Assembly (NCBI GenBank): GCA_036505615.1
Contig: DASXTB010000111.1
Location: 1-60,342, forward strand
DNA from: Acidobacteriota bacterium
GTDB taxonomy: Bacteria; Acidobacteriota; UBA6911; JACQSX01
Direction of reading: 5' to 3'
DNA length: 60,342 nucleotides
Part shown: positions 1-60,342 of the stretch, one piece after another
Layout: each line of letters opens with the position of its first letter
Numbering within the stretch: position 1 is the first letter of the stretch
Notes under the pieces: model-generated
Databases searched by the model: none
What the model was told of the DNA's origin: nothing
The model's input: the letters and a program-made list of their open reading frames with translations, nothing else
Program-made: the position numbers and the translations under genes

Positions 1-98
1 GCGCGGTCCGATTCCGTGTGTGGAATCGCTGACCGGGGGTGCCTGGCGCTCCGCGCCTGGACACCCCCGGCTACTGTTATTGGTCCGCTTCGCGGACA
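1..98 (+). repeat. dispersed repeat family B (GACCGGGGGTGCCTGGCGC...GGCTACTGYTATTGGTCCGCTTCGCGGAC)
   Basis: About 90 percent identical to the reverse complement of 42931-43030, and similar to 43163-43237. Confidence 0.85.
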
Positions 99-100
99 GA

Positions 101-212
101 GGCCGCGAAGCGGCGCTATTGGAGAGACGCCCCGCGGGGCGTCTCCTGCACGATGAAAGATTGTGCGGGAGACGGCCCACCGGCCGTCTCTCCAAAATGT
201 CCAAACTTCAGA
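101..212 (+). repeat. dispersed stem-loop repeat family A, copy 1
   Basis: CGCGAAGCGGCGCTATTGGAGAGACGCCCCGYGGGGCGTCTCCTGCACGATGAAAGATTGTGCGGGAGACGGCCC....GGCCGTCTCTCCAAAATGTCCAAAC. Near-identical copies lie at 22444-22552, 26200-26310 and (inverted) 35346-35470. Confidence 0.9.
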
Positions 213-272
213 GGCCGCTGAAAGCGGCCTGGTGCTAAAGCAGCCTCTAAATGCGCCTCTGGTGCGCCCTCG

Positions 273-333
273 AGTTTCTACATTTTGGGAGCAGAGAGAC
301 GGCCTGAAGGCGTCTCTACAAAATGTCCAACCT
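273..333 (+). repeat. family A-like half element
   Basis: GTTTCTACATTTTGGGAGCAGAGAGACGGCCTGAAGGCGTCTCTACAAAATGTCCAAC: same stem type and the same AAAATGTCCAA tail. Confidence 0.8.
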
Positions 334-341
334 CAGACTGG

Positions 342-413
342 CACCCACACCCGGCACCCGAGACCCGGCACCCGAGACCCGACACCCGAGACCCGAAACC
401 CAAGACTCGAAAC
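342..413. repeat. heptamer array, C-rich arm only (CACCCGA/GACCCGA units)
   Basis: About 10 heptads of the GACACCC family abut the stop of the DASS gene (421-423). No complementary arm occurs inside the window. Confidence 0.85.
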
Positions 414-420
414 TTGGTTC

Positions 421-1893
421 TCACCACCATCCAAGCACCTTCCACCATGCAAATCCCACCGTCACCCAAATGAGAATATTCACCACCGACGCGCTCAATC
501 CCAGACGCCACCAGGTGCGCTGGCTGACGTAGCCTGCGCCGTAGTAAATCGGCGCCGGCGTGGTGCCATAGTGAGTCAGCGAAGCAGCCAGATTGGAGAA
601 ATACGCAAGCGATAACGCCGCCACATATTTCGGCGCTCCGGCTGTCAGTATGACGACCAAAAAAGGGAGATACATCGCCGAAGCGTGCGCCGTGATGCTG
701 GCGAAACCGTAGTGCGCGTAGAAATAAATCAGCAGCAACACTGCCAAAGCGCTCCACCACTGCCAGCCCACGGTGAGGCCGGCCGCCCGCTCGGCGAACC
801 ATCGGGTAATCCCCGTATCGCTCAGAGCCTTGGCCATCATCACCAGTCCGCCAAACCAGATAAACACGTCCCACCCCCCCCGTTCTGTTAGCACGTCTTC
901 CCACACCAGAACACCAGTGATCAGAAGCGAACAGATGCCCGCCAGCGCGATCACTGTATAGTCAATGGAATGCCAGGACCCGGTCATCCAAAGCAGCGTC
1001 AGTGCTGCGAAGACTGTCAGCATGATTCTTTCAGCCCGTGACATCGGGCCCAATCGATCCAACTCTGCTTTTGCAACCTCTGCCGCTCCGGGAGTATGCC
1101 GCACTTCGGGCGGAAAAAGCCGATAGATCAGAAATGGCACAAGCACTATGGAAAGCAATCCCGGCAAGAGCGCACCCAAGGCCCAATGGCCATAAGTAAG
1201 GTTGATGCCTGTGGCCTGCCGGGCGAACTTGGCGATCAAAACGTTCGAGGCCTGGCCTGTCAGGAACATGGCGCAGATGATCACGTCGCCCTGATACACC
1301 AGAGTCATCAAGAAGGCCCCCAGTCGTCCTGCCGTGGGTCCTGGCCTTGAGTCGTAAGCTTCAGCCAAGCTCTTGGTGATGGGAAAGGTGATGCCCCCAC
1401 AGCGAGCGCCATTGGAGGGGATGATCATGCCCAGCATCATGTCAGTGCAAACCAGAGCATAACCAAGACCGAGTGACGTGTGGCCGATGGCGCGAATAAA
1501 AAGAAAGGCGATGCGCCGGCCCAGGCCGGTTTTAATCATGCCGCGAGAAATGAAAAAGGCCGTCAGAGTAAGCCACGGAAGAGGGTCTGCATAACCGGCT
1601 AGCGCCTGTGCAGGAGACAATGTTCGCGTCAGAGCGATGGCGCTGATTCCCATCAGCACTACTGCGCCACCGGGCACAGGCTGAAGAATCAATCCCATGA
1701 TCGTAGCGACAAAAATTGCAAGCAGCCGCCACGACTCTGCTGTAATTCCGGAAGGGGCGGGCAAGAGCAGGATGGCGGAGGCGGCCAGCAGGACCCCGCA
1801 CCACTTGGCTAGGCGGATCACACCTGGGGTGAGGTGTATCGGTTCCGCCTTTCGACTCGGCGTCTCGGCTACCCGTGAAGGAATGTCATCCAT
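421..1893 (-). CDS. DASS-family anion:sodium symporter (2-oxoglutarate/malate-translocator-like permease)
   Basis: Long multi-TM ORF with DASS/CitT-like blocks (GLGRRIAFLFIRA, IIPSNGARCGGITFPI, SLTHYGTTPAPIYYG). Start moved from ORF-track 2325 to ATG 1893 (MDDIPSRV...) because the upstream 144 codons are repeat-derived and overlap the divergent gene. Confidence 0.85.
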   Translation of the reverse strand: MDDIPSRVAETPSRKAEPIHLTPGVIRLAKWCGVLLAASAILLLPAPSGITAESWRLLAIFVATIMGLILQPVPGGAVVLMGISAIALTRTLSPAQALAGYADPLPWLTLTAFFISRGMIKTGLGRRIAFLFIRAIGHTSLGLGYALVCTDMMLGMIIPSNGARCGGITFPITKSLAEAYDSRPGPTAGRLGAFLMTLVYQGDVIICAMFLTGQASNVLIAKFARQATGINLTYGHWALGALLPGLLSIVLVPFLIYRLFPPEVRHTPGAAEVAKAELDRLGPMSRAERIMLTVFAALTLLWMTGSWHSIDYTVIALAGICSLLITGVLVWEDVLTERGGWDVFIWFGGLVMMAKALSDTGITRWFAERAAGLTVGWQWWSALAVLLLIYFYAHYGFASITAHASAMYLPFLVVILTAGAPKYVAALSLAYFSNLAASLTHYGTTPAPIYYGAGYVSQRTWWRLGLSASVVNILIWVTVGFAWWKVLGWW

Positions 1894-1959
1894 ATTTGAA
1901 ACGCTCAAGCCCTGGCTGCTAGCAATGTTATTGACAATGACAGGCAGTACTAATATTAA

Positions 1960-2076
1960 GTCGATGTCGCGGTCGAAAGTCGAAAGTCGAAAGTCGAAAG
2001 TCCAAAGTCGAAAGTCAAAACTGCAAGCACTGATCTTGGACTGTGGACCTTGGACTTTGGACCTTGGACAACTGAC
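1960..2076. repeat. tandem-heptamer hairpin (GTCGAAA)n / (TTGGACC)n
   Basis: Left arm 1960-2021, 13-nt spacer, right arm 2035-2076. The arms are complementary except for about one position per heptad. Confidence 0.85.
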
Positions 2077-2083
2077 TACTATC

Positions 2084-2758
2084 ATGACTATATCAAACGC
2101 GAACTTGGACGCCTTACGCAAATTGAGTACTCCGACAGTAGCTAACGCCGTGGAGGTTTTCAATCTACGATCGCGCAGCGCCGGTTTTGCATCACCCGAA
2201 ATTCGCTGTCTTTTTCCCGATCTCGGCGTAATGGTCGGATTTGCCGCTACAGCCCGGTTTGCCGCTGAGCAAGCGCCGGCAAAAACAACGTCCCGATACG
2301 ATTTCTGGAAGTATGTCATGGGCATTCCGGAACCTCGAGTAGTGGTGATGCAGGATTTGGACCAGCCTCCGGGGATAGGCGCCTATTTTGGAGAAGTTCA
2401 ATCTTCAATCCACCGGCGCTTGCGTTGCGTGGGTGTGATAACCAACGGATTTGTGCGCGACCTGGATGAGGTGCGCGCATTGGGCTTTCAGTATTTCGCA
2501 GCCGGGGTGTGTGTTTCCCATGCTTACGTGCATTTGATTGATTTCGGCGGCCCGGTAAAGGTCGGTGGCTTGGTGGTTTGTTCGGGGGATCTGATGCATG
2601 CCGACAAGCACGGCGTGCTAAACGTCCCCAAAGAAGTAGCGCAGGATATTCCTGGGGCCGCGGCGCAAATCGCGCAACGCGAACAGCAGATCATAGCAAC
2701 CTGCAGTTCACCGGATTTTTCGCTGGAAAGACTGCGAGACGTGTACGAGTCGAAATGA
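2084..2758 (+). CDS. RraA-family protein (4-hydroxy-4-methyl-2-oxoglutarate aldolase / oxaloacetate decarboxylase type)
   Basis: 224-aa product from ATG 2084 (MTISNANLDALRKLSTPTVANAVE...). RraA-like blocks GEVQSSIHRRLRCVGVITNGFVRD and GDLMHADKHGVL. The part of ORF 1697.. upstream of 2084 crosses the repeat hairpin and the DASS gene. Confidence 0.8.
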   Translation: MTISNANLDALRKLSTPTVANAVEVFNLRSRSAGFASPEIRCLFPDLGVMVGFAATARFAAEQAPAKTTSRYDFWKYVMGIPEPRVVVMQDLDQPPGIGAYFGEVQSSIHRRLRCVGVITNGFVRDLDEVRALGFQYFAAGVCVSHAYVHLIDFGGPVKVGGLVVCSGDLMHADKHGVLNVPKEVAQDIPGAAAQIAQREQQIIATCSSPDFSLERLRDVYESK

Positions 2759-2763
2759 AAGTA

Positions 2764-2924
2764 GCCATCGGTCATCGGTCATCAGTCATCGGTCATCGGT
2801 TATTGCTAGGAGCTTCGGTCTTCGCAGATTGTTGTTCTGAGACATCTACTTACCGATCATATTTTTGAGAGATAACCAGTCACGATCGCCGATGACCGAT
2901 GACTGATGACTGATGACTGATGAC
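2764..2924. repeat. tandem-heptamer hairpin (CATCGGT)n / (ACCGATG, ACTGATG)n
   Basis: Arms 2764-2800 and 2875-2924, with a ~75-nt unique spacer. Confidence 0.9.
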
Positions 2925-2932
2925 TATTAGCA

Positions 2933-2967
2933 GGCTGAGAGCTGACAGCTGTGAGCTGAGAGCTGAA
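2933..2967. repeat. orphan heptamer array (GCTGAGA)5
   Basis: GCTGAGAGCTGACAGCTGTGAGCTGAGAGCTGA ends 3 nt before the ATG at 2970. The same unit recurs at 20008-20047 and 43532-43599. Confidence 0.85.
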
Positions 2968-2969
2968 TT

Positions 2970-3263
2970 ATGTTAACTCACATCGTCTTGTACAAGCCAA
3001 AGCCGGGCGTCGCAAGAGAGCAGATCGAAGTACTCTTGCGCGAGGCGCGGACGCGGCTTCGCCAAGTACCGGGCGTGGCCAACCTCAAGGCAGGAACCTC
3101 AATTTATAAGGAAGACCCTTATCAATGCGCTCTAGTAATGTACTTTGAAGATATTGCCGCGCTGGATCGATATCGCGTACATCCGGTTCATGTAAAGTTT
3201 GTCGAGGAAGTCGTCAACCCGGTAGTCGACGAAGTGCGACGATTGGATTACGTCGAAGAATAG
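2970..3263 (+). CDS. Dabb-family stress-responsive alpha/beta-barrel protein
   Basis: 97-aa ORF; the full length fits the Dabb pattern (THIVLYKPKPG ... YRVHPVHVKFVEE). Confidence 0.8.
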   Translation: MLTHIVLYKPKPGVAREQIEVLLREARTRLRQVPGVANLKAGTSIYKEDPYQCALVMYFEDIAALDRYRVHPVHVKFVEEVVNPVVDEVRRLDYVEE

Positions 3264-3270
3264 AAAAGAG

Positions 3271-3373
3271 GTCGTAAGTCGCAGGTCGAAAATCGAAAGT
3301 CAGGGGTCGCTCGGCCGAGGGCGAGCAAGGCTCGAAGGGTTGCACTTTCGACTTTCGACCTGCGACTTGCGAG
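3271..3373. repeat. tandem-heptamer hairpin (GTCGNAR)n
   Basis: Arms 3271-3304 and 3341-3373 are about 90 percent complementary; 36-nt spacer. Confidence 0.9.
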
Positions 3374-3394
3374 CTGAGACTAGGACAATCAGCC

Positions 3395-4450
3395 ATGACC
3401 GTTGACCGCTTCCCGATTCCAAGTGAATCGCTCACGGCTTTCTGCGTTTCCTGTTTCAAGAAGCTCGGCCTTTGCGATGAGGACGCCAGGATTACCGCCG
3501 ACAATCTGATTTTTGCCAACCTTCGGGGTGTCGACTCTCACGGTGTGATTCGACTGAAAGTGTATGCGGACCGCTTGCGCGCCGGCGGGACCAATCCCCG
3601 GGCCGTTCCCAAGGTGTCACGAGAGGATCGAACCTGTGCGCTGATCGATGCCGATAACGGCGTGGGGCAGGTAGCCAGTGCTGTGGCGATGAAACTTGCC
3701 ATTTCTAAGGCCGAAGCAAACGGAATCGGCTGGGTGAGTGTGACAAACAGCAACCATTTTGGAGCGGCCGCCTTCTACGCCATGATGGCGCTCCCGTACA
3801 ACATGATCGGCTTAGCCTTGACCAACGCGAGCGCGACCATGGCTCCCAGCGGAGGTCGCGAAGCGCGGCTGGGCAACAACCCGCTCGGTATTGCCGTCCC
3901 GGCTGGAAAGAAACCGCCAGTGGTTCTGGATATGGCCACCGGAGCCGTCGCCAGAGGAAAAATCTTCATTGCACAGCAGGAAAGAAAAAAGATTCCTACT
4001 ACTTGGGCACTCGATAAGAGCGGTGTACCGACCGATGACGCCGATGCTGCCGCCGAAGGACTGATACAACCCCTGGGAGGCTACAAGGGATACGGTCTGA
4101 GCCTGCTAATCGATCTCTTTACAGGAGTGCTGTCAGGCAGCGGATTTTCAACCCACGTTGGTCAGATGTACAAGGATCTGGGCGTGCCTACGCGTTCAGC
4201 GCACGCCTGCGCTGCCCTGCTCATTGACAGGTTCATACCTATTTCCGAATTTCGACAGCGTGTCGATGAGATCATCGATATGATGCAAACCTGCCCGCGC
4301 GCGGCGGGCGTCGATCGCATCTACGTTCCTGGGGAAATCGAGCATGAGACCGAACTACATCGAAGAGCGCACGGCATTCCGCTGAGTGGGGCCCTGAAGA
4401 ATGAACTGGTCGCTCTGGGGTCAGAACTGGGGGTTCAATTCCCGCTTTAG
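3395..4450 (+). CDS. Ldh_2-family oxidoreductase (type-2 malate/L-lactate/sulfolactate dehydrogenase family)
   Basis: Family blocks DSHGVIRLKVY, NSNHFGAAAFYA, GGYKGYGLSLLIDL. Confidence 0.85.
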   Translation: MTVDRFPIPSESLTAFCVSCFKKLGLCDEDARITADNLIFANLRGVDSHGVIRLKVYADRLRAGGTNPRAVPKVSREDRTCALIDADNGVGQVASAVAMKLAISKAEANGIGWVSVTNSNHFGAAAFYAMMALPYNMIGLALTNASATMAPSGGREARLGNNPLGIAVPAGKKPPVVLDMATGAVARGKIFIAQQERKKIPTTWALDKSGVPTDDADAAAEGLIQPLGGYKGYGLSLLIDLFTGVLSGSGFSTHVGQMYKDLGVPTRSAHACAALLIDRFIPISEFRQRVDEIIDMMQTCPRAAGVDRIYVPGEIEHETELHRRAHGIPLSGALKNELVALGSELGVQFPL

Positions 4451-4629
4451 CGCGAGTCCAGTCTGCCATTTGTGAACCTCGCGCGCACCAAGGATAGACC
4501 GGACATTTCACTTCATACAATCAGCCGACATTTCCTCTTGCATACCATACTGCAAGGCGCTCTTGACATCTGTCTCGTATTGCGGTACTGAGTTTTATAT
4601 AGTGAATACGCCGAGACGACTTGGGGAAT

Positions 4630-5451
4630 ATGAAGGCAAGAGTCACAGTAGTTGACAAAGGATCCCCTTACCGGGTTCAGGTGCTGGATCGCGCGCTGGG
4701 TATCCTGGATGTACTGGCGCGTGAAGGCTCCGGAATCGCGCTTGTGGAGATCTCCACTCAACTTGGTCTGCACAAGAGCACCGTCCATCGCCTGTTGAGG
4801 GTGTTGGAGCGCCATCGGGTGGTCATCAAGGACTCACAGAACGGCAGATATCGGCTCGGCTTCAGGCTCTTTGAGTTGGGAAGTCAGGCAATCGAGCAGT
4901 TGGACATACGCGAAAGAGCGCAGCCTTATCTGAAAAACCTCGTCCTTCAGACCGGCGAAACGGCACACATCTGCATTTTGGACCATGGCGAAATGCTGTC
5001 GGTAGCCAATGTGGAGAGTGTGCGCACGATTCGAACGCCGTCGACGGTGGGCCGCCGAACTCCGGCTCACTGCACCGCTGTGGGCAAAGCTCTGCTCGCG
5101 TTCTTGACGGACGGCGAATTGGAAGATTTCATAAAAAAAAATCCTCTGAAAGGCTACACGGGCAAGACGATCACCTCGGCCACCGCGCTTAAGGCGCAGA
5201 TAGAGTCGGTGCGCGAGCGCGGGTATGCAATCGATGATGAGGAGATCGAAGAAGGCCTGCGCTGCATTGGAGCGCCGATCTGGGATTATTCCAGAAGCGT
5301 CATTGCTTCCATGAGCATCGCCGGTCCGGCCTTTCGCATAAAGAAGGAGAAAATCCCAGCCCTCGCGGAATTCGTTGTCAGAGCCGCCCGCCAGCTTTCA
5401 GCGGAACTGGGACACCAGGAGACACTAAAGATAAGAAGAAAGCCAGCGTGA
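4630..5451 (+). CDS. IclR-family transcriptional regulator
   Basis: N-terminal winged HTH (LGLHKSTVHRLLRVLE) and C-terminal IclR effector domain (EEGLRCIGAPI). ATG 4630 preferred to the TTG at 4621 used by the ORF track. Confidence 0.85.
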   Translation: MKARVTVVDKGSPYRVQVLDRALGILDVLAREGSGIALVEISTQLGLHKSTVHRLLRVLERHRVVIKDSQNGRYRLGFRLFELGSQAIEQLDIRERAQPYLKNLVLQTGETAHICILDHGEMLSVANVESVRTIRTPSTVGRRTPAHCTAVGKALLAFLTDGELEDFIKKNPLKGYTGKTITSATALKAQIESVRERGYAIDDEEIEEGLRCIGAPIWDYSRSVIASMSIAGPAFRIKKEKIPALAEFVVRAARQLSAELGHQETLKIRRKPA

Positions 5452-5560
5452 TCGCCAGCGTTAAGAGGAGAAACATAACCTTCCATCACAGATAAGCCTG
5501 ATGCCCACCGGTGAAAGGGGAAGGTCGCCAAAAGAAGAGAAAATCTCGTAGGGAGGGACT

Positions 5561-8500
5561 ATGAGACGACTTGAAATTCGCGCATTAATGGCACTGATCG
5601 TGCTCTTCATACCAGGTTGGCCGACCTTGGGCTGGGCCCAAGTAACCACGGCAACCCTTTACGGAATTGTTCGTGATCCAACGGGCTCCGTAATTCCGGG
5701 AGCGGCGGTAACAATTACGCACCAAGGTACCGGAGCAGTAAAGAAAACGATCACCAGCGATACGGGCGAGTTTGTTTTTGATTTCCTGCACGTAGGTTCG
5801 TACACACTCAAGATTGAGATGCCGGGCTTCAAGACCTCTGTGAGTCAAGGCATTGACCTGGCGGCAGGTCAGGAAGTGCGCCATACGTACGATCTGCAGG
5901 TGGGCGAAGTGGCCGAATCGGTAACGGTGCAGGGTGGGGCTACGCTGGTAAACACCGTGTCGGCCGAGCAGCGTGAGAGCATGAATTCGCTACAGGTCAT
6001 GGAGCTGCCCCTCTCTCGAAGGAATGTCACCAATATTCTTAGGCTCTCTTCAGGAGTGGATGTTGGCGGCGGCAGCGTCCGGATCAACGGCCAAGGTAAG
6101 AGCGGCGCCGGCGTCACAGTGGACGGCACGGATGCCAACGCAAACCCATCCGAGGGCCGGGCGATGGAACAATACGGAGGTCGGAACTACATCGACGTGA
6201 TGAGCATCGAGGCGGTGCAGGAGGTACAACTCCTGCGAGGGATCCTGGCGGCCGAGTACGGTGGCGTGATCAGTGGACAAGTAAACCTGATCAGCAAATC
6301 GGGAACCAACGCTTGGCATGGGAGCCTGTTTGAAAATTATCGATCCCATCTCTTCAGCGCTCGCGACCCGTTTCAGACGAACAGAAGGCCGGATGGCTCC
6401 CTGCTCCCCAGGAATCGAGAGGTTTTTAACCAGTTTGGAGGCGCTTTCGGCGGTCCGATCCTTCGAAACAAAGCCTTCTTCTTCGGGACCTATGAAGGTT
6501 ATCGCGAATCGAGGTTCCAGCGCGTGACGGGCACCGTCCCCACGCCGAAATTGAGAGGTGAAATCCTGCGAGCTTTGCCGTTTCCCGAGACGAAGATCCT
6601 CATGGACGCGATCCCTGAGCCCTCTGTCCCGATTGACGCCGATCGCGGACGATTTGAGGGGGCGGGAAAGCGCGAGAGCACGGAAAATCACTTTATAGTG
6701 AAAGGCGATGTTCTGGTTACTGAGGCCAGCAATCTTTCGGTCACGTACACCAGGAATCGTCCTTTTGGTCTGGATCCCAGCTTTTTCCTCAATGGCGCAA
6801 ATGACCGCACCTATGATTACGCGCAGGATCGACTTACCGCTCAGTACGTCATCGGCAGTAGCCGCTGGACCTCGGAAACCCGGTTTGGTTACAACCATCA
6901 GGATATGGAGCGGCTGGATCAGTTTTTCACATTCACCGATCCTAAGAAAAAAGAAAGCATCGAGTGGCAACGTCGGGTTCCTCGGCTATCGATACAAGGG
7001 ATCGGCGGCTGGGGTGGCGCCGAAGTTTGGCAAATGGAAGGCACGACTTACTCATTCGATCAGAAGATCGGGCGCCAGTTGGGACAACACCTTTTCAAAC
7101 TTGGTGGCCGTTATGTGCGTTACGGCGGCAGCCGCACCAACCCGGAGAACCCATCGTACGCTTTCAACAACAAAGAAGACATGTCTGCCAATATCCCGGG
7201 CACGGTCAATCACACGTTTGGATCTGCCGGTCCTCATAAATCGCGCATGTATGAGTTCGGCTTCTTTGCCCAGGACGATTGGCGGGTGAACCCCAGGCTG
7301 GTCTTGAACCTCGGACTCCGCTATGACTTTTACTCCAATAATGTCGTCAAGCCAACCGGGCCTGTCCCTGTTGCTATCAAGAACCTCTCTCCTCCCAGAG
7401 ATTGGCAAAAGTTCGACTTTGGGCCGCCCCGTCCTTTCGACAATCCCACTGATAATGATCCGGTGAATTTCAGTCCCAGATTCGGTTTTGCGTACAACCC
7501 GGACGGAAAAGGCAGGACCGTCGTTCGCGGAGGTTTTGGAATCCTGTTTGCGGCCCACGTGCCGGCGCTGTTGAGGCAGAGCGTCGCGCATCCGGTTGTG
7601 CCCTTCCGAGTAATCTGGAGTAAGAACGAGGCCCAGCGACTGGGGGTGCGGTATCCCACCTATGCTGAAGAGGCCCTGTCCATTGCCGAGCGGGACGTGG
7701 CTGCAAGCGGACGGATACTTATTTTCTCCGTGCTCAACCCAAAGCTTCAGAATCCCTACACCATGAATTACCAGCTAAACGTTCAGCGCGATTTGAGCCG
7801 AGATCTCATGTTTGAAGTAGGCTACGTCGGTGTGCGCGGGGTGAAGTTTCCGCTGCATCGCCGCTTTAACTTGCCCGACCGTGTGACCGGCGAGCGTCCC
7901 AATCCACTGATTATACCGGGCGGCTACTACGTCGACAATTCAGAGAGCACCGTTTATCACTCTCTGCAGAGTTCCTTAAGAAAGCGCTTTTCCCAAAACC
8001 TGTCCTTTGACGCGCACTACACCCTGGGTAAGGCGCTCGCCTTCGCTGGTGGAGACGTCGGCGTCTATTACGGCACGGATGCCAACGATCAGATCCAGGA
8101 CTTCTTCAACCTCCGCATTGATAGGGGACCGGCAGTTGGAGACGTCACTCACCGCTTTGTCGGCGACTGGATTTACCAACTGCCTTACCTGACGAATTGG
8201 GGAAATCCTTTCTTCAGGCACGTGCTCGGAGGCTGGCAGTTCTCGGGAATTCTTGTGGGCCGTAGCGGCACTCCCGCTTTAGTGACCCAGGGTTGCGCAA
8301 GTGCGTACCACTGCAGGCCGGACTTTCTGGGTGGAGATCCGATTGTCAGTGATTGGAACAAAAACGAAATCACCACCGGCTGCCGCCCGGGCGTGCACTG
8401 CGATGTGCAATACCTGAACGTGGCTGCCTTCGCGCCGGTGCCGTTGACCAAGGCCACTGGAATTGCCATAAGACCTGGAACTGCCGGGAAGAGTCTAATC

Positions 8501-8716
8501 CGCAATCCTGGCTCCTGGAGTACAGACTTTTCGCTGGCTAAGAACTTCAAGCTCAGAGAAGGAATGAGGCTCCAATTCCGGGCGGATATGTTCAATGCCT
8601 TAAACCACGTCAATCTTGGTGGGCCTAATACCAACATCGACAGCCGAGACTTCGGCCGGATCAACGGCGCAGGCGGTATGAGGTCGATGCAGATGGGTCT
8701 GCGGCTGCAGTTTTAG
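5561..8716 (+). CDS. TonB-dependent receptor with N-terminal carboxypeptidase-regulatory-like domain
   Basis: Signal peptide; CarboxypepD_reg-like domain (GIVRDPTGSVIPGAAVTITHQGTG...GSYTLKIEMPGFK); about 900 aa of beta-barrel-type sequence; C-terminal ...GLRLQF. GGGAGGGA RBS before ATG. Confidence 0.85.
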   Translation: MRRLEIRALMALIVLFIPGWPTLGWAQVTTATLYGIVRDPTGSVIPGAAVTITHQGTGAVKKTITSDTGEFVFDFLHVGSYTLKIEMPGFKTSVSQGIDLAAGQEVRHTYDLQVGEVAESVTVQGGATLVNTVSAEQRESMNSLQVMELPLSRRNVTNILRLSSGVDVGGGSVRINGQGKSGAGVTVDGTDANANPSEGRAMEQYGGRNYIDVMSIEAVQEVQLLRGILAAEYGGVISGQVNLISKSGTNAWHGSLFENYRSHLFSARDPFQTNRRPDGSLLPRNREVFNQFGGAFGGPILRNKAFFFGTYEGYRESRFQRVTGTVPTPKLRGEILRALPFPETKILMDAIPEPSVPIDADRGRFEGAGKRESTENHFIVKGDVLVTEASNLSVTYTRNRPFGLDPSFFLNGANDRTYDYAQDRLTAQYVIGSSRWTSETRFGYNHQDMERLDQFFTFTDPKKKESIEWQRRVPRLSIQGIGGWGGAEVWQMEGTTYSFDQKIGRQLGQHLFKLGGRYVRYGGSRTNPENPSYAFNNKEDMSANIPGTVNHTFGSAGPHKSRMYEFGFFAQDDWRVNPRLVLNLGLRYDFYSNNVVKPTGPVPVAIKNLSPPRDWQKFDFGPPRPFDNPTDNDPVNFSPRFGFAYNPDGKGRTVVRGGFGILFAAHVPALLRQSVAHPVVPFRVIWSKNEAQRLGVRYPTYAEEALSIAERDVAASGRILIFSVLNPKLQNPYTMNYQLNVQRDLSRDLMFEVGYVGVRGVKFPLHRRFNLPDRVTGERPNPLIIPGGYYVDNSESTVYHSLQSSLRKRFSQNLSFDAHYTLGKALAFAGGDVGVYYGTDANDQIQDFFNLRIDRGPAVGDVTHRFVGDWIYQLPYLTNWGNPFFRHVLGGWQFSGILVGRSGTPALVTQGCASAYHCRPDFLGGDPIVSDWNKNEITTGCRPGVHCDVQYLNVAAFAPVPLTKATGIAIRPGTAGKSLIRNPGSWSTDFSLAKNFKLREGMRLQFRADMFNALNHVNLGGPNTNIDSRDFGRINGAGGMRSMQMGLRLQF

Positions 8717-8770
8717 CTGCAACTTTCCAATGCGGGCAGGCCTTATGCCCGCCGTGACAGGGGAGGAGAC

Positions 8771-11700
8771 ATGAAGGGGAGCGAAGTGTGGAGGCTGTTG
8801 TGGATTTCCGTGCTGGTGTTAGCCTGTAACGGCATTGCATGGGCTCAGTTCGACACGGGGCAGATTTCCGGGTTTGTTCGGGATAGCGCCGGGTTGGTCA
8901 TCCCCGGGGTTACCATCACGGCCGTCAATGAGGGGAACCGCCAGCAGCGCCAGACCATAAGCAACGATCAGGGCTACTACGTCTTCCCCAACCTGATGGT
9001 CGGGACGTATACCATCACAGCGGAGTTGGCGGGCTTCAAACGTTTCGTGAAGACCGGCATCAGCTTGAGCGCCGCCGCCAAGGTGAGCGCAGATGCCGCG
9101 CTAGATGTCGGAGAGATCTCGGACACAGTCCAAGTGATGTCGTCGTCGGCTGCGGTCCAGACGGACACTGCAGTACTGGGGCGGACGGTGAGCGAGCGGG
9201 AGCTGGCGGTCATGCCGCTGAGCGGACGCAATCCGGTCTTTCTCGCGCGGATGAAGGCAGGAGTGATCGGCGGCCGGCTGTCGAGCTTTGGCGGTGGCGA
9301 CCTGGGTACCGGGATTCAGTCGATCAGTGGCGGCCGCGCGAACGACGTGTTGGTCACCGTCGACGGGGCGATCGCCAACCGGACGCGCTCGACGGACAAC
9401 ACCATGCTGGGGGCCCAAGACATCGAGACCGTGAAAGAAATCCAGGTCCTGACATCCAACTACTCGGCCGAGTACGGGCGGGCCTCATCCGGCATTGTCC
9501 GTATGGTGACAAAGAGCGGAACTCAGCAGTTCCACGGAACCCTGACCGAGCTTTTGCAGAATTCCGTGCTCAACGCCAACACGTGGTCGCGCAATGCCAG
9601 CGGGAATCCGCTGCTGGCCAAGTCTGAACCCTTGCGATACAACCAGTTCGGCTTCACTCTGGGAGGCCCGGTTTTCATTCCCGGGAAATTCAATTCCGAC
9701 AGGAGCAAGCTCTTTTTCTTCTGGGGTGAAGGGTGGATTCGCCGCCGAGAGGAGGCCACGCTGACCCTCACCAGTCCCACTGGTGCCATGCGCAACGGTA
9801 ACTTGAGCGAATTGCTGGATCCTGGAAACGTTTTTTTCCGCCGGTCAAGGGTGGTCACCGATCCCGACTCAGGGAAGCCTTTTCCGAACAACATCATCCC
9901 GACCAATCGGCTCAGTCCCCAGGGTCAGGCGCTTTTAAGAGCCTACCCGGAACCCACACCCGGGTTTCTCCAGGGGACGGCGAACTGGATCGGATCTTTC
10001 CCTTCCTGGACAGACCAGCGCACGGACACGCTCAGGATCGACTACCTGATCAGCAGCCGGCACAGCCTCGCCTTCCGCGGCACACATATTCCGTATCGTT
10101 TCAACAGCCTCAATGGGTCGAGTATCTATGATGAGCTGTGGTCAAGACCCAATCGCACCGCAGCCCTCACCCTCACCAGCTCGTTCTCACGCACCTTCCT
10201 GAACGAGTTCACGCTGTCTGCCAACTCCGATGGGCTCGGCGAGATCGCTGCCGACACGGCTTGCGGCGCGCGTTGCCGCCGGAGCACTTACGGGATCAAC
10301 TTTCCCTTCCTCTTTCCCGTCGCGACCAAACTTGATCCCGAGAAGCCTCCCAGAATCCAGGTGGCGGGGCTGAGTACGCTGGACAACGGGCCCTATCCAG
10401 GCACGTGGGCGGGCTTCGTGTACGCCCTGAGCAACAACATGACCAAGATCGTGGGCAGCCACACAATGAAGTGGGGGATCTTCATCGAGCGTTCGGGACA
10501 GAACGACAAAATTCAGTTCACGACTGCTTCACCCCCCGCTACCAATAACCAGGATGGAGCCTTTCGCTTCTTTGACACGGGACACCCCAAAGCGACAGGC
10601 GTAGCCATAGCCAACGTTCTGCTGGGGAATTTCAACGACTATTCGGAGTTGGGCCAAAAGCCCATGACACCCTTTGTGGCCAACCATTTTGATGGGTTCG
10701 TCCAGGACAGTTGGAAGGTGACGCCGAGGCTGAGCGTGGAGCCCGGGTTGCGGTATTCCCTCTGGCAGCCCTGGCGCAGCAAGTGGAATACGCTGGCTAT
10801 GTTTCATCCGCAATTCTATGATCCGGCTCGGGCGGCGGTGGTGGACCGGGCAGGGGGATTCATTGTGAGCGGCAACCCTTACAACGGGATCGTGATGCCA
10901 GGCAGCCAGCCGTTGGACAGCGCCTTGGGCCGCTTCCCCTTCCTGCGCGACTTCCAGGATCTTTATCACGGTCTGCCCGATGGCTTCGCAAGGACTCACA
11001 AGGGGGACTTTCAGCCCCGGCTCGGAGTGGCCTATGCCGTGAACTCGAAGACCGCTGTCCGGGCGGGTGCGGGATTGTTCTTGAACCGCATCGCCATCAA
11101 TCGCGATATCGCTCTTGGAGGCAATCCACCATTTACCCAGCAGCAGACGGTCATCAACGGCATCGTGGATGCGCCGGGAGGCGCCAGCCGGCGCGACTTT
11201 CCCTTTACTCTGACCATGCAGGATCCCATCCTGAAGCATCCCAGGGCCTGGACGTGGAACGTGGCGGTGCAGCGAGAATTGCCTTCAAGTATCTCTGTGG
11301 AAGTGGCCTACGTCGGCCGTCGCGGCTACTACAACCAGCGCAAGCGCAATATCAACCAGTTGCTGCCCGGGACTGTGCAGGCAAATCCAGGGATCAACGT
11401 GAACGCCTTGCGTCCCTTTCGGGGGATGGGGATTATCGGGCTGTCCGAGAACTCAGGAATTACACGATACAATGCGCTACAGATCAGCGTCGACCGCCGA
11501 ATGAGCTCGGGCCTGCAGTTCGGTTTCGCGTACACTTTCTCCCGGAACATGGATAACGGCTCCGGAGAAACGGAGCTGTTGCCCGACTCCTATGACGACA
11601 AGAGCTACTACGGGATCTCCAACCTGGACCGCACGCACGTGATCTTGGGGCACTTCATTTACGAGTTGCCCTTTGGGGGCGGGCCGCGGCTGACGCGGGC

Positions 11701-12157
11701 GCTGCTCGGCGGCTGGGCGATATCCGGAATTACCCAGATCCAGTCTGGATCCCCTTTCAGCGTTCGCTTCAGCCAAGACTATGCGGGCGTGGGGCCCGGC
11801 AGCGGAGACCAGTTCTGGCAGCAGGTGGGAGATCCACGGATCGATCATACGAGCTTCACGACTTCGGCGGTGTGGTTTAATCGAGCCGCATTCGCACAAC
11901 CAGCCCCCGGGACATTCGGAGCTCAGCCCCGCAATGCCCTGCGCAATCCCGGTTTCTGGGAAGTGAACCTGTCGGTTCGGCGCAGCTTCCGCGTGACTGA
12001 AAATCAAGCTTTCGACTTTCGCTGGGAGGCCTTCAACGCCCTGAACCATCCGACTCTTGGCGGGGCCAACAGCAATCCCACCAGCGGATCCTTTGGGTTA
12101 GTCACCAGCAAGACTGGTAACCGGAACATGCAGGTCGTCCTGCAGTACCGCTTCTGA
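8771..12157 (+). CDS. TonB-dependent receptor with N-terminal carboxypeptidase-regulatory-like domain
   Basis: Same architecture as the upstream paralogue (GFVRDSAGLVIPGVTITAVNEGN...GTYTITAELAGFK; ends ...VLQYRF). GGGAGGAG RBS. Confidence 0.85.
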   Translation: MKGSEVWRLLWISVLVLACNGIAWAQFDTGQISGFVRDSAGLVIPGVTITAVNEGNRQQRQTISNDQGYYVFPNLMVGTYTITAELAGFKRFVKTGISLSAAAKVSADAALDVGEISDTVQVMSSSAAVQTDTAVLGRTVSERELAVMPLSGRNPVFLARMKAGVIGGRLSSFGGGDLGTGIQSISGGRANDVLVTVDGAIANRTRSTDNTMLGAQDIETVKEIQVLTSNYSAEYGRASSGIVRMVTKSGTQQFHGTLTELLQNSVLNANTWSRNASGNPLLAKSEPLRYNQFGFTLGGPVFIPGKFNSDRSKLFFFWGEGWIRRREEATLTLTSPTGAMRNGNLSELLDPGNVFFRRSRVVTDPDSGKPFPNNIIPTNRLSPQGQALLRAYPEPTPGFLQGTANWIGSFPSWTDQRTDTLRIDYLISSRHSLAFRGTHIPYRFNSLNGSSIYDELWSRPNRTAALTLTSSFSRTFLNEFTLSANSDGLGEIAADTACGARCRRSTYGINFPFLFPVATKLDPEKPPRIQVAGLSTLDNGPYPGTWAGFVYALSNNMTKIVGSHTMKWGIFIERSGQNDKIQFTTASPPATNNQDGAFRFFDTGHPKATGVAIANVLLGNFNDYSELGQKPMTPFVANHFDGFVQDSWKVTPRLSVEPGLRYSLWQPWRSKWNTLAMFHPQFYDPARAAVVDRAGGFIVSGNPYNGIVMPGSQPLDSALGRFPFLRDFQDLYHGLPDGFARTHKGDFQPRLGVAYAVNSKTAVRAGAGLFLNRIAINRDIALGGNPPFTQQQTVINGIVDAPGGASRRDFPFTLTMQDPILKHPRAWTWNVAVQRELPSSISVEVAYVGRRGYYNQRKRNINQLLPGTVQANPGINVNALRPFRGMGIIGLSENSGITRYNALQISVDRRMSSGLQFGFAYTFSRNMDNGSGETELLPDSYDDKSYYGISNLDRTHVILGHFIYELPFGGGPRLTRALLGGWAISGITQIQSGSPFSVRFSQDYAGVGPGSGDQFWQQVGDPRIDHTSFTTSAVWFNRAAFAQPAPGTFGAQPRNALRNPGFWEVNLSVRRSFRVTENQAFDFRWEAFNALNHPTLGGANSNPTSGSFGLVTSKTGNRNMQVVLQYRF

Positions 12158-12287
12158 TACGGGCTGATCCCGAGCAAACCGGGCGAGCGGCAGATACAGC
12201 TTTTGGTAACAACGTTTGTCTTCTCCGCTGCCTCGGTCGGGAAATTCGTGATTGATCCTGGCTAGATTCATTTTCCAGGGCTGTACC

Positions 12288-14489
12288 GTGAGATCAAAAA
12301 AGACTTCTTCGAAAGCCATAACCCGCCGCCAGTTCATCGCTCTCGCTGGCGCCTCGGTGATTGTCACCGCAGCCGGAAAGCCGGCGGCAAATGAAAAACC
12401 CTGGTATGCCTCCATGCGGCGCTGCGGGCAGATCAATTTCAATGAGCGCGACCCGCTCACCATGGATGTCGAAGGGTGGGCCGATTATTGGGCGTCGCTG
12501 AAGGTGAATGCCGTGCTGCTCAATGGAGGCGGGATTGTGGCCTTCTATCCGACTCAGGTCCCGTACCATCATCGCAGTGAATTCTTAGGCGCTCGCGATC
12601 TTTTTGGCGAAATGGTCGCTGCCGTTAAGAAGCGCGGCATTCACGCAGTGGCTCGCATGGATTGCAATTATTCTTACGAAGAGGGGCTGCGGGCCCATCC
12701 GGAATGGTTCGAGCGCAATCGCGACGGATCTCCTCGAAAGCACGGAGAGTCTCCGTGGCTGTTCAAAACTTGCATGTTCAGCACATACTTTTCCGAACAA
12801 ATGCCAAAGATTTATCGCGAGATCAATCAACGATACCCGGTTGACGCGTTCTTCACCAACGGCTGGCCCAGCACCGGCGCTCTAACAGTTTGCCATTGCG
12901 CCAGCTGCCAGAAGGTGTACGACAGGGTGGGGGGAGTTCCTCCCGATCAAACCGATGCCACCAGTGCTCTTTATCGAAAGTACTACGGCACATATATGGA
13001 TCGGGTGCTTGAGATCTGGAAACTTTGGGACTCCATCGCCAAGGAGAAAAAGACGGACTCGGTGTACGTAGGGAATCTGGGCGGCGGAATTCGCACTGTC
13101 AAGAGTGTCAAGCAGCTTGGCGAAGTCGCCGGTTGGTTCAATGCCGACCATCAAGGGCGGTCTGGTGATACACCGATATGGGACTGTGCGCAGCAGGGCA
13201 GAGTAGCGCAGTCGGTGATGAAAGGACGGACAATCACCAATGTCACCGGCGCCTACAGCAACAGCAGTCCCACCTGGCGGCACGTGGCCAAGTCCCCCTC
13301 CGAAGCCACGATGTGGATGGCTCAGACCACGGCCAGCGGCATGGTCCCCTGGTTCCACTGGCTGGGTGGCGCGCCGGAAGACAACCGCTGGAGAGAAGTG
13401 GGACGCGCGTTCTTCAACTGGCTGGCAGCCAACGAGCCTCATTTTAGAAACAGGAGCTCAATCGCGGACTTGGGCGTCTTGTATCCGCAGCGCACCATTG
13501 CTTTCTACAGATCCGGTTCAGGACCGGGAAGCTGGAGAGGGGCGGAGAGGAATCAGACGACTGAATACCTGCAGGGGACCTACTACGCGCTGCTGGAGGG
13601 ACGTTTTGTTTTCGATTTTGTTCACCAGGAAGACCTGACGCCCGAAACGCTACGCAAATATCGGGCTCTGCTGATCCCTAATGCGGCTTACCTGAGCGAC
13701 GAAGAGTGCCGGCAGATTCGCCAATATGCCGCGGGAGGCGGTTCGGTGATGGCGACGTTTGAAACATCGCGCTACTGCGAATGGGGCGATCTTCGGCCTG
13801 ATTTTACGCTGGCCGATTTGCTGGGAGCAAGCGTTGCGGGAGAAGTAATCGGTCCGCACGGGAACAGCTACATGCGCATCGAGCAGAGGACTTCCGTTAC
13901 CAGCGGCTTTGAAGGGACCGCGCTGCTGCCCGGACCGGAGAACCGGGTACCGATCCGGGCTCGAGAAACGTCGCCGCCAGTGCTGACTGTCGTACCGCAT
14001 TACCCGGCGTTTCCGCCGGAGATGGTTTTTCCTCGCACTCCGAGAACAGATCAACCGGCGGCGATCTTTCGGGAAAGCGGGAGTTCGCGGGTGGCCTACT
14101 TCGCGGGCGACATCGACCGAACTTTTTGGCGCTCGGGAAGTATCGACCTGAGCCAATTGCTCCGGAATTCTGTCGCCTGGGTGCTGGGCGGCAAGCGCCC
14201 AGTGACCGTGCAGGGTGAAGGCGTCGTCGAGATTTTTGCCTGGGAAACAGAGCCCGGCTACGCCTTGCACGTGCTTAACTACACCAATCCGAACATGACT
14301 CGTGGATTTATGCGGCGGTTTTACGCCATCGGGCCGCAGTCGGTCGATTTTGACGTCCCTGTAGTAAAAAGAATCGCCGGCGTGCGCGCGCTGCGTGCGG
14401 GACGGAACCTGCCGTTCCGACAGGCGGGACGGACAGTTCATTTTCAAATACCGTCGATAGTGGATTACGAAGTGATTGCCTTGACATGA
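12288..14489 (+). CDS. Tat-exported glycoside-hydrolase-like protein (GHL6-like TIM barrel plus beta-galactosidase-trimerisation-like domain)
   Basis: Twin-arginine motif TRRQFIALAGA shortly after GTG 12288. The N-terminal half resembles GHL6-type putative glycosidases (VAFYPTQVPYHHRSEFLG.RDLFGEMV...HPEWF). The C-terminal part resembles the GATase1-like trimerisation domain (ALLIPNAAYLSDEE..GGGSVMATFETS). Function is not proven. Confidence 0.6.
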   Translation: MRSKKTSSKAITRRQFIALAGASVIVTAAGKPAANEKPWYASMRRCGQINFNERDPLTMDVEGWADYWASLKVNAVLLNGGGIVAFYPTQVPYHHRSEFLGARDLFGEMVAAVKKRGIHAVARMDCNYSYEEGLRAHPEWFERNRDGSPRKHGESPWLFKTCMFSTYFSEQMPKIYREINQRYPVDAFFTNGWPSTGALTVCHCASCQKVYDRVGGVPPDQTDATSALYRKYYGTYMDRVLEIWKLWDSIAKEKKTDSVYVGNLGGGIRTVKSVKQLGEVAGWFNADHQGRSGDTPIWDCAQQGRVAQSVMKGRTITNVTGAYSNSSPTWRHVAKSPSEATMWMAQTTASGMVPWFHWLGGAPEDNRWREVGRAFFNWLAANEPHFRNRSSIADLGVLYPQRTIAFYRSGSGPGSWRGAERNQTTEYLQGTYYALLEGRFVFDFVHQEDLTPETLRKYRALLIPNAAYLSDEECRQIRQYAAGGGSVMATFETSRYCEWGDLRPDFTLADLLGASVAGEVIGPHGNSYMRIEQRTSVTSGFEGTALLPGPENRVPIRARETSPPVLTVVPHYPAFPPEMVFPRTPRTDQPAAIFRESGSSRVAYFAGDIDRTFWRSGSIDLSQLLRNSVAWVLGGKRPVTVQGEGVVEIFAWETEPGYALHVLNYTNPNMTRGFMRRFYAIGPQSVDFDVPVVKRIAGVRALRAGRNLPFRQAGRTVHFQIPSIVDYEVIALT

Positions 14490-14549
14490 TCGTCCACGAA
14501 AGCCGGATTATTCACAAGATTTTCGTTCTAAAGATGTGGATGCAGTTGC

Positions 14550-14740
14550 CGTCCCAGAGAGACGGCCCGAAATAGCCCGGCACTTCGGTGCTGGGATTAA
14601 GGAAAGGCAAGCCACATTTATCCAAAAGTCCCTTACGGACAGCTGATTCAGTCGTTCCTGCAGGACTGCTATTCAAACCGCGTGTTGTCGCCTTTCATTC
14701 CCAGCAGTAAACTGCTGGGCTATTATCACGCTGTCCCTAC
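14550..14740. repeat. MITE-like palindromic element (ATAGCCC...GGGCTAT type)
   Basis: GTCCCAGAGAGACGGCCCGAAATAGCCCGGCACTTCGGTGCTGGGA ... TCCCAGCAGTAAACTGCTGGGCTATTATCACGCTGTCCCTACGAC. Related in build to 25948-26196. Confidence 0.75.
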
Positions 14741-14805
14741 GACAATTCTTTCGCACAGGCGACTGACCACGGACAACGGACAACTGACAATCTAAAGGAA
14801 GGTAC

Positions 14806-15339
14806 ATGGACTTAATTCAAATAGACGACAAAGGCTTGCTCTTTGTCGCGCCCGAGATTGACGACTGGGACCTAATTGCCGAACGGCAAATAAAGGTAGT
14901 AATTGATTTGGACGGAGAGGTGGATCTGGGGGTGCCCAGCGTCCCGGATGGCTTGCTTTACCTCTACTTTCCCATTTATGACGAAAACCTTCCTGATCTG
15001 GTAAGACTTCACGGCCTGGGCAGGTTCGCCGCCGAGATGGTACAACAGAAACGTGCCGTGCTGGCTCATTGTTGCATGGGCTTGAACCGTTCTCCGCTGA
15101 TGGCGGGCGTGATACTCACTTACCTTGGCATGAGCGGGGCAGAGGCGATGGGTCTACTGCGCGAGAAACGCCCCGGTGCGCTGTTCAATGAGCGCTTCGC
15201 CAGATATCTCGCGTCGCTTCGTCCGGATGGCAATGCTGGCCGCGTCCCGAAAGCCCCAATGCAAAGTACAAATAAGTCAGGCCGACAGAATAAATCGAAG
15301 GCAGGCGATGCGAGGCGAGGGGCCCGCACGCAGAACTAG
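14806..15339 (+). CDS. dual-specificity/tyrosine protein phosphatase (HCX5R)
   Basis: Active-site loop AHCCMGLNRS in a small DSP-like fold; AAGGAAGG RBS before ATG 14806. Confidence 0.75.
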   Translation: MDLIQIDDKGLLFVAPEIDDWDLIAERQIKVVIDLDGEVDLGVPSVPDGLLYLYFPIYDENLPDLVRLHGLGRFAAEMVQQKRAVLAHCCMGLNRSPLMAGVILTYLGMSGAEAMGLLREKRPGALFNERFARYLASLRPDGNAGRVPKAPMQSTNKSGRQNKSKAGDARRGARTQN

Positions 15340-15427
15340 TCGTCCCCCTTCCGAGACTGTTGCTCAAATCAGAACCGCGAGCGTGAGAAAACGTGCAAAA
15401 ATCAGAACTGCGCCCCTTCAGGGGAGG

Positions 15428-15500
15428 TATGAAAAATTGATTCAATCTGTACGGGCGACCCTGTGTGGTCACCCGTTGCAGAATCCAGCGAATTTTTCTC
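15428..15500 (-). repeat. partial copy of repeat family F
   Basis: GAAAAATTGATTCAATCTGTACGGGCGACCCTGTGTGGTC matches the reverse complement of 57497-57537. Confidence 0.75.
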
Positions 15501-15593
15501 GGCTCCGTTCCGAAAGTCATCCGCGCGAACTGTGCAATTTGTATTTAGATTTAAATTCTGAAGACCTGACCCCTGAACTGGTAGGAGATAGCG

Positions 15594-16640
15594 ATGCAAA
15601 GGTTAAATCCATGGATCACCCCGCAATTGGCCTATCTTTTGATCGTGTTCGTGCTCCTTTATTCAGAGCTCTGCAGCGCTCAAGACAAGAAAGTCGGCGA
15701 CCCAGAGAAAAACCTGCCCTCTCACATCATCCAACTGACCGCCTTTGGCGAGCGCGCCGTCTATTCGCCCGATGGCAAGCGCATCGCCTTCATGGAAAAG
15801 AGCTACGGCGACGCCTTTGAAATCGACCTGCAGACGAAAATGATCCGGCTGTTGACCGGACATTTCCATCATGAAGGATTCCTCCGAGTTCATTACCTTT
15901 CCAATGGCGACTATTTCCTGATTGGTGCGCGAAAATTTACCGATATTCAGGCCACCCGCGCCCGGGATCAGGAAATGTGGGTCATTAGAGCAGACTTGAA
16001 AACTGCGCCTGTCCCGCTGAATCAAAAGATCTCCGAGGGCGTGGCGACTTCTCGGACGCAGATGAAGATTGCATGGGCAAACACTCACGGTCAGTATCCG
16101 GACCACCTGGCGCAGGGGGAATCGGTTCTGTACACAGCCGATGTCGTCTACAAAGACGGCGTGCCGAATTTAGTGAACAAGAAAGAAGTGATCAGGGCGA
16201 AAGCGCCGGAGTGCACTTTGGAAGCTCAGGATTTTCGTTACAACGATACCGAGTTGATCTACACCTGTTATCGCCAGCCGCATTATGCCGATGTGATGGG
16301 GGTCGATCTCAACACGGGGAAAGTAACCGTGTACAGGAAAGTCCCGGACGAGTACAACGAAGTCGAAGGAATCTACCCGGATGGTAGGTACACTCTGGTG
16401 GAATCCAGCCGCGCTCAGGGCGCAGATCGTCAGAACTCAAAATACATCGACCTTTGGAGGTTGAAGCTGGAGCCGAACAGCACTGATTTCGTGCGCATGA
16501 CGCGTTGGGGCGACTACCAGGGTTACAAGGCGTCGAATCCCGTTGTCAGTCCCGACGGGAAATGGTTCGCCTTTCAATCGGCGCGCAATGATGAACCGGC
16601 TGGAGTAGGACATGGAATCTTCCTGTTCAAACTCAAGTAG
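15594..16640 (+). CDS. secreted beta-propeller protein (PD40/TolB-like repeats)
   Basis: Signal peptide (LIVFVLLYSELCSA) and repeated SPDGK(R/W).AF blade motifs. Confidence 0.65.
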   Translation: MQRLNPWITPQLAYLLIVFVLLYSELCSAQDKKVGDPEKNLPSHIIQLTAFGERAVYSPDGKRIAFMEKSYGDAFEIDLQTKMIRLLTGHFHHEGFLRVHYLSNGDYFLIGARKFTDIQATRARDQEMWVIRADLKTAPVPLNQKISEGVATSRTQMKIAWANTHGQYPDHLAQGESVLYTADVVYKDGVPNLVNKKEVIRAKAPECTLEAQDFRYNDTELIYTCYRQPHYADVMGVDLNTGKVTVYRKVPDEYNEVEGIYPDGRYTLVESSRAQGADRQNSKYIDLWRLKLEPNSTDFVRMTRWGDYQGYKASNPVVSPDGKWFAFQSARNDEPAGVGHGIFLFKLK

Positions 16641-16641
16641 C

Positions 16642-18219
16642 ATGATTTTTCGCAGCCCCTATCCAGACGTTGAGATCCCGGACATTTCTTTAACCCCTTT
16701 TGTGCTGCAACAGGCTAGCGTCCTGGGAGAGAAGCCTGCTCTGATCGATGAGGCGAGCGGTCGAACACTGACTTATAGGCAGCTGGAAAGAGAGGTTCGC
16801 TCGGTTGCTTCCAGTCTGGCTCGGCGCGGTTTTAACAAAGGGGACGTGCTGGCCCTTTTGAGTCCCAACCTTCCGGAATATGCCGTCGCTTTTCTCGCTG
16901 TGTCGCTGCTTGGGGGAGTGAATACCACCATCAATCCTCTCTGCACGGCGGGCGAAATCGAAAAGCAGCTTAGGGATTCGAGCGCAAAGTATCTTGTGAC
17001 TACACCGGCATTATTGGAGAAGGCTTTCGAAGCGGCTGCAAGCCGGAAGGTTCAGGATGTGTTCCTCTTCGGCGGAACAACTGCCGAAACGGCAACACCG
17101 TTTGGAAACCTGCTTGAAGGCAACGGACAGATACCGGAAGTGAAGATCAATCCCCGAGAAGACGTTGTCGCCCTGCCTTACTCCAGCGGAACGACGGGAC
17201 TGCCAAAGGGGGTGATGCTGACTCATCGCAACCTGGTGGCCAACATGCGGCAGATGGATGCAGCGGGACACATCGGCCCCGAGGATACGCTGGCTGGCGT
17301 GCTGCCGTTTTTCCACATCTACGGCATGGTCGTAGTGCTGAATCATGCTCTCTACAAGGGCGCAACCATTGTCTGCATGGCTCGCTTTGATCTGGATCAG
17401 TTTCTTCGCGTTCTGCAGGATTACGGCGTGACCTACGCGCATCTGGTTCCCCCCATCGTTCTGGCGCTGGCCAACCATCCGGATATAGAAAAGTACCGGC
17501 TTTCGAAACTGAGAATGATCATGTCGGGCGCAGCGCCGCTCAGTCCGGAAATTGCCGCCCGCTGCGCCCAGCGCCTCGGTTGCGCCATCAAGCAGGGCTA
17601 CGGAATGACTGAGACCAGCCCGGTGACCCACTTGAGCCCGGAAGATCCGCACAGGATCAAACTCGGCTCAGTCGGGCCGTGCGTGTCCAACACGGAGTGC
17701 AAGATTGTTGACCCAGCGACGGGCGTCGAGTTGGGAGCGAACCAGAAAGGCGAAATCTTGGTCCGTGGCCCGCAGGTGACGAAAGGTTATCTAAACCGCC
17801 CGGATGCGACTGCGCAGGTAATCGATGCGCAAGGGTGGCTTCGCACAGGCGATATCGGTTATGCAGACGAAGACTGCTTTTTCTACATCGTCGACCGTGT
17901 CAAGGAGTTGATAAAGTACAAAGGACTCCAAGTCGCGCCGGCAGAACTGGAAGCCGTGCTCCTATCGCACCCGTCGATCGCGGATGCTGCGGTCATTCCC
18001 AGCCTCGACCAGGAAGCGGGGGAGGTGCCCAAGGCCTTCCTGGTTCTGAAGTCGCAAGCGAGCGCTGAAGAGATCATGCAGTTTGTCGCGTCGCGGGTCG
18101 CGCCTTACAAGAAAATCCGCAGGATCGAGTTCGTCGAGCAGATTCCGAAATCCCCGTCAGGTAAGATTCTGCGACGTGTTCTGGTAGAGCGAGATAGGGC
18201 AGGGATAGGTAAGAAGTGA
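16642..18219 (+). CDS. AMP-dependent acyl-CoA synthetase/ligase (4-coumarate-CoA-ligase-like)
   Basis: Motifs YSSGTTGLPKGV, GYGMTETS, GWLRTGDIGY, KYKGLQVAPAELE, PKSPSGKILRR. ATG 16642 directly follows the upstream stop (TAG 16638-16640). Confidence 0.9.
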   Translation: MIFRSPYPDVEIPDISLTPFVLQQASVLGEKPALIDEASGRTLTYRQLEREVRSVASSLARRGFNKGDVLALLSPNLPEYAVAFLAVSLLGGVNTTINPLCTAGEIEKQLRDSSAKYLVTTPALLEKAFEAAASRKVQDVFLFGGTTAETATPFGNLLEGNGQIPEVKINPREDVVALPYSSGTTGLPKGVMLTHRNLVANMRQMDAAGHIGPEDTLAGVLPFFHIYGMVVVLNHALYKGATIVCMARFDLDQFLRVLQDYGVTYAHLVPPIVLALANHPDIEKYRLSKLRMIMSGAAPLSPEIAARCAQRLGCAIKQGYGMTETSPVTHLSPEDPHRIKLGSVGPCVSNTECKIVDPATGVELGANQKGEILVRGPQVTKGYLNRPDATAQVIDAQGWLRTGDIGYADEDCFFYIVDRVKELIKYKGLQVAPAELEAVLLSHPSIADAAVIPSLDQEAGEVPKAFLVLKSQASAEEIMQFVASRVAPYKKIRRIEFVEQIPKSPSGKILRRVLVERDRAGIGKK

Positions 18220-18269
18220 TCAAAACACTGTGAAATCCCCCGCTTTCGCCAAAATTTGGGCGCTGAGCT

Positions 18270-18398
18270 CGATCACGTTCACGTTCACGAGCACGTCAAC
18301 GTCCACGACTACGACCAATCGAATCGTGAGCGATTGTGTATTCTTCGTCCGCGTAGGCATGGACGTGCTCGTGAACGTGGTCGTGATCGGCTTTTATT
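18270..18398 (+). terminator. long repeat-hairpin followed by U-tract (putative intrinsic terminator of the ligase gene)
   Basis: Arms 18270-18316 and 18356-18390 are complementary (CACGTT-type hexamer arrays). They are followed directly by CTTTTATT. Confidence 0.45.
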
Positions 18399-18461
18399 GG
18401 GTTGCGGCTTTGCCGACCCTATGGCCTTGGCGACTCTAAGCAAGATCATCTGGAGGAAAAA

Positions 18462-19940
18462 ATGATAGGACGTAGAAGTTTCTTGCAGAAATCGGCTTTA
18501 ACTCTGGGGGCCGTGGCGATGGAGAAATGGCCTCTTGCCACTGCTCAAAAATCCTCTGCCATGATCGGCATCCAAGTGGGAGCCATTTCGTTCCTAGACG
18601 AGGGCACCGGCAGGGTGCTGGATGGCTTTCAGGAAATGGCGGGAGTCAACACACTGTTCCTTGCGACATTCACTTACGGAAGAGGCATCGCCGGACGACA
18701 GCCTCGCCCCAATCCGCTTCCCGATCATGGCAAGCAGGAATACGACGACCAATTTCACGGAGGAAATTTCGCTACTCCGCATCCGCAATATTACCGCAAT
18801 ACCAGCATCCAGCCGGAGAAAGCGCCCGATCATCCCAACTACGACGTCATCGCCGACGTGCTGCCCGAGGCGCATCGCCGCGGGATGAAGGTGATCTGCT
18901 GGTTCGAGGATGTCTTTCGCAAGGATGTTGCCGGGGTAGACCAAGCCGTCGAGATCGATCTGCACGGCAAGCCGACGACACGCACCTGCATGCGCAACCG
19001 CAACGCGCGGAACTTCTGGCTTGGCCTGGCGGAGGATTATCTCCGTTCCTATGACATCGACGGCTTGATGTGGGGAAGCGAGCGGCAGGGACCGCTGAAT
19101 AATGCTCTGGGCTCAAGCCACGGGGGTGGAGCAAATCCGGCCAACGTGGGGTGTTTTTGCAATTACTGCCAGGAAGCCGCGCGTGAAGAAGGCATTAATG
19201 TTGATCGCGCGCGTCAGGGATATCTTGCGCTGGAGCGGTGGATCTCTGAAATGAAGAATGGCAGGCGTCCCACCGATGGCGCTTTCGTCACTTTCTGGCG
19301 CATTCTGGTGACTCATCCGGAAGTACTGGCGTGGGAGCGACTATGGAATAACGGCCTGCAGGATACTTATCGCGCGATGTACCAGCACGCGCGCTCCATC
19401 AAACCGGCAACACCGGTTGGCTGGCACGTCTGGCACAACAACTCCTTTTCGCCGTTGTATCGAGCAGAACAGGACTATAAGGAGTTCAGTAAATATTCGG
19501 ATTACCTGAAAGTCGTCATGTACAACAACTGCGGCGGTCCACGCATGGCTCAGTACGTTCGAAACGTCAATTCTACACTGTTTGCTGATTTAACACCTGA
19601 GCAGGCACTGGAATTTATCTATAGCGTGCAGCAGTACCCCAATGAAAAACGCCTGGGTCAAATCGCTCACGATGGACTGAGCGCCGACTATGTGCTTCGC
19701 GAAACACGTCGAGCTGTCGCGGGCGTCAATCCAAATGTGAAAATCTGGCCGGGAATTGACATTGATATTCCAACGGGCGCGAACGAAAAGAAGACGCAAC
19801 CAGATGACGTGTACCAAGCGGTGAAAGCAGCTTTTGCAGGGGGCGCGCAGGGAGTGATTCTATCGCGCAAGTATTCGGAGATGAAACTTGCCAACCTTCG
19901 AGCCGCCGGCCGTGCCGTGCGGGAGCTGAAACTGGCGTGA
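18462..19940 (+). CDS. Tat-signal hypothetical protein (possibly glycosidase-like TIM barrel)
   Basis: GGAGGA RBS, ATG 18462, twin-arginine signal GRRSFLQKSALTLGAV; 492 aa. No family recognised with confidence. Confidence 0.6.
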   Translation: MIGRRSFLQKSALTLGAVAMEKWPLATAQKSSAMIGIQVGAISFLDEGTGRVLDGFQEMAGVNTLFLATFTYGRGIAGRQPRPNPLPDHGKQEYDDQFHGGNFATPHPQYYRNTSIQPEKAPDHPNYDVIADVLPEAHRRGMKVICWFEDVFRKDVAGVDQAVEIDLHGKPTTRTCMRNRNARNFWLGLAEDYLRSYDIDGLMWGSERQGPLNNALGSSHGGGANPANVGCFCNYCQEAAREEGINVDRARQGYLALERWISEMKNGRRPTDGAFVTFWRILVTHPEVLAWERLWNNGLQDTYRAMYQHARSIKPATPVGWHVWHNNSFSPLYRAEQDYKEFSKYSDYLKVVMYNNCGGPRMAQYVRNVNSTLFADLTPEQALEFIYSVQQYPNEKRLGQIAHDGLSADYVLRETRRAVAGVNPNVKIWPGIDIDIPTGANEKKTQPDDVYQAVKAAFAGGAQGVILSRKYSEMKLANLRAAGRAVRELKLA

Positions 19941-19950
19941 GAAAGCTGAA

Positions 19951-19985
19951 GGGAGAAGGGAGAAGGGAGAAGGGAGAAGGGAGAA
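19951..19985. repeat. (GGGAGAA)5 perfect heptamer array
   Basis: 35 nt of exact GGGAGAA repeats, starting 11 nt after the stop at 19940. G3N4 pattern. Confidence 0.95.
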
Positions 19986-20007
19986 AGCGGAAGGCAGACA
20001 ACTGGTA

Positions 20008-20047
20008 GCTGGCTGAGAGCTTAGAGCCGAGAGCTGAGAGCTGAGCA
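20008..20047. repeat. (GCTGAGA)-type heptamer array
   Basis: GCTGGCTGAGAGCTTAGAGCCGAGAGCTGAGAGCTGAGCA. Not complementary to the neighbouring GGGAGAA array. Confidence 0.9.
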
Positions 20048-20088
20048 CTGATCGCTCCTTCGCAGCTTCTTTCGTTTGTGCAAAAACC

Positions 20089-21078
20089 ATGGATGCGATC
20101 GTGCTGGGCCGGGGCAACGTTGCGATGGCCCTGCTGCGTTTGTTGAAAGATACTCATTTCCCCTGGTCCGAGCGCCTGAGAATCACCGGAATTGCCAGCC
20201 GTCGCGGAGGGATCGAGGAGGCCGGAATTTCCTTTGCTGGGCAACCTGGCCAGCTACCTGCGGCAGGGAATGCGACGGCTGCAATCTCTGCAGGAAGATC
20301 CGATGGCACAACCACAGAGGAGATTACCAGATGGATCGAACGGCATTCGGCCCATCTGGTGATTGACACGACCTCCCTTGACTCAACTGATTTCCTCGCG
20401 ACGCTTCCCTATGTGCAAGCCGCTCTGTCGGCAGGCAAGCACGTGATTACAGCCAACAAAGGACCGGTGGCTCTCCGCTATTTCGAATTGGCGAGGACAG
20501 CGGCAGCGGCAAAGGTGCAGTTCCTGTTCAAGGCGACAGTGATGGATGGAGTGCCGGTGCTGGATTTTCCGCGCTGGATGCTGCCCGGATGCCGGCTGAA
20601 AAGCTTTCGCGGCGTTTTAAACAGCACCACCAATGTGATCTTGGACCAAGTGGCATCGGGACGACGCTTCCAGACCGCGCTCGACTACTGCCGCAGCATT
20701 GGAGTGACGGAAGGCGATCCGTCGCACGACTTGGAAGGCAAGGACGCGGCTCTGAAGATTGCCATCTGCGCGCAGCACTTCTGGCAGCAGCCCGTCGCAC
20801 TTGGTGAAATTGCGCGCGTCGCGCTTGACGGCGATGTTATGCCGCCGCCTGCCGGCAAGCGTTGGAGAATAATCTGCCGCGGATATCCGGGCGGTGGCCA
20901 AATGGAACTGTCCGCCGTCGCGCCGGAAGATTTGATGTATTCTATCGAAGGAACCAGCAATGCGCTTGAATTTGAGACTGATTTGATGGGACGAATTTCC
21001 ATTGCGGAAATTCATCCCGGCCTGACACAGACGGCTTACGGGATTGTTTATGACTTGTGGAAGATTCTTGGCCAGTGA
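20089..21078 (+). CDS. homoserine-dehydrogenase-family protein (no ACT domain)
   Basis: Blocks ITANKGPVA, ATVMDGVPV, LNSTTNVIL, GVTEGDPSHDLEGKDAALKI. Confidence 0.7.
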   Translation: MDAIVLGRGNVAMALLRLLKDTHFPWSERLRITGIASRRGGIEEAGISFAGQPGQLPAAGNATAAISAGRSDGTTTEEITRWIERHSAHLVIDTTSLDSTDFLATLPYVQAALSAGKHVITANKGPVALRYFELARTAAAAKVQFLFKATVMDGVPVLDFPRWMLPGCRLKSFRGVLNSTTNVILDQVASGRRFQTALDYCRSIGVTEGDPSHDLEGKDAALKIAICAQHFWQQPVALGEIARVALDGDVMPPPAGKRWRIICRGYPGGGQMELSAVAPEDLMYSIEGTSNALEFETDLMGRISIAEIHPGLTQTAYGIVYDLWKILGQ

Positions 21079-21224
21079 GCCTACGCGGGAGTTCCGGCGC
21101 AAAGTCGAGGGCGTGAAGAAGTGTTGCCCAGGTCGATATGTAATCTAATAAGGAAGTCCGCTCCGCGAAGCGGAGCGGGCGACAGCCAATCTATCTGAGA
21201 CAAACCTTTTGATGTGCAATCTTA

Positions 21225-22394
21225 ATGGCTCAAGATAGGACTGGGCTGTCGCCCGAGAGAGAGAAGATTATGCCAGTCAGCAACACCAGAGCGCCCGGAA
21301 GACAATCTTTGATAAACGTATTGCGTACCGTCTCTTTGTGCCTTGGTGCATTGGCGGTGATTGATGCCGAGCAACTCCCCGCGCCCGCCGCGCAGCAGAT
21401 CATTGTAGAAACTTCCATGGGGGCGATCGTGATGGAAGTCTTCCCCGAAGCCGCGCCGAACCACGTGAAGAAATTCCTGGAACGCATTGTAAATGGGTTT
21501 TATGTCGGCACCACGTTTCATCGCGCCGTTCCATTCGGAATTATTCAGGGAGGCGATCCGCTCTCTCGGGACCCAAAGAAGCGAGCCCAGTACGGAACTG
21601 GTGGCTTGAACGAGCTGAAGCGGGAAGTAAACCAGATGTCCCACCTTCGTGGAACCGTCTCGGCGGTTTTGATTCCCGGCAAGCCGGAGAGCGCCGGTTC
21701 GCAATTCTTTATCTGCGTCACCGATCAGACACAACTGGACGGCCAGTTCACTGCCTTCGGTCGCGTCGTTGAAGGAATGGAAGTAGTGCAGAAGATCTCG
21801 CAGCTTCCCACCGACAAGGATCAAAGCATCGAGCAGCGCGTGGAGATCGTAAAGGCTTCTTTGCGGGACCGCCCAAAACCTGAGCCGGTGCCTTTTGCTG
21901 CCGCAACTCCGGAAGAGATGGCCAAATACCGCGTGGTCGTCGCAACCAGCCTGGGAAATATTGAAATAGCGCTCTATCCCGATATGGCACCCGAACACGT
22001 GCGGCAGTTTCTGCGATTTGCGCAATTGGGATTATACGACGGCACGACATTTCATCGCGTGGTCTCCAAATTTGTAATTCAGGCGGGCTCGTTGTCGTCA
22101 CGCAAAGAGCCAGTCGCCCAGAAATACGCCCCGCTGATACAGAATTTGAAAGCTGAATTCAATACTCGCCCTCACGTTCGCGGAGCCGTCTCCATGGCCC
22201 GGGCTTCAGACCCGGACAGCGGCATGGATTCCTTTTTCATTGTCCTCGAACCTCAGCCTCAGCTGGATGGAAAGTACACGGTGTTCGGACAGGTCGTCTC
22301 CGGCATGGACGTGGTCGATGCCATCGCCGCAGTTCCTGTGAATGGAGAAACCCCGATCCAGCCAATCGAAATAAAGATGAAGTTGGTGAAATAA
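21225..22394 (+). CDS. peptidyl-prolyl cis-trans isomerase with two tandem cyclophilin domains
   Basis: Two cyclophilin cores (FHRAVPFGIIQGGDP...SAGSQFFIC and FHRVVSKFVIQAGS...DSFFIV) plus a signal-like N-terminus. The start is either ATG 21225 or ATG 21270. Confidence 0.85.
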   Translation: MAQDRTGLSPEREKIMPVSNTRAPGRQSLINVLRTVSLCLGALAVIDAEQLPAPAAQQIIVETSMGAIVMEVFPEAAPNHVKKFLERIVNGFYVGTTFHRAVPFGIIQGGDPLSRDPKKRAQYGTGGLNELKREVNQMSHLRGTVSAVLIPGKPESAGSQFFICVTDQTQLDGQFTAFGRVVEGMEVVQKISQLPTDKDQSIEQRVEIVKASLRDRPKPEPVPFAAATPEEMAKYRVVVATSLGNIEIALYPDMAPEHVRQFLRFAQLGLYDGTTFHRVVSKFVIQAGSLSSRKEPVAQKYAPLIQNLKAEFNTRPHVRGAVSMARASDPDSGMDSFFIVLEPQPQLDGKYTVFGQVVSGMDVVDAIAAVPVNGETPIQPIEIKMKLVK

Positions 22395-22416
22395 GTCAGC
22401 GCGTTCATCGCCATCC

Positions 22417-22693
22417 GTAGGGGCGGCTCGCGAGCCGCCCGTGTCCGCGAAGCGGCGCTATTGGAGAGACGCCCCGTGGGGCGTCTCCTGCACGATGAAA
22501 AATTGTGCGGGAGACGGCCCTCAGGCCGTCTCTCCAAAATGTCCAAACTCTAGGGTCCGCTTCGCGGACGAAGCCGTGGTTTGAAGCGCACTGCAGCATG
22601 AGAAAATGTAGAAACTCCAGGGGCGGCTCGCGAGCCGCCCGTCTCACAACGAAATCGGCATGCTCCGACGGGCGGTTCACGAACCGCCCCTAC
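22417..22693 (+). repeat. mosaic of stem-loop repeats (family A copy 2 flanked by GGGGCGG..CCGCCC hairpins and family C)
   Basis: Family A lies at 22444-22552. GGGGCGGCTCGCGAGCCGCCC occurs twice. AATCGGCATGCTCCGACGGGCGGTTCACGAACCGCCCCTAC (22653-22693) recurs at 57644-57684 with one mismatch. Confidence 0.9.
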
Positions 22694-22717
22694 AGCCGGA
22701 GTGGAAAAATCCGGCCC

Positions 22718-23992
22718 TTACTTCCGGAAGCGCTTTCTGAAAAGCAAGGTGAAGATCCCGGTGTACAACGCCAGTATCAGACCCAGGATTGTCGCCGCTG
22801 TCGGTCCTCCCCAACGTTGAGCAACTAAGCCGGCCATTAAGCTTCCAAGCGGCATCCCTCCACGGAAAGCCAACCCATACATGCTCATGATCCGGCCTCG
22901 CAACGGGCCCGGTGACTCATTTTGGACCATTGTGTTGAGCATAACGTTCGACGCGATGATGCTGGCGCCGGCTGCCAAGACGATGGCCGAAGAAGTGACC
23001 AGTTGTTTCGACAGCGCAAACATGAAGGTACATAGCACGAAGATAGAAATCGTTATCAAAACGCGATCCACTTTTCTTTTCAACTCAGCCGCTCCAGCCA
23101 CCCAGAGCGCTCCGATGATGGCGCCCGCGCCAAAGAGAGACAACAATTGGCTGAATCCGCTCGCCCCGGCGTGGAGGACGTCACGGGCAAAAAGCGGCAG
23201 CAGCGTAATAAGCGGAGATGCTCCCAACGAAAAGATAAAGACAGAAAGCAGATAGTACTGCAGGAGGTCATGACGTCGCACATACTCGGCGCCCTGAAGT
23301 ACGCTTTTCGTCACGGAAGTATTCCGGCGGAGCGGGCTGGGAATGTGCCGCATCCATGCCAGGCTTATGATGACGGCAAGGAAACTGATGGAGTTTAAAA
23401 GAAAACAGGAGGCGGCTCCGCCATGGAGCAAAAGGATCCCTGCAATTGCCGGTCCGATGACGCGACTGACATTGAACTGCATGCTGTTGAGCGCCACGGC
23501 GCTGGGCAGCACTGGGCGTTGAACTAGTGTGGGCATAAATGAAAGGTAAGTGGGGACGCTGACAGCCTGCACGCAGCCGAACAGAAAGGAAATCGTGATG
23601 ATGTGCCAGACCCGGATCCAGCCGCCATAGGCAAGAATGGCTAGTATTCCGGCCAGGGCCAGTTGGGCTGCCTGCGTCCATGCGAGCAGCTTCTTGCGGT
23701 CTACGCGGTCGGCCGCCACTCCCCCCAAGAGTGAGAACAGCAGCAGCGGAATATCGCTGGCAAATGCGTCTAGACCCAAATAGAACGCGGAATTACTCAG
23801 GGTGAGGACAAGCCAGCTCTGGGCTACCCTTTGCAACCAAGTGCCGACGTTTGAAAGGAACGATCCAAAGAAGATCAATCGATAATTGGGGCTGGAAAGC
23901 GCGCTGAACATGCGCCGCGTGGCCGGAATGGGCGCAGCCCGGCGCGGGGTCTGTACTAAAACCTCAACATCGCGTTCGATCTTTTTCTCCAC
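22718..23992 (-). CDS. MFS transporter
   Basis: Highly hydrophobic 12-TM-type ORF with an MFS-like N-terminus (YRLIFFGSFLSNVGTWLQ). The start is GTG 23992 or ATG 23911. Confidence 0.85.
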   Translation of the reverse strand: MEKKIERDVEVLVQTPRRAAPIPATRRMFSALSSPNYRLIFFGSFLSNVGTWLQRVAQSWLVLTLSNSAFYLGLDAFASDIPLLLFSLLGGVAADRVDRKKLLAWTQAAQLALAGILAILAYGGWIRVWHIITISFLFGCVQAVSVPTYLSFMPTLVQRPVLPSAVALNSMQFNVSRVIGPAIAGILLLHGGAASCFLLNSISFLAVIISLAWMRHIPSPLRRNTSVTKSVLQGAEYVRRHDLLQYYLLSVFIFSLGASPLITLLPLFARDVLHAGASGFSQLLSLFGAGAIIGALWVAGAAELKRKVDRVLITISIFVLCTFMFALSKQLVTSSAIVLAAGASIIASNVMLNTMVQNESPGPLRGRIMSMYGLAFRGGMPLGSLMAGLVAQRWGGPTAATILGLILALYTGIFTLLFRKRFRK

Positions 23993-24005
23993 GAATTGCG
24001 TTCTC

Positions 24006-24294
24006 AGTCACACGTCAGCAAGTCAACAAGTCGCAAGTCAACAGGTTAGCAGGTTACAAGTTAGCAGGTTAGCAGGTTGGTAAGTCGAAGCTCGAAATGA
24101 TCTCCTCAAAGCTGAGTAAGCCCTTGCTTCTCGGCATCGCGAGGAGGAATTCTATCATGCTTAAACCCCGGACTATCAGGCGGAAGTGATGATGTGAAGG
24201 GTTACCTATACTGCCAAGTTTGCCAACTTGCGGAGCTGGAACCTGCCAACCTGCAACCTGTAAACCTATAAACTGGCAAACCCACAAACCTGCA
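24006..24294. repeat. tandem 7-8 nt repeat hairpin (GCAGGTTA / AAGTCAAC units)
   Basis: Left arm 24006-24092 and right arm 24211-24294 (AACCTGC-type units); ~120-nt spacer; imperfect complementarity. Confidence 0.8.
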
Positions 24295-24305
24295 GAAGGT
24301 TCGGG

Positions 24306-24659
24306 TCAGATATCGCGAAGATCTTCCTCTGTCATTCCGAAATGATGTCCGATTTCATGCTGCAGCGTGGCCCGCACCTGCCGTTCCAATTCCTCTTCCG
24401 TGCGGCAAATGCGCTGAATATTTCTCTGAAACAGAAAAACCACATCTGGGGGAATAAATGCCATGAAAGTGGAGCGCTTCGGCTGTGGCACGCCGTGATA
24501 CAAGCCAAGCAACATTCCGCGGAAGGCTCCTTGTTGCTCCCTTGTAGGCTCCTGTTCCACTATCACTTCAACGTTATCGAGCTTGGAACGAAATTCTGGA
24601 GGAAGAGAGTCGATAGCTCGCTGGACCAGCTCCCGGAATCGTTCTTCGGTGACGCGCAT
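24306..24659 (-). CDS. small zincin-like metallopeptidase-family protein
   Basis: 117 aa with HExxH (LQHEIGHHFGM), as in the small 'metallopeptidase family protein' group. Confidence 0.75.
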   Translation of the reverse strand: MRVTEERFRELVQRAIDSLPPEFRSKLDNVEVIVEQEPTREQQGAFRGMLLGLYHGVPQPKRSTFMAFIPPDVVFLFQRNIQRICRTEEELERQVRATLQHEIGHHFGMTEEDLRDI

Positions 24660-24667
24660 AAAGGAAG

Positions 24668-25027
24668 TTTCGGGTTTCGGGTGCCGGGTGTCGAGTGCCG
24701 GGTGTCGGGTGCCGGGTGTCGGGTGTCGGGTTTCGGGTGCCGGGTGTCGGGTGTCGGGTATTGGGTGTCGGGTATTCGGTTTTGGGCTTAACGCCCTTCA
24801 GGTTATCCTAAACTTGGAACCCAACACGTGATTCAGCACCCAATACCTAAGACCCAATACCTAAGACCCAATACCCGACACCCGACACCCGGCACCCGAC
24901 ACCCGGCACCCGAAACCCGACACCCGACACCCGGCACCCGACACCCGACACCCGACACCCGGCACCCGAAACCCGAAACCCGACACCCGACACCCGACAC
25001 CCAACACCCGGCACTCGAGACCAATAC
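24668..25027. repeat. tandem-heptamer hairpin (GGGTGTC/GGGTGCC)n / (GACACCC/GGCACCC)n
   Basis: About 17 heptads at 24668-24786, a ~50-nt spacer, then about 27 complementary heptads at 24837-25027. It fills the whole gap between two minus-strand genes. Confidence 0.95.
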
Positions 25028-25783
25028 CTATCTAGCACAGGTTAACGCCCGCCCTCCGTCAATACTGTAGGTTGCGCCGGTGATCCAACTGGCCTTATCG
25101 GAGGCAAGAAAGAAAATCAGTTCGGCGATCTCATCGGGGCGGCCGACGCGCCCCAGCGGATGTGTCGTCTTGCTGCGCTCGAGGAAAGCGGCATATAGGT
25201 CCTCGTTCATGCCTCCAGCGCGGTGAAGGTTAGTCCGAGTCACACCGGGGTTGACGGCATTGACTCGAATTCCTTTGGCAGCGAGCTCCAGGGCACTGCA
25301 GCGGGTCAATTGATCAAGCGCCGCCTTGCTGACGCAATAAGCGAGGACTCCGGGGAACGAACGCAGGCCATTGACGCTGGAAACATTGACGATGTTGCCG
25401 CGCGTTTTTTCCAGGTGCGGGAGCGATTTTTGCATCAGCCAGAATATAGAGCGAACATTAATCTGCATCATCTCATCCCAATCCGGTAGTGAGGTGTTCT
25501 CAATGGTGCCTGATCGCAGAATCCCAGCGGCATTGACTAGAACATCCAATCTGCCGAGATTCTTCACGACGTCGTCGACCAGGTTTTCCACTTGATCCAG
25601 CTGCGTTAGGTCTGCCGGAAATGACTTGAAGTTCGAGATTTCCTGCTGCAGCCCTTTTGTGTAGTCAGGATGGCGGCTCACACCGGCCACCTGGAAGCTG
25701 TTGTTGGAGAACAGGCGAGCCGTGGCCAGGCCAATGCCGCTGCTCGTGCCCGTGACGAGTACGACTTTTCGTTTTTCATCCAT
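25028..25783 (-). CDS. SDR-family oxidoreductase
   Basis: VTGTSSGIGLA Rossmann motif, NAAG, catalytic YCVSKAAL. Confidence 0.9.
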   Translation of the reverse strand: MDEKRKVVLVTGTSSGIGLATARLFSNNSFQVAGVSRHPDYTKGLQQEISNFKSFPADLTQLDQVENLVDDVVKNLGRLDVLVNAAGILRSGTIENTSLPDWDEMMQINVRSIFWLMQKSLPHLEKTRGNIVNVSSVNGLRSFPGVLAYCVSKAALDQLTRCSALELAAKGIRVNAVNPGVTRTNLHRAGGMNEDLYAAFLERSKTTHPLGRVGRPDEIAELIFFLASDKASWITGATYSIDGGRALTCAR

Positions 25784-25947
25784 GGCTTATGCTTAGTATT
25801 GTGATGAATGATTCATCACAAGCTTCTCGAACTGAGATTCGCGAAGGTCCCACGGATGGCGTGTCGCCCAAATCCCCAGCTCGCCGAACGCGGGCGAAGC
25901 CCAGCACTTCAGTGCTTCAGAGTACAACCGACGTAGTTGCTGAGTCG

Positions 25948-26196
25948 ACCGCTCCGAAGGAGCGGCAGGAACATAGCCAGGGGTGAGCGCTGTTTGCGAA
26001 CCCCTGGACAACGGATCCAAAAATATCATGCCCGCCCCGACGGGGCGGGAGGAATCACCAGAGATGGCGGACTTACGAAAAGAATTTCCAGCCCCCCGCC
26101 CCTCAGGGGGCGGTCCCGATATTACTCCTCAAAACCAGGGGTTCGCAAAAAGCACTCACCCCTGGCTATGCTACGGCCGCTCCTTCAGAGCGGCTA
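25948..26196. repeat. MITE-like palindromic element (ATAGCCAGGGGTGAGCGC...type)
   Basis: Terminal inverted repeats GACCGCTCCGAAGGAGCGGCAGGAACATAGCCAGGGGTGAGCGCTGTTTGCGAACCCCTGG and CCAGGGGTTCGCAAAAAGCACTCACCCCTGGCTATGCTACGGCCGCTCCTTCAGAGCGGCT. Internal GCCCGCCCCGACGGGGCGGG and CCCCCGCCCCTCAGGGGGCGG hairpins. Confidence 0.85.
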
Positions 26197-26330
26197 GGCG
26201 CCGCGAAGCGGCGCTATTGGAGAGACGCCCCGTGGGGCGTCTCCTGCACGATGAAAGATTGTGCGGGAGACGGCCCACCGGCCGTCTCTCCAAAATGTCC
26301 AAACTCCAGGGCCGCTCCTTCAGAGCGGCT
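26197..26330 (+). repeat. family A copy 3, flanked by a duplicated 21-nt hairpin
   Basis: Family A sequence lies at 26200-26310. GGCCGCTCCTTCAGAGCGGCT is present on both sides (26175-26195 and 26310-26330). Confidence 0.9.
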
Positions 26331-26390
26331 GAGCCCGTGCGAAAGTAAGTCTTTGATCATCCGGGACTCTTCTGTGCTTAATGTACCCCG

Positions 26391-29189
26391 TCAAGTCCCT
26401 TCCCGAAGCAGCTGGCGCAAAACGTAGTGCAGAATGCCACCGTGACGGAAGTATGTGGCTTCCTCCGGGGTGTCAACGCGCGCAATGACCTCGAACGGCT
26501 TTTCGGATCCGTCTTCGGAGCGAGCTCTGACCGTTAACTTGCCCCCGGGGGCAATTCCTGATGCGATGCCCTCAACGGTGTACGTTTCCAGGCCCGTCAA
26601 TCCCAGAGACTCGCGATTCTCGCCCTGCTGAAACTGCACGGGAAGAACGCCCATACCGATTAGGTTGCTGCGGTGAATCCGTTCGAAGCTCTCTGCAATC
26701 ACCACTCGCACCCCAAGCAGTCTGGTTCCCTTGGCTGCCCAGTCGCGAGAAGAACCGCTCCCGTACTCCTTTCCTGCAATGACGACCAGCGGAATGCCCT
26801 CCTTCTGGTACTGCATGGCGGCGTCATAAATGGTGGTTACTTGCCCATCGGGCAGATGTTTGGTCAACCCCCCTTCTGTTCCAGGCGCGATCAAATTTCG
26901 CAGCCGGATGTTTGCAAATGTCCCGCGCAGCATCACCTCATGATTGCCGCGGCGGGCGCCGTAAGAATTGTAGTCTCTTGGCTCAACGCCGTGTTCGATC
27001 AGGTAACGGCCGGCAGGGCTGCTTGCCGGGATAGACCCGGCAGGGGAGATGTGGTCTGTGGTCACCGAGTCCCCCAGCATCGCGAGCACACAGGCGTCAC
27101 GGATGTCATTTAACGGCGGCGGCTCTAACGTCATCCCTTCGAAAAACGGCGGATTCTTTATATAGGTAGAATCTTCTCTCCATGCGAAGAGATCCCCTTC
27201 AGCAATTTGCATCGACTTCCAAAGCTCATCTCCCTCAAATACGTTGGAGTACTGCTTGGAAAACATGTCGCTTCGCAATGTTTTGAGGGTCGTATCTTGG
27301 ATCTCTCGCGGACTGGGCCAAATATCCTTCAGGAACACTGGTTTTCCTGAAGTCGATTCTCCCAGTGGCTCGTTGTAAAAATCGATGTCCATCCTGCCGG
27401 CCAGAGCGTAGGCGACCACCAGCGGAGGGGATGCAAGATAGTTAAAGCGCGAGTGCGGGTTGATGCGTCCTTCGAAGTTCCGGTTCCCGCTCAAAACAGA
27501 CACCACAACCAGTTTGCCTGCATCTACGGCGTTGGCGATCGGCTCCGGCAAAGGGCCGCTATTGCCAATGCACGTGGTGCAGCCATACCCTACCAGATAG
27601 AAACCAGTGGCTTCCAGATCGCGGGTCAAACCCGAGGCGTCCAGGTAATCGCTCACTACTTTAGAGCCGGGAGCGAGGCTGGTCTTGACCCATGGTTTTG
27701 CGGTTAAACCCAGAGCATGGGCTTTCCTGGCGAGTAGTCCGGCCCCGATCATCACCGAAGGATTGGATGTGTTGGTGCAGCTGGTAATGGCGGCGATTAC
27801 CACAGATCCATGGGTGAGAGAGAATTTATTCCCGTTGTATTCTACCGGAACAGAATCCCGTGCTTCCGGCTCCACGACAGCTACACTGCTTTCTGACGAA
27901 ACGGGCTGAGGGGTGCCCCCTTCGCCGGTCCATCGCATTACTGTCTGCTGGTTGGGTTTCACGTTAGTTCCGTCGAGCGCCGAGTGCAGTGCCTCCAGGA
28001 AAAGATGCTTTGACTGCTTGAGCGGGACACGGTCCTGCGGGCGCTTGGGCCCTGCCAGGCTTGGTTCTACGCTGCCCAGTTCCAGCTCCAGCGTGTCGGA
28101 GAAGTGAGGTTCTGCTGTCTCAATGGTGTGAATGATTTTCTGTTCGGTGCAATAAGCTCGCACTAGATCTACCAGAGACTGATCCCTTCCCGTGAAAGCA
28201 AGATAATGGAGTGTTTCTTCGTCGACCGGGAAGAAACCGATAGTGGCTCCGTACTCCGGCGACATGTTGGCGATGGTCGCTCGATCGGCGACTTTCAGGC
28301 TCGAAATGCCCGGGCCATAGAACTCCACAAATTTACCCACCACTCCTTTCCCGCGAAGCATCTGGGTGACCGTTAGAACCAGGTCGGTAGCAGTAGTTCC
28401 TACTGGCAATGCTCCGTTTAACCGGAATCCGACCACTTCGGGGATGAGCATCGAGATCGGCTGGCCCAGCATGGCGGCTTCCGCCTCTATGCCACCCACG
28501 CCCCATCCGACCACGCCCAGGCCGTTGATCATGGTGGTATGCGAGTCGGTGCCCACCAGTGTGTCCGGATAAGCACAAGCGTCGCCGTTTTGCCTTGATT
28601 GGACAACTACAGACGCGAGATATTCCAGGTTCACCTGGTGCACGATCCCCGTGTCCGGCGGGACTACGCGAAAGTTCTGGAATGCCGTCTGGCCCCATCT
28701 GAGGAACTGATATCGCTCGCGGTTGCGGTTGGATTCCATTGCGGCGTTGAATCGGAATGCTTCTCTGGATCCGTACTGATCGACCTGAACGGAATGGTCG
28801 ATGACAAGGTCCACCGGCTGGAGCGGATTGATCTTTTTTGGGTCGCCTCCCAGCCGCGCGATCGCGTCGCGCATGGCTGCGAGATCCACCACTGCTGGAA
28901 CCCCAGTAAAGTCTTGCAGGAGAACACGCGCGGGTCGAAATGCGATCTCCTTTGTAGGCTTTCGGCTGGGATCCCAGCGTGCCATCGTTTCGATATCTTC
29001 TCTTTTGACGAACCGGCCGTCTTCATTGCGCAACAGGTTTTCCAGCAGGATCTTCATGCAGAAAGGCATCCGAGAGAAACTGATTCGGAGGGACTTTTCT
29101 AGCGCGTCCAGGCTGAAAATCTGATAGCGCTGCCCCCGGGCCTGCAGCGAGGTTCGTGCGCCAAAACTATTTGGATGCTTGAAGTTCAT
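26391..29189 (-). CDS. acnA: aconitate hydratase A
   Basis: 932 aa with the AcnA/IRP blocks VGTDSHTTMINGLGV, GYGCTTCIGNSGPL, SGNRNFEGRINP. Confidence 0.95.
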   Translation of the reverse strand: MNFKHPNSFGARTSLQARGQRYQIFSLDALEKSLRISFSRMPFCMKILLENLLRNEDGRFVKREDIETMARWDPSRKPTKEIAFRPARVLLQDFTGVPAVVDLAAMRDAIARLGGDPKKINPLQPVDLVIDHSVQVDQYGSREAFRFNAAMESNRNRERYQFLRWGQTAFQNFRVVPPDTGIVHQVNLEYLASVVVQSRQNGDACAYPDTLVGTDSHTTMINGLGVVGWGVGGIEAEAAMLGQPISMLIPEVVGFRLNGALPVGTTATDLVLTVTQMLRGKGVVGKFVEFYGPGISSLKVADRATIANMSPEYGATIGFFPVDEETLHYLAFTGRDQSLVDLVRAYCTEQKIIHTIETAEPHFSDTLELELGSVEPSLAGPKRPQDRVPLKQSKHLFLEALHSALDGTNVKPNQQTVMRWTGEGGTPQPVSSESSVAVVEPEARDSVPVEYNGNKFSLTHGSVVIAAITSCTNTSNPSVMIGAGLLARKAHALGLTAKPWVKTSLAPGSKVVSDYLDASGLTRDLEATGFYLVGYGCTTCIGNSGPLPEPIANAVDAGKLVVVSVLSGNRNFEGRINPHSRFNYLASPPLVVAYALAGRMDIDFYNEPLGESTSGKPVFLKDIWPSPREIQDTTLKTLRSDMFSKQYSNVFEGDELWKSMQIAEGDLFAWREDSTYIKNPPFFEGMTLEPPPLNDIRDACVLAMLGDSVTTDHISPAGSIPASSPAGRYLIEHGVEPRDYNSYGARRGNHEVMLRGTFANIRLRNLIAPGTEGGLTKHLPDGQVTTIYDAAMQYQKEGIPLVVIAGKEYGSGSSRDWAAKGTRLLGVRVVIAESFERIHRSNLIGMGVLPVQFQQGENRESLGLTGLETYTVEGIASGIAPGGKLTVRARSEDGSEKPFEVIARVDTPEEATYFRHGGILHYVLRQLLREGT

Positions 29190-29305
29190 GGGATTCCAGG
29201 GCGAAATTGGGGAAAGACTACTCGATCCCCAACTTCGCTACAGCCGCACGGCTTATTTCAGTGAAATCGAAAGTGGGAATTGAGTTTGTCTATCCCTAAT
29301 TTTGT

Positions 29306-29830
29306 TTACTGAGCCATGAATGAGGCAGAGAGCTTGGTGGTCCCCCAACTCATCTCCAGGGTCCCTTTGTTTCCGGTCGCCGACAGCGAGATGGTAAACC
29401 TCTCTACCGGCGGAGTAAGTTTAGTGGAGGTTAGGGGTGTGGATCCAAGATCGCTCTTAGAGTCATACTCGGTACCCCAGATACCGGTTTTGCTGTTCAC
29501 GATCAGCTTCCAATTATCAGCGCCCGTTCTCTTGGCCCACAGCGTGTACTGGCCTGGTTTCACAGTGAGGTCCTTGAACTTCAGAGCGACCTCCGTCTTC
29601 AGTTCAGTGGCTTCGTTCATGCCCATGCGCCAGACAGTGCCCACGGGAGCCATTCCCAAAAGATCCCGGCCTTTCATCTCAGGCTGTCCATAGTCAATAG
29701 AGATTTTCTTTCCATTGATAGTGACAGATGCCAAACCTCGGTTGGCTTTCGGGCCGGCGGCTGTGTGCGATGGAGCAATCAGGACGAGCATGAAAATTGA
29801 CAACAGGACGACAAAAGACAATCTCCTCAT
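29306..29830 (-). CDS. DUF2911-domain secreted protein
   Basis: Signal peptide; pattern IDYGQPEMKGRDLLGMAPVGTVWRMGMNEAT. GGAGG RBS. Confidence 0.7.
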   Translation of the reverse strand: MRRLSFVVLLSIFMLVLIAPSHTAAGPKANRGLASVTINGKKISIDYGQPEMKGRDLLGMAPVGTVWRMGMNEATELKTEVALKFKDLTVKPGQYTLWAKRTGADNWKLIVNSKTGIWGTEYDSKSDLGSTPLTSTKLTPPVERFTISLSATGNKGTLEMSWGTTKLSASFMAQ

Positions 29831-30377
29831 TTATTTCCTCCTTAAGGAAAGGATGTTGAGTGAAGAACTAGTCTATCAAATCTTCGCGAGGTTTTGGGAC
29901 GTACTCTCCAGGCTCTAACTGCGCACGAAATGGGAACTGAGGGACCGGCTCGCAGGCAACAATTCCGTGGTCGCTTTAGGCAAGATGAAATGTCAACTTT
30001 TTGCTCCCTGTGAAGTCAAATGATGCCGCTTTGACGCTTTGGACGAGAAATCCGCCGAGACTGGAGTCCCTACTTGGAGGTTAGAATTTGGAAATTATCG
30101 AAAGCTCTCCGAAGTTTAAAGCATCGGTGTGATTGAAAGCACCGATTTGGCACAAACTTTGCTTGAAATCACTACACCTTCGGCTCTAACGGACGCATAA
30201 AAGCCGGAGTAGGAAATATTTTATGTCAGTTTATTGGACATCCAGATGGGGCAGATTGAAGTACCCGTCCCCCCTTGCCCCGAATTCACACAGTGAACAC
30301 CAATACCGAGTGCCGGCGCAAATAGACGATCCGTGCTCGGTTATCCGCGTCAATCCGCGTTAATCCGCGGCTAGCCC

Positions 30378-31328
30378 TCAGGACTTGGGAGCAGTGGCCG
30401 CTAGAGAACGGTTTTTGGGAACGCTCAAATATCCTCGGACTTGGTCCTTTACCACCTGGTTGATGACTACTTCGTAGTCCAATCCTTCACGACCCTGTTT
30501 GACGTGAACCGGCTCATTAACGTATACCTTGCTCTTGTCCACTTTTGCGTCGTTTATATAGATCCGAATGTCGGCGCGATGCTTTTTCGAATCTGTGTCC
30601 CGAAGTTCCAGGCGTATGTCTCCCACCGGCTTCAGTCTCTCGCGCTTGCTCAGGGTGAATTGAAAATACTCCCTCTCACCTTTCATGCGCAGAGTCTCTA
30701 AGCCTTCCGCATTGGTGGCGATCAGCTTTCCGTGCTGATCCACGAGCAGATTCAGGCTAGCCAGGTCTTTTCTGGTGCGGTCCAGGTCTGCTTTCGCCGT
30801 CCCCAGATCCTGCTTAACGGCGCCTACTTCAGTTTTAACGGCGCCGACGTTTTGAGATACGTCGCCAATTTGAGCGTTAGTGGTTTCTTTCAGTGCGGCT
30901 ATATCCTGAGTATTGGCCTTCTGGGATATTTCCTCAGAAAGTTGGCGAACATTCTTTTCCTGCTCCGATTTCAATCGGGAGGCCAGGCCGCGCGCGCGAT
31001 CCAGGTCTCGCTGCGTCACTCCTACCCGTTCCTGTGTCACCGTCAACTGGGATTGAAGCTTGGCGAGCCGCGTATCCGAATCGTCCAGCCGTTTTACGAT
31101 CAGCTCGCTGTTGGCGGCTAGTTCCTTTCGTAACTCCTGGTCATGCTGGTTCCAGTGATAGAACATCGCCAGCAAGGCTATGGCAAAGACGATCGCGACA
31201 ACAATCAGCGGCGTGTGGCTGTTGCTTCGCTTGTCAATATACGTAGTCTTCGGCGGCGTGTAGGTGGGACGCTCCGGCTCCCCCTGTCGGGCGGGTTCCG
31301 GTGTAATCCTGTTCCAATCGGGGCTCAT
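30378..31328 (-). CDS. membrane-anchored coiled-coil hypothetical protein
   Basis: One TM helix (LIVVAIVFAIALLAMFY), a long heptad-rich middle region and a beta-rich C-terminus. No family recognised. Confidence 0.6.
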   Translation of the reverse strand: MSPDWNRITPEPARQGEPERPTYTPPKTTYIDKRSNSHTPLIVVAIVFAIALLAMFYHWNQHDQELRKELAANSELIVKRLDDSDTRLAKLQSQLTVTQERVGVTQRDLDRARGLASRLKSEQEKNVRQLSEEISQKANTQDIAALKETTNAQIGDVSQNVGAVKTEVGAVKQDLGTAKADLDRTRKDLASLNLLVDQHGKLIATNAEGLETLRMKGEREYFQFTLSKRERLKPVGDIRLELRDTDSKKHRADIRIYINDAKVDKSKVYVNEPVHVKQGREGLDYEVVINQVVKDQVRGYLSVPKNRSLAATAPKS

Positions 31329-31540
31329 TTAGATTCTCCTCAAGGGTTTAGCAAAGCATCCATCTAAGAGACAGTACATCTCTTCCTATTTGGATGTCTC
31401 GCAAAATCTAAAGTTCAAAGAAAACTTTCTTTCCGATCACGGGCAGGGTTTGATCTCGGAGAGTGCCTGGAAGTACGGATTTTACTCACTTTTATCGTTT
31501 GCAGGCAGCCGGTTAGACCAGCTGCCTGCCTTGGTCTTCC

Positions 31541-34500
31541 TCAGAACTGATAGCGCAGTCCTATCTGGGCCTGGAAGGGCGCGCCGGGATTGTTCACCAG
31601 CAGGAACTGATTGAATCGGGGGGAACTTGGATCGTGGTCGATGATCTGCAGGAAATTCACGTTGCTCGGCGAGCCGAAACCACAATCGCGCGGGACGGGA
31701 CTAGCGCAGAAGTTAGTTACCTGGCTGGCACCGGACAACACGATGTTGTCATAGTTGAAGAGATTGAAAAACTCGAGCGAGAAGATCAACTTGTGCTCCT
31801 CTGCGAACGTGAATCTCTTCTGCACTCGCAGGTCAATCTCTTTTGTTGCCAGGTTTCGGAATCCATTGCGCTTGAACGGCTTCCCAGGTGCGGTATAGGG
31901 TCGATCCGGCCCCCCTCTGTCCTCATTCGCATCAGCCCCGAAACCTGCATCCACCGGGATTCCTGAACGGAGCCTGAGGGTGCTGGCAACGTCAAAACCC
32001 CAGGGCAGAAAGATCACCGGATTTGCCAGGAACTGATGCCGCCGATCCAATCGCGCGTAGTTGTATTCGGGACGCAGGTTGTAATTATCTTCGTAACTGA
32101 CGCCTCCGGCATCGCGCTCGTTGTCGTCGTCGGAAAGCGACTTGGAAAGGGTGTAGAAGGCATTAAACTGCCCCCAGGAACGGTGGAAATTGGTGCGGAC
32201 CGTGAAGGCCTGGTAGCGCGAGCGCGCAGTTGATTCGCGCACCTGAACACTCCCCAGACTCGGAACCGGCCGCGCTGTCCCGCTGCGCAACCCGTAGAAG
32301 GGGCGCCGGGCCGGGTCGTCAGCGCGAATCCTGGGAACAGGCAGGTTGAGCTCGCGGTTGCGCTGCAGATAGTCGGTGTTTATCTGGTTGTATTCGGCGC
32401 CGACGGTCAAATCCCTGGTCAACTGATGTTCGAAACCGCCTCCCCACTGAAAAGATTCGGGATTTCGATAATCATTCGCCCACGTGATCGGCTGCGCCCC
32501 CGTAAAGGGGTCAAACGAAGTGAGCCCCAAGGCCTGCGCGATCGACTGGATCTGCTCGGGCGTGATGTTGGGGAGATTGCCAAGCGAGAATTGATTCAGA
32601 TCAATGCCGATCAGTTTCAACTGCTTGTACAGGGTGTTGTTGGGATTTGACGCTGGTACCGTGAATGGGAGCTGAACGGAGAGATCTCCCGGCGGTAGAC
32701 GGAAGTTATTGAGCGGTCCGGCGAACAGCAACATCGGGCTGCGGGCATAATAGACTCCGGCGAAGGCCCGTATGACCGTCTTGGCGTCGTTACGCGGGTC
32801 CCAGGCGAAACCTATACGGGGAGCCCATTGGTTCCGGTTGTCCGGAATAAATGAAGGATCCACAGTGTGACCCGACGGGAAACGAACATTCTGAACGCGC
32901 GCAAGCAGCGAAGCGTTGTTAGTAACCGGATTGGGATTGAACTCGCCTTCCCATCGCAGCCCATAATTGAGAGTGAGGTTGGGCCGGATGCGCCATGCAT
33001 CCTGCACGAATATGGCCGCGTCGGTCAGGCGCAGATCCAACTGGCCGTTTCCGATCGCGTGCAGGTAGGAAACAGTGGTGCTGTCAAAGCGGTTGGGGAT
33101 GGATCCCCCTACCCCCAGGGTGTCGAGAATCGTTTCCGTGTTAGTCCCGGAGATGCTGAACACGCCAAACTGGTTGAACGCGAAGAACTGGTTTGCGAAG
33201 GTGTGGTTGATTTCGGCTCCTATCTTAACGCTGTGATTGCCGGCGATCACGCTTGTGTTGTTGGCTCCCTGCGCGCGCCAGTCCAGCTCAGTAGTCGGCA
33301 GGAAGTTCACCGTGCCGAAGCGCCCGATATTGTCGGTGACGTTGGGCTGAAGAGCATTGGCCAACCGGGGCCTCTTCTCGCGCGAATACTGGCCGCGGGC
33401 TTCGTTGATCACTTGGCTGCTGAAAATACTGGTCAGCTGGCCGACCACAGTATTTGTTCCGTCCCTCTCGGTCCCGTTGTTGGAAAGAGCGCTGACGGTT
33501 GTGGGGAATAGCTGGTTACCAGTGGCGTTGGCGTTTAGTGCGTTATTGACGCTCCAGCCATAGCGGACGTTGAATCGATGCTCCTCGTTAAATTGATAGT
33601 CAAACCGGCCGGTCACTGCCTTGGCGTCATTGGTCTGGGTGAAGGGAGTCTCCAGCGATTTGTAAAAATCAAACGCTTCCTTGGAGTTGGCCGTCGGCAC
33701 GAAGTTGGTAAGGTTGTCAAAGAGGACCGCCCTCGGGTTCCGCACTCGCTGCTGTTCGTACGCCGCAAAGAAGAACGCCTTGTCTTTCACGATCGGGCCG
33801 CCGAACGATCCGCCGAACTGATGCTGAGTGGGCGCCGCGACCTGGTCGAAGGCGTTCTTCTTGGCCCATTTCTTGGGGCGAAGGAGATAAAAGGCTGATC
33901 CATGAAGGTTATTGGTCCCCGATTTGGTGACTGCGTTGACTACGCCGCCGGTGGAACGACCAAATTCTGCTGAGTATCCGGCCGCAACGACCTGAAATTC
34001 CTTGATCGATTCTTGTGGGATGGTATATGCGGTGTTGGATCGCTCACCGCCGCGAATTCCGCCAAAGAACGGTTGATTGTAATCCGCGCCGTCGACGTTG
34101 ATATTGGAGTTGATTCCGCGCTGCCCCGACATCGAAATCTGTCCGCGCTGGGTGTCGACTTGGGCCGTGGGAGTGAGCGTGATAAAGTCCTGGAAACGCC
34201 GCCCGTTGATGGGAAGATTATCTATAGCGGTGTTGTTTATCGTAGCGCTGGCATTGGGAGCTGTGGTCTCCACTATCGCCTCGGCGCTGACAATTACACT
34301 CTCGGTAGCGCCGGCGACCTGAAGCGTCACCGCGATAGTCCGGCTGGAGCCGACCGTGACCACGATGTCATTAACCAGGGCCTTTTGAAAGCCCGACAGT
34401 TCGGCAGCCAGTTGGTATTTTCCCGGTGGAATTAAGGGAATGGTGTAGATACCTTCGTCATTGGTTACTACTTCACGCGCGTAGCCTGTGTCGGCGCTGG

Positions 34501-34651
34501 AGATCTTTACCGATACTCCCGGCAGAACCGCGCCCGAAGAATCTCTGACCTGTCCAGTCACCTGTCCGGTCGTTGCCTGAGATTGAGGGAACAAGGCAAC
34601 GAATGCAAAACAGAAAACACAGAGCAGCGAAACAATTCGCAGCAGTTTCAA
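31541..34651 (-). CDS. TonB-dependent receptor with N-terminal carboxypeptidase-regulatory-like domain
   Basis: [24 protein letters not shown]...[13 protein letters not shown]; ends ...GLRYQF. TTG 34651 (6 nt after GGAGG) is preferred to the upstream TTG 34675 of the ORF track. Confidence 0.85.
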
Positions 34652-34847
34652 AGTGCACCTCCACAGAAGTTTCAAAGCGCAGATTATATCGATTTCGACT
34701 CAGGAATGAACTTAAAAGAACGTCACAAGGCCGAGATTGGCGATTCAAATTCTCGTGTGGTGATTCAAATTGTTGAATTTCCCTTTTTGCTGAAGATTGA
34801 TCTCATTGTAGCGCCGGCCTCCAGGCCGGCCCTTTGAAGAATCTCGC

Positions 34848-34876
34848 AGAAGGAAATGCCGGCCGGAGGCCGGCGC
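34848..34876 (-). terminator. putative intrinsic terminator after the TMEM14-like gene
   Basis: In minus sense, GCGCCGGCCUCCGGCCGGC is followed by AUUUCCUUCU, immediately after the stop at 34877. A second related GC hairpin lies at 34811-34830. Confidence 0.35.
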
Positions 34877-35182
34877 TTACTTGGAAAATCTGAAAAGAAC
34901 AATCAATTCCATCAGTGAGAGTATCAGCAGCAATCCAGAGGGCAAGAATTTCTTTGTTTTCATCCAGCGCAGCGAAAAAATCGCCGCCAGTAACACCGAT
35001 ACAGTCAAGGCAACTAACACTCCAGAGTATCGGTTTTCACGAATCAAGAAGGCCGCGTAAATCAGCAAGCCGCCGCAGGCAATTCCCGAGAGCAGGGATA
35101 TCCGGCTGCGTGCCTTGGTGTAGCCAAAAATTCCTCCGCCCAGGACCATCGCTCCAAAAATTGCCGTTACGAGCCAATGCAT
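34877..35182 (-). CDS. TMEM14/UPF0136-like small membrane protein
   Basis: 101 aa with about four hydrophobic helices (GGGIFGYTKARS..SLLSG). GGAGGAGAA RBS before ATG 35182. Confidence 0.65.
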   Translation of the reverse strand: MHWLVTAIFGAMVLGGGIFGYTKARSRISLLSGIACGGLLIYAAFLIRENRYSGVLVALTVSVLLAAIFSLRWMKTKKFLPSGLLLILSLMELIVLFRFSK

Positions 35183-35345
35183 TTCTCCTCCATGATCCGG
35201 AAATTCTAGCAGATTGGCCGCCAATTCCTCCCGACAGCTTTCAATCAAATCTAATTCCCTGCGGACTTTCGATGTCGCGCCTTCGGCGCTTTATATTTTT
35301 AGGTTAACCCTCACTTCCGCCCTGACGGGCGGGCCTACCCAATGA

Positions 35346-35470
35346 CGCCGCTCCGCGGCTCTCGGGTTTGGACATTTTGGAGAGACGGCCTGAGGGCCGT
35401 CTCCCGCGCAATCTTTCATCGTGCAGGAGACGCCCCACGGGGCGTCTCTCCAGTAGCGCCCGGTCCGCGG
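35346..35470 (-). repeat. family A copy 4 (inverted orientation)
   Basis: The reverse complement matches copies 1-3 along about 105 nt. Confidence 0.9.
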
Positions 35471-35517
35471 CTGCGATGCATGGCAACGTATACGCGCGAC
35501 GCAAGATGTAAATACTC

Positions 35518-35555
35518 CTTGTATATTTATGCATTTTCGTGCATAAATATGCATC
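35518..35555 (+). promoter_or_regulatory. candidate tandem ARG boxes (ArgR/AhrC-type operator) overlapping the argC start region
   Basis: TGTATATTTATGCA (35520-35533) and TGCATAAATATGCA (35540-35553) are 14-bp imperfect palindromes of the TGNAT-W4-ATNCA type. They are 13/14 identical as inverted copies, lie 20 bp centre to centre, and end 5 nt before the argC ATG. Confidence 0.5.
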
Positions 35556-35557
35556 TT

Positions 35558-36667
35558 ATGGTTCACGAACTGCGGGCGGCCGTGATAGGCGCGACCGGCT
35601 ATTCCGGAAGGGAACTAGTGCGATGGCTGCAACAACATCCTGTGGCGAAGCCCGTCTTGCTCACCGGTTCCAGGAAAGCTTTGCCGGAGTTGCGCCGCTT
35701 TGTCTGCTCTCTTCCGGCCGATGTGTTTGTCCCGTTTCGGTACGGCGAGAATTTCCTTGAGGAGTTGCTGGATGTCGTCGCCCTCAGGAAGGTGGGCGTG
35801 GTGTTTCTGGCCACTGAGATTGAAAGTGCCGTGGGATTGGCACCCGAGCTCCTGCAGCAGGATGTGGTGGTGATCGATCTCAGTGCCGGCTTTCGTATAA
35901 AAAACGAGAAGCTCTACCGCGAATGGTATTCGCTGGTGCATCCGTGTCCCGAACTCCTGGAGCGAGCCGTCTATGGCCTGTCGGAATACCATCGGGAAGC
36001 AATCACCGCCGCCTCGCTGATTGCAAATCCGGGGTGTTACCCTACATCGGTTCTGCTGGCGTTGTTGCCGGCGCTCGAATTCATCGACTGGGAAGCGCCA
36101 GTGATTTGCGACAGCAAGTCCGGCCTGACCGGCGCGGGCCGGAACGCCGATTATATATTCGCCGAAATCAACGAAAACTGTCTGGCGTACAAACTGGGAA
36201 ATCATCGCCATATCCCGGAAATGCTTCAGGGCCTGGGCAAACCCGTGGGAGATGGAATTCCGTTCGTGTTCGCGCCGCATCTGGTTCCGATGAATCGGGG
36301 AATCCTCAGCACTTGTTATTTCCGCGCAAAAGTCGGCGTAAGCGAAGCCGGTTTGCGCCGGCAATATGAAGAGAAATACAAAGGGTCTCCCTTCGTCACG
36401 TTGCTGGCGCCGGGTGTGTTGCCCCAGGTTCAAATGGTGGCACATACCAATCGTTGTGAAATGGCGTTGTTTGTCCATGGCGATTCGCGCATGATGACGG
36501 TGGTTTCGGCTATCGACAACTTGGTAAAGGGAGCCGCCGGTCAGGCGATACAGAATATGAATATAAGGTTTGGGCTGGACGAGGCGGCCGGACTCACGGG
36601 AACGGCACTCGGTGGCCGGCAAGAGGGAGAAGGCAGAAAGCAGAAGGCAGAAAGCAGACGGCAGTAG
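35558..36667 (+). CDS. argC: N-acetyl-gamma-glutamyl-phosphate reductase
   Basis: [14 protein letters not shown], active-site [24 protein letters not shown] 35558; ORF-track codons upstream are REP-derived. The last ~15 codons and the stop lie inside a tandem-repeat array. Confidence 0.9.
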
Positions 36668-37025
36668 GAAGAAGGCAGGAGCCAGGAGGCAGGAGGCAGG
36701 AAGCAGGAGGCAGGAGGCAGAAGGCAGGAAGCAGGAGGCAGGAAGCAGGGTGCAGAAGGCAGAAGGCAGAAGGCCAGAGGGAGAAGGGAGAAGGCAGGCG
36801 CTAGAGATACTAAGTAGGATGCAATGGCCGGAACGCATAGTGGAAAGTGGCAGACAGGAACCGGAAAGCAAACTGCAAGATGTAACGCCCACAAACAGCT
36901 TCCTGCCTCCTGCTTCGTGCCTCCCGCCTTCTGCCTCCCGCCTCCTGTTTCCTGCCTCCTGCTTTCTGCCTCCTGCTTCCTGCCTCCTGCCTTCTGCCTC
37001 CTGCCTTCCGCTTTCTGCCTTCTCT
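36621..37025. repeat. tandem-heptamer hairpin (GGCAGGA/GGCAGAA/AGCAGGA)n / (TCCTGCC/TTCTGCC)n
   Basis: Left arm 36621-36800 (about 25 heptads), 96-nt spacer, right arm 36897-37025 (about 18 heptads). The argC stop (36665-36667) lies inside the left arm. The argB ATG is 11 nt after the right arm. Confidence 0.95.
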
Positions 37026-37035
37026 TACAAAAAAG

Positions 37036-37824
37036 ATGAGACTAGTTATTAAATTAGGCGGTAGCCTCCTGACAGAGATTTCCCGGCGCAGACCTCTTCT
37101 AGAACAGTTAATGCGCGTTCATAACCAGGGACATCGATGCCTCCTGGTTCATGGAGGTGGCAAGCTACTCACCTCTTACCTTGAAAAGGCCGGGATATCC
37201 TCGCAGTTTATTCACGGGCTGCGCGTCACGGATGCGCCGACGCGCGACGCCGCACTGATGGTAATGGGCGGCCTGCTCAACAAACAACTGGTGGTGGAAA
37301 TCCAGAACCTGGGCGGGCGGGCACTGGGAGTTTGCGGCGATGCAGGTCTGATCACCGCGCGCAAGGCAGAGTCCGAGGCGTACGGCGGAGCAGATCTCGG
37401 GTACGTGGGCGAAGTGGAACACGTCGATGGCCGGCTGCTGGCGCAGCTGCACGCGCTCGGTCTTATTGTGGTAATGGCCAGCTTGGCGCCGGATGCGCGG
37501 GGCGAGTTTTACAACATCAACGCCGATCTGCTGGCCGCTTCCTGCGCCGCGGCCCTGCAGGCGGACCGGTTGATTTTCCTGACCGACGTCGATGGAGTAC
37601 TCGATGCCGGCGGCAATCGCCTCAACAATCTCTCCAGAGATCAAGTCGACAGCCTGGTCGCGCAGGGAGCTGTCGGCGGTGGTATGCTTCCGAAGCTGAA
37701 GTCTTGTTTGATGGCCCTGGAAAAAGGGGTACAGTGCGTACGCATCGTGCCGGGTTATGGCGAGGGTAGTCTGTTGAGGGCGCTGGAGCCCAAGTTAGAT
37801 TCGCGAGGAACCGAAATTCGATGA
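37036..37824 (+). CDS. argB: acetylglutamate kinase
   Basis: Amino-acid-kinase fold blocks VIKLGGS, VHGGG, NINAD, GGGMLPKL. Confidence 0.9.
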   Translation: MRLVIKLGGSLLTEISRRRPLLEQLMRVHNQGHRCLLVHGGGKLLTSYLEKAGISSQFIHGLRVTDAPTRDAALMVMGGLLNKQLVVEIQNLGGRALGVCGDAGLITARKAESEAYGGADLGYVGEVEHVDGRLLAQLHALGLIVVMASLAPDARGEFYNINADLLAASCAAALQADRLIFLTDVDGVLDAGGNRLNNLSRDQVDSLVAQGAVGGGMLPKLKSCLMALEKGVQCVRIVPGYGEGSLLRALEPKLDSRGTEIR

Positions 37825-39536
37825 CCAGTAATTTTTCTTCCCAGCAGCTCGAGGATAAGTTCTATCTGCCGGTCTTCAAAAAAGCACCCTTTGAACCGGT
37901 GCGCGGTGAAGGCGTATATCTGTACGAAGAGAGCGGCAAACAATACCTCGATTTTCTGGCGGGCATCGCAGTCAACGCTCTCGGATATAACCATCCTGAG
38001 CTGACCCGCGCCATCCAGGACCAGTCAACCCGCGTACTGCATGTAAGTAATTTGTTCTATCACCCTTATGCCGGTCCGCTGGCGCGCAAACTGGCGAGAA
38101 TGTCCGGATTGCGGCGTGCCTTCTTTACCAACAGCGGGACGGAAGCGGTGGAAGGCGCCATCAAGATAGCCCGCGCGCACTCAAGAGGTGACAAGGACAA
38201 AATCAAGTTTGTGGCGCTGGAAAACTCCTTTCATGGCAGAACTGCGGGTGCTCTTTCGTTGACTCATGGGGAGAAGTATCGGAAACCTTTCGAGCCTCTA
38301 TTGCCGGGTATTCAGTTCGTTCCCCCAAATGACGTCGATGCGCTGAATAAGGCCATCGATGAAGACACAGCGGCCTTTATCGCCGAACCGATTTTGGGGG
38401 AAGGCGGAATCATTTCGCTGACTCCCGATTATTTGAAAGAGGCCAGTGAACTGTGCCATCGCCACAACGCGCTGATGATCCTGGACGAAATCCAATGCGG
38501 GTTAGGGAGGACCGGATATCCCTTTTACTTTCAGAAATCCGGAATTCTGCCCGATGTCGTTCTGCTGGCCAAGTCCCTCGGGGTAGGACTTCCACTGGGC
38601 GCGATTCTGGTGGGCGAGAAGGCCGAGCGGGCGCTGCAGCCGGGGGATCACGGCACCACGTTTGGCGGAGGCCCGCTGGCTTGCCGGGCGGCGTTGACCT
38701 TTTTAGAAATACTGGAGCGTGACAACCTGATGCTTCATGCCGCGCAGATGGGTGACTACCTGCGGTCCCGTCTTGCCGAGCTTCAACAGGAGTTCCCCAT
38801 CCTGGAGATCCGCGGCGAGGGACTGATGGTGGGTGTGGTCTTGGACTTGGATGTTCCGGCGCTGGTAAGGCAGTTGTTGCAGGACGGGATCGTCACCAAC
38901 TGCACGGCGGGGAACGTGCTTCGATTGCTTCCACCTCTGGTAATTCGCACTGAGCACGTGGATGAGTTTATCTCTGGCCTGCGCAACGCGCTGGAGGCGG
39001 CGCGCAAGAAAACGCCGGCGAACATCGTCTCTGTCGGCGGGCAGGGCGACGTGGTTGTTCGCAAGGCGCGCATGTCCGACGTTCCGGCAATGGAGCATTT
39101 GATCAACGGCTACGCACGGGAGAACGTGATGCTGCCTCGAACACGGACTCAGTTATGCGAAACGCTGCGCGAGTTCGTGGTAGCGGAAGTAGACGGCGAA
39201 TTTGCCGCCTGTGGCGCCTTGCATCTGTATAGCATGAATACGGCGGAACTGCGGTCGCTCGCTGTGTCTGAGAAATTCCTGAAACGGAAACTGGGTGCCA
39301 GGATTGTACACGCGTTGCTGGAAGACGCGGCGGAATACGACTTGGAGCGCGTTTATACCTTCACCCTGGTGCCGGATTTCTTTCGTAAGCTGAATTTCCG
39401 GATGGTACCGCACAGCGCCCTGCCGGAGAAAGTGCTCAGTGAATGCGCCGGCTGCCCCAAGAGAGACCAGTGCAACGAAGTTGCCTTGGTCTACGAGGTA
39501 GGCGTCGAGGCGCGCCGCCGGCATACTGGCATCTAG
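37821..39536 (+). CDS. argD: acetylornithine aminotransferase fused to a C-terminal single-domain N-acetylglutamate-synthase-like GNAT
   Basis: Class-III aminotransferase blocks (SGTEAVEGAIK, DEIQCGLGRTG, LAKSLG) up to about aa 400. They are followed by a ~165-aa GNAT (VVVRKARMSDVPAMEHL...EFVVAE...CGALH...ELRSLAV) resembling short NAGS enzymes. The ATG overlaps the argB stop (ATGA). Confidence 0.85.
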   Translation: MTSNFSSQQLEDKFYLPVFKKAPFEPVRGEGVYLYEESGKQYLDFLAGIAVNALGYNHPELTRAIQDQSTRVLHVSNLFYHPYAGPLARKLARMSGLRRAFFTNSGTEAVEGAIKIARAHSRGDKDKIKFVALENSFHGRTAGALSLTHGEKYRKPFEPLLPGIQFVPPNDVDALNKAIDEDTAAFIAEPILGEGGIISLTPDYLKEASELCHRHNALMILDEIQCGLGRTGYPFYFQKSGILPDVVLLAKSLGVGLPLGAILVGEKAERALQPGDHGTTFGGGPLACRAALTFLEILERDNLMLHAAQMGDYLRSRLAELQQEFPILEIRGEGLMVGVVLDLDVPALVRQLLQDGIVTNCTAGNVLRLLPPLVIRTEHVDEFISGLRNALEAARKKTPANIVSVGGQGDVVVRKARMSDVPAMEHLINGYARENVMLPRTRTQLCETLREFVVAEVDGEFAACGALHLYSMNTAELRSLAVSEKFLKRKLGARIVHALLEDAAEYDLERVYTFTLVPDFFRKLNFRMVPHSALPEKVLSECAGCPKRDQCNEVALVYEVGVEARRRHTGI

Positions 39537-39597
39537 CGCCAGACCGATTGCATTTGCGCGGCTCGTTCAAGACCAATTTGCTATCCTCCTAGTCCCC

Positions 39598-39626
39598 TGG
39601 ACATTTCGTTTGCATTCATTTATATT
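39598..39626 (+). promoter_or_regulatory. sigma70-like promoter in front of the toxin-antitoxin pair
   Basis: TGGACA (39598-39603), a 17-nt spacer, then TATATT (39621-39626), about 25 nt upstream of the antitoxin start. Confidence 0.4.
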
Positions 39627-39649
39627 CACTTTGATGCGAGGTGCAGGTG

Positions 39650-39898
39650 ATGACTAGAACCATAACGATGAGGCTGGATGAGGAAACTTATAAGAAGTTG
39701 AAGGCTGCTGCGGCTGCCGAGCGGCGGTCTCTAGCAAATCTCATCGAGACTGCAGCTCTTCGCCATCTGGAAGATAGTGAGTTCGTCGATGATATTGAAA
39801 CGCGTGACATTCTTTCCGATCCTGATCTATTGAAGCGTCTCAGATCCGGACACCTCCAGGCAAGGAAGCGGAAGGGCGCCTTTGTCCGCGGCCTATAG
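39650..39898 (+). CDS. ribbon-helix-helix (CopG-type) antitoxin
   Basis: TITMRLDEETYKKLKAAAAAERRSLANLIETAAL is an RHH pattern. It overlaps the downstream RelE-like ORF by 17 nt. GAGGTG RBS before ATG 39650. Confidence 0.7.
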   Translation: MTRTITMRLDEETYKKLKAAAAAERRSLANLIETAALRHLEDSEFVDDIETRDILSDPDLLKRLRSGHLQARKRKGAFVRGL

Positions 39899-40166
39899 GA
39901 TTTTCGAGACTAAGCAGTTCCAGCGAGACCTGGAGAAATTGGGCCTTTCTGCCAGCCAGCGTATTCGCGAGAAGCTGCGCGGCCACGTTTATCCAGTTTT
40001 GGTCCAGAATCCATGGTTCGGCCCGAATATTAAGCGCCTTCGCCGTCTGGAGCCGTCGACATGGAGATACCGCGTCGGCCAGTGGCGCTTCTTTTACACA
40101 ATCGACGAAGAACAGAACACTGTATTCATGCTTGTTGCCGACAACAGAAGCAGCGCATACCGGTAG
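39882..40166 (+). CDS. RelE/ParE-family type II toxin
   Basis: 94 aa with the pattern ...NPWFGPNIKRL......WRYRVGQWRFFYTIDEE.NTVFMLVADNRSSAY, typical of the RelE/ParE fold. TTG start. Confidence 0.75.
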   Translation: MSAAYRIFETKQFQRDLEKLGLSASQRIREKLRGHVYPVLVQNPWFGPNIKRLRRLEPSTWRYRVGQWRFFYTIDEEQNTVFMLVADNRSSAYR

Positions 40167-40201
40167 ACGGTCATTAGTTGGCCCTGATTTGAGGCCTACA
40201 G

Positions 40202-41590
40202 GTGAACAGTTCTGTGTCTCTACCTCCTTGGAGAAATTGCCCCGGCGGCATCTGCGCGGCTCGAGGCTTCCTGGCCGCCGCTGAGCGCGCGGGTCTCAAG
40301 AAAGCCGGCCTCGATCTGACTATCATTGTCTCTGACCGGCCGGCCAGCGCCGCTGCCTGCTTTACGCGCAACCGCTGCGCGGCGGCGCCCGTCACGGTGA
40401 GCCGTGAACATTTGAAAAAAAACAAAGGCCGCGCTCGGGCGATTCTCGCCAATTCGGGCTGTGCCAATGCAGCCACGGGAGAACGGGGCCTGCAGGATAC
40501 CCGCTCCACCGTCGATGCGCTGGCAAGGAGCCTGGACCTGCCCCCATCCTCTATTTTGGTCTGCTCTACCGGGGTTATCGGTCTGCCGCTGCAGGCCGAC
40601 AGAATCATCGCAAAGCTTCCGGTCTGTGTCAGTCGCCTCAGCCGCAAACAGGCGAGGCGAGCGGCGCAGGCCATCGCGACAACAGATAGCGTCCTTAAGA
40701 TTGAATCTATCGCGTTTCAAGCCGCCAGCGGAGCGGTACGCGTTGGCGGCATTGCAAAGGGCGCCGGGATGATCCATCCGGACATGGCCACAATGTTGGC
40801 GTTCATCACAACCGACGCGGCGATATCACCGGCAATGCTGCAGCGGTGTCTGACCTGGTGCGTGGAGCGGTCGTTTAACTGCATCACCGTCGACGGCGAT
40901 ACTTCGACTAATGATACCGTCATCTTGCTTGCCAACGGCGCCTCTGGGGTTGAGGTTATGGAGGAACCAGCCAGCGGGCGGATAGACTCGCGGACACGGA
41001 GACACGGAGACACGGGGGCCATCGTCGCATCGCCGCGTCCCCGCGTCCCCGCGTCGCGACACTCCCTGTCGCCGCGTTCCCTTATCCCCGCGTCGAAGCC
41101 TGCCGTGTCGTCTCACCTCCAAGACCAGGTATGCGAGGACGACTTCCGCGCTGCTCTGCTGGAAGTCTGTCAGAGGCTGGCGCGAAAGATCGCGTGGGAC
41201 GGCGAAGGAGCGACCCATCAACTGGAAATCCGGGTTACCGGCGCTAGGTCTTTCGAGCAGGCAAGGAATGTCGGCCGTTCCATCGGCCGTTCGAATCTGG
41301 TCAAGACAGCCATTTACGGGCATGATCCCAATTGGGGACGGGTATTGAGCGCCGCGGGCGCGTCCGGTGAGCGCATTGACAGTTCGCGTGTCCAACTGGC
41401 GATCGATGGCCAAGTCGTAGCCGAAGGAGGAGTCTTAAAATACCTGCCTGATTCGGTTTTCACTTCGGTGTGGAAGAAGAAAAAAATTGAAATTGCGATC
41501 GATCTTGGCCTGCGTGACGCCAACGCCACCTGTTGGAGCTGCGACCTGTCGCACCAGTACGTCGATATCAACGCGAGCTACCGAACATGA
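40202..41590 (+). CDS. argJ: bifunctional glutamate N-acetyltransferase / ornithine acetyltransferase
   Basis: GMIHPDMATMLAFITTDA (self-cleavage site), DGDTSTND, DGEGATH, CDLSHQYVDINASYRT. Contains a repeat-derived in-frame insertion (see findings). Confidence 0.9.
   Translation: MNSSVSLPPWRNCPGGICAARGFLAAAERAGLKKAGLDLTIIVSDRPASAAACFTRNRCAAAPVTVSREHLKKNKGRARAILANSGCANAATGERGLQDTRSTVDALARSLDLPPSSILVCSTGVIGLPLQADRIIAKLPVCVSRLSRKQARRAAQAIATTDSVLKIESIAFQAASGAVRVGGIAKGAGMIHPDMATMLAFITTDAAISPAMLQRCLTWCVERSFNCITVDGDTSTNDTVILLANGASGVEVMEEPASGRIDSRTRRHGDTGAIVASPRPRVPASRHSLSPRSLIPASKPAVSSHLQDQVCEDDFRAALLEVCQRLARKIAWDGEGATHQLEIRVTGARSFEQARNVGRSIGRSNLVKTAIYGHDPNWGRVLSAAGASGERIDSSRVQLAIDGQVVAEGGVLKYLPDSVFTSVWKKKKIEIAIDLGLRDANATCWSCDLSHQYVDINASYRT
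40985..41116. repeat. 8-nt repeat arrays (GACACGGA)3 ... (CCCGCGTC)3 inside the argJ ORF
   Basis: CGGACACGGAGACACGGAGACACGGGGG at 40990-41018 and CGCGTCCCCGCGTCCCCGCGTCGCGAC at 41034-41060, plus CCCCGCGTC and CCGTGTCGTCTC further on. Partially complementary arms. Confidence 0.8.
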
Positions 41591-41635
41591 ATGGCGGCCA
41601 GTTGTGAAGTCGGACACTCCCGCCAGCCCGCTTTG

Positions 41636-41760
41636 GAGTTTCTACATGTTGGGAGCGGAGAGACGGGCTGAGGGCCGTCTCTGCTCCGCCTTCGGCGGGC
41701 TTTAACTCGACCTCTCGTTTCAAAAAATGTCCAAACTACAGGGCCCGCCTTCGATGGGCT
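41636..41760 (+). repeat. family A-like degenerate copy
   Basis: GTTTCTACATGTTGGGAGCGGAGAGACGGGCTGAGGGCCGTCTCTGC ... AAAAAATGTCCAAACTACAGGGCCCGCC. Confidence 0.75.
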
Positions 41761-41883
41761 TGAGCCGGTTTTCCGGCCGGCTCTCAAGTGACTGCCCCAG
41801 TGCATGCGGTTCGGGTTCAAAGGACTTGTTGTAAAATATCTAGGGATGAAGAATGATCTACTGATTCTTACATTTTGGAACTT

Positions 41884-42831
41884 ATGAAGCTCAAATTAAT
41901 CATTGTTTTATTCTTTCTCTGCTCGAACGCACTTTTAGGCGCCGCTCCGGCCGGTTTACCCGAAAACGGTGTTCTAATTCTGGCGCATGGTCACAAGGAA
42001 GACTGGAATCGCCGGATTGAGGAACTGACCGCCCGGCTCCCTTTTCCCACCGTGGTAGCATTTGGAATGGCGCACAAAAACGCCATTGCCGAGGGCGTAT
42101 CTTCCTTGGAGGACAGGGGCGTACGCAGCATCGTGGTGATCCCTCTCTATGTTTCCTCCTACAGCCCGATTATTCGGGCCAGCGCTTATCTTCTTGGCTT
42201 GCGCCAGCAGGCGCCCCCCGAGCTGGAAATGTTTAACACCATGTCGCATGGCTTGCAGGATCCCAATGCCGGCCACGCGGCGGATCAACCTGCGGATCTT
42301 TCGCCGATTCGGAGCCATGTTCCCATTTACATGACTTCGGCGCTGGACGATCATCCTCTTGTGGCCGAGATACTTCTGGATCGGGCCCGAAGCATCAGCG
42401 AGCGCGCGGGCGGCGAAACGGTCATATTAGTTGCTCACGGCCCAAACGGCGACGCAGACAACCGGCTCTGCCTTGAGAAAATGGATCGCCTGGCAGACTT
42501 CATTCGAAATCACGGGGGATTTCATCGCGTCGAGGCGGTGACTATGAGGGATGATGCGCCCCCCGCGGTTCGCAATCAAGCCACGGCTCAACTGCGCTCT
42601 CGGGTGGCGGCGGCGGCCCGAACAGGAACTGCGCTGGTCGTACCAGTATTGCTCGCCCGGGGCGGGGTAGAGGATCGACTGGAGGAATCGCTTCAGGGAT
42701 TGAGATACAGGATTCCTGATCAGTTTCTGCTCCCCGATCCTCGCATTGCCCAATGGATCAGGGAACAGGTCGATGCCTCAGCTCGTGGTCAAGCAACCTA
42801 TCAATCATCGCGTGTCAGAGATCCCTATTGA
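41884..42831 (+). CDS. CbiX/SirB-like chelatase-domain protein with signal-like N-terminus
   Basis: Two CbiX-like halves (GVLILAHG..., TVILVAHGPNGD). N-terminus MKLKLIIVLFFLCSNALLGAAPA. ATG 41884 preferred to TTG 41875. Confidence 0.65.
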   Translation: MKLKLIIVLFFLCSNALLGAAPAGLPENGVLILAHGHKEDWNRRIEELTARLPFPTVVAFGMAHKNAIAEGVSSLEDRGVRSIVVIPLYVSSYSPIIRASAYLLGLRQQAPPELEMFNTMSHGLQDPNAGHAADQPADLSPIRSHVPIYMTSALDDHPLVAEILLDRARSISERAGGETVILVAHGPNGDADNRLCLEKMDRLADFIRNHGGFHRVEAVTMRDDAPPAVRNQATAQLRSRVAAAARTGTALVVPVLLARGGVEDRLEESLQGLRYRIPDQFLLPDPRIAQWIREQVDASARGQATYQSSRVRDPY

Positions 42832-42875
42832 TGAAAACATGTGAAGGAATTTTAGCGCCGGCCTGTGGCCGGCAA

Positions 42876-43030
42876 GGCCGGCTCTCGGGTTTGGACGTTT
42901 TGTTAGAGACGGCCTGGAAGGCCCTCTCCTTGTCCGCGAAGCGGACCAACAACAGTAGCCGGGGGAGCCCAGGCGCGGAGCGCAAGGCTACCCCCGGTCA
43001 GCGATTCCCCACACGGAATCGGACCGCGCA
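42876..43030 (-). repeat. family A half element plus family B copy 2 (inverted)
   Basis: GGCCGGCTCTCGGGTTTGGACGTTTTGTTAGAGACGGCC..., then the reverse complement of window positions 1-98. Confidence 0.85.
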
Positions 43031-43162
43031 AGCGGTCCTATTTTTTCCTTCATTTTTCCTTCATTTTTTCTTCGTAAATTCCCTATGACGAGCGTTATCT
43101 TTGGGACGGAGGCATCCATGACTGCCGAACCTGATGGGACCACTTGCGCGGTTCGGGCGATA

Positions 43163-43237
43163 TGGGGGATGGTTGACCGGGGGTGCCTGGCGCTTCGCGC
43201 TTCGGCACCGGCTACTGCTATTGGTCCGCTTCGCGGA
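43163..43237 (+). repeat. family B copy 3
   Basis: GGTTGACCGGGGGTGCCTGGCGCTTCGCGCTTCGGCACCGGCTACTGCTATTGGTCCGCTTCGCGGAC. Confidence 0.8.
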
Positions 43238-43278
43238 CGTCCTGGGTTGCAGCGCACTCCGAATCGAGGTCGGCGCAC

Positions 43279-43461
43279 ATGAAGCCTGTGGATATTCTAT
43301 GGTGGGTTGGCTTCTTATTCTCCGGACTGGGCCTGTTATTGTTGGCCTGCACCACAGTCTTTAACTTAAGAATTGTGCCGAACCGTTTCCGGCCCCATGT
43401 CTTCTGGCTGGCAGTGGCAGCTCTGATATTGGGACTTTCTCTTTCGGTGGTTGGTACGTAG
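43279..43461 (+). CDS. small two-helix membrane protein (hypothetical)
   Basis: 60 aa from ATG 43279, with two hydrophobic stretches. The N-terminal part of ORF 43183.. is REP-derived. Weak call. Confidence 0.3.
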   Translation: MKPVDILWWVGFLFSGLGLLLLACTTVFNLRIVPNRFRPHVFWLAVAALILGLSLSVVGT

Positions 43462-43464
43462 GAA

Positions 43465-43599
43465 GCTGCCAGTTCTCAGCTTTCAGCCAAGAAGCCCAGA
43501 ATCAAGCCCCTGGAGACGAATCTCATTGATAGGGCTGATGGTTGATGGCTGACATCTGATGGCCGAGAGCTGATGGCTGACAGCTGAGAGCTGAGAGCT
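43465..43599. repeat. heptamer hairpin with unequal arms (GCTGAGA/GCTGATG units)
   Basis: Short arm GCTGCCAGTTCTCAGCTTTCAGCC (43465-43488) is complementary to the long array at 43532-43599. That array abuts the ferredoxin stop. Confidence 0.75.
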
Positions 43600-43913
43600 C
43601 AATAGGGCAATTCGCCGTATTTTGCTTCGTAATCCTCGAGCGGAACCATGTCGATAGCATCCCACGGACAGCCGTCCAAAAAGGTTCCGTTCGGCCCCTT
43701 GCTGGTGCATTTCTTGCATCCGATGCACTGGATCGGATCGACCCAGATGCGGCCAGCGGCCATCTGATCGTCCTCGATCCATATCATGCAGTTTTCGACG
43801 GGGCAGTAGGGCTGGCAGGCTGGAGAGCCGGCACAGCCGGTGCAGCATTCGTTGATCACCGCGATTTCCCGCGGTTTCCTCTTTCTCCGGGTAGTTAATT
43901 TCTTCTCTGCCAT
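43599..43913 (-). CDS. dicluster 4Fe-4S ferredoxin-domain protein
   Basis: Two Cys clusters: CTGCAGSPACQPYCP and CIGCKKC...GCP. Confidence 0.75.
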   Translation of the reverse strand: MAEKKLTTRRKRKPREIAVINECCTGCAGSPACQPYCPVENCMIWIEDDQMAAGRIWVDPIQCIGCKKCTSKGPNGTFLDGCPWDAIDMVPLEDYEAKYGELPY

Positions 43914-44028
43914 GTTGACTTTACATTATCACAAGAATGCCCCATTTTGTCGTAAGGTGTCCTGGACTTTGTCGCGATGGTAAGGCGCAGACAGAAACCG
44001 TGGCGCGATTGAATTTGAGGTGACCAAC

Positions 44029-44199
44029 ATGGACTCAGAGCAAGTCATCCGCATGAAAGCACAGGCGTTCGATCATATTGTCCAGGCGTACCGCCAACTG
44101 GAGCAAGGCGCCGGTTTTGCCATGAGCAACTGGGTGATCTTTGGAGAGACGCTGGAGAAGGAAGTTAAGAAGATTAGAGAGGCCGAATCTGCGGATTAG
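44029..44199 (+). CDS. small hypothetical protein (56 aa)
   Basis: ATG 44029 preceded by GAGGTG. Helical, charged product MDSEQVIRMKAQAFDHIVQAYRQLEQGAGFAMSNWVIFGETLEKEVKKIREAESAD. Below the ORF-track length cut-off; it competes with antisense ORF 44035..44226. Confidence 0.3.
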   Translation: MDSEQVIRMKAQAFDHIVQAYRQLEQGAGFAMSNWVIFGETLEKEVKKIREAESAD

Positions 44200-44238
44200 C
44201 CGCCGTGAAATATTGAAGGGGGTCAATAATCAGTCGTG

Positions 44239-45054
44239 TCAGCGCGCGCGGCTTTGTATCGCTCGTGCCGTTTCCTTTGCCTGCCGTTGGATTCGTTCCG
44301 GATAGTTCGTTGATGTGCATTTCGATACATAGGGCAAATCTTCGGGGCTTCCGATCAAGTAGAGAGCTCTCAGCGCTTCCCAGATTTGATTCTCATCGGA
44401 GAGAATGGTAAGCAACGTCTGTCCGGCGCCGACAGAATCACCGTTATGTGTGAGTAATTCGCCCACCGATCCGGGAATCGGCGCCTGCACGTCGTCTGTC
44501 CCTTGAGCATTTTGAATCCTGGCCAACAGCTTTCCAGGTGCGCAGGGATCACCCACTGACACCAGTATGGTTGCTGTTCCGCCGGAGCGGGCGGCTACCA
44601 AATAAGGACGAAGCATGGAGAGAATCTCCTGCTTTCCCGAAAGGTCGTGAAAACGCACCAAGGACAAAGCCGCGTTCCGGCGAACCATCGGTTGCTCATC
44701 ACGCAGCAATTTCAGAAGCGCCTGATGGAACGGAGCGTAAGCTGCATCCTGCCCCATTACCCAGGCGACGGTGATTCGAATTTCCTTTGAAGCGTGGTCA
44801 CTCAACTTTAAAAGTTCCGGATACCAGCGCCGCACGTCAGAGTTTCCATCTACCATTTGCCTTTCTATTTGCACCAGTGCGTGCTGTACTTTTCGGGGCT
44901 TGTCTTTGTCGGCCAAATACTGGCGCATTTGGGACTGAGTCAGTTTGGTTCCGAACCATGTCCCACGCCAAAAAAGATAGGGGATCAACACGAAGACGAA
45001 CAGAAGAGCCGCGAAAGCTAGGGGAAAACGCCTTCTTCTGGGATTGGCTTGCAT
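44239..45054 (-). CDS. membrane-anchored HEAT-repeat protein
   Basis: N-terminal TM helix (LAFAALLFVFVLIPYLF) and HEAT/PBS-lyase-like repeats (EIRITVAWVMG, PMVRRNAALSLVRF). Confidence 0.6.
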   Translation of the reverse strand: MQANPRRRRFPLAFAALLFVFVLIPYLFWRGTWFGTKLTQSQMRQYLADKDKPRKVQHALVQIERQMVDGNSDVRRWYPELLKLSDHASKEIRITVAWVMGQDAAYAPFHQALLKLLRDEQPMVRRNAALSLVRFHDLSGKQEILSMLRPYLVAARSGGTATILVSVGDPCAPGKLLARIQNAQGTDDVQAPIPGSVGELLTHNGDSVGAGQTLLTILSDENQIWEALRALYLIGSPEDLPYVSKCTSTNYPERIQRQAKETARAIQSRAR

Positions 45055-45206
45055 TTCTCTAGTTTCAAGTTTGTATTTTGTCCCTTGTCACTGGACCGTC
45101 GCCATAAAGTGGTTTGCCTAGAGAGTCAGCTTTGCGCACAACGGGCTTCGTCCAGAGGTACAACGGACGACTGACCACTGACAACGGACAAAGTAAAACT
45201 CGGAAC

Positions 45207-45623
45207 CTAGAGTCGGTACAGCATCCAATATACGATAACGCCGGTGACGGAAACATACATCCAGAGTGGAAAAGTCCAGCGAGCGATTTTCTTGTGCTTT
45301 TGAAAATCTCCCCTGAGAGCTCGGCTTACGGTAATTAGTGCCAGCGGAACAATTATCACAGCCAGAAGCGTGTGGCTGAAGAGAATAGACAGATAAACGG
45401 AGCGAATCACGCCGGACTTCTGGAAATGCTTGGAACCGGCGTAATAGTGATAGGTCAGGTAGGAAATTAGAAAGAGCGTTGAAGAACAAAAAGCTGATCC
45501 CATGAGGAAACGGTGCGCGCTGATTTTCCCACTGCGGATGCAAAAGTAGCCCACGGCCAGAAGAATGGCGCTACTGGCGTTGAGGATGGCATTCACCGTC
45601 GGCAGGTTTTGAATCGGTATCAT
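45207..45623 (-). CDS. DUF420-family membrane protein (cytochrome-oxidase-associated family)
   Basis: 138 aa, four TM helices, DUF420-like sequence (NAILNASSAILL..G...I......HR..M). Located directly downstream of ctaA-ctaB. Confidence 0.8.
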   Translation of the reverse strand: MIPIQNLPTVNAILNASSAILLAVGYFCIRSGKISAHRFLMGSAFCSSTLFLISYLTYHYYAGSKHFQKSGVIRSVYLSILFSHTLLAVIIVPLALITVSRALRGDFQKHKKIARWTFPLWMYVSVTGVIVYWMLYRL

Positions 45624-45629
45624 ATTGAG

Positions 45630-46249
45630 TGTCAGTTGTTGGGTGTCGGGTATCGGGTGTCAGGTGACGGGTGTTGGGTGTTGGGTGTCGGGTGTCGGGT
45701 GTCGGGTCGAGTGTCGGGTGACGGGTATCGGGTGTCGGGTGACGGGTATCGGGTGTTGGGTGTCGGGTGTCGGGTATCGGGTGTCAGGTATCGGGTGTCG
45801 GGTGACAGGTCTCGGGTGTCAGGTATCGGGTGTCGGGTGTCAGGTAAGGGGTGACGGGTGTCAGGTGTCAGGTTTCGGGTGTCGGATGCATCAGTCACCG
45901 AAAAGACTCATATCAACAGATTGAAAGATGTTTGCCCAACACCCGTCACCCGATACCCGATACCCGTCACCCAACACCCGTCACCCGATACCCGTCACCC
46001 GACACCCGATACCCGTCACCCGTCACCCAACACCCGTCACCCGTCACCCAACACCCAACACCCAACACCCGTCACCCGATACCCGTCACCCGTCACCCGA
46101 CACCCGATACCCGTCACCCGTCACCCGTCACCCAACACCCGTCACCCGTCACCCAACACCCAACACCCAACACCCAACACCCAACACCCAACACCCGTCA
46201 CCCAACACCCAACACCCAACACCCAACACCTGACACCCAACACCCAACG
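45630..46249. repeat. giant tandem-heptamer hairpin (GGGTGTC family), about 36 + 45 units
   Basis: G-rich arm 45630-45885, ~50-nt spacer, C-rich arm 45935-46248. It occupies the entire ctaB-DUF420 intergenic gap. Confidence 0.95.
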
Positions 46250-46254
46250 TCAGT

Positions 46255-47172
46255 TCATGCCTTGTCCACGACCATTAAAACCAGCAGCAGCGGCAGATAA
46301 ACGACGGAAGCCTTCAGCAATTTGCGCGCGTCTCCTGTAGTGCGTGATTGGGCTACTCGGAAGCCATAAAAGACGAAAAGCGAACCGAGCAGTAGAGCTC
46401 CCGACACGTACACCAAACCTGTCAATCCCAATGCCGACGGCAACAAGCTGATCGGAATAAGTGCCATGGTGTAAATCAGGATCTGTTGTCCGGTAACGAA
46501 ACCATCCCGGTCTTCGAGCGGAAGCATGCGAAAACCGCCGCGCTCGTAATCCTCGCGATACATCCAGGCAATGGCGAGAAAATGCGGAAATTGCCATAGA
46601 AACAGAATAAAAAACAGAGACCAGGCCTTCAGGCTCAGTTCTCCAGTCGCCGCCGCCCACCCGATCAGAGGAGGCGTCGCTCCGGGAAATGCGCCAACCA
46701 GCGTGCACAAAGATGTTTTCTGCTTCAAGGGTGTGTAAACAAACAAATAGCTCGCCAGGACCGCAAGGGCGAGAAAACATGCCAGAACGTTGACTAGATA
46801 TGCCAGATAGGCGAGACCTGCTGCTGAAAGAATTATCCCAAAGATCAACGCGCTGGACGGTTCCAGGCGCCGCGCAGGGAGCGGGCGGTTTTCGGTGCGC
46901 CGCATCATCTTGTCCGTGGCTCGCTCCAGAAACTGATTGAGGACGGCGGCGGCACCCGCGGTCAACGCCGTCCCCGTCAACGTATGCAAGAGCAGCCGCA
47001 GGTTCATGGGCCCGCGGGAACCGAGATAAAAGCCAACGACCGTGGTAATCAACACCAGGGTAGTGACGCGCGGCTTGGTCAGCTCAACGTAATCGGCCAA
47101 TTGCAGCCGTCCGATGTCCCAAATGCTGGGGGGCGCGGAAATTATTTGCTCGTTACTAAGTCGTTTTGACAA
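46255..47172 (-). CDS. ctaB: protohaem IX farnesyltransferase (haem O synthase)
   Basis: UbiA-type blocks YVELTKPRV and DKMMRRTENRPLP. TTG start; position uncertain. Confidence 0.9.
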   Translation of the reverse strand: MSKRLSNEQIISAPPSIWDIGRLQLADYVELTKPRVTTLVLITTVVGFYLGSRGPMNLRLLLHTLTGTALTAGAAAVLNQFLERATDKMMRRTENRPLPARRLEPSSALIFGIILSAAGLAYLAYLVNVLACFLALAVLASYLFVYTPLKQKTSLCTLVGAFPGATPPLIGWAAATGELSLKAWSLFFILFLWQFPHFLAIAWMYREDYERGGFRMLPLEDRDGFVTGQQILIYTMALIPISLLPSALGLTGLVYVSGALLLGSLFVFYGFRVAQSRTTGDARKLLKASVVYLPLLLVLMVVDKA

Positions 47173-47240
47173 GTAGATCTCTAGTTAGCGGCCGCCAATG
47201 AATGCGGGTCATAGAGGCGCGGCATCCCGCGTCTCTGGAT

Positions 47241-47550
47241 TTTGGACACTTATGCCTCCGCTGGGCTTGTCCCAGCAGAGCAGAAGATTGTTCACTAAAA
47301 GCGAAAAAACTAGAATTATCGGTCTCCACCGGCCTCGTGCCGGTGGAGACGAAGTTGATCACTATGGTTCGACGCTCCATTTCAAATTGCTGGCGATACT
47401 GCGCGCACTTTCACCAACAGGAGTCTGTGTTAGCAGGCAATCTTGGCTCCGCCGGAACAGGGCCGGCGGAGGCCGCCTTTTACAGACTCTCTGTTAGTGC
47501 ACAATCTCTCGCTCCGCTGGGACCAGCCCAGCGGAGGCGTTGTGTCACCG
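47241..47550. repeat. MITE-like composite with ~55-bp terminal inverted repeats (family E)
   Basis: GGACACTTATGCCTCCGCTGGGCTTGTCCCAGCAGAGCAGAAGATTGTTCACTA (47243-47297) matches the reverse complement of 47495-47550. A third copy lies at 59049-59106. Internal GGTCTCCACCGGC/GCCGGTGGAGAC hairpin. Confidence 0.8.
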
Positions 47551-47595
47551 TTACAGTGTCAGTACCACAGTGACACACAAACGCAATTGGGGGAA

Positions 47596-48588
47596 TTAAG
47601 TAGTCTGTTCCCAATTTCCATGGTCCCCAATTTCCATCATTCGGGTCCATTTGCGGCCAATGTTCGCCCCTGGGTATCGCCTGTGAATTCTCAAAGCGAG
47701 CAACAGTGCAGAGGCCAAAATGAGCGCGCCCAAAGCAACGTGAGCCGTAGAGCTCCAGACGTACTCGAAGATCGGCTGAGGAGCGCGCAAATTCTCCTTC
47801 TTGATAAAGAAGGTTGCCGTCCCCAAGAGTGCCTGGCCCACCACCAGACCCAGCAGAAAGAGCGAATGCCGATTCAGCTCGCCGGGGTAAAACCTTACCG
47901 TTATTACTGCAAGCCGCGCGGCCAACAGTACAACCACGGCAGCCCCGAGGATGTGCGAACCGATCCCCAAAGCATTATGCCGGTAGCCCGCGCCCAGTAT
48001 CAGCTGCGCGTAAACGGCAGCAACCAGGCAAAGGCTGATCCCACGAAGGCTGGGACGGTCTTCGGGATCCGTCTCAGACTGCTGGCCGGCCCACTTGTCG
48101 CCCGTTACCACCGCCGTAGAGATCGTTAGGCAAAAGAATGCCTGAGCCAGCGAAGCGTGGGCCATGGAAACTGCGGGCGGCAGGAAGTACAGTACGGTAA
48201 TTCCGCCCAGCAGCCCCTGTAGGATCACCGTAGCCATCGCCGTCCATCCGAGTCTGCGTACCCATCTGCGGGGCTCCTTCACTGAAATCCAGACTGCCAG
48301 TATGACGGTGAGCATTCCCACGAAAGCAGCAACCATGCGATGGCTATGCTCGTAGAGAACCCCGCCGGGCATCTCAGGCAACCATTTACCGAAGGAAAGC
48401 GGCCAATCTGGAACTGCAAGTCCGGCATCGTTGCTGGTCACAAGGCCCCCGGCGATGATCAAAAAGAAAGTGCAGACCGCGGTGAAGCAGGCGAAGCGGT
48501 GTAACGATTTCGGATTGCGGATTTCGGATTGCGGATTATTCGATTTCGGATTGCGGATTTCGGATTGCGGATTAAGTCGTGAAGGCAT
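47596..48588 (-). CDS. ctaA: haem A synthase (COX15/CtaA family)
   Basis: Eight-TM COX15/CtaA-type ORF (YEHSHRMVAAFVG, GAGYRHNALG). ATG 48588 (or TTG 48603). The first ~30 codons are the repeat arm (NPQSEIRNPKS twice). Confidence 0.85.
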   Translation of the reverse strand: MPSRLNPQSEIRNPKSNNPQSEIRNPKSLHRFACFTAVCTFFLIIAGGLVTSNDAGLAVPDWPLSFGKWLPEMPGGVLYEHSHRMVAAFVGMLTVILAVWISVKEPRRWVRRLGWTAMATVILQGLLGGITVLYFLPPAVSMAHASLAQAFFCLTISTAVVTGDKWAGQQSETDPEDRPSLRGISLCLVAAVYAQLILGAGYRHNALGIGSHILGAAVVVLLAARLAVITVRFYPGELNRHSLFLLGLVVGQALLGTATFFIKKENLRAPQPIFEYVWSSTAHVALGALILASALLLALRIHRRYPGANIGRKWTRMMEIGDHGNWEQTT

Positions 48589-48743
48589 TTGATTTGCTCT
48601 CAATTTCCATCTCCACTCGAACCGAACTTAAAGGAAGCTAGGCTAAAGTCCACAATCGATCAATCCGAAATCCGAAATCCGCAATCCGCAATTGGGCTAT
48701 CCGCAATCCGAAATCCGCAATTGGGCAATCCGCAATCCGAAAT
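48505..48743. repeat. tandem 7-8 nt repeat hairpin (CGGATTG/CGGATTT)n / (AATCCGC/AATCCGA)n
   Basis: Left arm 48505-48574 (inside the ctaA 5' end), ~80-nt spacer, right arm 48657-48743 (ends 4 nt before the cupredoxin stop). Confidence 0.9.
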
Positions 48744-48747
48744 GGAT

Positions 48748-49530
48748 CTACTTTCCGCTGAAGCTAAAATCGACTGTCTTCGCTTCCTTGGCAGCCACTG
48801 TCACCTTCTGTTCCATCTTATTGTATTTTTCGTGCCAGGCGGCGACGGTGTAGGAGCCCGGAGGCAGTCCCTTTATCTCAAACGTACCGTCCTTGCCGGT
48901 GACGGCGAAAAATGGATTCTTCACCACACCGATATACGCCTTCATCCAGGGATGAATATTGCACTTGACGGGAATCAGAAGCTCTTCGCGGGCAAAAGTC
49001 TTGGTCTTCTTGGGAGCCCCTGGCCCTTGGACCTCATTCCATTCCGGGTTGTTTTTGGGCATGGGATGAATGTTGTGGTTGGTGTTGTCGCTGCTCACTA
49101 TATCAAGGGGCTGTCCTGTCATTACTCCCAGCACGTGAGGTTCGTAACGGCAACCCTTCTGATCCAGTGTCGCCGGCTGCGTCGAAGCTTCGAAGCTCCG
49201 GTCCCCCAGTCCTTCCTCGACCCAAACGAAGACGTTGGCCAGAGTCCCGTTGTCATTTACCACGACGTCCTCGGTTTCGATGGAACCGCCTGGATGCTGG
49301 GCGGCGCAGTACTTGTCCTGTTCCATGCGGATTTTCTTCGGTGCCGGCTTGGCGCCGGTGAAATTTACTTTTCCAGAGACTGTAGCCGCGGTGGATGCGT
49401 CAATGGCGGCCGCCGGTTTTGCCGGCCCCGTCGCTGGTGCAGCTGTCTCAGAACTAGGCGCTTCTTCTTTTCTGCCGCAGGCGAATGCGAGCGCTGCAAC
49501 CAACAGTAAGGCATAAACAGAATGTTTCAT
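48748..49530 (-). CDS. cupredoxin-like lipoprotein with C-terminal CarboxypepD_reg/Ig-like domain
   Basis: Lipobox (LAFACG). Amicyanin-type copper loop CNIHPWM (C-x2-H-x2-M) with upstream His (NHNIHPM). C-terminal GKDGTFEIKGLPPGSYTV. Confidence 0.65.
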   Translation of the reverse strand: MKHSVYALLLVAALAFACGRKEEAPSSETAAPATGPAKPAAAIDASTAATVSGKVNFTGAKPAPKKIRMEQDKYCAAQHPGGSIETEDVVVNDNGTLANVFVWVEEGLGDRSFEASTQPATLDQKGCRYEPHVLGVMTGQPLDIVSSDNTNHNIHPMPKNNPEWNEVQGPGAPKKTKTFAREELLIPVKCNIHPWMKAYIGVVKNPFFAVTGKDGTFEIKGLPPGSYTVAAWHEKYNKMEQKVTVAAKEAKTVDFSFSGK

Positions 49531-49643
49531 GGCTTTCCCCTTCTGATTAGTAAAAGATCACCCCGCGGGCACGCCCCACAGCGATGACGTTTAATGTTTC
49601 CGAACACATCATTCTAAACTGCTCCGCCACAGTGGAGCAAATT

Positions 49644-49982
49644 GAGTTGCCGGTTTCTGGTCCCCAGTTGCCAGTTCCTAGTTGCCAGTCGCCTGTAATT
49701 TTGAAATCGGAACTACGGATCCATGATCTCACTGCAGAGGCGCAGAACCTGTAAAAGAATCAGAACCGCGCCCGTCAGGGCGCGTGCGGAGAATCTTTGT
49801 CAATTCCCGGCGCCTGCAAAACGCTTTGAACTGCCAGCAACTTAGAAAGTTTACGGCGAATCTTGTTACATTCTCCGCGCGCGCCCTGACGGGCGCGGTT
49901 CTGATTCTTGCTGTGGTTCTGCGGTGAATCGTACTACCGATTGCAAAGTTACAGGCAACTAGGAACTGGAAACTGGCAACTG
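49644..49982. repeat. nested double palindrome
   Basis: Outer arms 49644-49703 and 49944-49982 (CAGTTGC/CAGTTCC units). Inner inverted repeat 49742-49803 / 49862-49922 is about 60 nt and highly similar; each copy carries its own GCGCCCGTCAGGGCGC hairpin. Confidence 0.9.
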
Positions 49983-49984
49983 TT

Positions 49985-52900
49985 TTACCGCGATCTGGCC
50001 TGCTCCTCGGGCGTTAGCTCAAACATGTAGCGAACCAGCAGCCGGGCGTGGTCCTTCTGATAGCTCTTGAAGGAATCGGGCAGTGGACCGTTGAAGACCC
50101 ACCGGTCTCCATCGCGGCGAAACAACCCGGAGGGCATAGCGGTGCCCGGAGCGATGATTTGTGGATTTACGATCCAGCGCTCCGTCCAGCTCGGATTGAG
50201 GCGCTCCTTCACAAAGAGGAAATTGGGAGCGCTCGCCGTCTGGTCGTGAGTAGGATTTCCGGTCGCGTGGCATTTCAAGCAAGGAGCTCCCTGAGAATTG
50301 AAAAGCTGACGGGCCATGAGGCGTTCCTCTTCGGTAAGTGGCTCCAGTGGCTGCTTGAGGTAAGGTTGAGGCTGATGGGACAAGCCTTCAAAAAACTTAA
50401 CCAGCTTGCGCAGCTCATCCTCCGAGAAATAGAAAGTGGGCATGCGCACCTTTAAGTAAGATCGGATTCCGTTGCGGTCTCGCTCCCGTTCTGCGGCCGA
50501 CGATGCTTGTGCTCCCTGGAAGGCCTCTGCCTTGGGCTGCGTCTTTGCAGCGTGGGCACTGGCCATCCCCTTCTGACCCAGATTGCCCGAGTTTTCCATC
50601 AGCGAAGGGTCCTTCAGGAATCGAAGCAGCCAGCCCGGATCCACACGGGCCCCTTCACTGAGCAGGTTGGGAGGCAATTGCTCCTTGACTTCGGCGTATT
50701 GGGGGAGCCCGCTAAGCACGGACTTCTGGCCCGGTCTGAGCGTATGACAGCCCATGCAGTTGTACTTCTGAACAATCCACCATCCTTCCTGAACATCCCT
50801 GCGCTGATCTTCTGGTACAAAGAAATAGCGCTTAGGTATTGTGGAATCCACACTGCCCAGCAGAAAAGTTGTGACGGCGTTGATCTCCTCCTTGTCCAGA
50901 TGGGGATTGGGCATCTTGAGTCTCTCGCTCTTCTCTTTGATCTTTCCAATGTCGTAGACGGCCGGATCCGAAAGCTTATGCTCGAAGAATCCTTTGTGGT
51001 TGTACCACCCATCCTTCTTGGCGTCTTCCGTCAAAAGCGCGAAGTCGAGGCGTTCGAGCGGCTTGCTTCCTTCCAGCGTCAATTCAGTGCCAATGCGTTG
51101 CTCGTCTTCCAATCCGGCGATTTCATGACAGCCGGCGCAACCATAATTACGCACCAGGGCCCTTCCTTTGTCCTTCAGTTTGGGATCGTCCATGAAGCCG
51201 GCATCGGGATAGCTGGCCGGTTTCTTTTGCTGTACCAGGTAACTCGCGATGTCGCGCGCTTCGTCCCACGTGAGCCGCAGACTGGGCATGACCGTCATCT
51301 GCTGCACGACGATTTCTGCGCCGTCGTTGGGGCACCGGCTGTGATCCAGATCGAAAACGAAAGGCAGGTTGTGCCTTGCGTAATCTTCGGGAGTGAGGTC
51401 GCGTTTCTCCTTGGGGCAATAAGGCAGCGTTCGCTCGCGAGGGTTGTGAATCCACCGAACCAGGTAATCATAGTTCGCCTTTTCGCCCACTCGAGTCAGA
51501 TTGGCGGCAAAGGTTCCTCCGATCTGCTCGGATCCTTCGCCCATGGAATGGCATGCCAGGCACCCGCGGGACTCAAACGCCTGTTTTCCGCGCACCGCGT
51601 CTCCAGGCGGCTGAGCAGGCAATTTCGGATTTTGGATGGCAGATTGCCAGATGAAAGCAGAGAGGGCGCGTACCTCATCCCGCTCCAAGCGGAAGCGAGG
51701 CATCTTTGTGTTGGGACGGAAATTGTGCGGGTTTTGGATCCAAACGGGAATCCACTCCTTGCGCAGTTTGTTCTGCGCCTCCTTCAAAATGGGTCCCACT
51801 TTCTTCTGTTGAGTCATCAGGCTCTTCAGCTGCAGGTTCAGCTGTTCCACCTGCGAATCGATAGTGCCGCCGCCGACGCGAAGGTTTTCAGCCTGCTGAT
51901 AGAGTTGTTGAGCAGTGGCGTTGTCGGGAGCACGATCGCCCTGTCGCTGCGCCCGGTCGGCTTCTCTCAGGTTAGCGTCCTTCTTCTCCAGCAGAGCAGC
52001 AATATTCTTTTGGATTAGCTGAATCTGCGCCGGCTCGGGATCGAATTTCTCACGCGCATGGCAGCCCCAGCAACCGCGGTGCAGGAAGAGCTGCTTGCCC
52101 TTTTCCAGCACGCTGGAGTGATCGAGAACCACGTCCAGGTCATGGCACTGGTTGCAGCCGGCCTCGGCGTTGGACCGGGCGTGCATGGGCCAGAGCCAGT
52201 GCTCGTAATGGCCATGGGCTTTGTCCACGCTGGTGGTCGCGATTCCATTGCCTCCGTGGCAAGGAGTGCACCCGAAGCGTTCCGGATCGTGAATCTGCAG
52301 CAGTTCCTTGTCTGGGTGGCTGACAAACTCAGGATGTCCCTTCATGTCGCCTCTTGTGAGTGTCAGCGGTTCGCGGATGCCCAAGTGACAGGACTCGCAG
52401 CGCTCAACGAGCCCGACGTCCGGAATATTGATCTGCTTGATTTCCGACACAAAGTTATCCATCTTGCGCTGCAGGCCGGCCAGTTGATCCGCGGTCAAAC
52501 CTTCGATTTGTTTGGCAAGGTATTCATCACGCTCTTTGCGCAAGTCGGCGGAGATCTTCTGTATGGCGCCTTTCTTGGACAGCAGCTCTCCCTGGCGGCG
52601 TTTGAGCTCATTGAACCGGCTTTCCATCTCTTCGAAAGTAAACTCCACTTTTTCAGTCCGATCAGATCCATCCCTGGCGGGCATCTTCGCTACAAAGGGA
52701 CCCTTTCTCAATTCTTTCAGTTGCTCGTCCAATTTCTCTTTGCGCTTGCCCTCAGCCGTTTCCGTCTTATAAGTGAGAGCGCCCACTTCGCTGCGGGCGA
52801 GCTGGAAGGGTTCGGTCAGAGCGTCCAAGTCGCGTCTGACCCCGGCCAGCTCTTTGTCGATTTCAGCAAGTTGAGGCTTTGCCTGGTCCTCGGCGTCTTT

Positions 52901-53203
52901 TAGCGCTTGGTCCAGTTTTCTGTACTCGGCGGACTGCTTGATCTGATTCTCATCCTTTATTTGAACCGGCTTTTCTTTTTTAAGGTAGGCGTTATAGAGC
53001 CTGACGAATTCAACCTGATAGCTTCGCCATGGCCGATGTCCCAGCGCTTCTTCGTACAACGCCCATAGCAGTGAGCCTACCAGTAGCACCGAAGTGATCA
53101 GGATTGGAATAGCTAAGGACTGGCTTACAATCGGATCTTCGATCGGCTCGGTCGAATCGACCTGGTCCCGAGGATCGTTGGGATTCGTCGGTATATCAGG
53201 CAT
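49985..53203 (-). CDS. membrane-anchored octahaem c-type cytochrome (bc-complex associated)
   Basis: Eight CxxCH motifs (CESCH, CTPCH, CNQCH, CWGCH, CLACH, CAGCH, CMGCH, CLKCH). Several are followed by MP-type Met ligands. N-terminal TM helix and ~200-aa coiled-coil-like region. Confidence 0.85.
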   Translation of the reverse strand: MPDIPTNPNDPRDQVDSTEPIEDPIVSQSLAIPILITSVLLVGSLLWALYEEALGHRPWRSYQVEFVRLYNAYLKKEKPVQIKDENQIKQSAEYRKLDQALKDAEDQAKPQLAEIDKELAGVRRDLDALTEPFQLARSEVGALTYKTETAEGKRKEKLDEQLKELRKGPFVAKMPARDGSDRTEKVEFTFEEMESRFNELKRRQGELLSKKGAIQKISADLRKERDEYLAKQIEGLTADQLAGLQRKMDNFVSEIKQINIPDVGLVERCESCHLGIREPLTLTRGDMKGHPEFVSHPDKELLQIHDPERFGCTPCHGGNGIATTSVDKAHGHYEHWLWPMHARSNAEAGCNQCHDLDVVLDHSSVLEKGKQLFLHRGCWGCHAREKFDPEPAQIQLIQKNIAALLEKKDANLREADRAQRQGDRAPDNATAQQLYQQAENLRVGGGTIDSQVEQLNLQLKSLMTQQKKVGPILKEAQNKLRKEWIPVWIQNPHNFRPNTKMPRFRLERDEVRALSAFIWQSAIQNPKLPAQPPGDAVRGKQAFESRGCLACHSMGEGSEQIGGTFAANLTRVGEKANYDYLVRWIHNPRERTLPYCPKEKRDLTPEDYARHNLPFVFDLDHSRCPNDGAEIVVQQMTVMPSLRLTWDEARDIASYLVQQKKPASYPDAGFMDDPKLKDKGRALVRNYGCAGCHEIAGLEDEQRIGTELTLEGSKPLERLDFALLTEDAKKDGWYNHKGFFEHKLSDPAVYDIGKIKEKSERLKMPNPHLDKEEINAVTTFLLGSVDSTIPKRYFFVPEDQRRDVQEGWWIVQKYNCMGCHTLRPGQKSVLSGLPQYAEVKEQLPPNLLSEGARVDPGWLLRFLKDPSLMENSGNLGQKGMASAHAAKTQPKAEAFQGAQASSAAERERDRNGIRSYLKVRMPTFYFSEDELRKLVKFFEGLSHQPQPYLKQPLEPLTEEERLMARQLFNSQGAPCLKCHATGNPTHDQTASAPNFLFVKERLNPSWTERWIVNPQIIAPGTAMPSGLFRRDGDRWVFNGPLPDSFKSYQKDHARLLVRYMFELTPEEQARSR

Positions 53204-53277
53204 CGTTTCCTAGTTTTGAGACACTCTTCAACAAACTGCGTCTGTCCAAGTGACCTGGGCAGGCATGAAATAGAATA

Positions 53278-54222
53278 TTAAATGTTGAAGAACGGAGTTA
53301 CCCACACGTACTTCACGCGGAACAACTGGCGCAGCAGAATCTTTAGGGGAAGCGCCAGCATTAAGATCAGCAGCAACTGCACTGTTACGATCTGAAAAAA
53401 ATTCATGCGATCGAACGCCGCCTTCAATCGGGTCCGCGTGAAAAACAGATGCGTGACCACAAATCCCCCGATGAAATAAGCTCCCACGACTACAGCACCG
53501 AACAGGGCCACCCACCATCGGTTCTCGATGGTCAGCTTGATTCCGATGACCTCATGAAGGTCTCGATTGGCCTCATGAATCAGCCGATGCGGATCCCAAG
53601 TCATCCCGGGCCAGAACCACATCCAACCCGGACCCCGGATGAAAGTCCCGATCACAATCAGCATGATCCACAGGACCAGGAACCCAAAGCAGAATGTAAC
53701 GATGGCAAACTTACGCTGCTTGAAGGTGTAGTAGCCGTTGCCCAGAGGATTCGGATCGAGATAGGGAATCAACATCAGGCCGATCAGTACAAGGGTGGGC
53801 ATCAGCACGCCGGCAATCCAGGGATCAAAGTAAACCAGCATTTCCTGGAGTCCTAAGAAGTACCAGGGAGCTTTGGCCGGATTCATGGTCAGCGTAGGGT
53901 TGGAAGGTTCCTCCAGCGGCGCATTCAGAGTAATTGACCAAACCATCAATATGAAGGTGACAATCAGAGCGACGAGGAATTCGATTCGCAGCAGGTACGG
54001 CCAGACATGGAGCTTTTCTTCCCATCCCTTACGCCAGGGGTAGGTCTTGCGATGGTGCGTCTTAGCAAGATCGGGGTTGGCTTCCAGCCGTTCAATCAGC
54101 TGATCGTTCTGCAGAGCCTGTCGGAAGCCATACCAGGTAAAAAACGGAATCAGGAACAGCAACGCAACGATGGGGACATTATCAGGGGCTGAAGCGATCT
54201 CCCAAAGCTGATGCCAGTTCAT
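53278..54222 (-). CDS. cytochrome b C-terminal / subunit-IV-like membrane protein
   Basis: PetD-like block NPAKAPWYFLGLQEML; multi-TM; immediately downstream of the cytochrome b N-terminal gene. Confidence 0.8.
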   Translation of the reverse strand: MNWHQLWEIASAPDNVPIVALLFLIPFFTWYGFRQALQNDQLIERLEANPDLAKTHHRKTYPWRKGWEEKLHVWPYLLRIEFLVALIVTFILMVWSITLNAPLEEPSNPTLTMNPAKAPWYFLGLQEMLVYFDPWIAGVLMPTLVLIGLMLIPYLDPNPLGNGYYTFKQRKFAIVTFCFGFLVLWIMLIVIGTFIRGPGWMWFWPGMTWDPHRLIHEANRDLHEVIGIKLTIENRWWVALFGAVVVGAYFIGGFVVTHLFFTRTRLKAAFDRMNFFQIVTVQLLLILMLALPLKILLRQLFRVKYVWVTPFFNI

Positions 54223-54232
54223 TTTCAGTCTC

Positions 54233-55159
54233 CTACGCCGCAGGTTTCTTCATTACTTCCGATTCCAGAACCACCGGCGCCGGGCCCGAAATGCTTCCAT
54301 CCTTGCGCACGCGCCAGAAATGTACGATCAGGAAAATGGAAAGCACGATGGGAATCCCGATGCAATGCCAGATATAAGCGCGGAGCAAAGCATTGGCGTC
54401 TACGATTGAACCGCCCAGCAGAGCGAATCGAACATCGTTGTAAGGAGTCATGCCGAGCTGCGAACCGAAAGGACCTTCATGTCCCAACATGGGTGTGGCG
54501 CGCGCCATGTTTGTCCCCACCGTGACGGCCCAGAAGCCCAACTGGTCATCCGGCAAGAGGTATCCGGTGAAGGACAACAGCAGTGTAAACAGCATCAGGA
54601 TCACGCCCACTACCCAGTTGAATTCCCGCGGCGGCTTGTAGGAGCCGGTCAGAAACACGCGAAACATGTGCAGCCAGACGGTGATGATCATCAGGTGTGC
54701 CGCCCAACGGTGCATGTTGCGCAACAGCAGTCCGAAGGGGACGTCATGCTCCAGGTACATGATGTCGCGGTAAGCCTGCATCTTGCTGGGATGGTAGTAA
54801 AACATGAGCAGCGCCCCGGTGAATGTCAGGACAATGAATAAATAAAAGGTAATCCCTCCCATTCCCCAAGTGAACCTGAATCGGACCGCGTCGCGGTTTA
54901 CCTTGGCCGGGTGCAGATGCAGAAAAACATTGGTTAGAACCGCCAAAGCCCGGTTGCGAGGAGAATCGTCCAGCTTGTGGCGGATCACGGATCGCCAGAG
55001 CTGTGTTTTCTTGGGCTCGCGCAGAACCTCTTTGGTGTCTGCGGCAGCTTTTTCGACCAGAGGTTTGATTTGCTCGCGCAGCCTGGCAACGCCGGACAGA
55101 GATTTCTCTTCGGCCTTGGTTTCCGTCTTTACAATCTTGTCGTCCTTGTCTTCAGCCAT
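54233..55159 (-). CDS. cytochrome b (b6-like N-terminal four-helix part)
   Basis: Blocks FTWGMGGITFYLF, LLRNMHRWAAHLMIITVWLHMFRVFLTGSYK, SFTGYLLPDDQLGFWA. Confidence 0.9.
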   Translation of the reverse strand: MAEDKDDKIVKTETKAEEKSLSGVARLREQIKPLVEKAAADTKEVLREPKKTQLWRSVIRHKLDDSPRNRALAVLTNVFLHLHPAKVNRDAVRFRFTWGMGGITFYLFIVLTFTGALLMFYYHPSKMQAYRDIMYLEHDVPFGLLLRNMHRWAAHLMIITVWLHMFRVFLTGSYKPPREFNWVVGVILMLFTLLLSFTGYLLPDDQLGFWAVTVGTNMARATPMLGHEGPFGSQLGMTPYNDVRFALLGGSIVDANALLRAYIWHCIGIPIVLSIFLIVHFWRVRKDGSISGPAPVVLESEVMKKPAA

Positions 55160-55164
55160 AAGAC

Positions 55165-55276
55165 TGCAGGTTGCAAAGTTAGCAAGTTAGCAGGTTCGCA
55201 AGTTAACAACTTGGCACGTTAGGGGTCTCTGGCTCGCGGACCTGCTAACTTGTTAACCTGCAAACCTGCAAACAAG
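55165..55276. repeat. tandem 7-8 nt repeat hairpin (GCAGGTT/GCAAGTT units)
   Basis: Arms 55165-55215 and 55240-55276, located between the Rieske stop and the cytochrome b start. Confidence 0.85.
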
Positions 55277-55278
55277 AG

Positions 55279-56175
55279 CTAAGCCGGCAAAAATGCTCCT
55301 GGATCGTGAAACTCCGAACGGCTGCCTTTGGGCCACTGATATAACTTGGCGGTGTCCACTTTAATCTGGCCGTCTGCGTCCAACTCGATCCTCGCCCGAT
55401 CCATGGGACGTGGCGCCGGTCCCTCAAAATTGATCCCTTCGCTGTCGTAGCCGCTTCCGTGACAGGGGCATTTGAACTTGTTTTCGCTTGCGATCCAATC
55501 GGGAGTGCAGCCAAGGTGCGTACAACGCGCATAAATAGCAAAGATCCCTTCAGAGGTGCGCACTACCCAGATGCGATAATCTTTCTGAAACTTGGTATCC
55601 ACGCCAAAACCAAAGTCGGAAGGATATCCAATTTTGAACACAGTCTTTGGCTCGAACAAGACCCTGGGGAAAAAGAAGCGCGCAAACATCACCAGATTCG
55701 TAGCTAGAAAACCGAAGACGCAGGTTACGGCAAATCTCCGCCGCCGCATCAGCCTTGCTTCAGACTCGATTACCTCCGGTCTCTTGGGAATCTCTACAGC
55801 GGGGGCGGGAGGCTTGGCGGCAGCAACCGTTTTGGCGGGAACGGCAGGTGGTGCGGCCGCGGCCGGGCGGGGCGCCACCGGCGCGGGGGAAATAGCGGCG
55901 GGCGTAGCCGGAGTGGCGGAGCCGGGTCTCCCTTTCCACACCTTGGGCTGCTTTCGTGGCTTCTCGCCTGCCGGCGCGCCTTCGGATGCAGGTGTTGCCT
56001 CCGCAACGGCAGGGGTTTCCGAAGCCGCGGGCGCGTCGGCCTGCGCATCGGAGGACGCGGCAGGGGGCGTGGCGGCGACCGGCGCCGGAGGGCCACCGGC
56101 TGCGCGCGGCGGCCACGGTCTCGGTTGTTTTTTTGGTTTGTCCTCAGGCTTTTGCGGAGTATCAGGGTCAGACAT
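55279..56175 (-). CDS. Rieske 2Fe-2S subunit with long Pro/Ala-rich N-terminal extension
   Basis: CTHLGC...CPCHGS Rieske boxes; RRRRF Tat-like motif followed by a TM helix. About 140 aa of low-complexity P/A/E-rich sequence precede this. Confidence 0.9.
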
Positions 56176-56530
56176 ATTTGTTCAAAACCTCACCTTTTCC
56201 TGCGTCAGGAGATTTCGTTGTGACCGAGTCAGTCTTTGTTCGCTTGGAACTGCTTTCATGCAGCGCAAACATTCCACCGACGATTTTTGTGGATTTGGCG
56301 GAGCGGGATCGCGTTTCCTCCCATCGGTGTCCCGATAGGCAAATGGCGGGTGGTCATCATGTCTGAAGATATAAATTCAGCCTGCAGTATCACCTTCGGT
56401 CGATTGCCTCCAGACCTTCGGTGGGTCACACAGATAATTAAGGTGCCCGGCGATCCAACCACTTCTATTCCACATCGTTGCAGTGGATACGGCTTGGTTT
56501 TACTTCTATGACAGCACAAAAGTCAAGATA

Positions 56531-56741
56531 GTCCGTTGTCCGTTGTCAGGTCGCAGGTAGCAAGTCGCAGGTCGAAAGTCGCAAGTCGCAGGTCGAAAGT
56601 CGCAGGTCGAAAGTCGATTGGCTGGCGTTTGAGTGGGAACCCACGAGTGAAATTTGAAAATTGGATTTAGAGCTTCCCACTTTCGACTTTCGACTTTAGA
56701 CCTTCGACTTTCGACCTTCGACTTTCGACCTTCGACTTTCA
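56531..56741. repeat. tandem-heptamer hairpin (GTCGCAG/GTCGAAA)n / (CTTTCGA/CCTTCGA)n
   Basis: Left arm 56531-56616 (starts with GTCCGTT x2), ~60-nt spacer, right arm 56678-56741, ending 12 nt before the stop of the CMD-like gene. Confidence 0.9.
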
Positions 56742-56752
56742 GCCTAGGATCA

Positions 56753-57283
56753 TCAACCCAGATCTGGCACCACTTGCAGCGCGTCGTTGAATCGGTTTGT
56801 GAAATTGGCGACGCAGATTGTCAGCGTCAGTTCCACGATCTGTTCTTCGCTGAAGTGCCTCTTCAGCTCCTCCAATGTCCCCTCACGGATCGCAGCCGCT
56901 CCCCGTGTGACCCGTTCTGCATAGAGGAGCACGGCCTTCTCCTTTTCATCAAACACCTGGCTGCGCTGAGCGAAGGGTATGGCTTTGATCTGTTCGTCGG
57001 TAACGCCGTTCCGCTTCGCCGAAGCGGTATGCGCGCGAGTTCAGTATTCGCAGCCATTGACCGTTGATGTTTTCAGATAAGCCAGTTCTTTGTATTTCGG
57101 CTCGACAGTGCCTTCCGAGATCACCGTCTTATAAAGTGACAGGAAACTCTTGAGTGCCGCTGGCCGGTGGGCCATGACGGCGAAAATGTTGGGCACTCGG
57201 CCGGGCTTCTTAGCCAAGCCATCGTAGATTTCCTTCACCTCCGCGGTGGCTTTTTCTGCTGGAATTGGATTAACAGTTGGCAA
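56753..57283 (-). CDS. carboxymuconolactone-decarboxylase/AhpD-like protein with in-frame TGA (candidate selenocysteine) in the CxxC motif
   Basis: ORFs 57041..57388 and 56753..56956 are in the same frame and are separated only by TGA 57041-57043. Read-through gives ...STVNGCEY-U-TRAHTASAKRNGVTDEQI..., the CMD-family NGCxYCxxxH core. AAGGAGG RBS lies 7 nt before TTG 57283. Confidence 0.7.
57011..57027 (-). promoter_or_regulatory. candidate bacterial SECIS hairpin
   Basis: The mRNA sense reads CCGCUUCGGCGAAGCGG (6-7 bp stem, G-rich apical loop). It starts 13 nt after the in-frame UGA at 57043-57041, placing the loop roughly 20-25 nt from the UGA. Confidence 0.45.
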
Positions 57284-57301
57284 GGCAATGCCTCCTTTGT
57301 T

Positions 57302-57349
57302 TCTCGAATGATGAAAGAAGTCTAGTCTCGAATGATGAAAGAAGTCTAG
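57302..57349. repeat. perfect 24-bp tandem duplication
   Basis: TCTCGAATGATGAAAGAAGTCTAG occurs twice (57302-57325 and 57326-57349), 19-66 nt upstream of the CMD-like gene start. Confidence 0.95.
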
Positions 57350-57418
57350 CGGTCGAGAAACGGGCGCGCAAGGTGAACTAGAACGCAAAGCTCAAAGGGG
57401 TCTCCCCCGGCCTTGGAA

Positions 57419-57541
57419 CGTGTGAAAAATCAATTTGATTGTAGGGGCGGCCCTGCGTCGCCGCCCGGACCCGCGGCCCTTGTTGGAGAACGGACGACCA
57501 GACAGGGTCGCCCGTACAGATGAAATCAATTTTTTCACACG
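57419..57541. repeat. palindromic element, family F (GTGTGAAAAA..TTTTTTCACAC termini)
   Basis: CGTGTGAAAAATCAATTTGATT ... ATGAAATCAATTTTTTCACACG, with an internal GGGGCGGCC..GCCGCCC hairpin. A partial copy lies at 15428-15500. Confidence 0.8.
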
Positions 57542-57730
57542 CTCTTGTGCCGGGGGAACCGAGATTTTTCACCAGAGCGAGGCACACCTGATAAACAGCA
57601 CTCAGCCGGACTTGGCCCGGTGGGGCGCAAGATTTTCGCACGCAATCGGCATGCCCCGACGGGCGGTTCACGAACCGCCCCTACGGAAGAGCGGGTCGGC
57701 CAAACCGGCTTGGGCAACACCCCTCAGCAA

Positions 57731-57859
57731 TGTGTGAAAAAATACTGAGCCGCGCGCGTAGGCAAGCGGACACTCCCACCTGCAAAGCTCGGGCTGTCTT
57801 TAATTGGTTCGATCGCGGGTCCGCTTGCTGACGCGCACGGCTCAGTAGTTTTTTCACAG
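57731..57859. repeat. palindromic element with the same GTGTGAAAAAAT / TTTTTTCACAG termini
   Basis: TGTGTGAAAAAATACTGAGCCGCGCGCGTAGGCAAGCGGAC ... GTCCGCTTGCTGACGCGCACGGCTCAGTAGTTTTTTCACAG. Confidence 0.85.
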
Positions 57860-57895
57860 CTTCTTAGGATCGCGGCTCGGATCTTATGTACGAAT

Positions 57896-58099
57896 CTAGG
57901 AGCGCATCATTTTAAAAAGAGTGCGCAGCAGCAAGAAGCTTACGAAGCCGCCGGCCAGTATAACCGGCACCAATCCCGAGGGGTCTCGGATGGGTCGAAA
58001 TTCCGAACTGCCGTTTTTCAATTCGATATAACCGAGCGGTGAAATCACAATGGCGCCGCCTCTGGAATTTTGACTATCCGTTTCCACCTCGTCAGACAT
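57896..58099 (-). CDS. small hypothetical protein with C-terminal TM helix
   Basis: 67 aa from ATG 58099 (AGGAAGG RBS). Sequence GGAIVISPLGYIELKNG then a hydrophobic tail. Family uncertain. Confidence 0.35.
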   Translation of the reverse strand: MSDEVETDSQNSRGGAIVISPLGYIELKNGSSEFRPIRDPSGLVPVILAGGFVSFLLLRTLFKMMRS

Positions 58100-58367
58100 G
58101 GTGCACCTTCCTTTCCTTTTCCTATGCAAAAGATATTGAACATGCGATCCGCAGAACGTGGGAAAAAATTAGCCCATTAAGGCACAAGGGGCACCAAGCA
58201 AGGAAAACGTTCATTCCTGAGTGCCGTAAGTGCCGGCAAAAGCGGGTTTTCCGCCCGATCGCATAATTTCGCAGTCTACGTGAAACCTTTCAGTGTCTCG
58301 GTTCATCTCACTGGTTGATAAGGTTAAATACCTAAGAAACCCTAAGGAAATCGAGGTACTAATTAAC

Positions 58368-58985
58368 GTGACCAGCAACTTTTCTCTCTCAATACGCCGG
58401 AAGAACAGGGCCCGGGCTGCGCTTTTGGCGTTGACTTTAGCCGCTAGCCCTTTTTGGGCGCTTGCCAGCCGCGCAAATATCAGCGTCAAGAATTTCGGCA
58501 AAGTGAACGAAAACCTCTACCGTGGTGGACAGCCGAGCCGCGACGGATTTCGAGAACTTAAGAACCTGGGAGTGCGCACCGTTGTGGATCTGCGAACGGG
58601 CGATCGCTCCGAGGAAGCACAAGAAGTAGGATCGCTCGGTATGAATTACGTCAATATTCCCATGGATGACAGCGATCGAACATATGACCCTCAGGTTTCA
58701 AAATTCCTGGCCCTCGTTCAAGATCCGAACAATGGACCGGTCTTCGTGCACTGTGCCGGCGGAAGGCATCGCACCGGAACAGTCGTCGCAGCGTACCGCA
58801 TGAGTGTCGACGGGTGGGATATCGGTCGATCCTACCAGGAAATGAAGGACTATGACTTCTATACCGCCGGGGGACATGGCGGCTACAAGACATATGTCTA
58901 TGATTACTACGATCGATTAGAGCGCCAGCATCGCGGCGCGCCGGTTTCTGAAAAGGCTATCGCCGCCACAGGCGCGCAGAGGTAA
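58368..58985 (+). CDS. secreted tyrosine/dual-specificity phosphatase (HCX5R)
   Basis: VHCAGGRHRTG active-site loop and NLYRGGQP motif. Signal peptide after GTG 58368 (ALLALTLAASPFWALA). Confidence 0.75.
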   Translation: MTSNFSLSIRRKNRARAALLALTLAASPFWALASRANISVKNFGKVNENLYRGGQPSRDGFRELKNLGVRTVVDLRTGDRSEEAQEVGSLGMNYVNIPMDDSDRTYDPQVSKFLALVQDPNNGPVFVHCAGGRHRTGTVVAAYRMSVDGWDIGRSYQEMKDYDFYTAGGHGGYKTYVYDYYDRLERQHRGAPVSEKAIAATGAQR

Positions 58986-59002
58986 TCTCTGTCTCAAGAC
59001 TC

Positions 59003-59976
59003 TCAAGAACGGAAGTGAGGAGGCGGCCCTGCCTGGCCGCTTCTTTCATTTGGACATTTAGGCCTCCGCCGGGCTTGTCCCAGCAGAGCAGTAGATCGTT
59101 CACTAGAGAGTACGGTGACGACCACTTCAGGAGACTTGTGCCCGTAAATATCGTAATTTTCCACGCTTCCCATCCATACTGAAAAAAGTATGCAGCTTTC
59201 TCTCCCGCTATGCAGTGTGCAATTCTCGATTGTGGCAAAAGCGCGCGTTGATACTTCGGTATCTGAGTTCCCTTGGCCAGAAAACTCCGAGCCGCGGATT
59301 GAGGTGTTACTTTCCTCAATGACCTTGGCACCTTCCTTGGCGTTATTGAAAATCTTGCAGTCCTCTACCTTGCCCCGCGCCTGCTTCCAGAAAAGGAAAG
59401 CCGAGCTCAACCCGTCGTGAATCTTGCAGCGCGAATGATCGGATAACCCCTTCCTTAACCTCAAAAGCCGTCATGGATCTTGCAACCCCGGACCAATGAT
59501 TTCGCACGCGTATCTACGCGGATACCATTCCAAACCGTACCAAATATTTCGCAGTCCTCGAGTGTCGCGTTGGCTTCCTCGGAAACGCGCACGCCGTTCC
59601 AATACCCGTCATGGATTGTGCAGCGCCGCAGCACTGGATTCGAAGCCGATCTCCACACCATCACTCCGGCTAGCAACTCCGAATAAATGTGGCAATCCTC
59701 CAACACCAGTTCTCCTTGCGGTGCTTCCACCGCAGCTCTCTCTTAGGGTAGCTTGATGACCCACTCATTTCCTGGCATTGAGCGAAGCCAGGGCCCGGCG
59801 CGACTGCGCTCAGCCTTTCGAGCCAGTGAAGCCAGAGTACGCACTCTCATCCGACTCACTGGCGCCAGGCTGGCATGCATTACGATGCAACTTGCTTCCG
59901 TGTTTTCGATGATCACTTCCTTGGCCGGTCCCGCCGGTTGGCCAACGATCTCCAACTGGCGATCAATCACAATCAT
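59003..59976 (-). pseudogene. disrupted right-handed parallel beta-helix repeat protein
   Basis: Three consecutive ORFs (59743..59976, 59461..59730, 59003..59464) all carry beta-helix repeat motifs (C.IHDG, EDC.I). They are separated by an in-frame TAA (59743-59745) and a frame change near 59461-59464. The tail of the last ORF is repeat-derived. Confidence 0.5.
59049..59106 (+). repeat. family E terminal-repeat copy
   Basis: TTGGACATTTAGGCCTCCGCCGGGCTTGTCCCAGCAGAGCAGTAGATCGTTCACTA is about 85 percent identical to 47241-47297. Confidence 0.8.
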
Positions 59977-59985
59977 CTCGTTGTA

Positions 59986-60074
59986 GCAGACTAACTCCGA
60001 GCAGACTAACTCCGGAGCAGACTAACTCCGCGTCTCACGTTTGAGCGCGAGCAGACTAACTCCGGACTAACTCC
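59986..60074 (+). repeat. short direct repeats (GCAGACTAACTCCG x4, ACTCCGC.TCTCA)
   Basis: GCAGACTAACTCCG occurs at 59986, 60001, 60017 and 60051. Confidence 0.85.
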
Positions 60075-60311
60075 GCATCTCAACTCCGCATCTCACGTTT
60101 GAGCAGGTAATTTGCCATTTTGACGCTGACTTACCGCTCTGTAGCGGTCGTTTTCGATCTCCCTTTCCCAACAAATTTTACAGTCCCGATCACGCATCTC
60201 AACTCCGCATCTCACGTTTGAGCAGTTAATTTGCCATTTTGACGCTGACTTACCGCTCTGAAGCGGTCGTTTTCGATCTCCCTTTCCCAACAAATTTTAC
60301 AGTCCCGATCA
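60075..60311 (+). repeat. two tandem copies of a 118-nt unit (period 119)
   Basis: 60075-60192 and 60194-60311 differ at two positions. Each copy contains an ACCGCTCTGNAGCGGT hairpin. Confidence 0.95.
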
Positions 60312-60342
60312 TTTTTCTTTCGCAAATTTCGCCCCAGGCCAG

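Follow-up and report, generated by a model that had tools for sequence, protein, structure and literature searches.

The gap between the ctaB stop codon and the start codon of a DUF420 gene, positions 45624-46254 (631 nt) of the window (the whole stretch of 60,342 nucleotides of acidobacterial DNA that was analysed), is the largest member of a lineage-wide intergenic class in which tandem 7-nt units are arranged in two inverted arrays. The common traits of this class are the 7-nt periodicity and the inverted pairing. Because period-7 arrays with other, often G-poor, units fill many gaps, both here and at related acidobacterial loci, the G-quadruplex (G4) potential of the target gap is incidental to the element. 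We consider it about an even chance (probability approximately 0.5) that a small intercistronic stem-loop was expanded by slippage at this position and that the resulting hairpin acts as an ordinary intercistronic stem-loop.

Operon context and anatomy of the gap

The upstream cistron is ctaB (46255-47172, minus strand; stop codon 46255-46257), encoding a haem O synthase of the UbiA family (Pfam PF01040, E = 2.6e-58) whose homologue alignments extend to residue 304-305 of 305. The downstream cistron is the DUF420 gene (45207-45623, minus strand; Pfam PF04238, E = 2.2e-45), and its ATG at 45623 is supported by the Pfam match, in which profile positions 1-130 begin at residue 7. Exact-protein look-ups with full-length CtaB and DUF420 returned no recorded match. 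Since the two genes are codirectional and neither a sigma-70-like promoter nor a terminator-like site was found by promoter and terminator scans of 45624-46254, the array is most likely transcribed as part of a ctaB-DUF420 operon mRNA, in which the G-rich arm comes first and the C-rich arm second, as a preliminary description of this DNA had stated. In phase-variation (contingency) SSRs, changes in unit number switch expression from within the promoter or reading frame of a variable surface or restriction gene. The gap, by comparison, lies between two housekeeping haem/oxidase-assembly genes, outside their ORFs and with no promoter-like site, but its length does differ among the window and two related contigs discussed below, L161 and L162. 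There was no Rfam match at the gathering threshold in the whole window.

Approximately 80 heptads in two inverted blocks fill the whole gap from stop to start. The right arm (45935-46248, minus strand), which is the 5' arm of the predicted mRNA hairpin and G-rich in the mRNA sense, contains ~44 heptads, mainly GGGUGUU and GGGUGAC; Tandem Repeats Finder reported it at 45935-46245 with a period of 7, 44.4 copies, 84% matches, 0 indels and a score of 328. The left arm (45629-45885, minus strand), which is the 3' arm and C-rich in the mRNA sense, contains ~37 heptads (Tandem Repeats Finder: period 7, 37.0 copies, 77% matches, score 290), and a single irregular 12-nt unit, detected by lag analysis, shifts its register. 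Between the arms is a unique spacer of 49 nt (45886-45934), the loop of the hairpin. Degenerate heptads extend up to the ctaB stop codon on one side and to 3 nt from the DUF420 start codon on the other. The outermost unit or units adjoining the stop codon (46246-46254, minus strand) read ACUGACGUU in the mRNA sense, and their bases are unpaired or at the stem base in the MFE fold; the terminal units abutting the DUF420 ATG (45624-45640, minus strand) read GAGTGTC AGTTGTT on the plus strand, and no Shine-Dalgarno-like motif was found in this sequence before the ATG.

When the units were counted in the register GGTNNNN, the left arm contained GGTGTCG (9), GGTATCG (6), GGTGTCA (6), GGTGACG (4) and GGTGTTG (3), and the right arm, on the minus strand, GGTGTTG (17), GGTGACG (17), GGTATCG (6), GGTGTCG (2) and GGTGTCA (1). 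The preliminary description had recognised one heptad element made of two inverted arrays and a spacer, with which Tandem Repeats Finder and the sequence agree; its counts of ~36 heptads, ~50 nt and ~45 heptads are refined here to 37, 49 nt and 44, with the left arm starting from 45629. The four variants that it had found in both arms in differing order and proportion (GGGTGTC, GGGTATC, GGGTGAC and GGGTGTT) are also present in the census, which adds a fifth common one, AGGTGTC. The arms can be aligned in many registers with 75-82% complementarity, at best over 181 nt with 82%, and there is no unique mirror order of units; the two unit strings differ, having in common a single block 5 units long. 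The differing variant composition and order are consistent with the earlier proposal that each arm slipped independently. The pattern GGGTN3 x4 occurs 79 times in the window and 0 times in 100 shuffles, and the heptad gap is far above chance expectation.

The sense strand of the gap is predicted to form a hairpin of ~270 bp with a free energy of -512.9 kcal/mol (z = -29.4), in which the base just before the DUF420 AUG is paired in the MFE fold, and the antisense strand is predicted to fold to -447 kcal/mol. The element had initially been framed as a hairpin versus a G4 array. Its description as a G3N4 array holds at the sequence level, and canonical G4 motifs are indeed predicted in both arms: 44 intact GGG tracts and 10 non-overlapping canonical G3N1-7 motifs were counted in the sense-strand arm, whose G4Hunter score is 1.32, and the left arm has 27 GGG tracts and 3 canonical motifs, its G-tract being broken in 10 of ~37 units. 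However, with G4 energies on in ViennaRNA the MFE structure was still the long duplex, with a single G4 limited to the surplus units of the longer arm, and given this and the G-poor siblings of the element, the choice between hairpin and G4 is not what defines it.

The sense fold is also predicted to be the more stable one in L162 (-152.5 vs -134.5 kcal/mol) and in L161 (-48.9 vs -36.9 kcal/mol). Among the window elements with known orientation the preference is mixed, and the argC-argB element favours the antisense by 9 kcal/mol. At the target, no more than five amplified variant types (3 vs 2) underlie the large advantage of the sense strand. The asymmetry was rejected as proof of an RNA-level constraint, being strong at the target but not general and depending on few variant types. 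Strand-biased C-to-T mutation could be the source of this advantage; an explanation by replication strand via GC skew was rejected, because the skew of the window is too weak (+0.016). A dsRNA stem of ~270 bp and inverted-repeat DNA arms of ~260 bp should be prone to attack by RNase III and SbcCD-type nucleases.

Sibling arrays and the same position in relatives

The target is not the singular element that the preliminary description had taken it for, as approximately ten further paired period-7 or period-8 arrays are present in the same window. A period-7 filter was passed by 1277 window positions, compared with 0-39 for the other periods among 3-12, and the 60 kb contain at least nine heptad unit families, four of which recur at 2-3 loci. 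For instance, Tandem Repeats Finder and the sequence identified an inverted pair of the same unit family as the target (TCGGGTG/CACCCGA; 24663-25025), which is located directly 3' of the stop codon of an SDR gene (25028-25783, minus strand; Pfam) and is predicted to fold to -297 kcal/mol on the minus strand and -274 on the plus strand. An AGGCAGA/TCTGCCT inverted pair (36615-37026), identified in the same way, fills the gap between argC and argB (genes assigned by Pfam) and has no G4 motifs. A further element (48506-48743; Tandem Repeats Finder and sequence), built of GATTTCG/GATTGCG and their complement, has a CarboxypepD_reg gene on one side and ctaA on the other, belongs to the gene cluster of the target and is identical in the independent contig L161 (ungapped alignment). 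In addition, a single array of the GGGTGNC family, G-rich on the minus strand (343-418; Tandem Repeats Finder, pattern search and Pfam), is located directly 3' of the stop codon of a Na/sulfate symporter gene, and a feature common to all three GGGTGNC elements of the window is a sense-strand G-rich arm immediately 3' of the stop codon. The sibling units AGGCAGA, CGGTCAT, GATTTCG and AAGTCGA are unable to form G4. Each array locus has a private variant spectrum, and blastn-short detected no significant similarity between the spacers of the nine paired elements. In the window and ~165 acidobacterial loci together, 158 heptad arrays were found, 59% of them with an inverted partner no more than 450 nt away. 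These arrays are ~20-fold denser in gaps than in long ORFs, and the co-directional gaps have the highest density, with 1.24 arrays per kb; divergent gaps have 0.62 and convergent gaps 0.53. Median array length is 43 nt, and no other array is as long as the target arms.

Scans of genomes and of metagenome contigs gave best CtaB matches of 65% and 61% identity, and closer sequences were obtained by protein search; the CtaB relatives among the matches listed in the genome scan are Acidobacteriota, except one (L078). In ten loci in which ctaB is directly followed by the DUF420 gene, the gaps are 0-114 nt. The gap of L001 (CtaB identity 65%) contains a hairpin of -33.5 kcal/mol with 8-nt units, and GC-rich hairpins are found in the same gap of three other loci (L098, L157 and L127). 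L165 (CtaB identity 69%, same gene order) has a gap of 21 nt without arrays or hairpin. In contrast, L162 (CtaB identity 88%, same gene order) has a gap of 272 nt with ~17 GGTGTC[A/G] units, a spacer and ~10 complementary units. Homology or inversion of the spacer between the window and L162 was rejected, as the alignment scores of 12-15 were within the shuffle range (mean 11.9, maximum 25). AT-rich heptad hairpins occur at the same kind of position in relatives. For example, Pyrinomonadaceae have a heptad hairpin of the AATNGT type after the ctaB stop codon and, behind it, the ribosome-binding site of coxB, AAGGAG. Here the variable base of one arm co-varies, within a locus, with that of the other (overlap 0.744 vs 0.493 permuted, p = 0.0004, 12 loci), and arm complementarity is thus maintained in the class. 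The ctaB-coxB gaps fold with z <= -3 in 21 of 48 cases; 13 of the 48 are shorter than 60 nt, and a hairpin was not seen in the short gaps that were inspected (L014, L017, L022 and L031). The hairpin is thus dispensable in relatives.

An independent metagenome contig, L161 (JGI 3300036862), is 99.87% identical to the window over 3172 nt of flank and has only 65 nt at the target position, skipping 567 nt from window position 46218 to 45652. Its junction removes exactly the hairpin interior and leaves a perfect 28-bp stem. Comparison of unit counts, which had been proposed as a check for hypervariability, therefore gives a partial answer: L162 has the same unit family and layout with ~17 and 10 units, so that length varies, whereas the 65 nt of L161 could be a true length polymorphism, or a short-read collapse, or the sign of an over-expansion in the window, whose 631-nt length rests on assembly. 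That the true locus is a 65-nt hairpin, the 631-nt version being an over-expansion or a mis-join, is in our judgment very unlikely. L161 does match the window, including the smaller arrays at 48506-48743, and yet skips the 567 nt. However, the unique 49-nt spacer and the irregular, non-periodic order of variants are not something that assemblers invent, and L162 independently has arms and a spacer. A Logan contig of the L162 relative ends within the array, which is how short-read assemblies behave at repeats that they do not resolve, and arms of 257-314 nt are too long for a short read to span, so that the only path open to assembly would be a rare deletion molecule or an artefact of hairpin jumping; the exact excision of the hairpin interior in L161 is in keeping with this. 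Whether it is an allele or an assembly, a 65-nt version at 99.9% flank identity makes it unlikely that the length of the array itself is needed.

Possible origin and role of the hairpin

The starting point may have been a short intercistronic ctaB-DUF420 spacer, since close and distant relatives have 0-114 nt at this position, often with a small stem-loop. Each arm would then have grown by replication slippage in steps of 7 nt, together with multi-unit duplications. Since tandem units leave the register of pairing free, the stem, which also has G-runs, should stall the polymerase and promote more slippage. In the operon mRNA the product would be one imperfect hairpin of ~270 bp rather than a string of G4s. 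When the outermost units pair, the ctaB stop codon would be 7-13 nt from the 5' base of the stem and the DUF420 AUG 0-1 nt from its 3' base, so that the stop and the start could be held side by side at any arm length. The hairpin may act as a barrier, or as a site of processing, and thereby determine how stable the mRNA segments on its upstream and downstream sides are relative to each other. Alternatively, a ribosome terminating on ctaB might melt the hairpin and expose the DUF420 start, resulting in translational coupling. Because the outermost units hold the stop and the start at the stem base, either role could be kept while the arms expand and collapse, and the extreme length would be a tolerated by-product rather than an adaptation. 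A tentative extension, which we regard as unlikely, is that Acidobacteriota use paired heptad arrays to punctuate operons in a way that tolerates changes in length, and that hairpin-mediated collapse (631 to 65 nt) provides populations with heritable, reversible variation in the ratio at which neighbouring cistrons are expressed.

It is also conceivable, although somewhat unlikely, that the whole element is a by-product, i.e., neutral slippage DNA that the lineage does not purge, that is confined to gaps because it would be lethal elsewhere and that has no RNA or protein role. Copy number and even unit sequence vary freely among relatives, arrays are absent from the syntenic 69% relative (L165), more than a quarter of the ctaB-coxB gaps (those below 60 nt) are too short for one, and a 65-nt version exists with 99.9% identical flanks. 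Furthermore, there is no clear preference for the RNA strand among 26 ctaB-coxB hairpins (sense fold better in 17, antisense in 9; Wilcoxon p = 0.55), arrays are present in divergent gaps too, and an excess of heptamer simple sequence repeats (SSRs) in bacteria has been ascribed to polymerase slippage (PMC4692102, PMC4679880). On the other hand, the arms co-vary within loci in Pyrinomonadaceae, so that their pairing is actively kept, though template switching could produce this without selection; the hairpins begin at a stop codon and finish just before a ribosome-binding site or start codon; array density is two-fold higher in co-directional gaps; and a few heptad families recur at separate loci.

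Two further explanations concern the nature of the structure. If the G-rich arm, which is transcribed first, acted as a string of RNA G4s or of DNA G4s in the non-template strand and regulated transcription, translation or replication, the complementary arm would be an antagonist only. The number of GGG tracts and canonical motifs in the sense-strand arm would fit such an array, as would the findings that 23 of the 24 canonical G4 motifs of the window are within heptad arrays, that both GGGT-type pairs are among the three longest arrays of the window, and that a sense-strand G-rich arm directly follows the stop codon in 3 of 3 GGGTGNC elements, as in Xanthomonas (PMC4692102). However, siblings of the same architecture, and the AATNGT-type hairpins of relatives, lack G-runs, the MFE structure with G4 energies is the duplex plus one G4 in unpaired surplus units, many G-tracts of the other arm are broken, and the Xanthomonas repeats are likewise without a known function, and we therefore regard a regulatory G4 or i-motif array as clearly unlikely. 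We give hardly any credence to a Rho-independent terminator or to a mobile element, such as a MITE or REPIN-like insertion, although there is a strong stem-loop after the stop codon, and inverted repeats with a spacer resemble REPIN doublets and MITEs. The stem is followed directly by the AUG (AUGAUACCG) and not by a U-tract, no terminator-like site was called in the gap, and arrays are not enriched in convergent gaps. Near-identical copies including internal sequence, as expected of REP/REPIN or MITE members, are absent among the nine paired elements, and a shared mobile-element core was rejected because the element spacers are unrelated; the variant spectrum private to each locus and the lack of an Rfam match also stand against these explanations.

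Comparison with known heptamer repeats

Recognition of the excess of heptamer repeats in bacteria reportedly dates from the STRR papers of about 1990 and the genome surveys of 2007, and to our knowledge neither a function nor a mechanism has been established. The acidobacterial lineage is unusually good material for this question. It combines many unit families with one architecture, by which the contribution of pairing can be separated from that of G4; it has a positionally conserved post-ctaB hairpin with arm-to-arm covariation across a bacterial family; and one locus is found at 21, 65, 74, 272 and 631 nt in graded relatives. Literature searches found no paper on heptamer repeats in Acidobacteria, Blastocatellia or Chloracidobacterium.

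The closest known relatives are the GGGAATC inverted pairs of Xanthomonas and the STRR hairpins of cyanobacteria. G-rich heptameric SSRs have been described in Xanthomonas (GGGAATC) and Nostoc (GGGGA(C/T)T); a Xanthomonas genome contains 70-75 inverted pairs in convergent orientation (Rehm et al. 2015, PMC4692102). The Xanthomonas-type heptamers form G4 in vitro, the competition between hairpin and G4 in paired G-rich heptamer arrays was already discussed, and no function was found for these repeats (PMC4692102). The target shares with both the 7-nt tandem unit with a G3 tract and a 4-nt loop. As in Xanthomonas, it is intergenic, where aligned ORFs are preferred (here the codirectional ctaB and DUF420), it consists of two facing arrays on opposite strands (181 nt at 82% complementarity), and position and type are kept between relatives while length varies (target and L162). 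The G-rich strand of the Xanthomonas repeats is sense within 50 bp after a stop codon and antisense within 50 bp before the next ORF; similarly, in the target mRNA, the G-rich arm begins 9 nt after the ctaB stop and the C-rich arm extends as far as the AUG. The target differs in its unit, which belongs to the GGGTGTC family rather than to GGGAATC or GGGGA(C/T)T, in its size (37 + 44 units, compared with a range of 2-26 and a mode of 4 in the described repeats), in its acidobacterial host and in the occupation of the entire stop-to-start gap. In its genome the same architecture is also built from many other unit families, some of them G-poor, and G4 formation, shown in vitro for Xanthomonas, is predicted from sequence at the target.

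In cyanobacteria, 7-bp STRR hairpins between hupS and hupL were proposed to increase transcript stability or to couple translation (PMC2670836). Here, too, several tandem 7-bp families are dispersed intergenically in one genome, and some of the hairpins are between co-transcribed genes, with roles that have been proposed and not proven. The STRR hosts are filamentous cyanobacteria and the units are different from those in the acidobacterial host; moreover, the STRR hairpins are far smaller than the target, and data on covariation or allele length were not found in the STRR literature consulted. REP/BIME elements are mRNA stabilisers in E. coli. Intercistronic stem-loops are described as setting operon stoichiometry by selective RNA processing and stabilisation (PMC4423207). 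The target resembles them in having a stable stem-loop between two cistrons of one operon, which is a functional analogy and not membership. The known stem-loops are only some tens of base pairs long and lack tandem units, and the mechanism proposed for the target is drawn by analogy with them. Self-pairing repeats are known to stall replication and change length, as in trinucleotide-repeat expansion and at long inverted repeats in E. coli. The 65-nt version in L161, which lacks exactly the hairpin interior, is what bypass of a hairpin would leave, as in palindrome-stimulated deletion. The target differs from such systems in its 7-nt unit and two opposed arrays, and here also the mechanism would apply by analogy.

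The arrays have practical consequences for annotation and assembly. The preliminary description considered the ORFs within the array to be artefacts of its periodicity, and we agree, as they have no Pfam match, and only the lack of stop codons in all frames of the heptads keeps them open. Short-read assemblies break or collapse at heptad arrays, and annotations gain from them false ORFs as well as false N- or C-terminal extensions, for example at the N-terminus of ctaA and the C-terminus of argC.

Anatomy and predicted folding of the ctaB-DUF420 element

The 631-nt gap at 45624-46254 lies between ctaB, which encodes a UbiA-family haem O synthase (46255-47172, minus strand; a COX15/CtaA gene is located further upstream), and a gene matching the DUF420 Pfam profile (45207-45623, minus strand). 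As the preliminary description had it, the gap contains two heptad arrays and a spacer: Tandem Repeats Finder called period-7 repeats at 45629-45885 (the left, 3' C-rich arm; 37.0 copies, 77% matches, score 290) and 45935-46245 (the right, 5' G-rich arm; 44.4 copies, 84% matches, no indels, score 328), separated by 49 nt of non-repetitive sequence. The pattern of four GGGTN3 units occurs 79 times in the window and not once in shuffles, which excludes chance; the element is real in the window sequence, with a length that is provisional. Degenerate heptads adjoin both the ctaB stop codon and the DUF420 start codon. The ATG at 45623 is sound, because the Pfam profile begins at residue 7 of DUF420 and homologue alignments begin at residues 1-7, and the CtaB homologue alignments reach the last residue. 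The ORFs within the arrays had no Pfam matches, no promoter-like or terminator-like site was called inside the gap, and no Rfam family matched across the window.

The two arms have diverged in unit composition. When split at GGT, the left arm yielded GGTGTCG (9), GGTATCG (6), GGTGTCA (6), GGTGACG (4), GGTGTTG (3) and a few irregular units, and the right arm, read on the minus strand, yielded GGTGTTG (17), GGTGACG (17), GGTATCG (6), GGTGTCG (2) and GGTGTCA (1). Many registers give 75-82% complementarity between the arms, which, written as strings of units, have a single 5-unit block in common; they are therefore not mirror copies, and the differences in composition and order described earlier were confirmed.

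In the mRNA sense (minus strand), the 631 nt were predicted to fold at -512.9 kcal/mol, compared with a mean of -288.7 for 20 shuffles (z = -29.4), forming approximately 269 pairs, of which 29 are G.U. The plus strand gave -447 kcal/mol (236 pairs, 4 G.U) and, as single-stranded DNA, -244.7 kcal/mol (z = -19.7). The preliminary description had set a hairpin against an array of G-quadruplexes. With the G-quadruplex model of ViennaRNA on, the long duplex stayed the minimum and one G-quadruplex formed, confined to the excess units of the 5' arm, the longer of the two. The predicted ground state in these models is thus the hairpin and not G-quadruplexes, and the preliminary interpretation was partly right.

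The same gap in relatives and a possible role

In relatives, the spacer filled by the element is short. At ten loci with DUF420 immediately downstream of ctaB, the gap is 0-114 nt; at 65% CtaB identity to the window (L001), a 74-nt gap (6472-6545) forms a -33.5 kcal/mol hairpin of 8-nt units, and ordinary GC-rich hairpins are found in the gap at three other loci (L098, L157 and L127). At L165 (69% identity; NCBI GCA_016191055.1, 293-4375), which has the same gene order as the window (CarboxypepD_reg, ctaA, ctaB, DUF420, HEAT), the 21-nt gap contains a GGAG motif, and no period-7 arrays were found within 9 kb, so the repeat load was gained, or retained, in part of the clade only. The gaps of L165 are compact, and its ctaA and ctaB overlap. 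The locus with 88% identity and the same gene order (L162; NCBI GCA_030157145.1) has a 272-nt gap with ~17 GGTGTC[A/G] units, a ~60-nt spacer and ~10 complementary units reaching the ATG. The unit family and layout are thus inherited within the genus-level clade, and copy number changes (~17 + 10 units here against 44 + 37 in the window).

A JGI metagenome contig (L161; sample 3300036862) encodes a CtaB identical to that of the window and matches window 49390-46219 at 99.87% over 3172 nt without a gap, smaller arrays at 48506-48743 included; its alignment resumes at 45651-45510, and 567 nt of array (45652-46218) are missing. Its gap (3137-3201) is 65 nt, consisting of four G-rich units, ACCC and approximately three C-rich units, without the spacer, and forms a perfect 28-bp stem at -48.9 kcal/mol. 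A simple graph collapse of the window sequence was ruled out, since the junction words of L161 are absent from the window. Two explanations are jointly favoured: the short version may represent real molecules from which the hairpin interior was deleted, or a polymerase may have jumped over the hairpin in library preparation. It is possible, and less favoured, that the window assembly was over-expanded; against this, the window combines a unique spacer with irregularly ordered variants, L162 independently has arms and a spacer, a Logan contig of the L162 relative terminates within the array, and arms of 257-314 nt are too long for short reads to bridge.

We infer that the target grew by slippage in each arm out of a small intercistronic stem-loop, and that it shares a transcript with ctaB and DUF420 and acts like such a stem-loop. 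All three length versions (65, 272 and 631 nt) are predicted to fold with their outermost units paired. The distance to the stem base is then 0-1 nt for the DUF420 AUG, which has no SD, and 7-13 nt for the ctaB stop (~24 nt for that of L162), so that both codons would be neighbours at any arm length. Since ctaB and DUF420 overlap or are 21 nt apart in some relatives, melting of the stem base by a ribosome that terminates at the ctaB stop could free the DUF420 start, which would account for the freely drifting length. A strong rival to this hypothesis is that the array is a neutral by-product without function.

Paired heptad arrays as a lineage-wide class

The element is one of many. In a period-7 self-similarity filter, 1277 window positions passed, compared with 0-39 for each other period from 3 to 12. 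Most window arrays are inverted pairs with widely differing units: TCGGGTG (24663-25025, following an SDR gene), AGGCAGA (36615-37026, taking up the argC-argB gap), CGGTCAT (2755-2937), GATTTCG/GATTGCG (48506-48743, upstream of ctaA) and AAGTCGA (56527-56748), with period-8 pairs at 24006-24078/24236-24294 and 55166-55222/55240-55273, the latter occupying the entire gap between two minus-strand genes. Canonical G4 motifs are restricted to arrays of the GGGT type and a single GAAGGGA array, and the spacers of the window elements compared were unrelated.

Several heptad families recur, each locus with a private variant spectrum: GGGTGNC (343-418, 24663-25025, 45629-46248), GCTGAGA (2934-2966, 20012-20045, 43565-43599), AAGTCGA (1972-2020, 3340-3372, 56562-56740) and ACGGACA (14765-14790, 45160-45191). 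Such recurrence within 60 kb is not expected under independent random seeds. The first ~30 residues of the ctaA ORF (47596-48603; NPQSEIRNPKS twice) are translated heptads of 48506-48573, its first ATG (48588) is within the spacer of the upstream hairpin, and the gene-caller ctaA starts in L161 (330 aa) and L162 (345 aa) are also inside arrays; this N-terminus is either an annotation artefact or a truly array-encoded tail. The argC ORF enters the AGGCAGA array by ~50 nt before its stop (36615-36667), its last ~17 codons being repeat-derived.

Across the window and ~165 fetched acidobacterial loci, 158 heptad arrays were counted, 59% with an inverted partner within 450 nt, showing that the target belongs to a lineage-wide class. 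Their density in gaps is ~20x that in long ORFs and peaks in co-directional gaps (1.24 arrays per kb; divergent gaps, 0.62; convergent gaps, 0.53); against a median array length of 43 nt, the arms of the target are the longest of the set. The source organism is an acidobacterium: the CtaB matches listed are all Acidobacteriota except one locus (L078), the best among GTDB representative genomes being 65% identical.

The gene after ctaB in Pyrinomonadaceae/Blastocatellia is coxB, and the ctaB stop is very often followed directly by 3-5 (T/G)AATNGT units, a spacer, complementary units, AAGGAG and ATG. These gaps fold with z <= -3 in 21 of 48 cases; 13 of 48 are <60 nt, and the hairpin was absent from the short gaps inspected. 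For the variable base N, arm-to-arm overlap was 0.744 within loci versus 0.493 between loci (p = 0.0004, 12 loci), which implies that complementarity is actively kept, by selection or by inter-arm copying. The sense strand folds better in L162 and L161, as in the target; among 26 ctaB-coxB hairpins the sense strand was better in 17 and the antisense in 9 (p = 0.55), and window elements of known orientation have an advantage in either direction, so this is not general. The sense advantage of the target traces to five variant types that were amplified, of which three are C-to-T on the coding strand and two on the other; this number is too small to tell selection from strand-biased mutation.

Among repeats already described, the GGGAATC arrays of Xanthomonas come closest: 186 arrays, 2-26 units long, with 70-75 inverted pairs in convergent orientation per genome. 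They are flanked by aligned ORFs, and downstream of the stop codon their G-rich strand is the sense strand; they form G4 in vitro, and stem-loop/G4 competition was noted and no function assigned (PMC4692102). The target shares this architecture but not the unit sequence, the host phylum or the size, and its genome puts many G-poor units to the same use. Cyanobacterial STRRs are another analogue, and the stem-base coupling hypothesized here echoes the comparable role proposed for the STRR hairpins in the hupS-hupL gap (PMC2670836). A limited literature search found no papers on such repeats in Acidobacteria. The target is thus an extreme case of an already known repeat type.

Other repeats were noted nearby. 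The heptad pair AGTTGCC/GGCAACT (49645-49693/49954-49985) encloses a 260-nt core to give a nested hairpin structure: the core contains a further long inverted repeat, and each strand carries the same CGCGCCCTGACGGGCGCG hairpin (49767-49784, 49880-49897). Inverted hexamer arrays (CACGTN)n followed by GGCTTTTATT occur at window 18265-18395, in another fetched locus (L164, 1190-1310) and in L162 (12060-12600), nearly identical in the window and the 75% relative and in several copies in the 88% relative; they look like a conserved terminator-like hairpin family. Three REP-like hairpins (GAGACG...CGTCTC; 121-146, 167-206, 293-332) downstream of a Na/sulfate symporter gene, the second and third followed by AAAATGTCCAA(A/C)C, are a separate small repeat family. 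At the window end, 15-16-nt repeats (AGCAGACTAACTCCG; 59985-60095) precede a 119-nt unit in tandem duplicate (60074-60311, 98% identity).

Follow-up and report, generated by a model that had tools for sequence, protein, structure and literature searches.

The window, by which we mean the whole 60,342-nt stretch of DNA analysed, contains on its minus strand a ctaA gene whose start region lies between two inverted arrays of a tandem heptamer (Table 1). The CtaA protein matches the Pfam model COX15-CtaA (PF02628) at 105.5 bits (gathering cut-off 29.9; E = 3.6e-30), and 6985 homologues were found. Its AlphaFold model (pLDDT 87) has helices at residues 31–57, 82–109, 113–138, 143–166, 186–208, 214–238, 242–270 and 279–309, and H86, H88, H149, H209, H217 and H288 are invariant in 41 homologues. 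With eight transmembrane helices in the model and the conserved histidines in place, the predicted product is a member of the haem A synthase family. Conversion of haem O to haem A is its putative activity, read in the context of ctaB (haem O synthase, TIGR01473, 3e-87), which adjoins ctaA downstream.

The gene upstream of ctaA had been called a cupredoxin in the earlier note, a label that we keep only tentatively. Pfam sees in its product only a C-terminal CarboxypepD_reg domain. A profile built from six orthologues gives weak matches among PDB sequences to 5fc9 (a type-1 copper protein, E = 0.09) and 1sfd (amicyanin, E = 0.64), which span the whole domain, and the protein carries an invariant H152/H155...C190-x2-H193-x2-M196 motif; the single-sequence AlphaFold model of this 260-aa protein has a pLDDT of 35 and is unusable.

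Table 1. Features of the ctaA locus and its neighbours in the window
Feature	Coordinates	Strand	Basis
ctaB–DUF420 gene intercistronic hairpin, inverted (GTGTCGG)37 / (CCCGACA)44	45629..46245	-	TRF
ctaA–ctaB spacer, 423-nt non-repeat long hairpin	47173..47595	-	fold -205 kcal/mol, z = -9.9
ctaA (putative haem A synthase, COX15/CtaA family), eight long helices	47596..48603	-	Pfam PF02628; AlphaFold model
TTA CAC, L34-H35 of the conserved LHRF opening TM1	48499..48504	-	first conserved codons, directly abutting the array
3′ arm of hairpin, inside the ctaA ORF	48505..48574	-	TRF; lag analysis; codon table
Apical loop, about 88 nt, with ctaA ribosome-binding region and both candidate starts	48575..48660	-	folds
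ATG, second in-frame start, 330-aa product	48586..48588	-	start in public gene call P0001
TTG, first in-frame canonical start, 335-aa product	48601..48603	-	sequence
GGAG, Shine-Dalgarno-like	48611..48614	-	sequence; 7 nt upstream of TTG 48603
5′ arm of hairpin (mRNA sense), (GCGGAUU/UCGGAUU)n with CCCAAUUG interruptions	48661..48743	-	untranslated; TRF periods 7, 29, 36; inverted-repeat search
Upstream 260-aa lipoprotein-like gene, possible cupredoxin-like and CarboxypepD_reg domains	48748..49530	-	stop TAG 48750-48748

Because ctaA lies on the minus strand, what the earlier note termed the left arm of the hairpin is the 3′ arm in the mRNA, and its right arm is the 5′ arm. TRF calls an array at 48661–48743 and another at 48505–48574, the latter with a period of 7/14 and also with a period of 36 (1.9 copies at 100%). 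The best inverted pair, 48514–48573 with 48662–48721, is 60 nt long and 88% complementary at a separation of 88 nt; it makes an imperfect stem of roughly 60 bp, below an apical loop that has small local stems of its own in the predicted folds. As RNA, the minus strand from 48755 to 48495 folds to -114.3 kcal/mol against -71.6 ± 4.8 for shuffled sequences (z = -9.0), with none of 200 shuffles folding as well. By TRF, inverted-repeat search and fold, then, the two inverted heptamer arrays and their hairpin exist much as first described, and the right arm indeed ends at 48743, 4 nt (ATCC) before the stop TAG (48750–48748) of the upstream gene. The unit had been given as (CGGATTG)n, which is right as to its length and wrong as to its purity, CGGATTG and CGGATTT alternating on the plus strand (AATCCGC/AATCCGA in mRNA sense). 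Tandem 7-nt arrays are thus paired in inverted orientation and close proximity, and the pair is not wholly intergenic, since the 3′ arm at 48505–48574 lies inside the only viable ctaA ORF. The unit GCGGATT/TCGGATT contains at most GG and no run of three or more G, so the idea of a G-quadruplex does not apply.

In the terminator scan no intrinsic (Rho-independent) terminator was found at the hairpin, whose stem is followed by CGUUACACCGC with no U-tract, and that candidate function was dropped for want of the U-tract; programmed frameshifting was dropped for want of a slippery site. The promoter scan found no sigma-70-like promoter in the loop, and no Rfam covariance model matched at gathering score anywhere in the window. 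Whether folded as sense or as antisense RNA, the ctaA hairpin has the same stability, and it lacks a sense-strand G-U signature, so nothing in these folds shows that the RNA rather than the DNA matters.

TTG 48603 and ATG 48588 are the only in-frame ATG, GTG or TTG codons between the upstream in-frame stop and TM1, and the N-terminal peptide that the earlier note derived, MPSRLNPQSEIRNPKSNNPQSEIRNPKS, is correct. In TTG numbering the 3′ arm encodes NPQSEIRNPKSN / NPQSEIRNPKS(L), residues 11–33; the array ends at 48505, and TTA CAC (L34 H35) follows from 48504. Across 41 homologues, H35 is the first residue of the protein that hardly varies. Residues 1–30 are coil in the AlphaFold model (pLDDT about 55), with the first helix from residue 31 at pLDDT 96–98, and the tail has six K+R against two D+E. 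The N-terminal tails of 117 other CtaA homologues are non-conserved, with a median length of 10 aa and a maximum of 52. The TTA at the array junction is a rare codon (4% of Leu codons) and is kept in all three orthologues. It might mark a special start or reflect pairing with the stop of the upstream gene (GUAG/GUGA with UUAC), but no weight was put on this, because neighbouring synonymous sites are also largely conserved.

Sequestration of the ctaA ribosome-binding region and start codon by the hairpin, proposed in the earlier note, is not supported. GGAG 48614–48611, TTG 48603 and ATG 48588 are in the loop and not in the stem, the stem starting 29 nt past the TTG and 14 nt past the ATG; neither Shine-Dalgarno sequence nor start is paired in a regulatory stem. 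The computed energy needed to open positions -15 to +12 is 6–12 kcal/mol in the three orthologues with a native 5′ arm, with a shuffled one and with none, and the translational control point imagined at a masked ribosome-binding site finds no support in that calculation. Among the three orthologues the loop sequence is no more alike than shuffled sequence, and this speaks against a conserved operator. By way of the stem itself, as a barrier to elongation or a dsRNA target, the hairpin may still have a regulatory role.

L001 and L002, whose CtaA proteins are the nearest orthologues at 77% and 69% aa identity, have the same layout as the window, running from the stop through 5′ arm, loop with start and 3′ arm to TTACA; the junction TTACA(C/T) is present in both, and gene callers run both proteins through the array. 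Both carry the N-terminal peptide together with the repeat DNA, never the peptide alone, and no canonical start lies downstream of the array in the window or in L001; neither of the outcomes that the earlier note had named as refuting its reading was seen. The dominant period of the 3′ arm is 36/72 nt in 3/3 genomes (2, 3 and 4 twelve-residue copies), although these are only three independent lineages, and part of that period may have been inherited rather than have arisen repeatedly. In the window the arm consists of two copies of a 36-nt block, made of four heptamers and one 8-mer, with a lag-36 identity of 1.0. The other heptamer arrays have a multiple of 7 as their best higher lag, in a comparison of 29 arrays of at least 40 nt from the window, L001 and L002. 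For the ctaA 5′ arm the lags across the three genomes are 29/65, 21 and 23/30, and the 29/65 that dominates in the window is not a clean multiple of 3. A start ahead of the array with no stop between them is found for the ctaA frame in 3/3 genomes and for the alternative frames in 1/6. A Shine-Dalgarno sequence precedes the loop start in two of the three genomes, the window and L002 (AAGGAG, 5 nt before a GTG start); there is none ahead of the ATG of L001. Architecture, 12-codon period, frame and Shine-Dalgarno sequence together support the earlier claim that the 3′ arm is translated as the N-terminal tail of CtaA, short of proving it.

The tail peptide NPQSEIR has become IPHSEFR in L001 while the arms stay complementary, and of the 7-mers in the L001 3′ arm 45% recur in the 5′ arm of L001 itself, versus 12–14% in the 5′ arms of the other species. 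The arms of L002 are very unequal (47 versus 144 nt), so that much of its array cannot pair.

Array lengths are identical in independent samples (the window and L003; P0003 and P0121), and the reading frame is intact in all three lineages and both duplicate samples, a small sample with no out-of-frame variants, from assemblies that hide rare copy-number variants and metagenomes whose contigs break at the array. When soil-metagenome contigs were mapped to the locus, the arrays drew thousands-fold depth from hundreds of unrelated contigs, and those from a relative about 92% identical stopped within the array. A CtaA protein scan of genome and metagenome contigs gave only repeat-peptide matches, in a Planctomycetales MAG and hot-spring contigs, and no further ctaA orthologues; the unit family of the ctaA arrays also occurs as inverted pairs in that MAG and those contigs. 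The ctaA locus was not found in the RNA runs, and the DNA runs contained only 6–8% of the sampled words.

Long intercistronic hairpins form a series specific to this lineage, and that at ctaA is one of them. In this Acidobacteriota-like contig almost all spacers between co-directional genes contain a long hairpin, each with a repeat unit of its own, and throughout the window arrays directly adjoin the stop and start codons of such genes. At other loci of the window the 3′ arm ends 5–15 nt before the start of the next gene, often with no Shine-Dalgarno sequence. The spacer units are conserved across species, the ctaB–DUF420 unit, for example, recurring in the orthologous L001 spacer. Several of the neighbours fold more stably as sense than as antisense RNA and then contain far more G-U pairs; the ctaB–DUF420 hairpin reaches -511 kcal/mol in sense and -447 in antisense, with 28 versus 4 G-U pairs. 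Among more distant relatives spacers are compact and tails short, and ctaA and ctaB overlap. Operons are compact in L009, L011 and L012; the last two have no arrays, and L009 has non-repeat palindromes at the corresponding place.

The explanation we prefer, at a probability of roughly 60%, is that of a tolerated, lineage-specific hairpin whose 3′ arm is read as a dispensable CtaA tail and which leaves the ribosome-binding site unmasked. Two inverted heptamer arrays would here fill the space from the upstream stop to the first constrained codon of ctaA. Translation would start in the 88-nt loop, at TTG 48603 (with GGAG 7 nt upstream) or ATG 48588, and the ribosome would read through the 3′ arm, adding a positively charged, disordered cytoplasmic tail of 28–33 residues before TM1. 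The arm would be tolerated in the ORF because the N-terminal tail of CtaA is unconstrained, and the frame would be kept because the heptamer is stop-free in any phase and arm length changes only in 36-nt (12-codon) blocks. By inference, the most likely source of the arrays, and of their continued likeness, is replication slippage together with intrastrand template switching from arm to arm; this would account for the joint change of unit in the two arms of L001. A formed stem and a translated ctaA would exclude one another: ribosomes loaded on the loop would have to unwind or pre-empt the ~60-bp stem, 14–29 nt after the start, and if the RNA is not translated, the stem would fold just past the stop of the upstream gene and could shield that cistron's 3′ end.

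A hairpin under selection as an RNA device is a rather unlikely explanation, though one with several observations behind it. By analogy with the heptamer-repeat 5′-UTR hairpin of hmw1A, the stem would form when ctaA is untranslated and then be cut as dsRNA by an RNase III-like activity; the cut would sever the start from the ORF and leave a protective stem on the upstream cistron, so that ctaA output would become independent of the upstream genes and depend on translation. The architecture is kept among orthologues of 69–77% aa identity with the arms co-varying, every spacer of the operon has a long hairpin, repeat-based or not, and both the palindromes of L009 and the sense-strand stability of several neighbours fit such a device, as does the precedent of RNase III acting on a heptamer-repeat hairpin (PMC12721329). 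However, the ctaA hairpin itself lacks the sense-strand bias, and the G-U bias elsewhere could stem from transcription-associated C-to-T mutation; moreover, neither loop nor stem length is conserved (the 5′ arm of L002 is only 47 nt), and related genomes manage with compact spacers.

A wider version of this idea is more doubtful. The lineage would have evolved locus-specific, concertedly evolving intercistronic hairpins, built of heptamer arrays or plain palindromes, through which operons would be divided at the RNA level, individual cistrons being processed or stabilised; at ctaA the hairpin would have been pushed into the ORF, a strand of the dsRNA being the first 24 codons, and survival of the message would need translation.

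It is unlikely that the array is untranslated and that CtaA starts at a non-canonical or internal codon within the array or at its 3′ end. The candidate codons would be ATC/ATT in the window and L001 and TTG in L002, possibly on a processed transcript, with the upstream extension an annotation artefact of the stop-free heptamer; a tandem heptamer without stops is open in three phases, so such an extension is automatic. The in-frame TTG of L002 immediately before LHFF, with two more inside its array, and the in-frame ATC codons at -18 and -54 in the window may leave room for internal initiation. Some homologues (P0054, P0051 and P0007) start 0–2 residues before LHR, and the distance of only 5–15 nt from 3′ arm to next start, often SD-less, elsewhere in the window points the same way. 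Against this, the window and L001 have no ATG, GTG or TTG at or after the array before TM1, the candidate internal codons sit inside the stem with no Shine-Dalgarno sequence, such a sequence precedes the loop start in two of three genomes, and the arm-specific 36-nt period and the frame statistics would be left unexplained.

An operator that gates initiation, by pairing the ctaA ribosome-binding region and start within the hairpin, is improbable. In its favour are the high stability of the hairpin, a degree of local pairing in the loop (mean unpaired probability about 0.45–0.5 near the starts) and the position of ATG 48588, only 14 nt from the stem, so that a 30S subunit initiating there would reach the top of the stem with its 3′ edge; but the Shine-Dalgarno sequence and both starts are outside the arms, shuffling or removing the 5′ arm leaves the opening energy of all three orthologues as it was, and loop sequence, Shine-Dalgarno sequence and start-codon identity are unconserved. 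A contingency locus, in which slippage by 7 or 14 nt in the coding arm would switch the ctaA frame and make haem A synthesis phase-variable, is very improbable, for although a unit that is not a multiple of 3 at the 5′ end of an ORF shifts the frame with any single-unit change, all three lineages are in frame, array lengths agree between independent samples, the array is imperfect with alternating units and interruptions, and ctaA is a housekeeping respiratory gene.

REP/BIME hairpins of enterobacterial operons, as in malE-malF, are short dispersed palindromes of one family that do not extend into the downstream ORF. The ctaA hairpin resembles them as a stable hairpin directly after the stop of the upstream cistron inside an operon, and a like effect would be expected of it, with the upstream part of the mRNA protected and the cistron levels uncoupled; it differs in being made of tandem arrays and in reaching into the downstream ORF.

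The heptameric SSRs of Xanthomonas (GGGAATC) and Nostoc/Anabaena (GGGGA(T/C)T) are intergenic and include convergent pairs, 70–75 of them able to form stem-loops; they lie mostly between co-directional genes, very near the end of a neighbouring ORF, and related species keep them at corresponding positions, with differing lengths and sequences (Rehm et al. 2015, PMC4692102). The ctaA arrays share with these, and with the cyanobacterial STRR heptamers, the tandem 7-nt unit, which as GCGGATT/TCGGATT is one base from the GGGGATT of Nostoc. Unlike them, the ctaA unit has no runs of three or more G, one arm is part of an ORF and seems to be translated, a higher-order period of 36 nt keeping the frame, and each spacer of the contig has its own unit rather than one unit serving the whole genome.

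In Haemophilus influenzae the (ATCTTTC)n array of the hmw1A 5′-UTR forms a hairpin that acts post-transcriptionally and is processed by RNase III; the repeat is wholly within the 5′-UTR, the other arm is a non-repeat G-rich sequence, copy number is phase-variable and the cleavage has been demonstrated (Rapun-Araiz et al. 2025, PMC12721329). At ctaA, too, a heptamer array would form an arm of a long RNA hairpin at the 5′ end of a gene, in this case by prediction; unlike in hmw1A, each arm is an array, the 3′ one falls within the ORF, and the copy number showed no polymorphism between two samples of each of two lineages.

Direct repeats of heptamers such as TAACTGA stand just upstream of starts in Beggiatoaceae, Cyanobacteria and Bacteroidetes, with occasional arrays inside ORFs translated as 7-residue repeats; strains differ in published intergenic heptamer sets by 7-nt steps, and the repeats have one genome-wide unit, contain stops in forward orientation, include only one inverted case and are not hairpin arms (MacGregor 2015, PMC4679880). 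Several other arrays of the window similarly end a few nt from SD-less starts, whereas the ctaA arrays are inverted and are the arms of a hairpin. In Borg elements tandem-repeat expansion in ORFs yields low-complexity disordered peptides; the repeats are direct, on archaeal extrachromosomal elements, and have not been described as hairpin arms (PMC9879509). The ctaA arm is alike in yielding a predicted disordered segment and differs in its base unit of 7 nt, only the 36-nt super-unit being a multiple of 3.

Inverted intergenic heptamer repeats are, then, already known from Xanthomonas, Nostoc and H. influenzae hmw1A. If its 3′ arm is translated, ctaA would be a clean natural case of a non-triplet SSR taken into a conserved housekeeping ORF, in which a 12-codon super-repeat keeps the frame and the same stretch would be both hairpin arm and protein tail. 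At such loci gene callers and N-terminal annotation will be misled, or will seem to be wrong, and assemblers break or collapse. The wider pattern of hairpins is the likelier source of insight, into mRNA processing and into how inverted repeat arrays are generated and homogenised.

The haem A synthase gene ctaA lies within a respiratory gene cluster on the minus strand, and two inverted heptamer arrays stand between the 260-aa gene upstream and its conserved body. The best arm pair spans 60 nt at 88% complementarity, with the arms 88 nt apart, and the minus-strand RNA here has a folding energy of -114 kcal/mol (z = -9.0 relative to dinucleotide-shuffled sequence). The array positions and the gap to the upstream stop match the description in the earlier note. 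At the junction codon (48502-48504), 3/3 orthologues have TTA, a rare choice (4% of Leu codons), and array-less relatives have CTT or CTG. UUAC at the stem base is able to pair with GUAG or GUGA at the upstream stop region in the window (48502-48504 with 48747-48751), in L001, the contig of the 77% identical CtaA P0002 (about 2935-2938 with 3252-3255), and in L002, the contig of the 69% identical P0003 (about 5899-5902 with 6181-6184).

Features of the ctaA cluster and array sites in the window
Feature	Position	Strand	Details
Multihaem cytochrome c gene	53203..49985	minus	1072 aa
Lipoprotein-like gene	49530..48748	minus	260 aa
5' arm (mRNA sense)	48661-48743	minus	(GCGGAUU/UCGGAUU)n; first base 4 nt past upstream stop TAG 48750-48748
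3' arm (mRNA sense)	48505-48574	minus	(AAUCCGC/AAUCCGA)n; ends 48505
TTA CAC	48504-48499	minus	L-H of conserved LHRF opening TM1; adjoins 3' arm end directly
ctaA	48603..47596	minus	Pfam COX15-CtaA, 3.6e-30
ctaA-ctaB spacer hairpin	47173-47595		423 nt, no tandem repeats; -205 kcal/mol, z = -9.9
ctaB	47172..46255	minus	TIGR01473, 3e-87
ctaB-DUF420 spacer hairpin	45629-46245		(GTGTCGG)37 / (CCCGACA)44; arms 257 + 311 nt
DUF420 gene	45623..45207	minus	
Further inverted 7-/8-nt array sites	340-413, 1972-2069, 2766-2966, 3340-3381, 18273-18386, 19939-20045, 24006-24294, 24670-25022, 36624-37023, 43533-43599, 49645-49982, 55166-55273, 56531-56740		

The 260-aa gene accompanies ctaA/ctaB as a conserved partner in the clade. 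Its product has invariant H152, H155, C190, H193 and M196 (motif C-x2-H-x2-M) and weak profile matches to type-1 copper proteins, and a CarboxypepD_reg domain follows the copper-protein-like part. In L001 a DDE transposase gene (69-1820) occupies the multihaem cytochrome c position upstream of it.

Upstream of LHRF the first in-frame stop is a TAA at -126, and the only in-frame ATG, GTG or TTG codons are ATG 48588 (-84) and TTG 48603 (-99), both in the loop, the latter with GGAG (48614-48611) 7 nt ahead. The window 3' array holds in-frame ATC at -18 and -54 and none of the canonical codons, the next of which fall inside TM1, part of the eight-helix core. This in-frame codon scan bears out the claim that the only canonical starts precede the 3' arm, with none between array and TM1; a working CtaA must therefore begin either in the loop or at a non-canonical codon.

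Among the 120 homologues listed, repeat-encoded N-termini occur only in the two closest, P0002 (MSMSKNPQSTIRNLQSRIPHSEFSIPHSGIPHSEFRIPHS-LHRF) and P0003 (MQLKDQPGAGGQLNPQSEIRNPKLENPQSEIRNPQSRNSQSEIRNPKLENSQSEIRNPQL-LHFF); the N-tails of the other 117 are unrelated, with a median length of 10 aa. L001 and L002 keep the order of the window: upstream stop, 5' arm 0-3 nt on, a loop of ~80-90 nt with the start, 3' arm, TTACA(C/T). The start is ATG ATG without a Shine-Dalgarno (SD) motif in L001, and GTG with AAGGAG 5 nt ahead in L002. L009, L011 and L012, which are syntenic but more distant, are compact operons with overlapping ctaA and ctaB; the ctaA ORF contains an array in 0/3, and L011 and L012 lack arrays altogether. 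Plain palindromes lie upstream of L009 ctaA. This distribution marks the arrays as derived within a small clade and inherited vertically there; close homologues carry the source label Acidobacteriota.

Translation of the 3' arm, which the earlier note took to be the CtaA N-terminus, is likely, as judged at sequence level in a comparison of three lineages from its 36-nt period, a viable frame in 3/3 genomes and an SD-like motif ahead of the loop start in 2/3. A 36-nt period (12 codons) dominates the arm in 3/3 genomes (2, 3 and 4 copies; lag-36 identity 1.00, 0.78 and 0.89-0.91), and L002 also has a 72-nt period (0.93-0.96). Across the window, L001 and L002, 29 arrays of 40 nt or more were checked, and every other heptamer array among them has a multiple of 7 as its best higher-order lag; the ctaA 5' arms have lags of 29/65, 21 and 23/30. 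The 36-nt block consists of four heptamers and one 8-mer, and thus no shorter near-multiple of the unit would preserve the frame; published intergenic heptamer sets vary between strains by 7-nt steps (PMC4679880). In 3/3 genomes the ctaA frame has a start upstream of the array and no stop between, as does 1/6 of the other frames, and 2/6 have a TAA inside the array. A caveat to this reading is that L002 has in-frame TTG at -3, -39 and -111.

The CtaA tail looks expendable. In the structural model it is coil as far as residue 30 (pLDDT about 55), and helix at pLDDT 96-98 comes next. The tail is not conserved, the earliest nearly invariant position being H35. The N-terminus of CtaA is cytoplasmic, where positive charge is expected, and the tail is net positive. 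In L001 the unit AATCCGM has become ATTCCGM and the peptide NPQSEIR has become IPHSEFR, with the 5' arm altered alongside; 45% of the 7-mers of its 3' arm are shared with its own 5' arm, against only 12-14% with those of the other species. On this sequence comparison, the encoded tail peptide is not what is kept.

That the hairpin sequesters the ctaA ribosome-binding region and start codon was not upheld. The SD and both starts lie within the loop, and the stem begins 29 nt (TTG) or 14 nt (ATG) past them. The ensemble energy of opening positions -15 to +12 is 9.8 (TTG) and 6.6 (ATG) kcal/mol natively, 12.0-12.7 and 5.9-6.1 with the 5' arm shuffled, and 12.0 and 6.2 with it absent; results in L001 and L002 are alike. 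Loop sequences from the three species resemble one another no more than shuffled sequence does, which argues against a conserved operator; the flanking codons are 77-90% identical. An intrinsic terminator is rejected because no U-tract follows the stem, a promoter scan found no promoter-like site in the loop, and Rfam gave no family matches. Stem formation and translation of codons 11-33 are physically mutually exclusive; an effect of this on expression is only a candidate.

The window holds about fifteen inverted array pairs, each built on a 7- or 8-nt unit of its own and most between co-directional genes, where the upstream stop is typically 2-13 nt ahead of the 5' arm and the next start codon 5-15 nt beyond the 3' arm, often with no SD left. 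The ctaB-DUF420 unit, GTGTCGG, is common to the orthologous L001 spacer, and its hairpin folds at -511 kcal/mol in sense RNA versus -447 in antisense, with 28 versus 4 G-U pairs. About 567 nt of this hairpin (window about 45652-46218; L003 3172-3174) are missing from L003, a contig from another sample that is otherwise 99.9% identical, by either real deletion or assembly collapse. The ctaA-ctaB spacer is absent where the genes overlap (L009, L011, L012). Sense RNA is clearly more stable at 45625-46250, 24665-25026 and 24000-24300 and at L001 5430-5690, and G-U pairs are several-fold more numerous on the sense side, an excess that could reflect RNA-level selection or a transcription-associated C-to-T mutation bias; the ctaA hairpin has no such stability bias (-112.6 vs -113.9 kcal/mol).

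An ArgJ-like ORF (40202-41590, ATML self-cleavage motif) carries in-frame 8-nt arrays (GGAGACAC)3 and (CGCGTCCC)3 at 40984-41057, which appear to encode a low-complexity insertion of about 50 residues, a possible second case of translated array sequence. The C-terminus of ORF 35342-36667 extends 44 nt into an (AGGCAGA)n array (36624-36667); apparently, then, arrays are read at gene 3' ends as well. Towards the contig end lie a 119-nt tandem duplication (60074-60311, two copies at 98%) and two perfect copies of a 24-nt repeat (57302-57349); 55274-58292 has no convincing ORF.

Intergenic heptamer repeats are over-represented in bacteria, and Xanthomonas has 70-75 convergent pairs able to form stem-loops; the Nostoc unit GGGGATT, from the same study (PMC4692102), is near-identical to that of the ctaA hairpin. 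Heptamer arrays abut SD-less start codons in Beggiatoaceae and others (PMC4679880), and H. influenzae hmw1A is controlled by a transcribed heptamer array whose hairpin arm is cut by RNase III (PMC12721329). GCGGATT-type arrays (AATCCSC/GSGGATT) form inverted pairs in a Planctomycetales MAG (L004 2800-3190, L005 2960-3200), recur in metagenome contigs of unrelated genomes (L006-L008; Ga0308411/Ga0308396/Ga0308397) and reach extreme abundance in contigs from soil metagenomes, recruiting thousands-fold contig depth. What is new is the coding arm with a 12-codon super-period, kept in three species, and the pattern of one unit per spacer.

We favour, at a probability of about 0.6, an inverted repeat that arose by slippage, evolves in concert and has a 3' arm that CtaA tolerates as a disordered tail, with the start in the loop and any expression effect acting via the stem, not masking. 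Expansion of arrays until they reach constrained sequence fits best: at most genes the boundary would be the start region, and at ctaA it would be the first conserved codon, since the sequence encoding the tail can vary freely provided that a start stays in frame.

Follow-up and report, generated by a model that had tools for sequence, protein, structure and literature searches.

The window analysed here is an entire contig of 60,342 bases. On its minus strand it very probably carries one intact AhpD-like gene (CMD superfamily, TIGR01926/COG2128 branch) in which the UGA at codon 81 is recoded to selenocysteine (Sec). This interpretation, put forward in an earlier sequence-only reading of the contig, is supported by the comparisons reported below: the TGA column is occupied by cysteine (Cys) in homologues, many relatives carry TGA at the same codon, and a conserved, covarying SECIS-type hairpin that is mostly absent from Cys forms follows this codon.

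AhpD-like proteins (COG2128/TIGR01926, CxxU) were described as a new selenoprotein family in the 2005 Sargasso Sea selenoproteome with 27 sequences (PMC1088965). In the GOS data, "AhpD-like 1" ranked fourth in abundance with 299 selenoproteins (PMC2398784), and the AhpD-like CxxU family is also listed in the table of a 2026 review (PMC13188914). The selenoprotein status of the family, which the sequence-only reading had also stated, is thus correct. The window gene shares with this family the domain, the predicted Sec at the second motif position, abundant Cys homologues and a small-loop, G-containing SECIS directly downstream; its membership was supported by every comparison that could be run. 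Most published members stem from marine sources or from Clostridia and Deltaproteobacteria, whereas the window copy lies on an uncultured, soil-type Acidobacteriota contig. Current understanding is left unchanged, since CxxU proteins of the AhpD-like type have ranked with the commonest predicted selenoproteins of bacteria from 2005 onwards.

Gene structure and protein family

Direct translation of the minus-strand frame showed a single internal TGA: from 57283 to 56750 the frame reads 80 codons, TGA, 95 codons and then TGA TGA (Table 1). The ORF list splits the gene into pieces at 57041..57388 (-) and 56753..56956 (-), and both are indeed in one frame, as had been claimed. The predicted 176-aa read-through product was likewise reproduced, with the centre ...STVNGCEY-TGA-TRAHTASAKR.... 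The N-terminus matches that of the homologues, whose initial Met aligns with the TTG start. In the predicted translation, the part past residue 81 contains the peptides NGVTDEQIK and HFSEEQIVELTLTICVANFTNR, and the peptide spanning U81 would be TSTVNGCEYUTR.

A promoter scan found no sigma-70-type site, such a scan being uninformative for this phylum. The 24-bp repeat that directly precedes the ribosome-binding site may have been duplicated recently or may serve as a binding site for a regulator. Downstream, inverted heptamer-repeat arrays begin 8 nt past the stop codon, and the window has several elements of this kind. Folded into a long 3' hairpin, these arrays could act as a terminator or stabiliser.

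Gene callers are expected to report this gene as two fragments or as a pseudogene, and the same probably holds for many of its TGA-form relatives. Because ORF lists give two pieces, the locus could be taken for two separate small genes, or for a gene whose intended product has 80 residues. However, the first possible start of the second ORF, a GTG at 56956, lies 28 codons past the TGA and is not preceded by a ribosome-binding site. At the protein level this stretch of 28 codons is strongly conserved and includes the essential His85, and all Cys-form homologues are single proteins of ~177 aa, so that this explanation has practically no probability left.

Table 1. Positions of the features of the AhpD-like locus in the window, and of two Cys-form homologues in their own loci
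Feature	Position	Strand	Details
Predicted AhpD-like selenoprotein gene, complete	56753..57283	-	TTG start; 176 codons including one putative Sec-UGA
Start codon TTG	57283-57281	-	Read from sequence
Stop codon TGA	56753-56755	-	Second in-frame TGA directly after it, 56750-56752
Shine-Dalgarno-like sequence AAAGGAGG	57291..57298	-	7 nt upstream of TTG; read from sequence
In-frame TGA, codon 81 (U81)	57041..57043	-	Second position of C78-E-Y-U81; from translation and alignments
Codons 1-80	57044..57283	-	Include E66 (57086-57088), C78 (57050-57052) and Y80 (57044-57046)
Codons 82-176	56756..57040	-	Include H85 (57029-57031) and the invariant NFTNR...PDLG tail
SECIS-like hairpin CCGCUUC-GGC-GAAGCGG	57011..57027	-	13 nt after the UGA; 7-bp stem, GGC loop
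Parts of the hairpin	5' arm 57027-57021; loop 57020-57018; 3' arm 57017-57011	-	Read from sequence
Perfect 24-bp tandem duplication, TCTCGAATGATGAAAGAAGTCTAG x2	57302..57349	.	5' leader/promoter region, directly upstream of the ribosome-binding site
Two inverted heptamer-repeat arrays	56548..56745	.	Arms 56548-56614 and 56679-56745, ~64 nt apart
Hairpin-bearing Cys-form homologues	L195:3001-3534 and L197:3001-3534

For profile searches, the protein was used with Cys in place of U. It matched the Pfam CMD family PF02627 with 79.3 bits (gathering score 23, E 2e-22, residues 41-123) and the NCBIfam model TIGR01926 ("peroxidase-related enzyme") with 85.0 bits against a curated cut-off of 81.8 (residues 4-173). 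The bona fide AhpD profile TIGR00777 was not reached (21 bits, cut-off 191.95). Three further NCBIfam models share the CMD core and the CxxU/CxxC centre with the window protein at weak to moderate similarity, namely NF053654 (YciW-related; 84.5, cut-off 310), NF041238 (AhpD_rel_CFYUT; 25.4, cut-off 175) and NF041047 (GSU3128 family; 22.9, cut-off 110). Since the scores are far below these cut-offs, the protein lies outside the three families.

The best 120 database hits were full-length, almost all 174-185 aa long (up to 207) and 61-70% identical. In an alignment of the closest full-length homologues, Cys stands at the TGA column in 26 of 26 sequences within the nearly invariant core NGCEYC.RAH, and solved AhpD-like structures align their NGCAYC to NGCEY-TGA. 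The claim that the TGA replaces the second Cys of the CxxC motif is borne out by both comparisons. Across the two homologue alignments C78, Y80 and H85 do not vary, E66 hardly varies, and the Cys of the U81 column is at least nearly invariant.

The best match among solved structures was PA0269 of Pseudomonas aeruginosa (2IJC/2O4D, E 1.4e-22, residues 41-173; a further entry is 7XW1), with the TGA falling on Cys51. The proton relay is complete: Glu36, Cys48, Tyr50, Cys51 and His55 of PA0269, with the roles given in PMC3141380, correspond to E66, C78, Y80, U81 and H85, an identical set. Weak peroxidase activity has been demonstrated for PA0269 (PMC3141380). PA0269 differs in having Cys rather than Sec and in lacking the N-terminal extension of ~30 residues found in the window protein. 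AhpD of Mycobacterium tuberculosis (Cys130-x-x-Cys133, Glu118, His137) has the same motif spacing E-x11-C-x-x-C/U-x3-H within a shared catalytic helix-turn-helix (PMC3141380) and is the mechanistic model, its CxxC reducing oxidised AhpC. In contrast, its chain topology is different, it has His instead of Tyr in the motif, and the window protein falls outside its subfamily TIGR00777.

Relatives at the TGA codon and the downstream hairpin

Sec-type orthologues were looked for by scanning the TGA-specific DNA pattern AAYGGNTGYGARTAYTGANNNNNNGCNCAY against public genome and metagenome collections; from its information content, about two chance matches are expected in the 596-Gb genome set. The NGCEY-TGA..AH arrangement was found in 72 genomes representing species, and metagenomes added at least 120 contigs. 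The 72 genomes belong to Acidobacteriota, Rokubacteria/Methylomirabilota, Dormiibacterota, Gemmatimonadota and deltaproteobacterial groups. Many TGA-form relatives were met in MAGs from soil and groundwater, among them Acidobacteriota, Rokubacteria/Methylomirabilota and Gemmatimonadota.

The TGA is present in every match by construction of the pattern, while the sequence after it is not part of that construction. Among the matches listed, 169 of 193 have a complete downstream frame of at least 90 aa, the commonest length being 95-96 aa, and its product corresponds to the family's conserved C-terminal half. Compared with 39 TGA-form relatives of equal length, the mean amino acid identity of the window protein was 0.70 downstream of the TGA and 0.57 upstream of it. 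The downstream nucleotide differences to these 39 relatives were distributed over codon positions 1, 2 and 3 as 778, 576 and 1914, a third-position excess. The part behind the TGA evolves like coding sequence.

The best identity of the window protein was ~73% to a TGA-form relative among the matches listed and 70% to a Cys-form relative, and because the best relatives are no closer than this, no close orthologue confirms the Sec state in the lineage. A gene order common to the window and the relatives was not found.

The sequence-only reading had also pointed to a stem 13 nt past the TGA with a G-containing loop. This hairpin is present with 7 bp and a GGC loop, and the distance from UGA to loop is 20 nt. 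Counted from the T of the TGA, it starts 16 nt downstream, outside the search pattern. The 62-nt fold of the window sequence alone gave z = -1.56, and 11 of 200 shuffled sequences folded equally well. Since the single-sequence fold is not significantly better than that of shuffled sequences, the case for the hairpin rests on the comparison with relatives. Among the matches listed, the consensus in TGA forms is YCGCUUC-GKC-GAAGCGR, and all seven pairs are in register in 130 of 142 distinct sequences. The helix is paired in 99.2% of cells when 138 distinct TGA-form sequences from the matches listed are aligned. Compensatory changes were found at three pairs (C-G 99, U-A 29, G-C 2; C-G 127, U-A 10; U-A 136, C-G 1) in these 138 sequences, and none of 500 shuffles reached the observed covariation score. 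The loop is GGC in 104 and GUC in 33 of the sequences among the matches listed. Third codon positions within the hairpin are invariant in 138-139 of 142 sequences among the matches listed, whereas those on either side vary freely; these frozen synonymous sites indicate selection on the RNA besides the protein.

The fit to a bacterial SECIS element was checked against the bSECIS model (PMC13188914), which describes a loop of 3-9 nt, a stem of 4-16 bp, an MFE of at most -7.5 kcal/mol, a G in the first two loop positions (usually G[G/U]) and a UGA-to-loop distance of 16-37 nt. With 3 nt, 7 bp, 20 nt and -9.1 kcal/mol, the window hairpin agrees with the model on all four constraints, as do the hairpins of 125 of 138 distinct relatives among the matches listed. 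Its loop likewise begins with G followed by G or U, and UGA-to-loop distance and MFE are in range (PMC13188914). Like the E. coli fdhF-type SECIS, it is a stem-loop in the coding sequence just 3' of the UGA; it differs in its minimal 3-nt loop and in having no conserved lower stem, and binding by SelB is predicted. A lower helix, pairing alignment columns 17-19 with 44-46, was considered and rejected, only 51.7% being paired.

Rfam holds no family for this hairpin: in the window nothing was found at gathering scores, and matches at a permissive threshold over the gene were at chance level. No specific description of the near-invariant hairpin was found in the published accounts consulted. Its near-identity spans several phyla, including Acidobacteriota, Rokubacteria/Methylomirabilota and Gemmatimonadota, which goes slightly past the routine. 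The near-invariant 17-nt hairpin 13 nt past NGCEY-UGA provides a simple and specific signature for rescuing split genes.

As a control set, nine Cys-form genes were fetched individually. Seven of the nine, in which 2-5 of 7 pairs are possible, do not form a stable hairpin in register. Of the other two, one pairs at 7 of 7 positions but has a CUC loop that lacks G, and one has 6 of 7 pairs and a GGC loop. Since the hairpin is scarce in Cys forms, it is tied to the TGA state. The hairpin alone is no proof of current Sec use, because two Cys forms keep a similar one. Cys-type paralogues were absent from the fetched TGA-form loci.

These comparisons bear on the explanation that a nonsense mutation or a sequencing or assembly error turned TGC or TGT into TGA in a Cys-type gene, which would leave a pseudogene or an artefact. 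A single base change suffices for this, all 26 best protein hits have Cys at the column, and a similar hairpin does occur in the minority of Cys forms just mentioned. However, the TGA coincides with the exact SECIS consensus of ~130 independent TGA forms among the matches listed, most Cys forms of the control set lack this hairpin, and among the sequences compared each of the 14 closest to the window copy by distance is a TGA form. A random error would have to strike this one codon in a gene that already has a perfect SECIS, and we consider such an origin extremely unlikely.

A rough NJ tree of 265 tips intermingles TGA and Cys forms, with at least 19 changes of state among the sequences compared. 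This suggests frequent interconversion of Sec and Cys and possible "fossil" SECIS elements in the subfamily. Switching may be unusually frequent here, which is more likely than decoding of the UGA as a residue other than Sec. If true, it would be at odds with the rarity of Sec-to-Cys replacement stated for bacteria (PMC13188914).

Some TGA copies elsewhere have decayed. In the copy at L010:185-238 and in L049 (Bryobacterales), the frame around the TGA stays open for only 12 and 23 codons, respectively, and the hairpin is mismatched; a third copy (L064:5621-5674) has a truncated, frameshift-like tail. These three are probable pseudogenes, examples of dead copies.

Decoding of the UGA and proposed mechanism

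ARAGORN detected no tRNA at all, and hence no tRNA-Sec, within the contig, and Pfam scans of 40 ORFs of the window revealed no SelA, SelB or SelD domains. No tRNA-Sec was present among 8 tRNAs in 192 loci around the relatives' genes. Acidobacteria are known to include Sec users and selenoproteins (PMC1794560). The genetic code is not reassigned, given that TGA serves as the ordinary stop of 13 of the 27 window genes with Pfam support; the AhpD-like gene itself ends with TGA TGA. A scan of 61 in-frame-TGA candidates with long open frames on both sides found no further selenoprotein gene in the window. By inspection, all candidates except the AhpD-like gene were antisense or out-of-frame artefacts or natural stops.

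The missing machinery genes in the contig would fit a relic, in a lineage that lost Sec insertion recently: the UGA would then terminate translation and give an inactive fragment of 80 residues, with decay or conversion to Cys ahead. The frequent state changes in the tree and the broken copies elsewhere are in line with such a fate. The window copy, however, is free of decay, with its 95 open codons, all family-invariant residues and a perfect consensus hairpin, and it is more conserved downstream of the TGA than upstream. Any loss of Sec would have to be very recent, and a relic is improbable.

It is a little less probable still that the UGA is recoded to a residue other than Sec, for example Cys, by a tRNA-Sec-like tRNA(Cys) or an opal-suppressing allo-tRNA. 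Acidobacteria have allo-tRNAs that are possible nonsense suppressors, and selC* tRNA(Cys) mimicking tRNA-Sec occurs in other phyla (PMC5389517); the window offers no tRNA from which the decoder could be named (ARAGORN). On the other hand, selC* is not reported in Acidobacteria (PMC5389517), the hairpin fits the standard SelB-type SECIS model, AhpD-like is a listed Sec family (PMC13188914), and plain insertion of Cys would bring no advantage over a TGY codon.

Under the preferred reading, recoding to Sec, the hairpin 13 nt past the UGA would act as a bacterial SECIS bound by SelB-GTP-Sec-tRNA(Sec), following the established bacterial pathway. The SelB complex would compete with release factor 2 for the UGA in the A site and deliver Sec there. 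The product would be a thiol/selenol oxidoreductase of 176 residues with C78-x-x-U81 as its redox centre. U81 takes the position of PA0269 Cys51 and M. tuberculosis AhpD Cys133, and would probably be the attacking residue. Its selenolate may attack an oxidised substrate, either a peroxide or a sulfenate or disulfide on a partner such as a peroxiredoxin. In a second step, by analogy with M. tuberculosis AhpD and PA0269 (PMC3141380), an intramolecular selenenyl-sulfide would form as C78 resolves this adduct, and a cellular reductant would presumably recycle it. E66 and H85 plus a water molecule could form the proton relay, again by analogy with these two proteins (PMC3141380). If this holds, the uncultured acidobacterium would have the selenocysteine trait and use selenium in a thiol-peroxidase-type defence.

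Surroundings of the gene and other features of the window

The AhpD-like gene stands alone. No peroxiredoxin gene was found near it in the window, and there is no adjacent ahpC. Its downstream neighbour on the same strand is a Rieske/cytochrome b/multihaem cytochrome c cluster, separated from it by ~580 nt with inverted heptamer-repeat arrays. This respiratory cluster (49985-56175, minus strand) encodes a 298-aa Rieske protein whose long N-terminal region is rich in Pro and Ala, a cytochrome b split into two parts (308 + 314 aa) and a multihaem cytochrome c of 1072 aa. CtaA (47596-48603) and a UbiA/CtaB-type prenyltransferase (46255-47172) are encoded downstream of it on the same strand.

Elsewhere in the window, a class-III aminotransferase (ArgD-like) is fused to a C-terminal GNAT acetyltransferase domain (37821-39536, plus strand). 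Around this fusion lies an arginine-biosynthesis cluster with a semialdehyde dehydrogenase (35342-36667), an amino-acid kinase (37036-37824) and ArgJ (40202-41590). The aconitase of the window is 74-79% identical to proteins named Acidobacteriota or Acidobacteria. Three outer-membrane proteins of 1044-1128 aa with CarboxypepD_reg and OMP_b-brl_4 domains are encoded at 5561-12157 and 31541-34675, an architecture typical of Acidobacteriota. The two adjacent OMP_b-brl_4 genes follow a gene for an IclR-type regulator and precede those of putative glycosyl-hydrolase-like proteins.

Near the contig end, a 119-bp unit is present twice in tandem at 60074-60311 with 98% identity; this is either a genuine repeat or an artefact of the assembly end. 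Intergenic heptanucleotide tandem arrays occur as inverted pairs at 24670-25022, 36624-37022, 45629-46245, 48506-48743 and 56547-56745, and as single arrays at 340-413, 1972-2020 and 19939-19998. The heptamer differs from pair to pair, one example being (GTGTCGG)x37 facing (CCCGACA)x44; the arms are ~50-110 nt apart, and each pair could form a very long hairpin. These arrays resemble the cyanobacterial STRR heptamer repeats, but they are paired. A heptamer motif of the GTCGAAA/GTCGAAG type has 15 matches in the window at three sites, where 0 are expected by chance.
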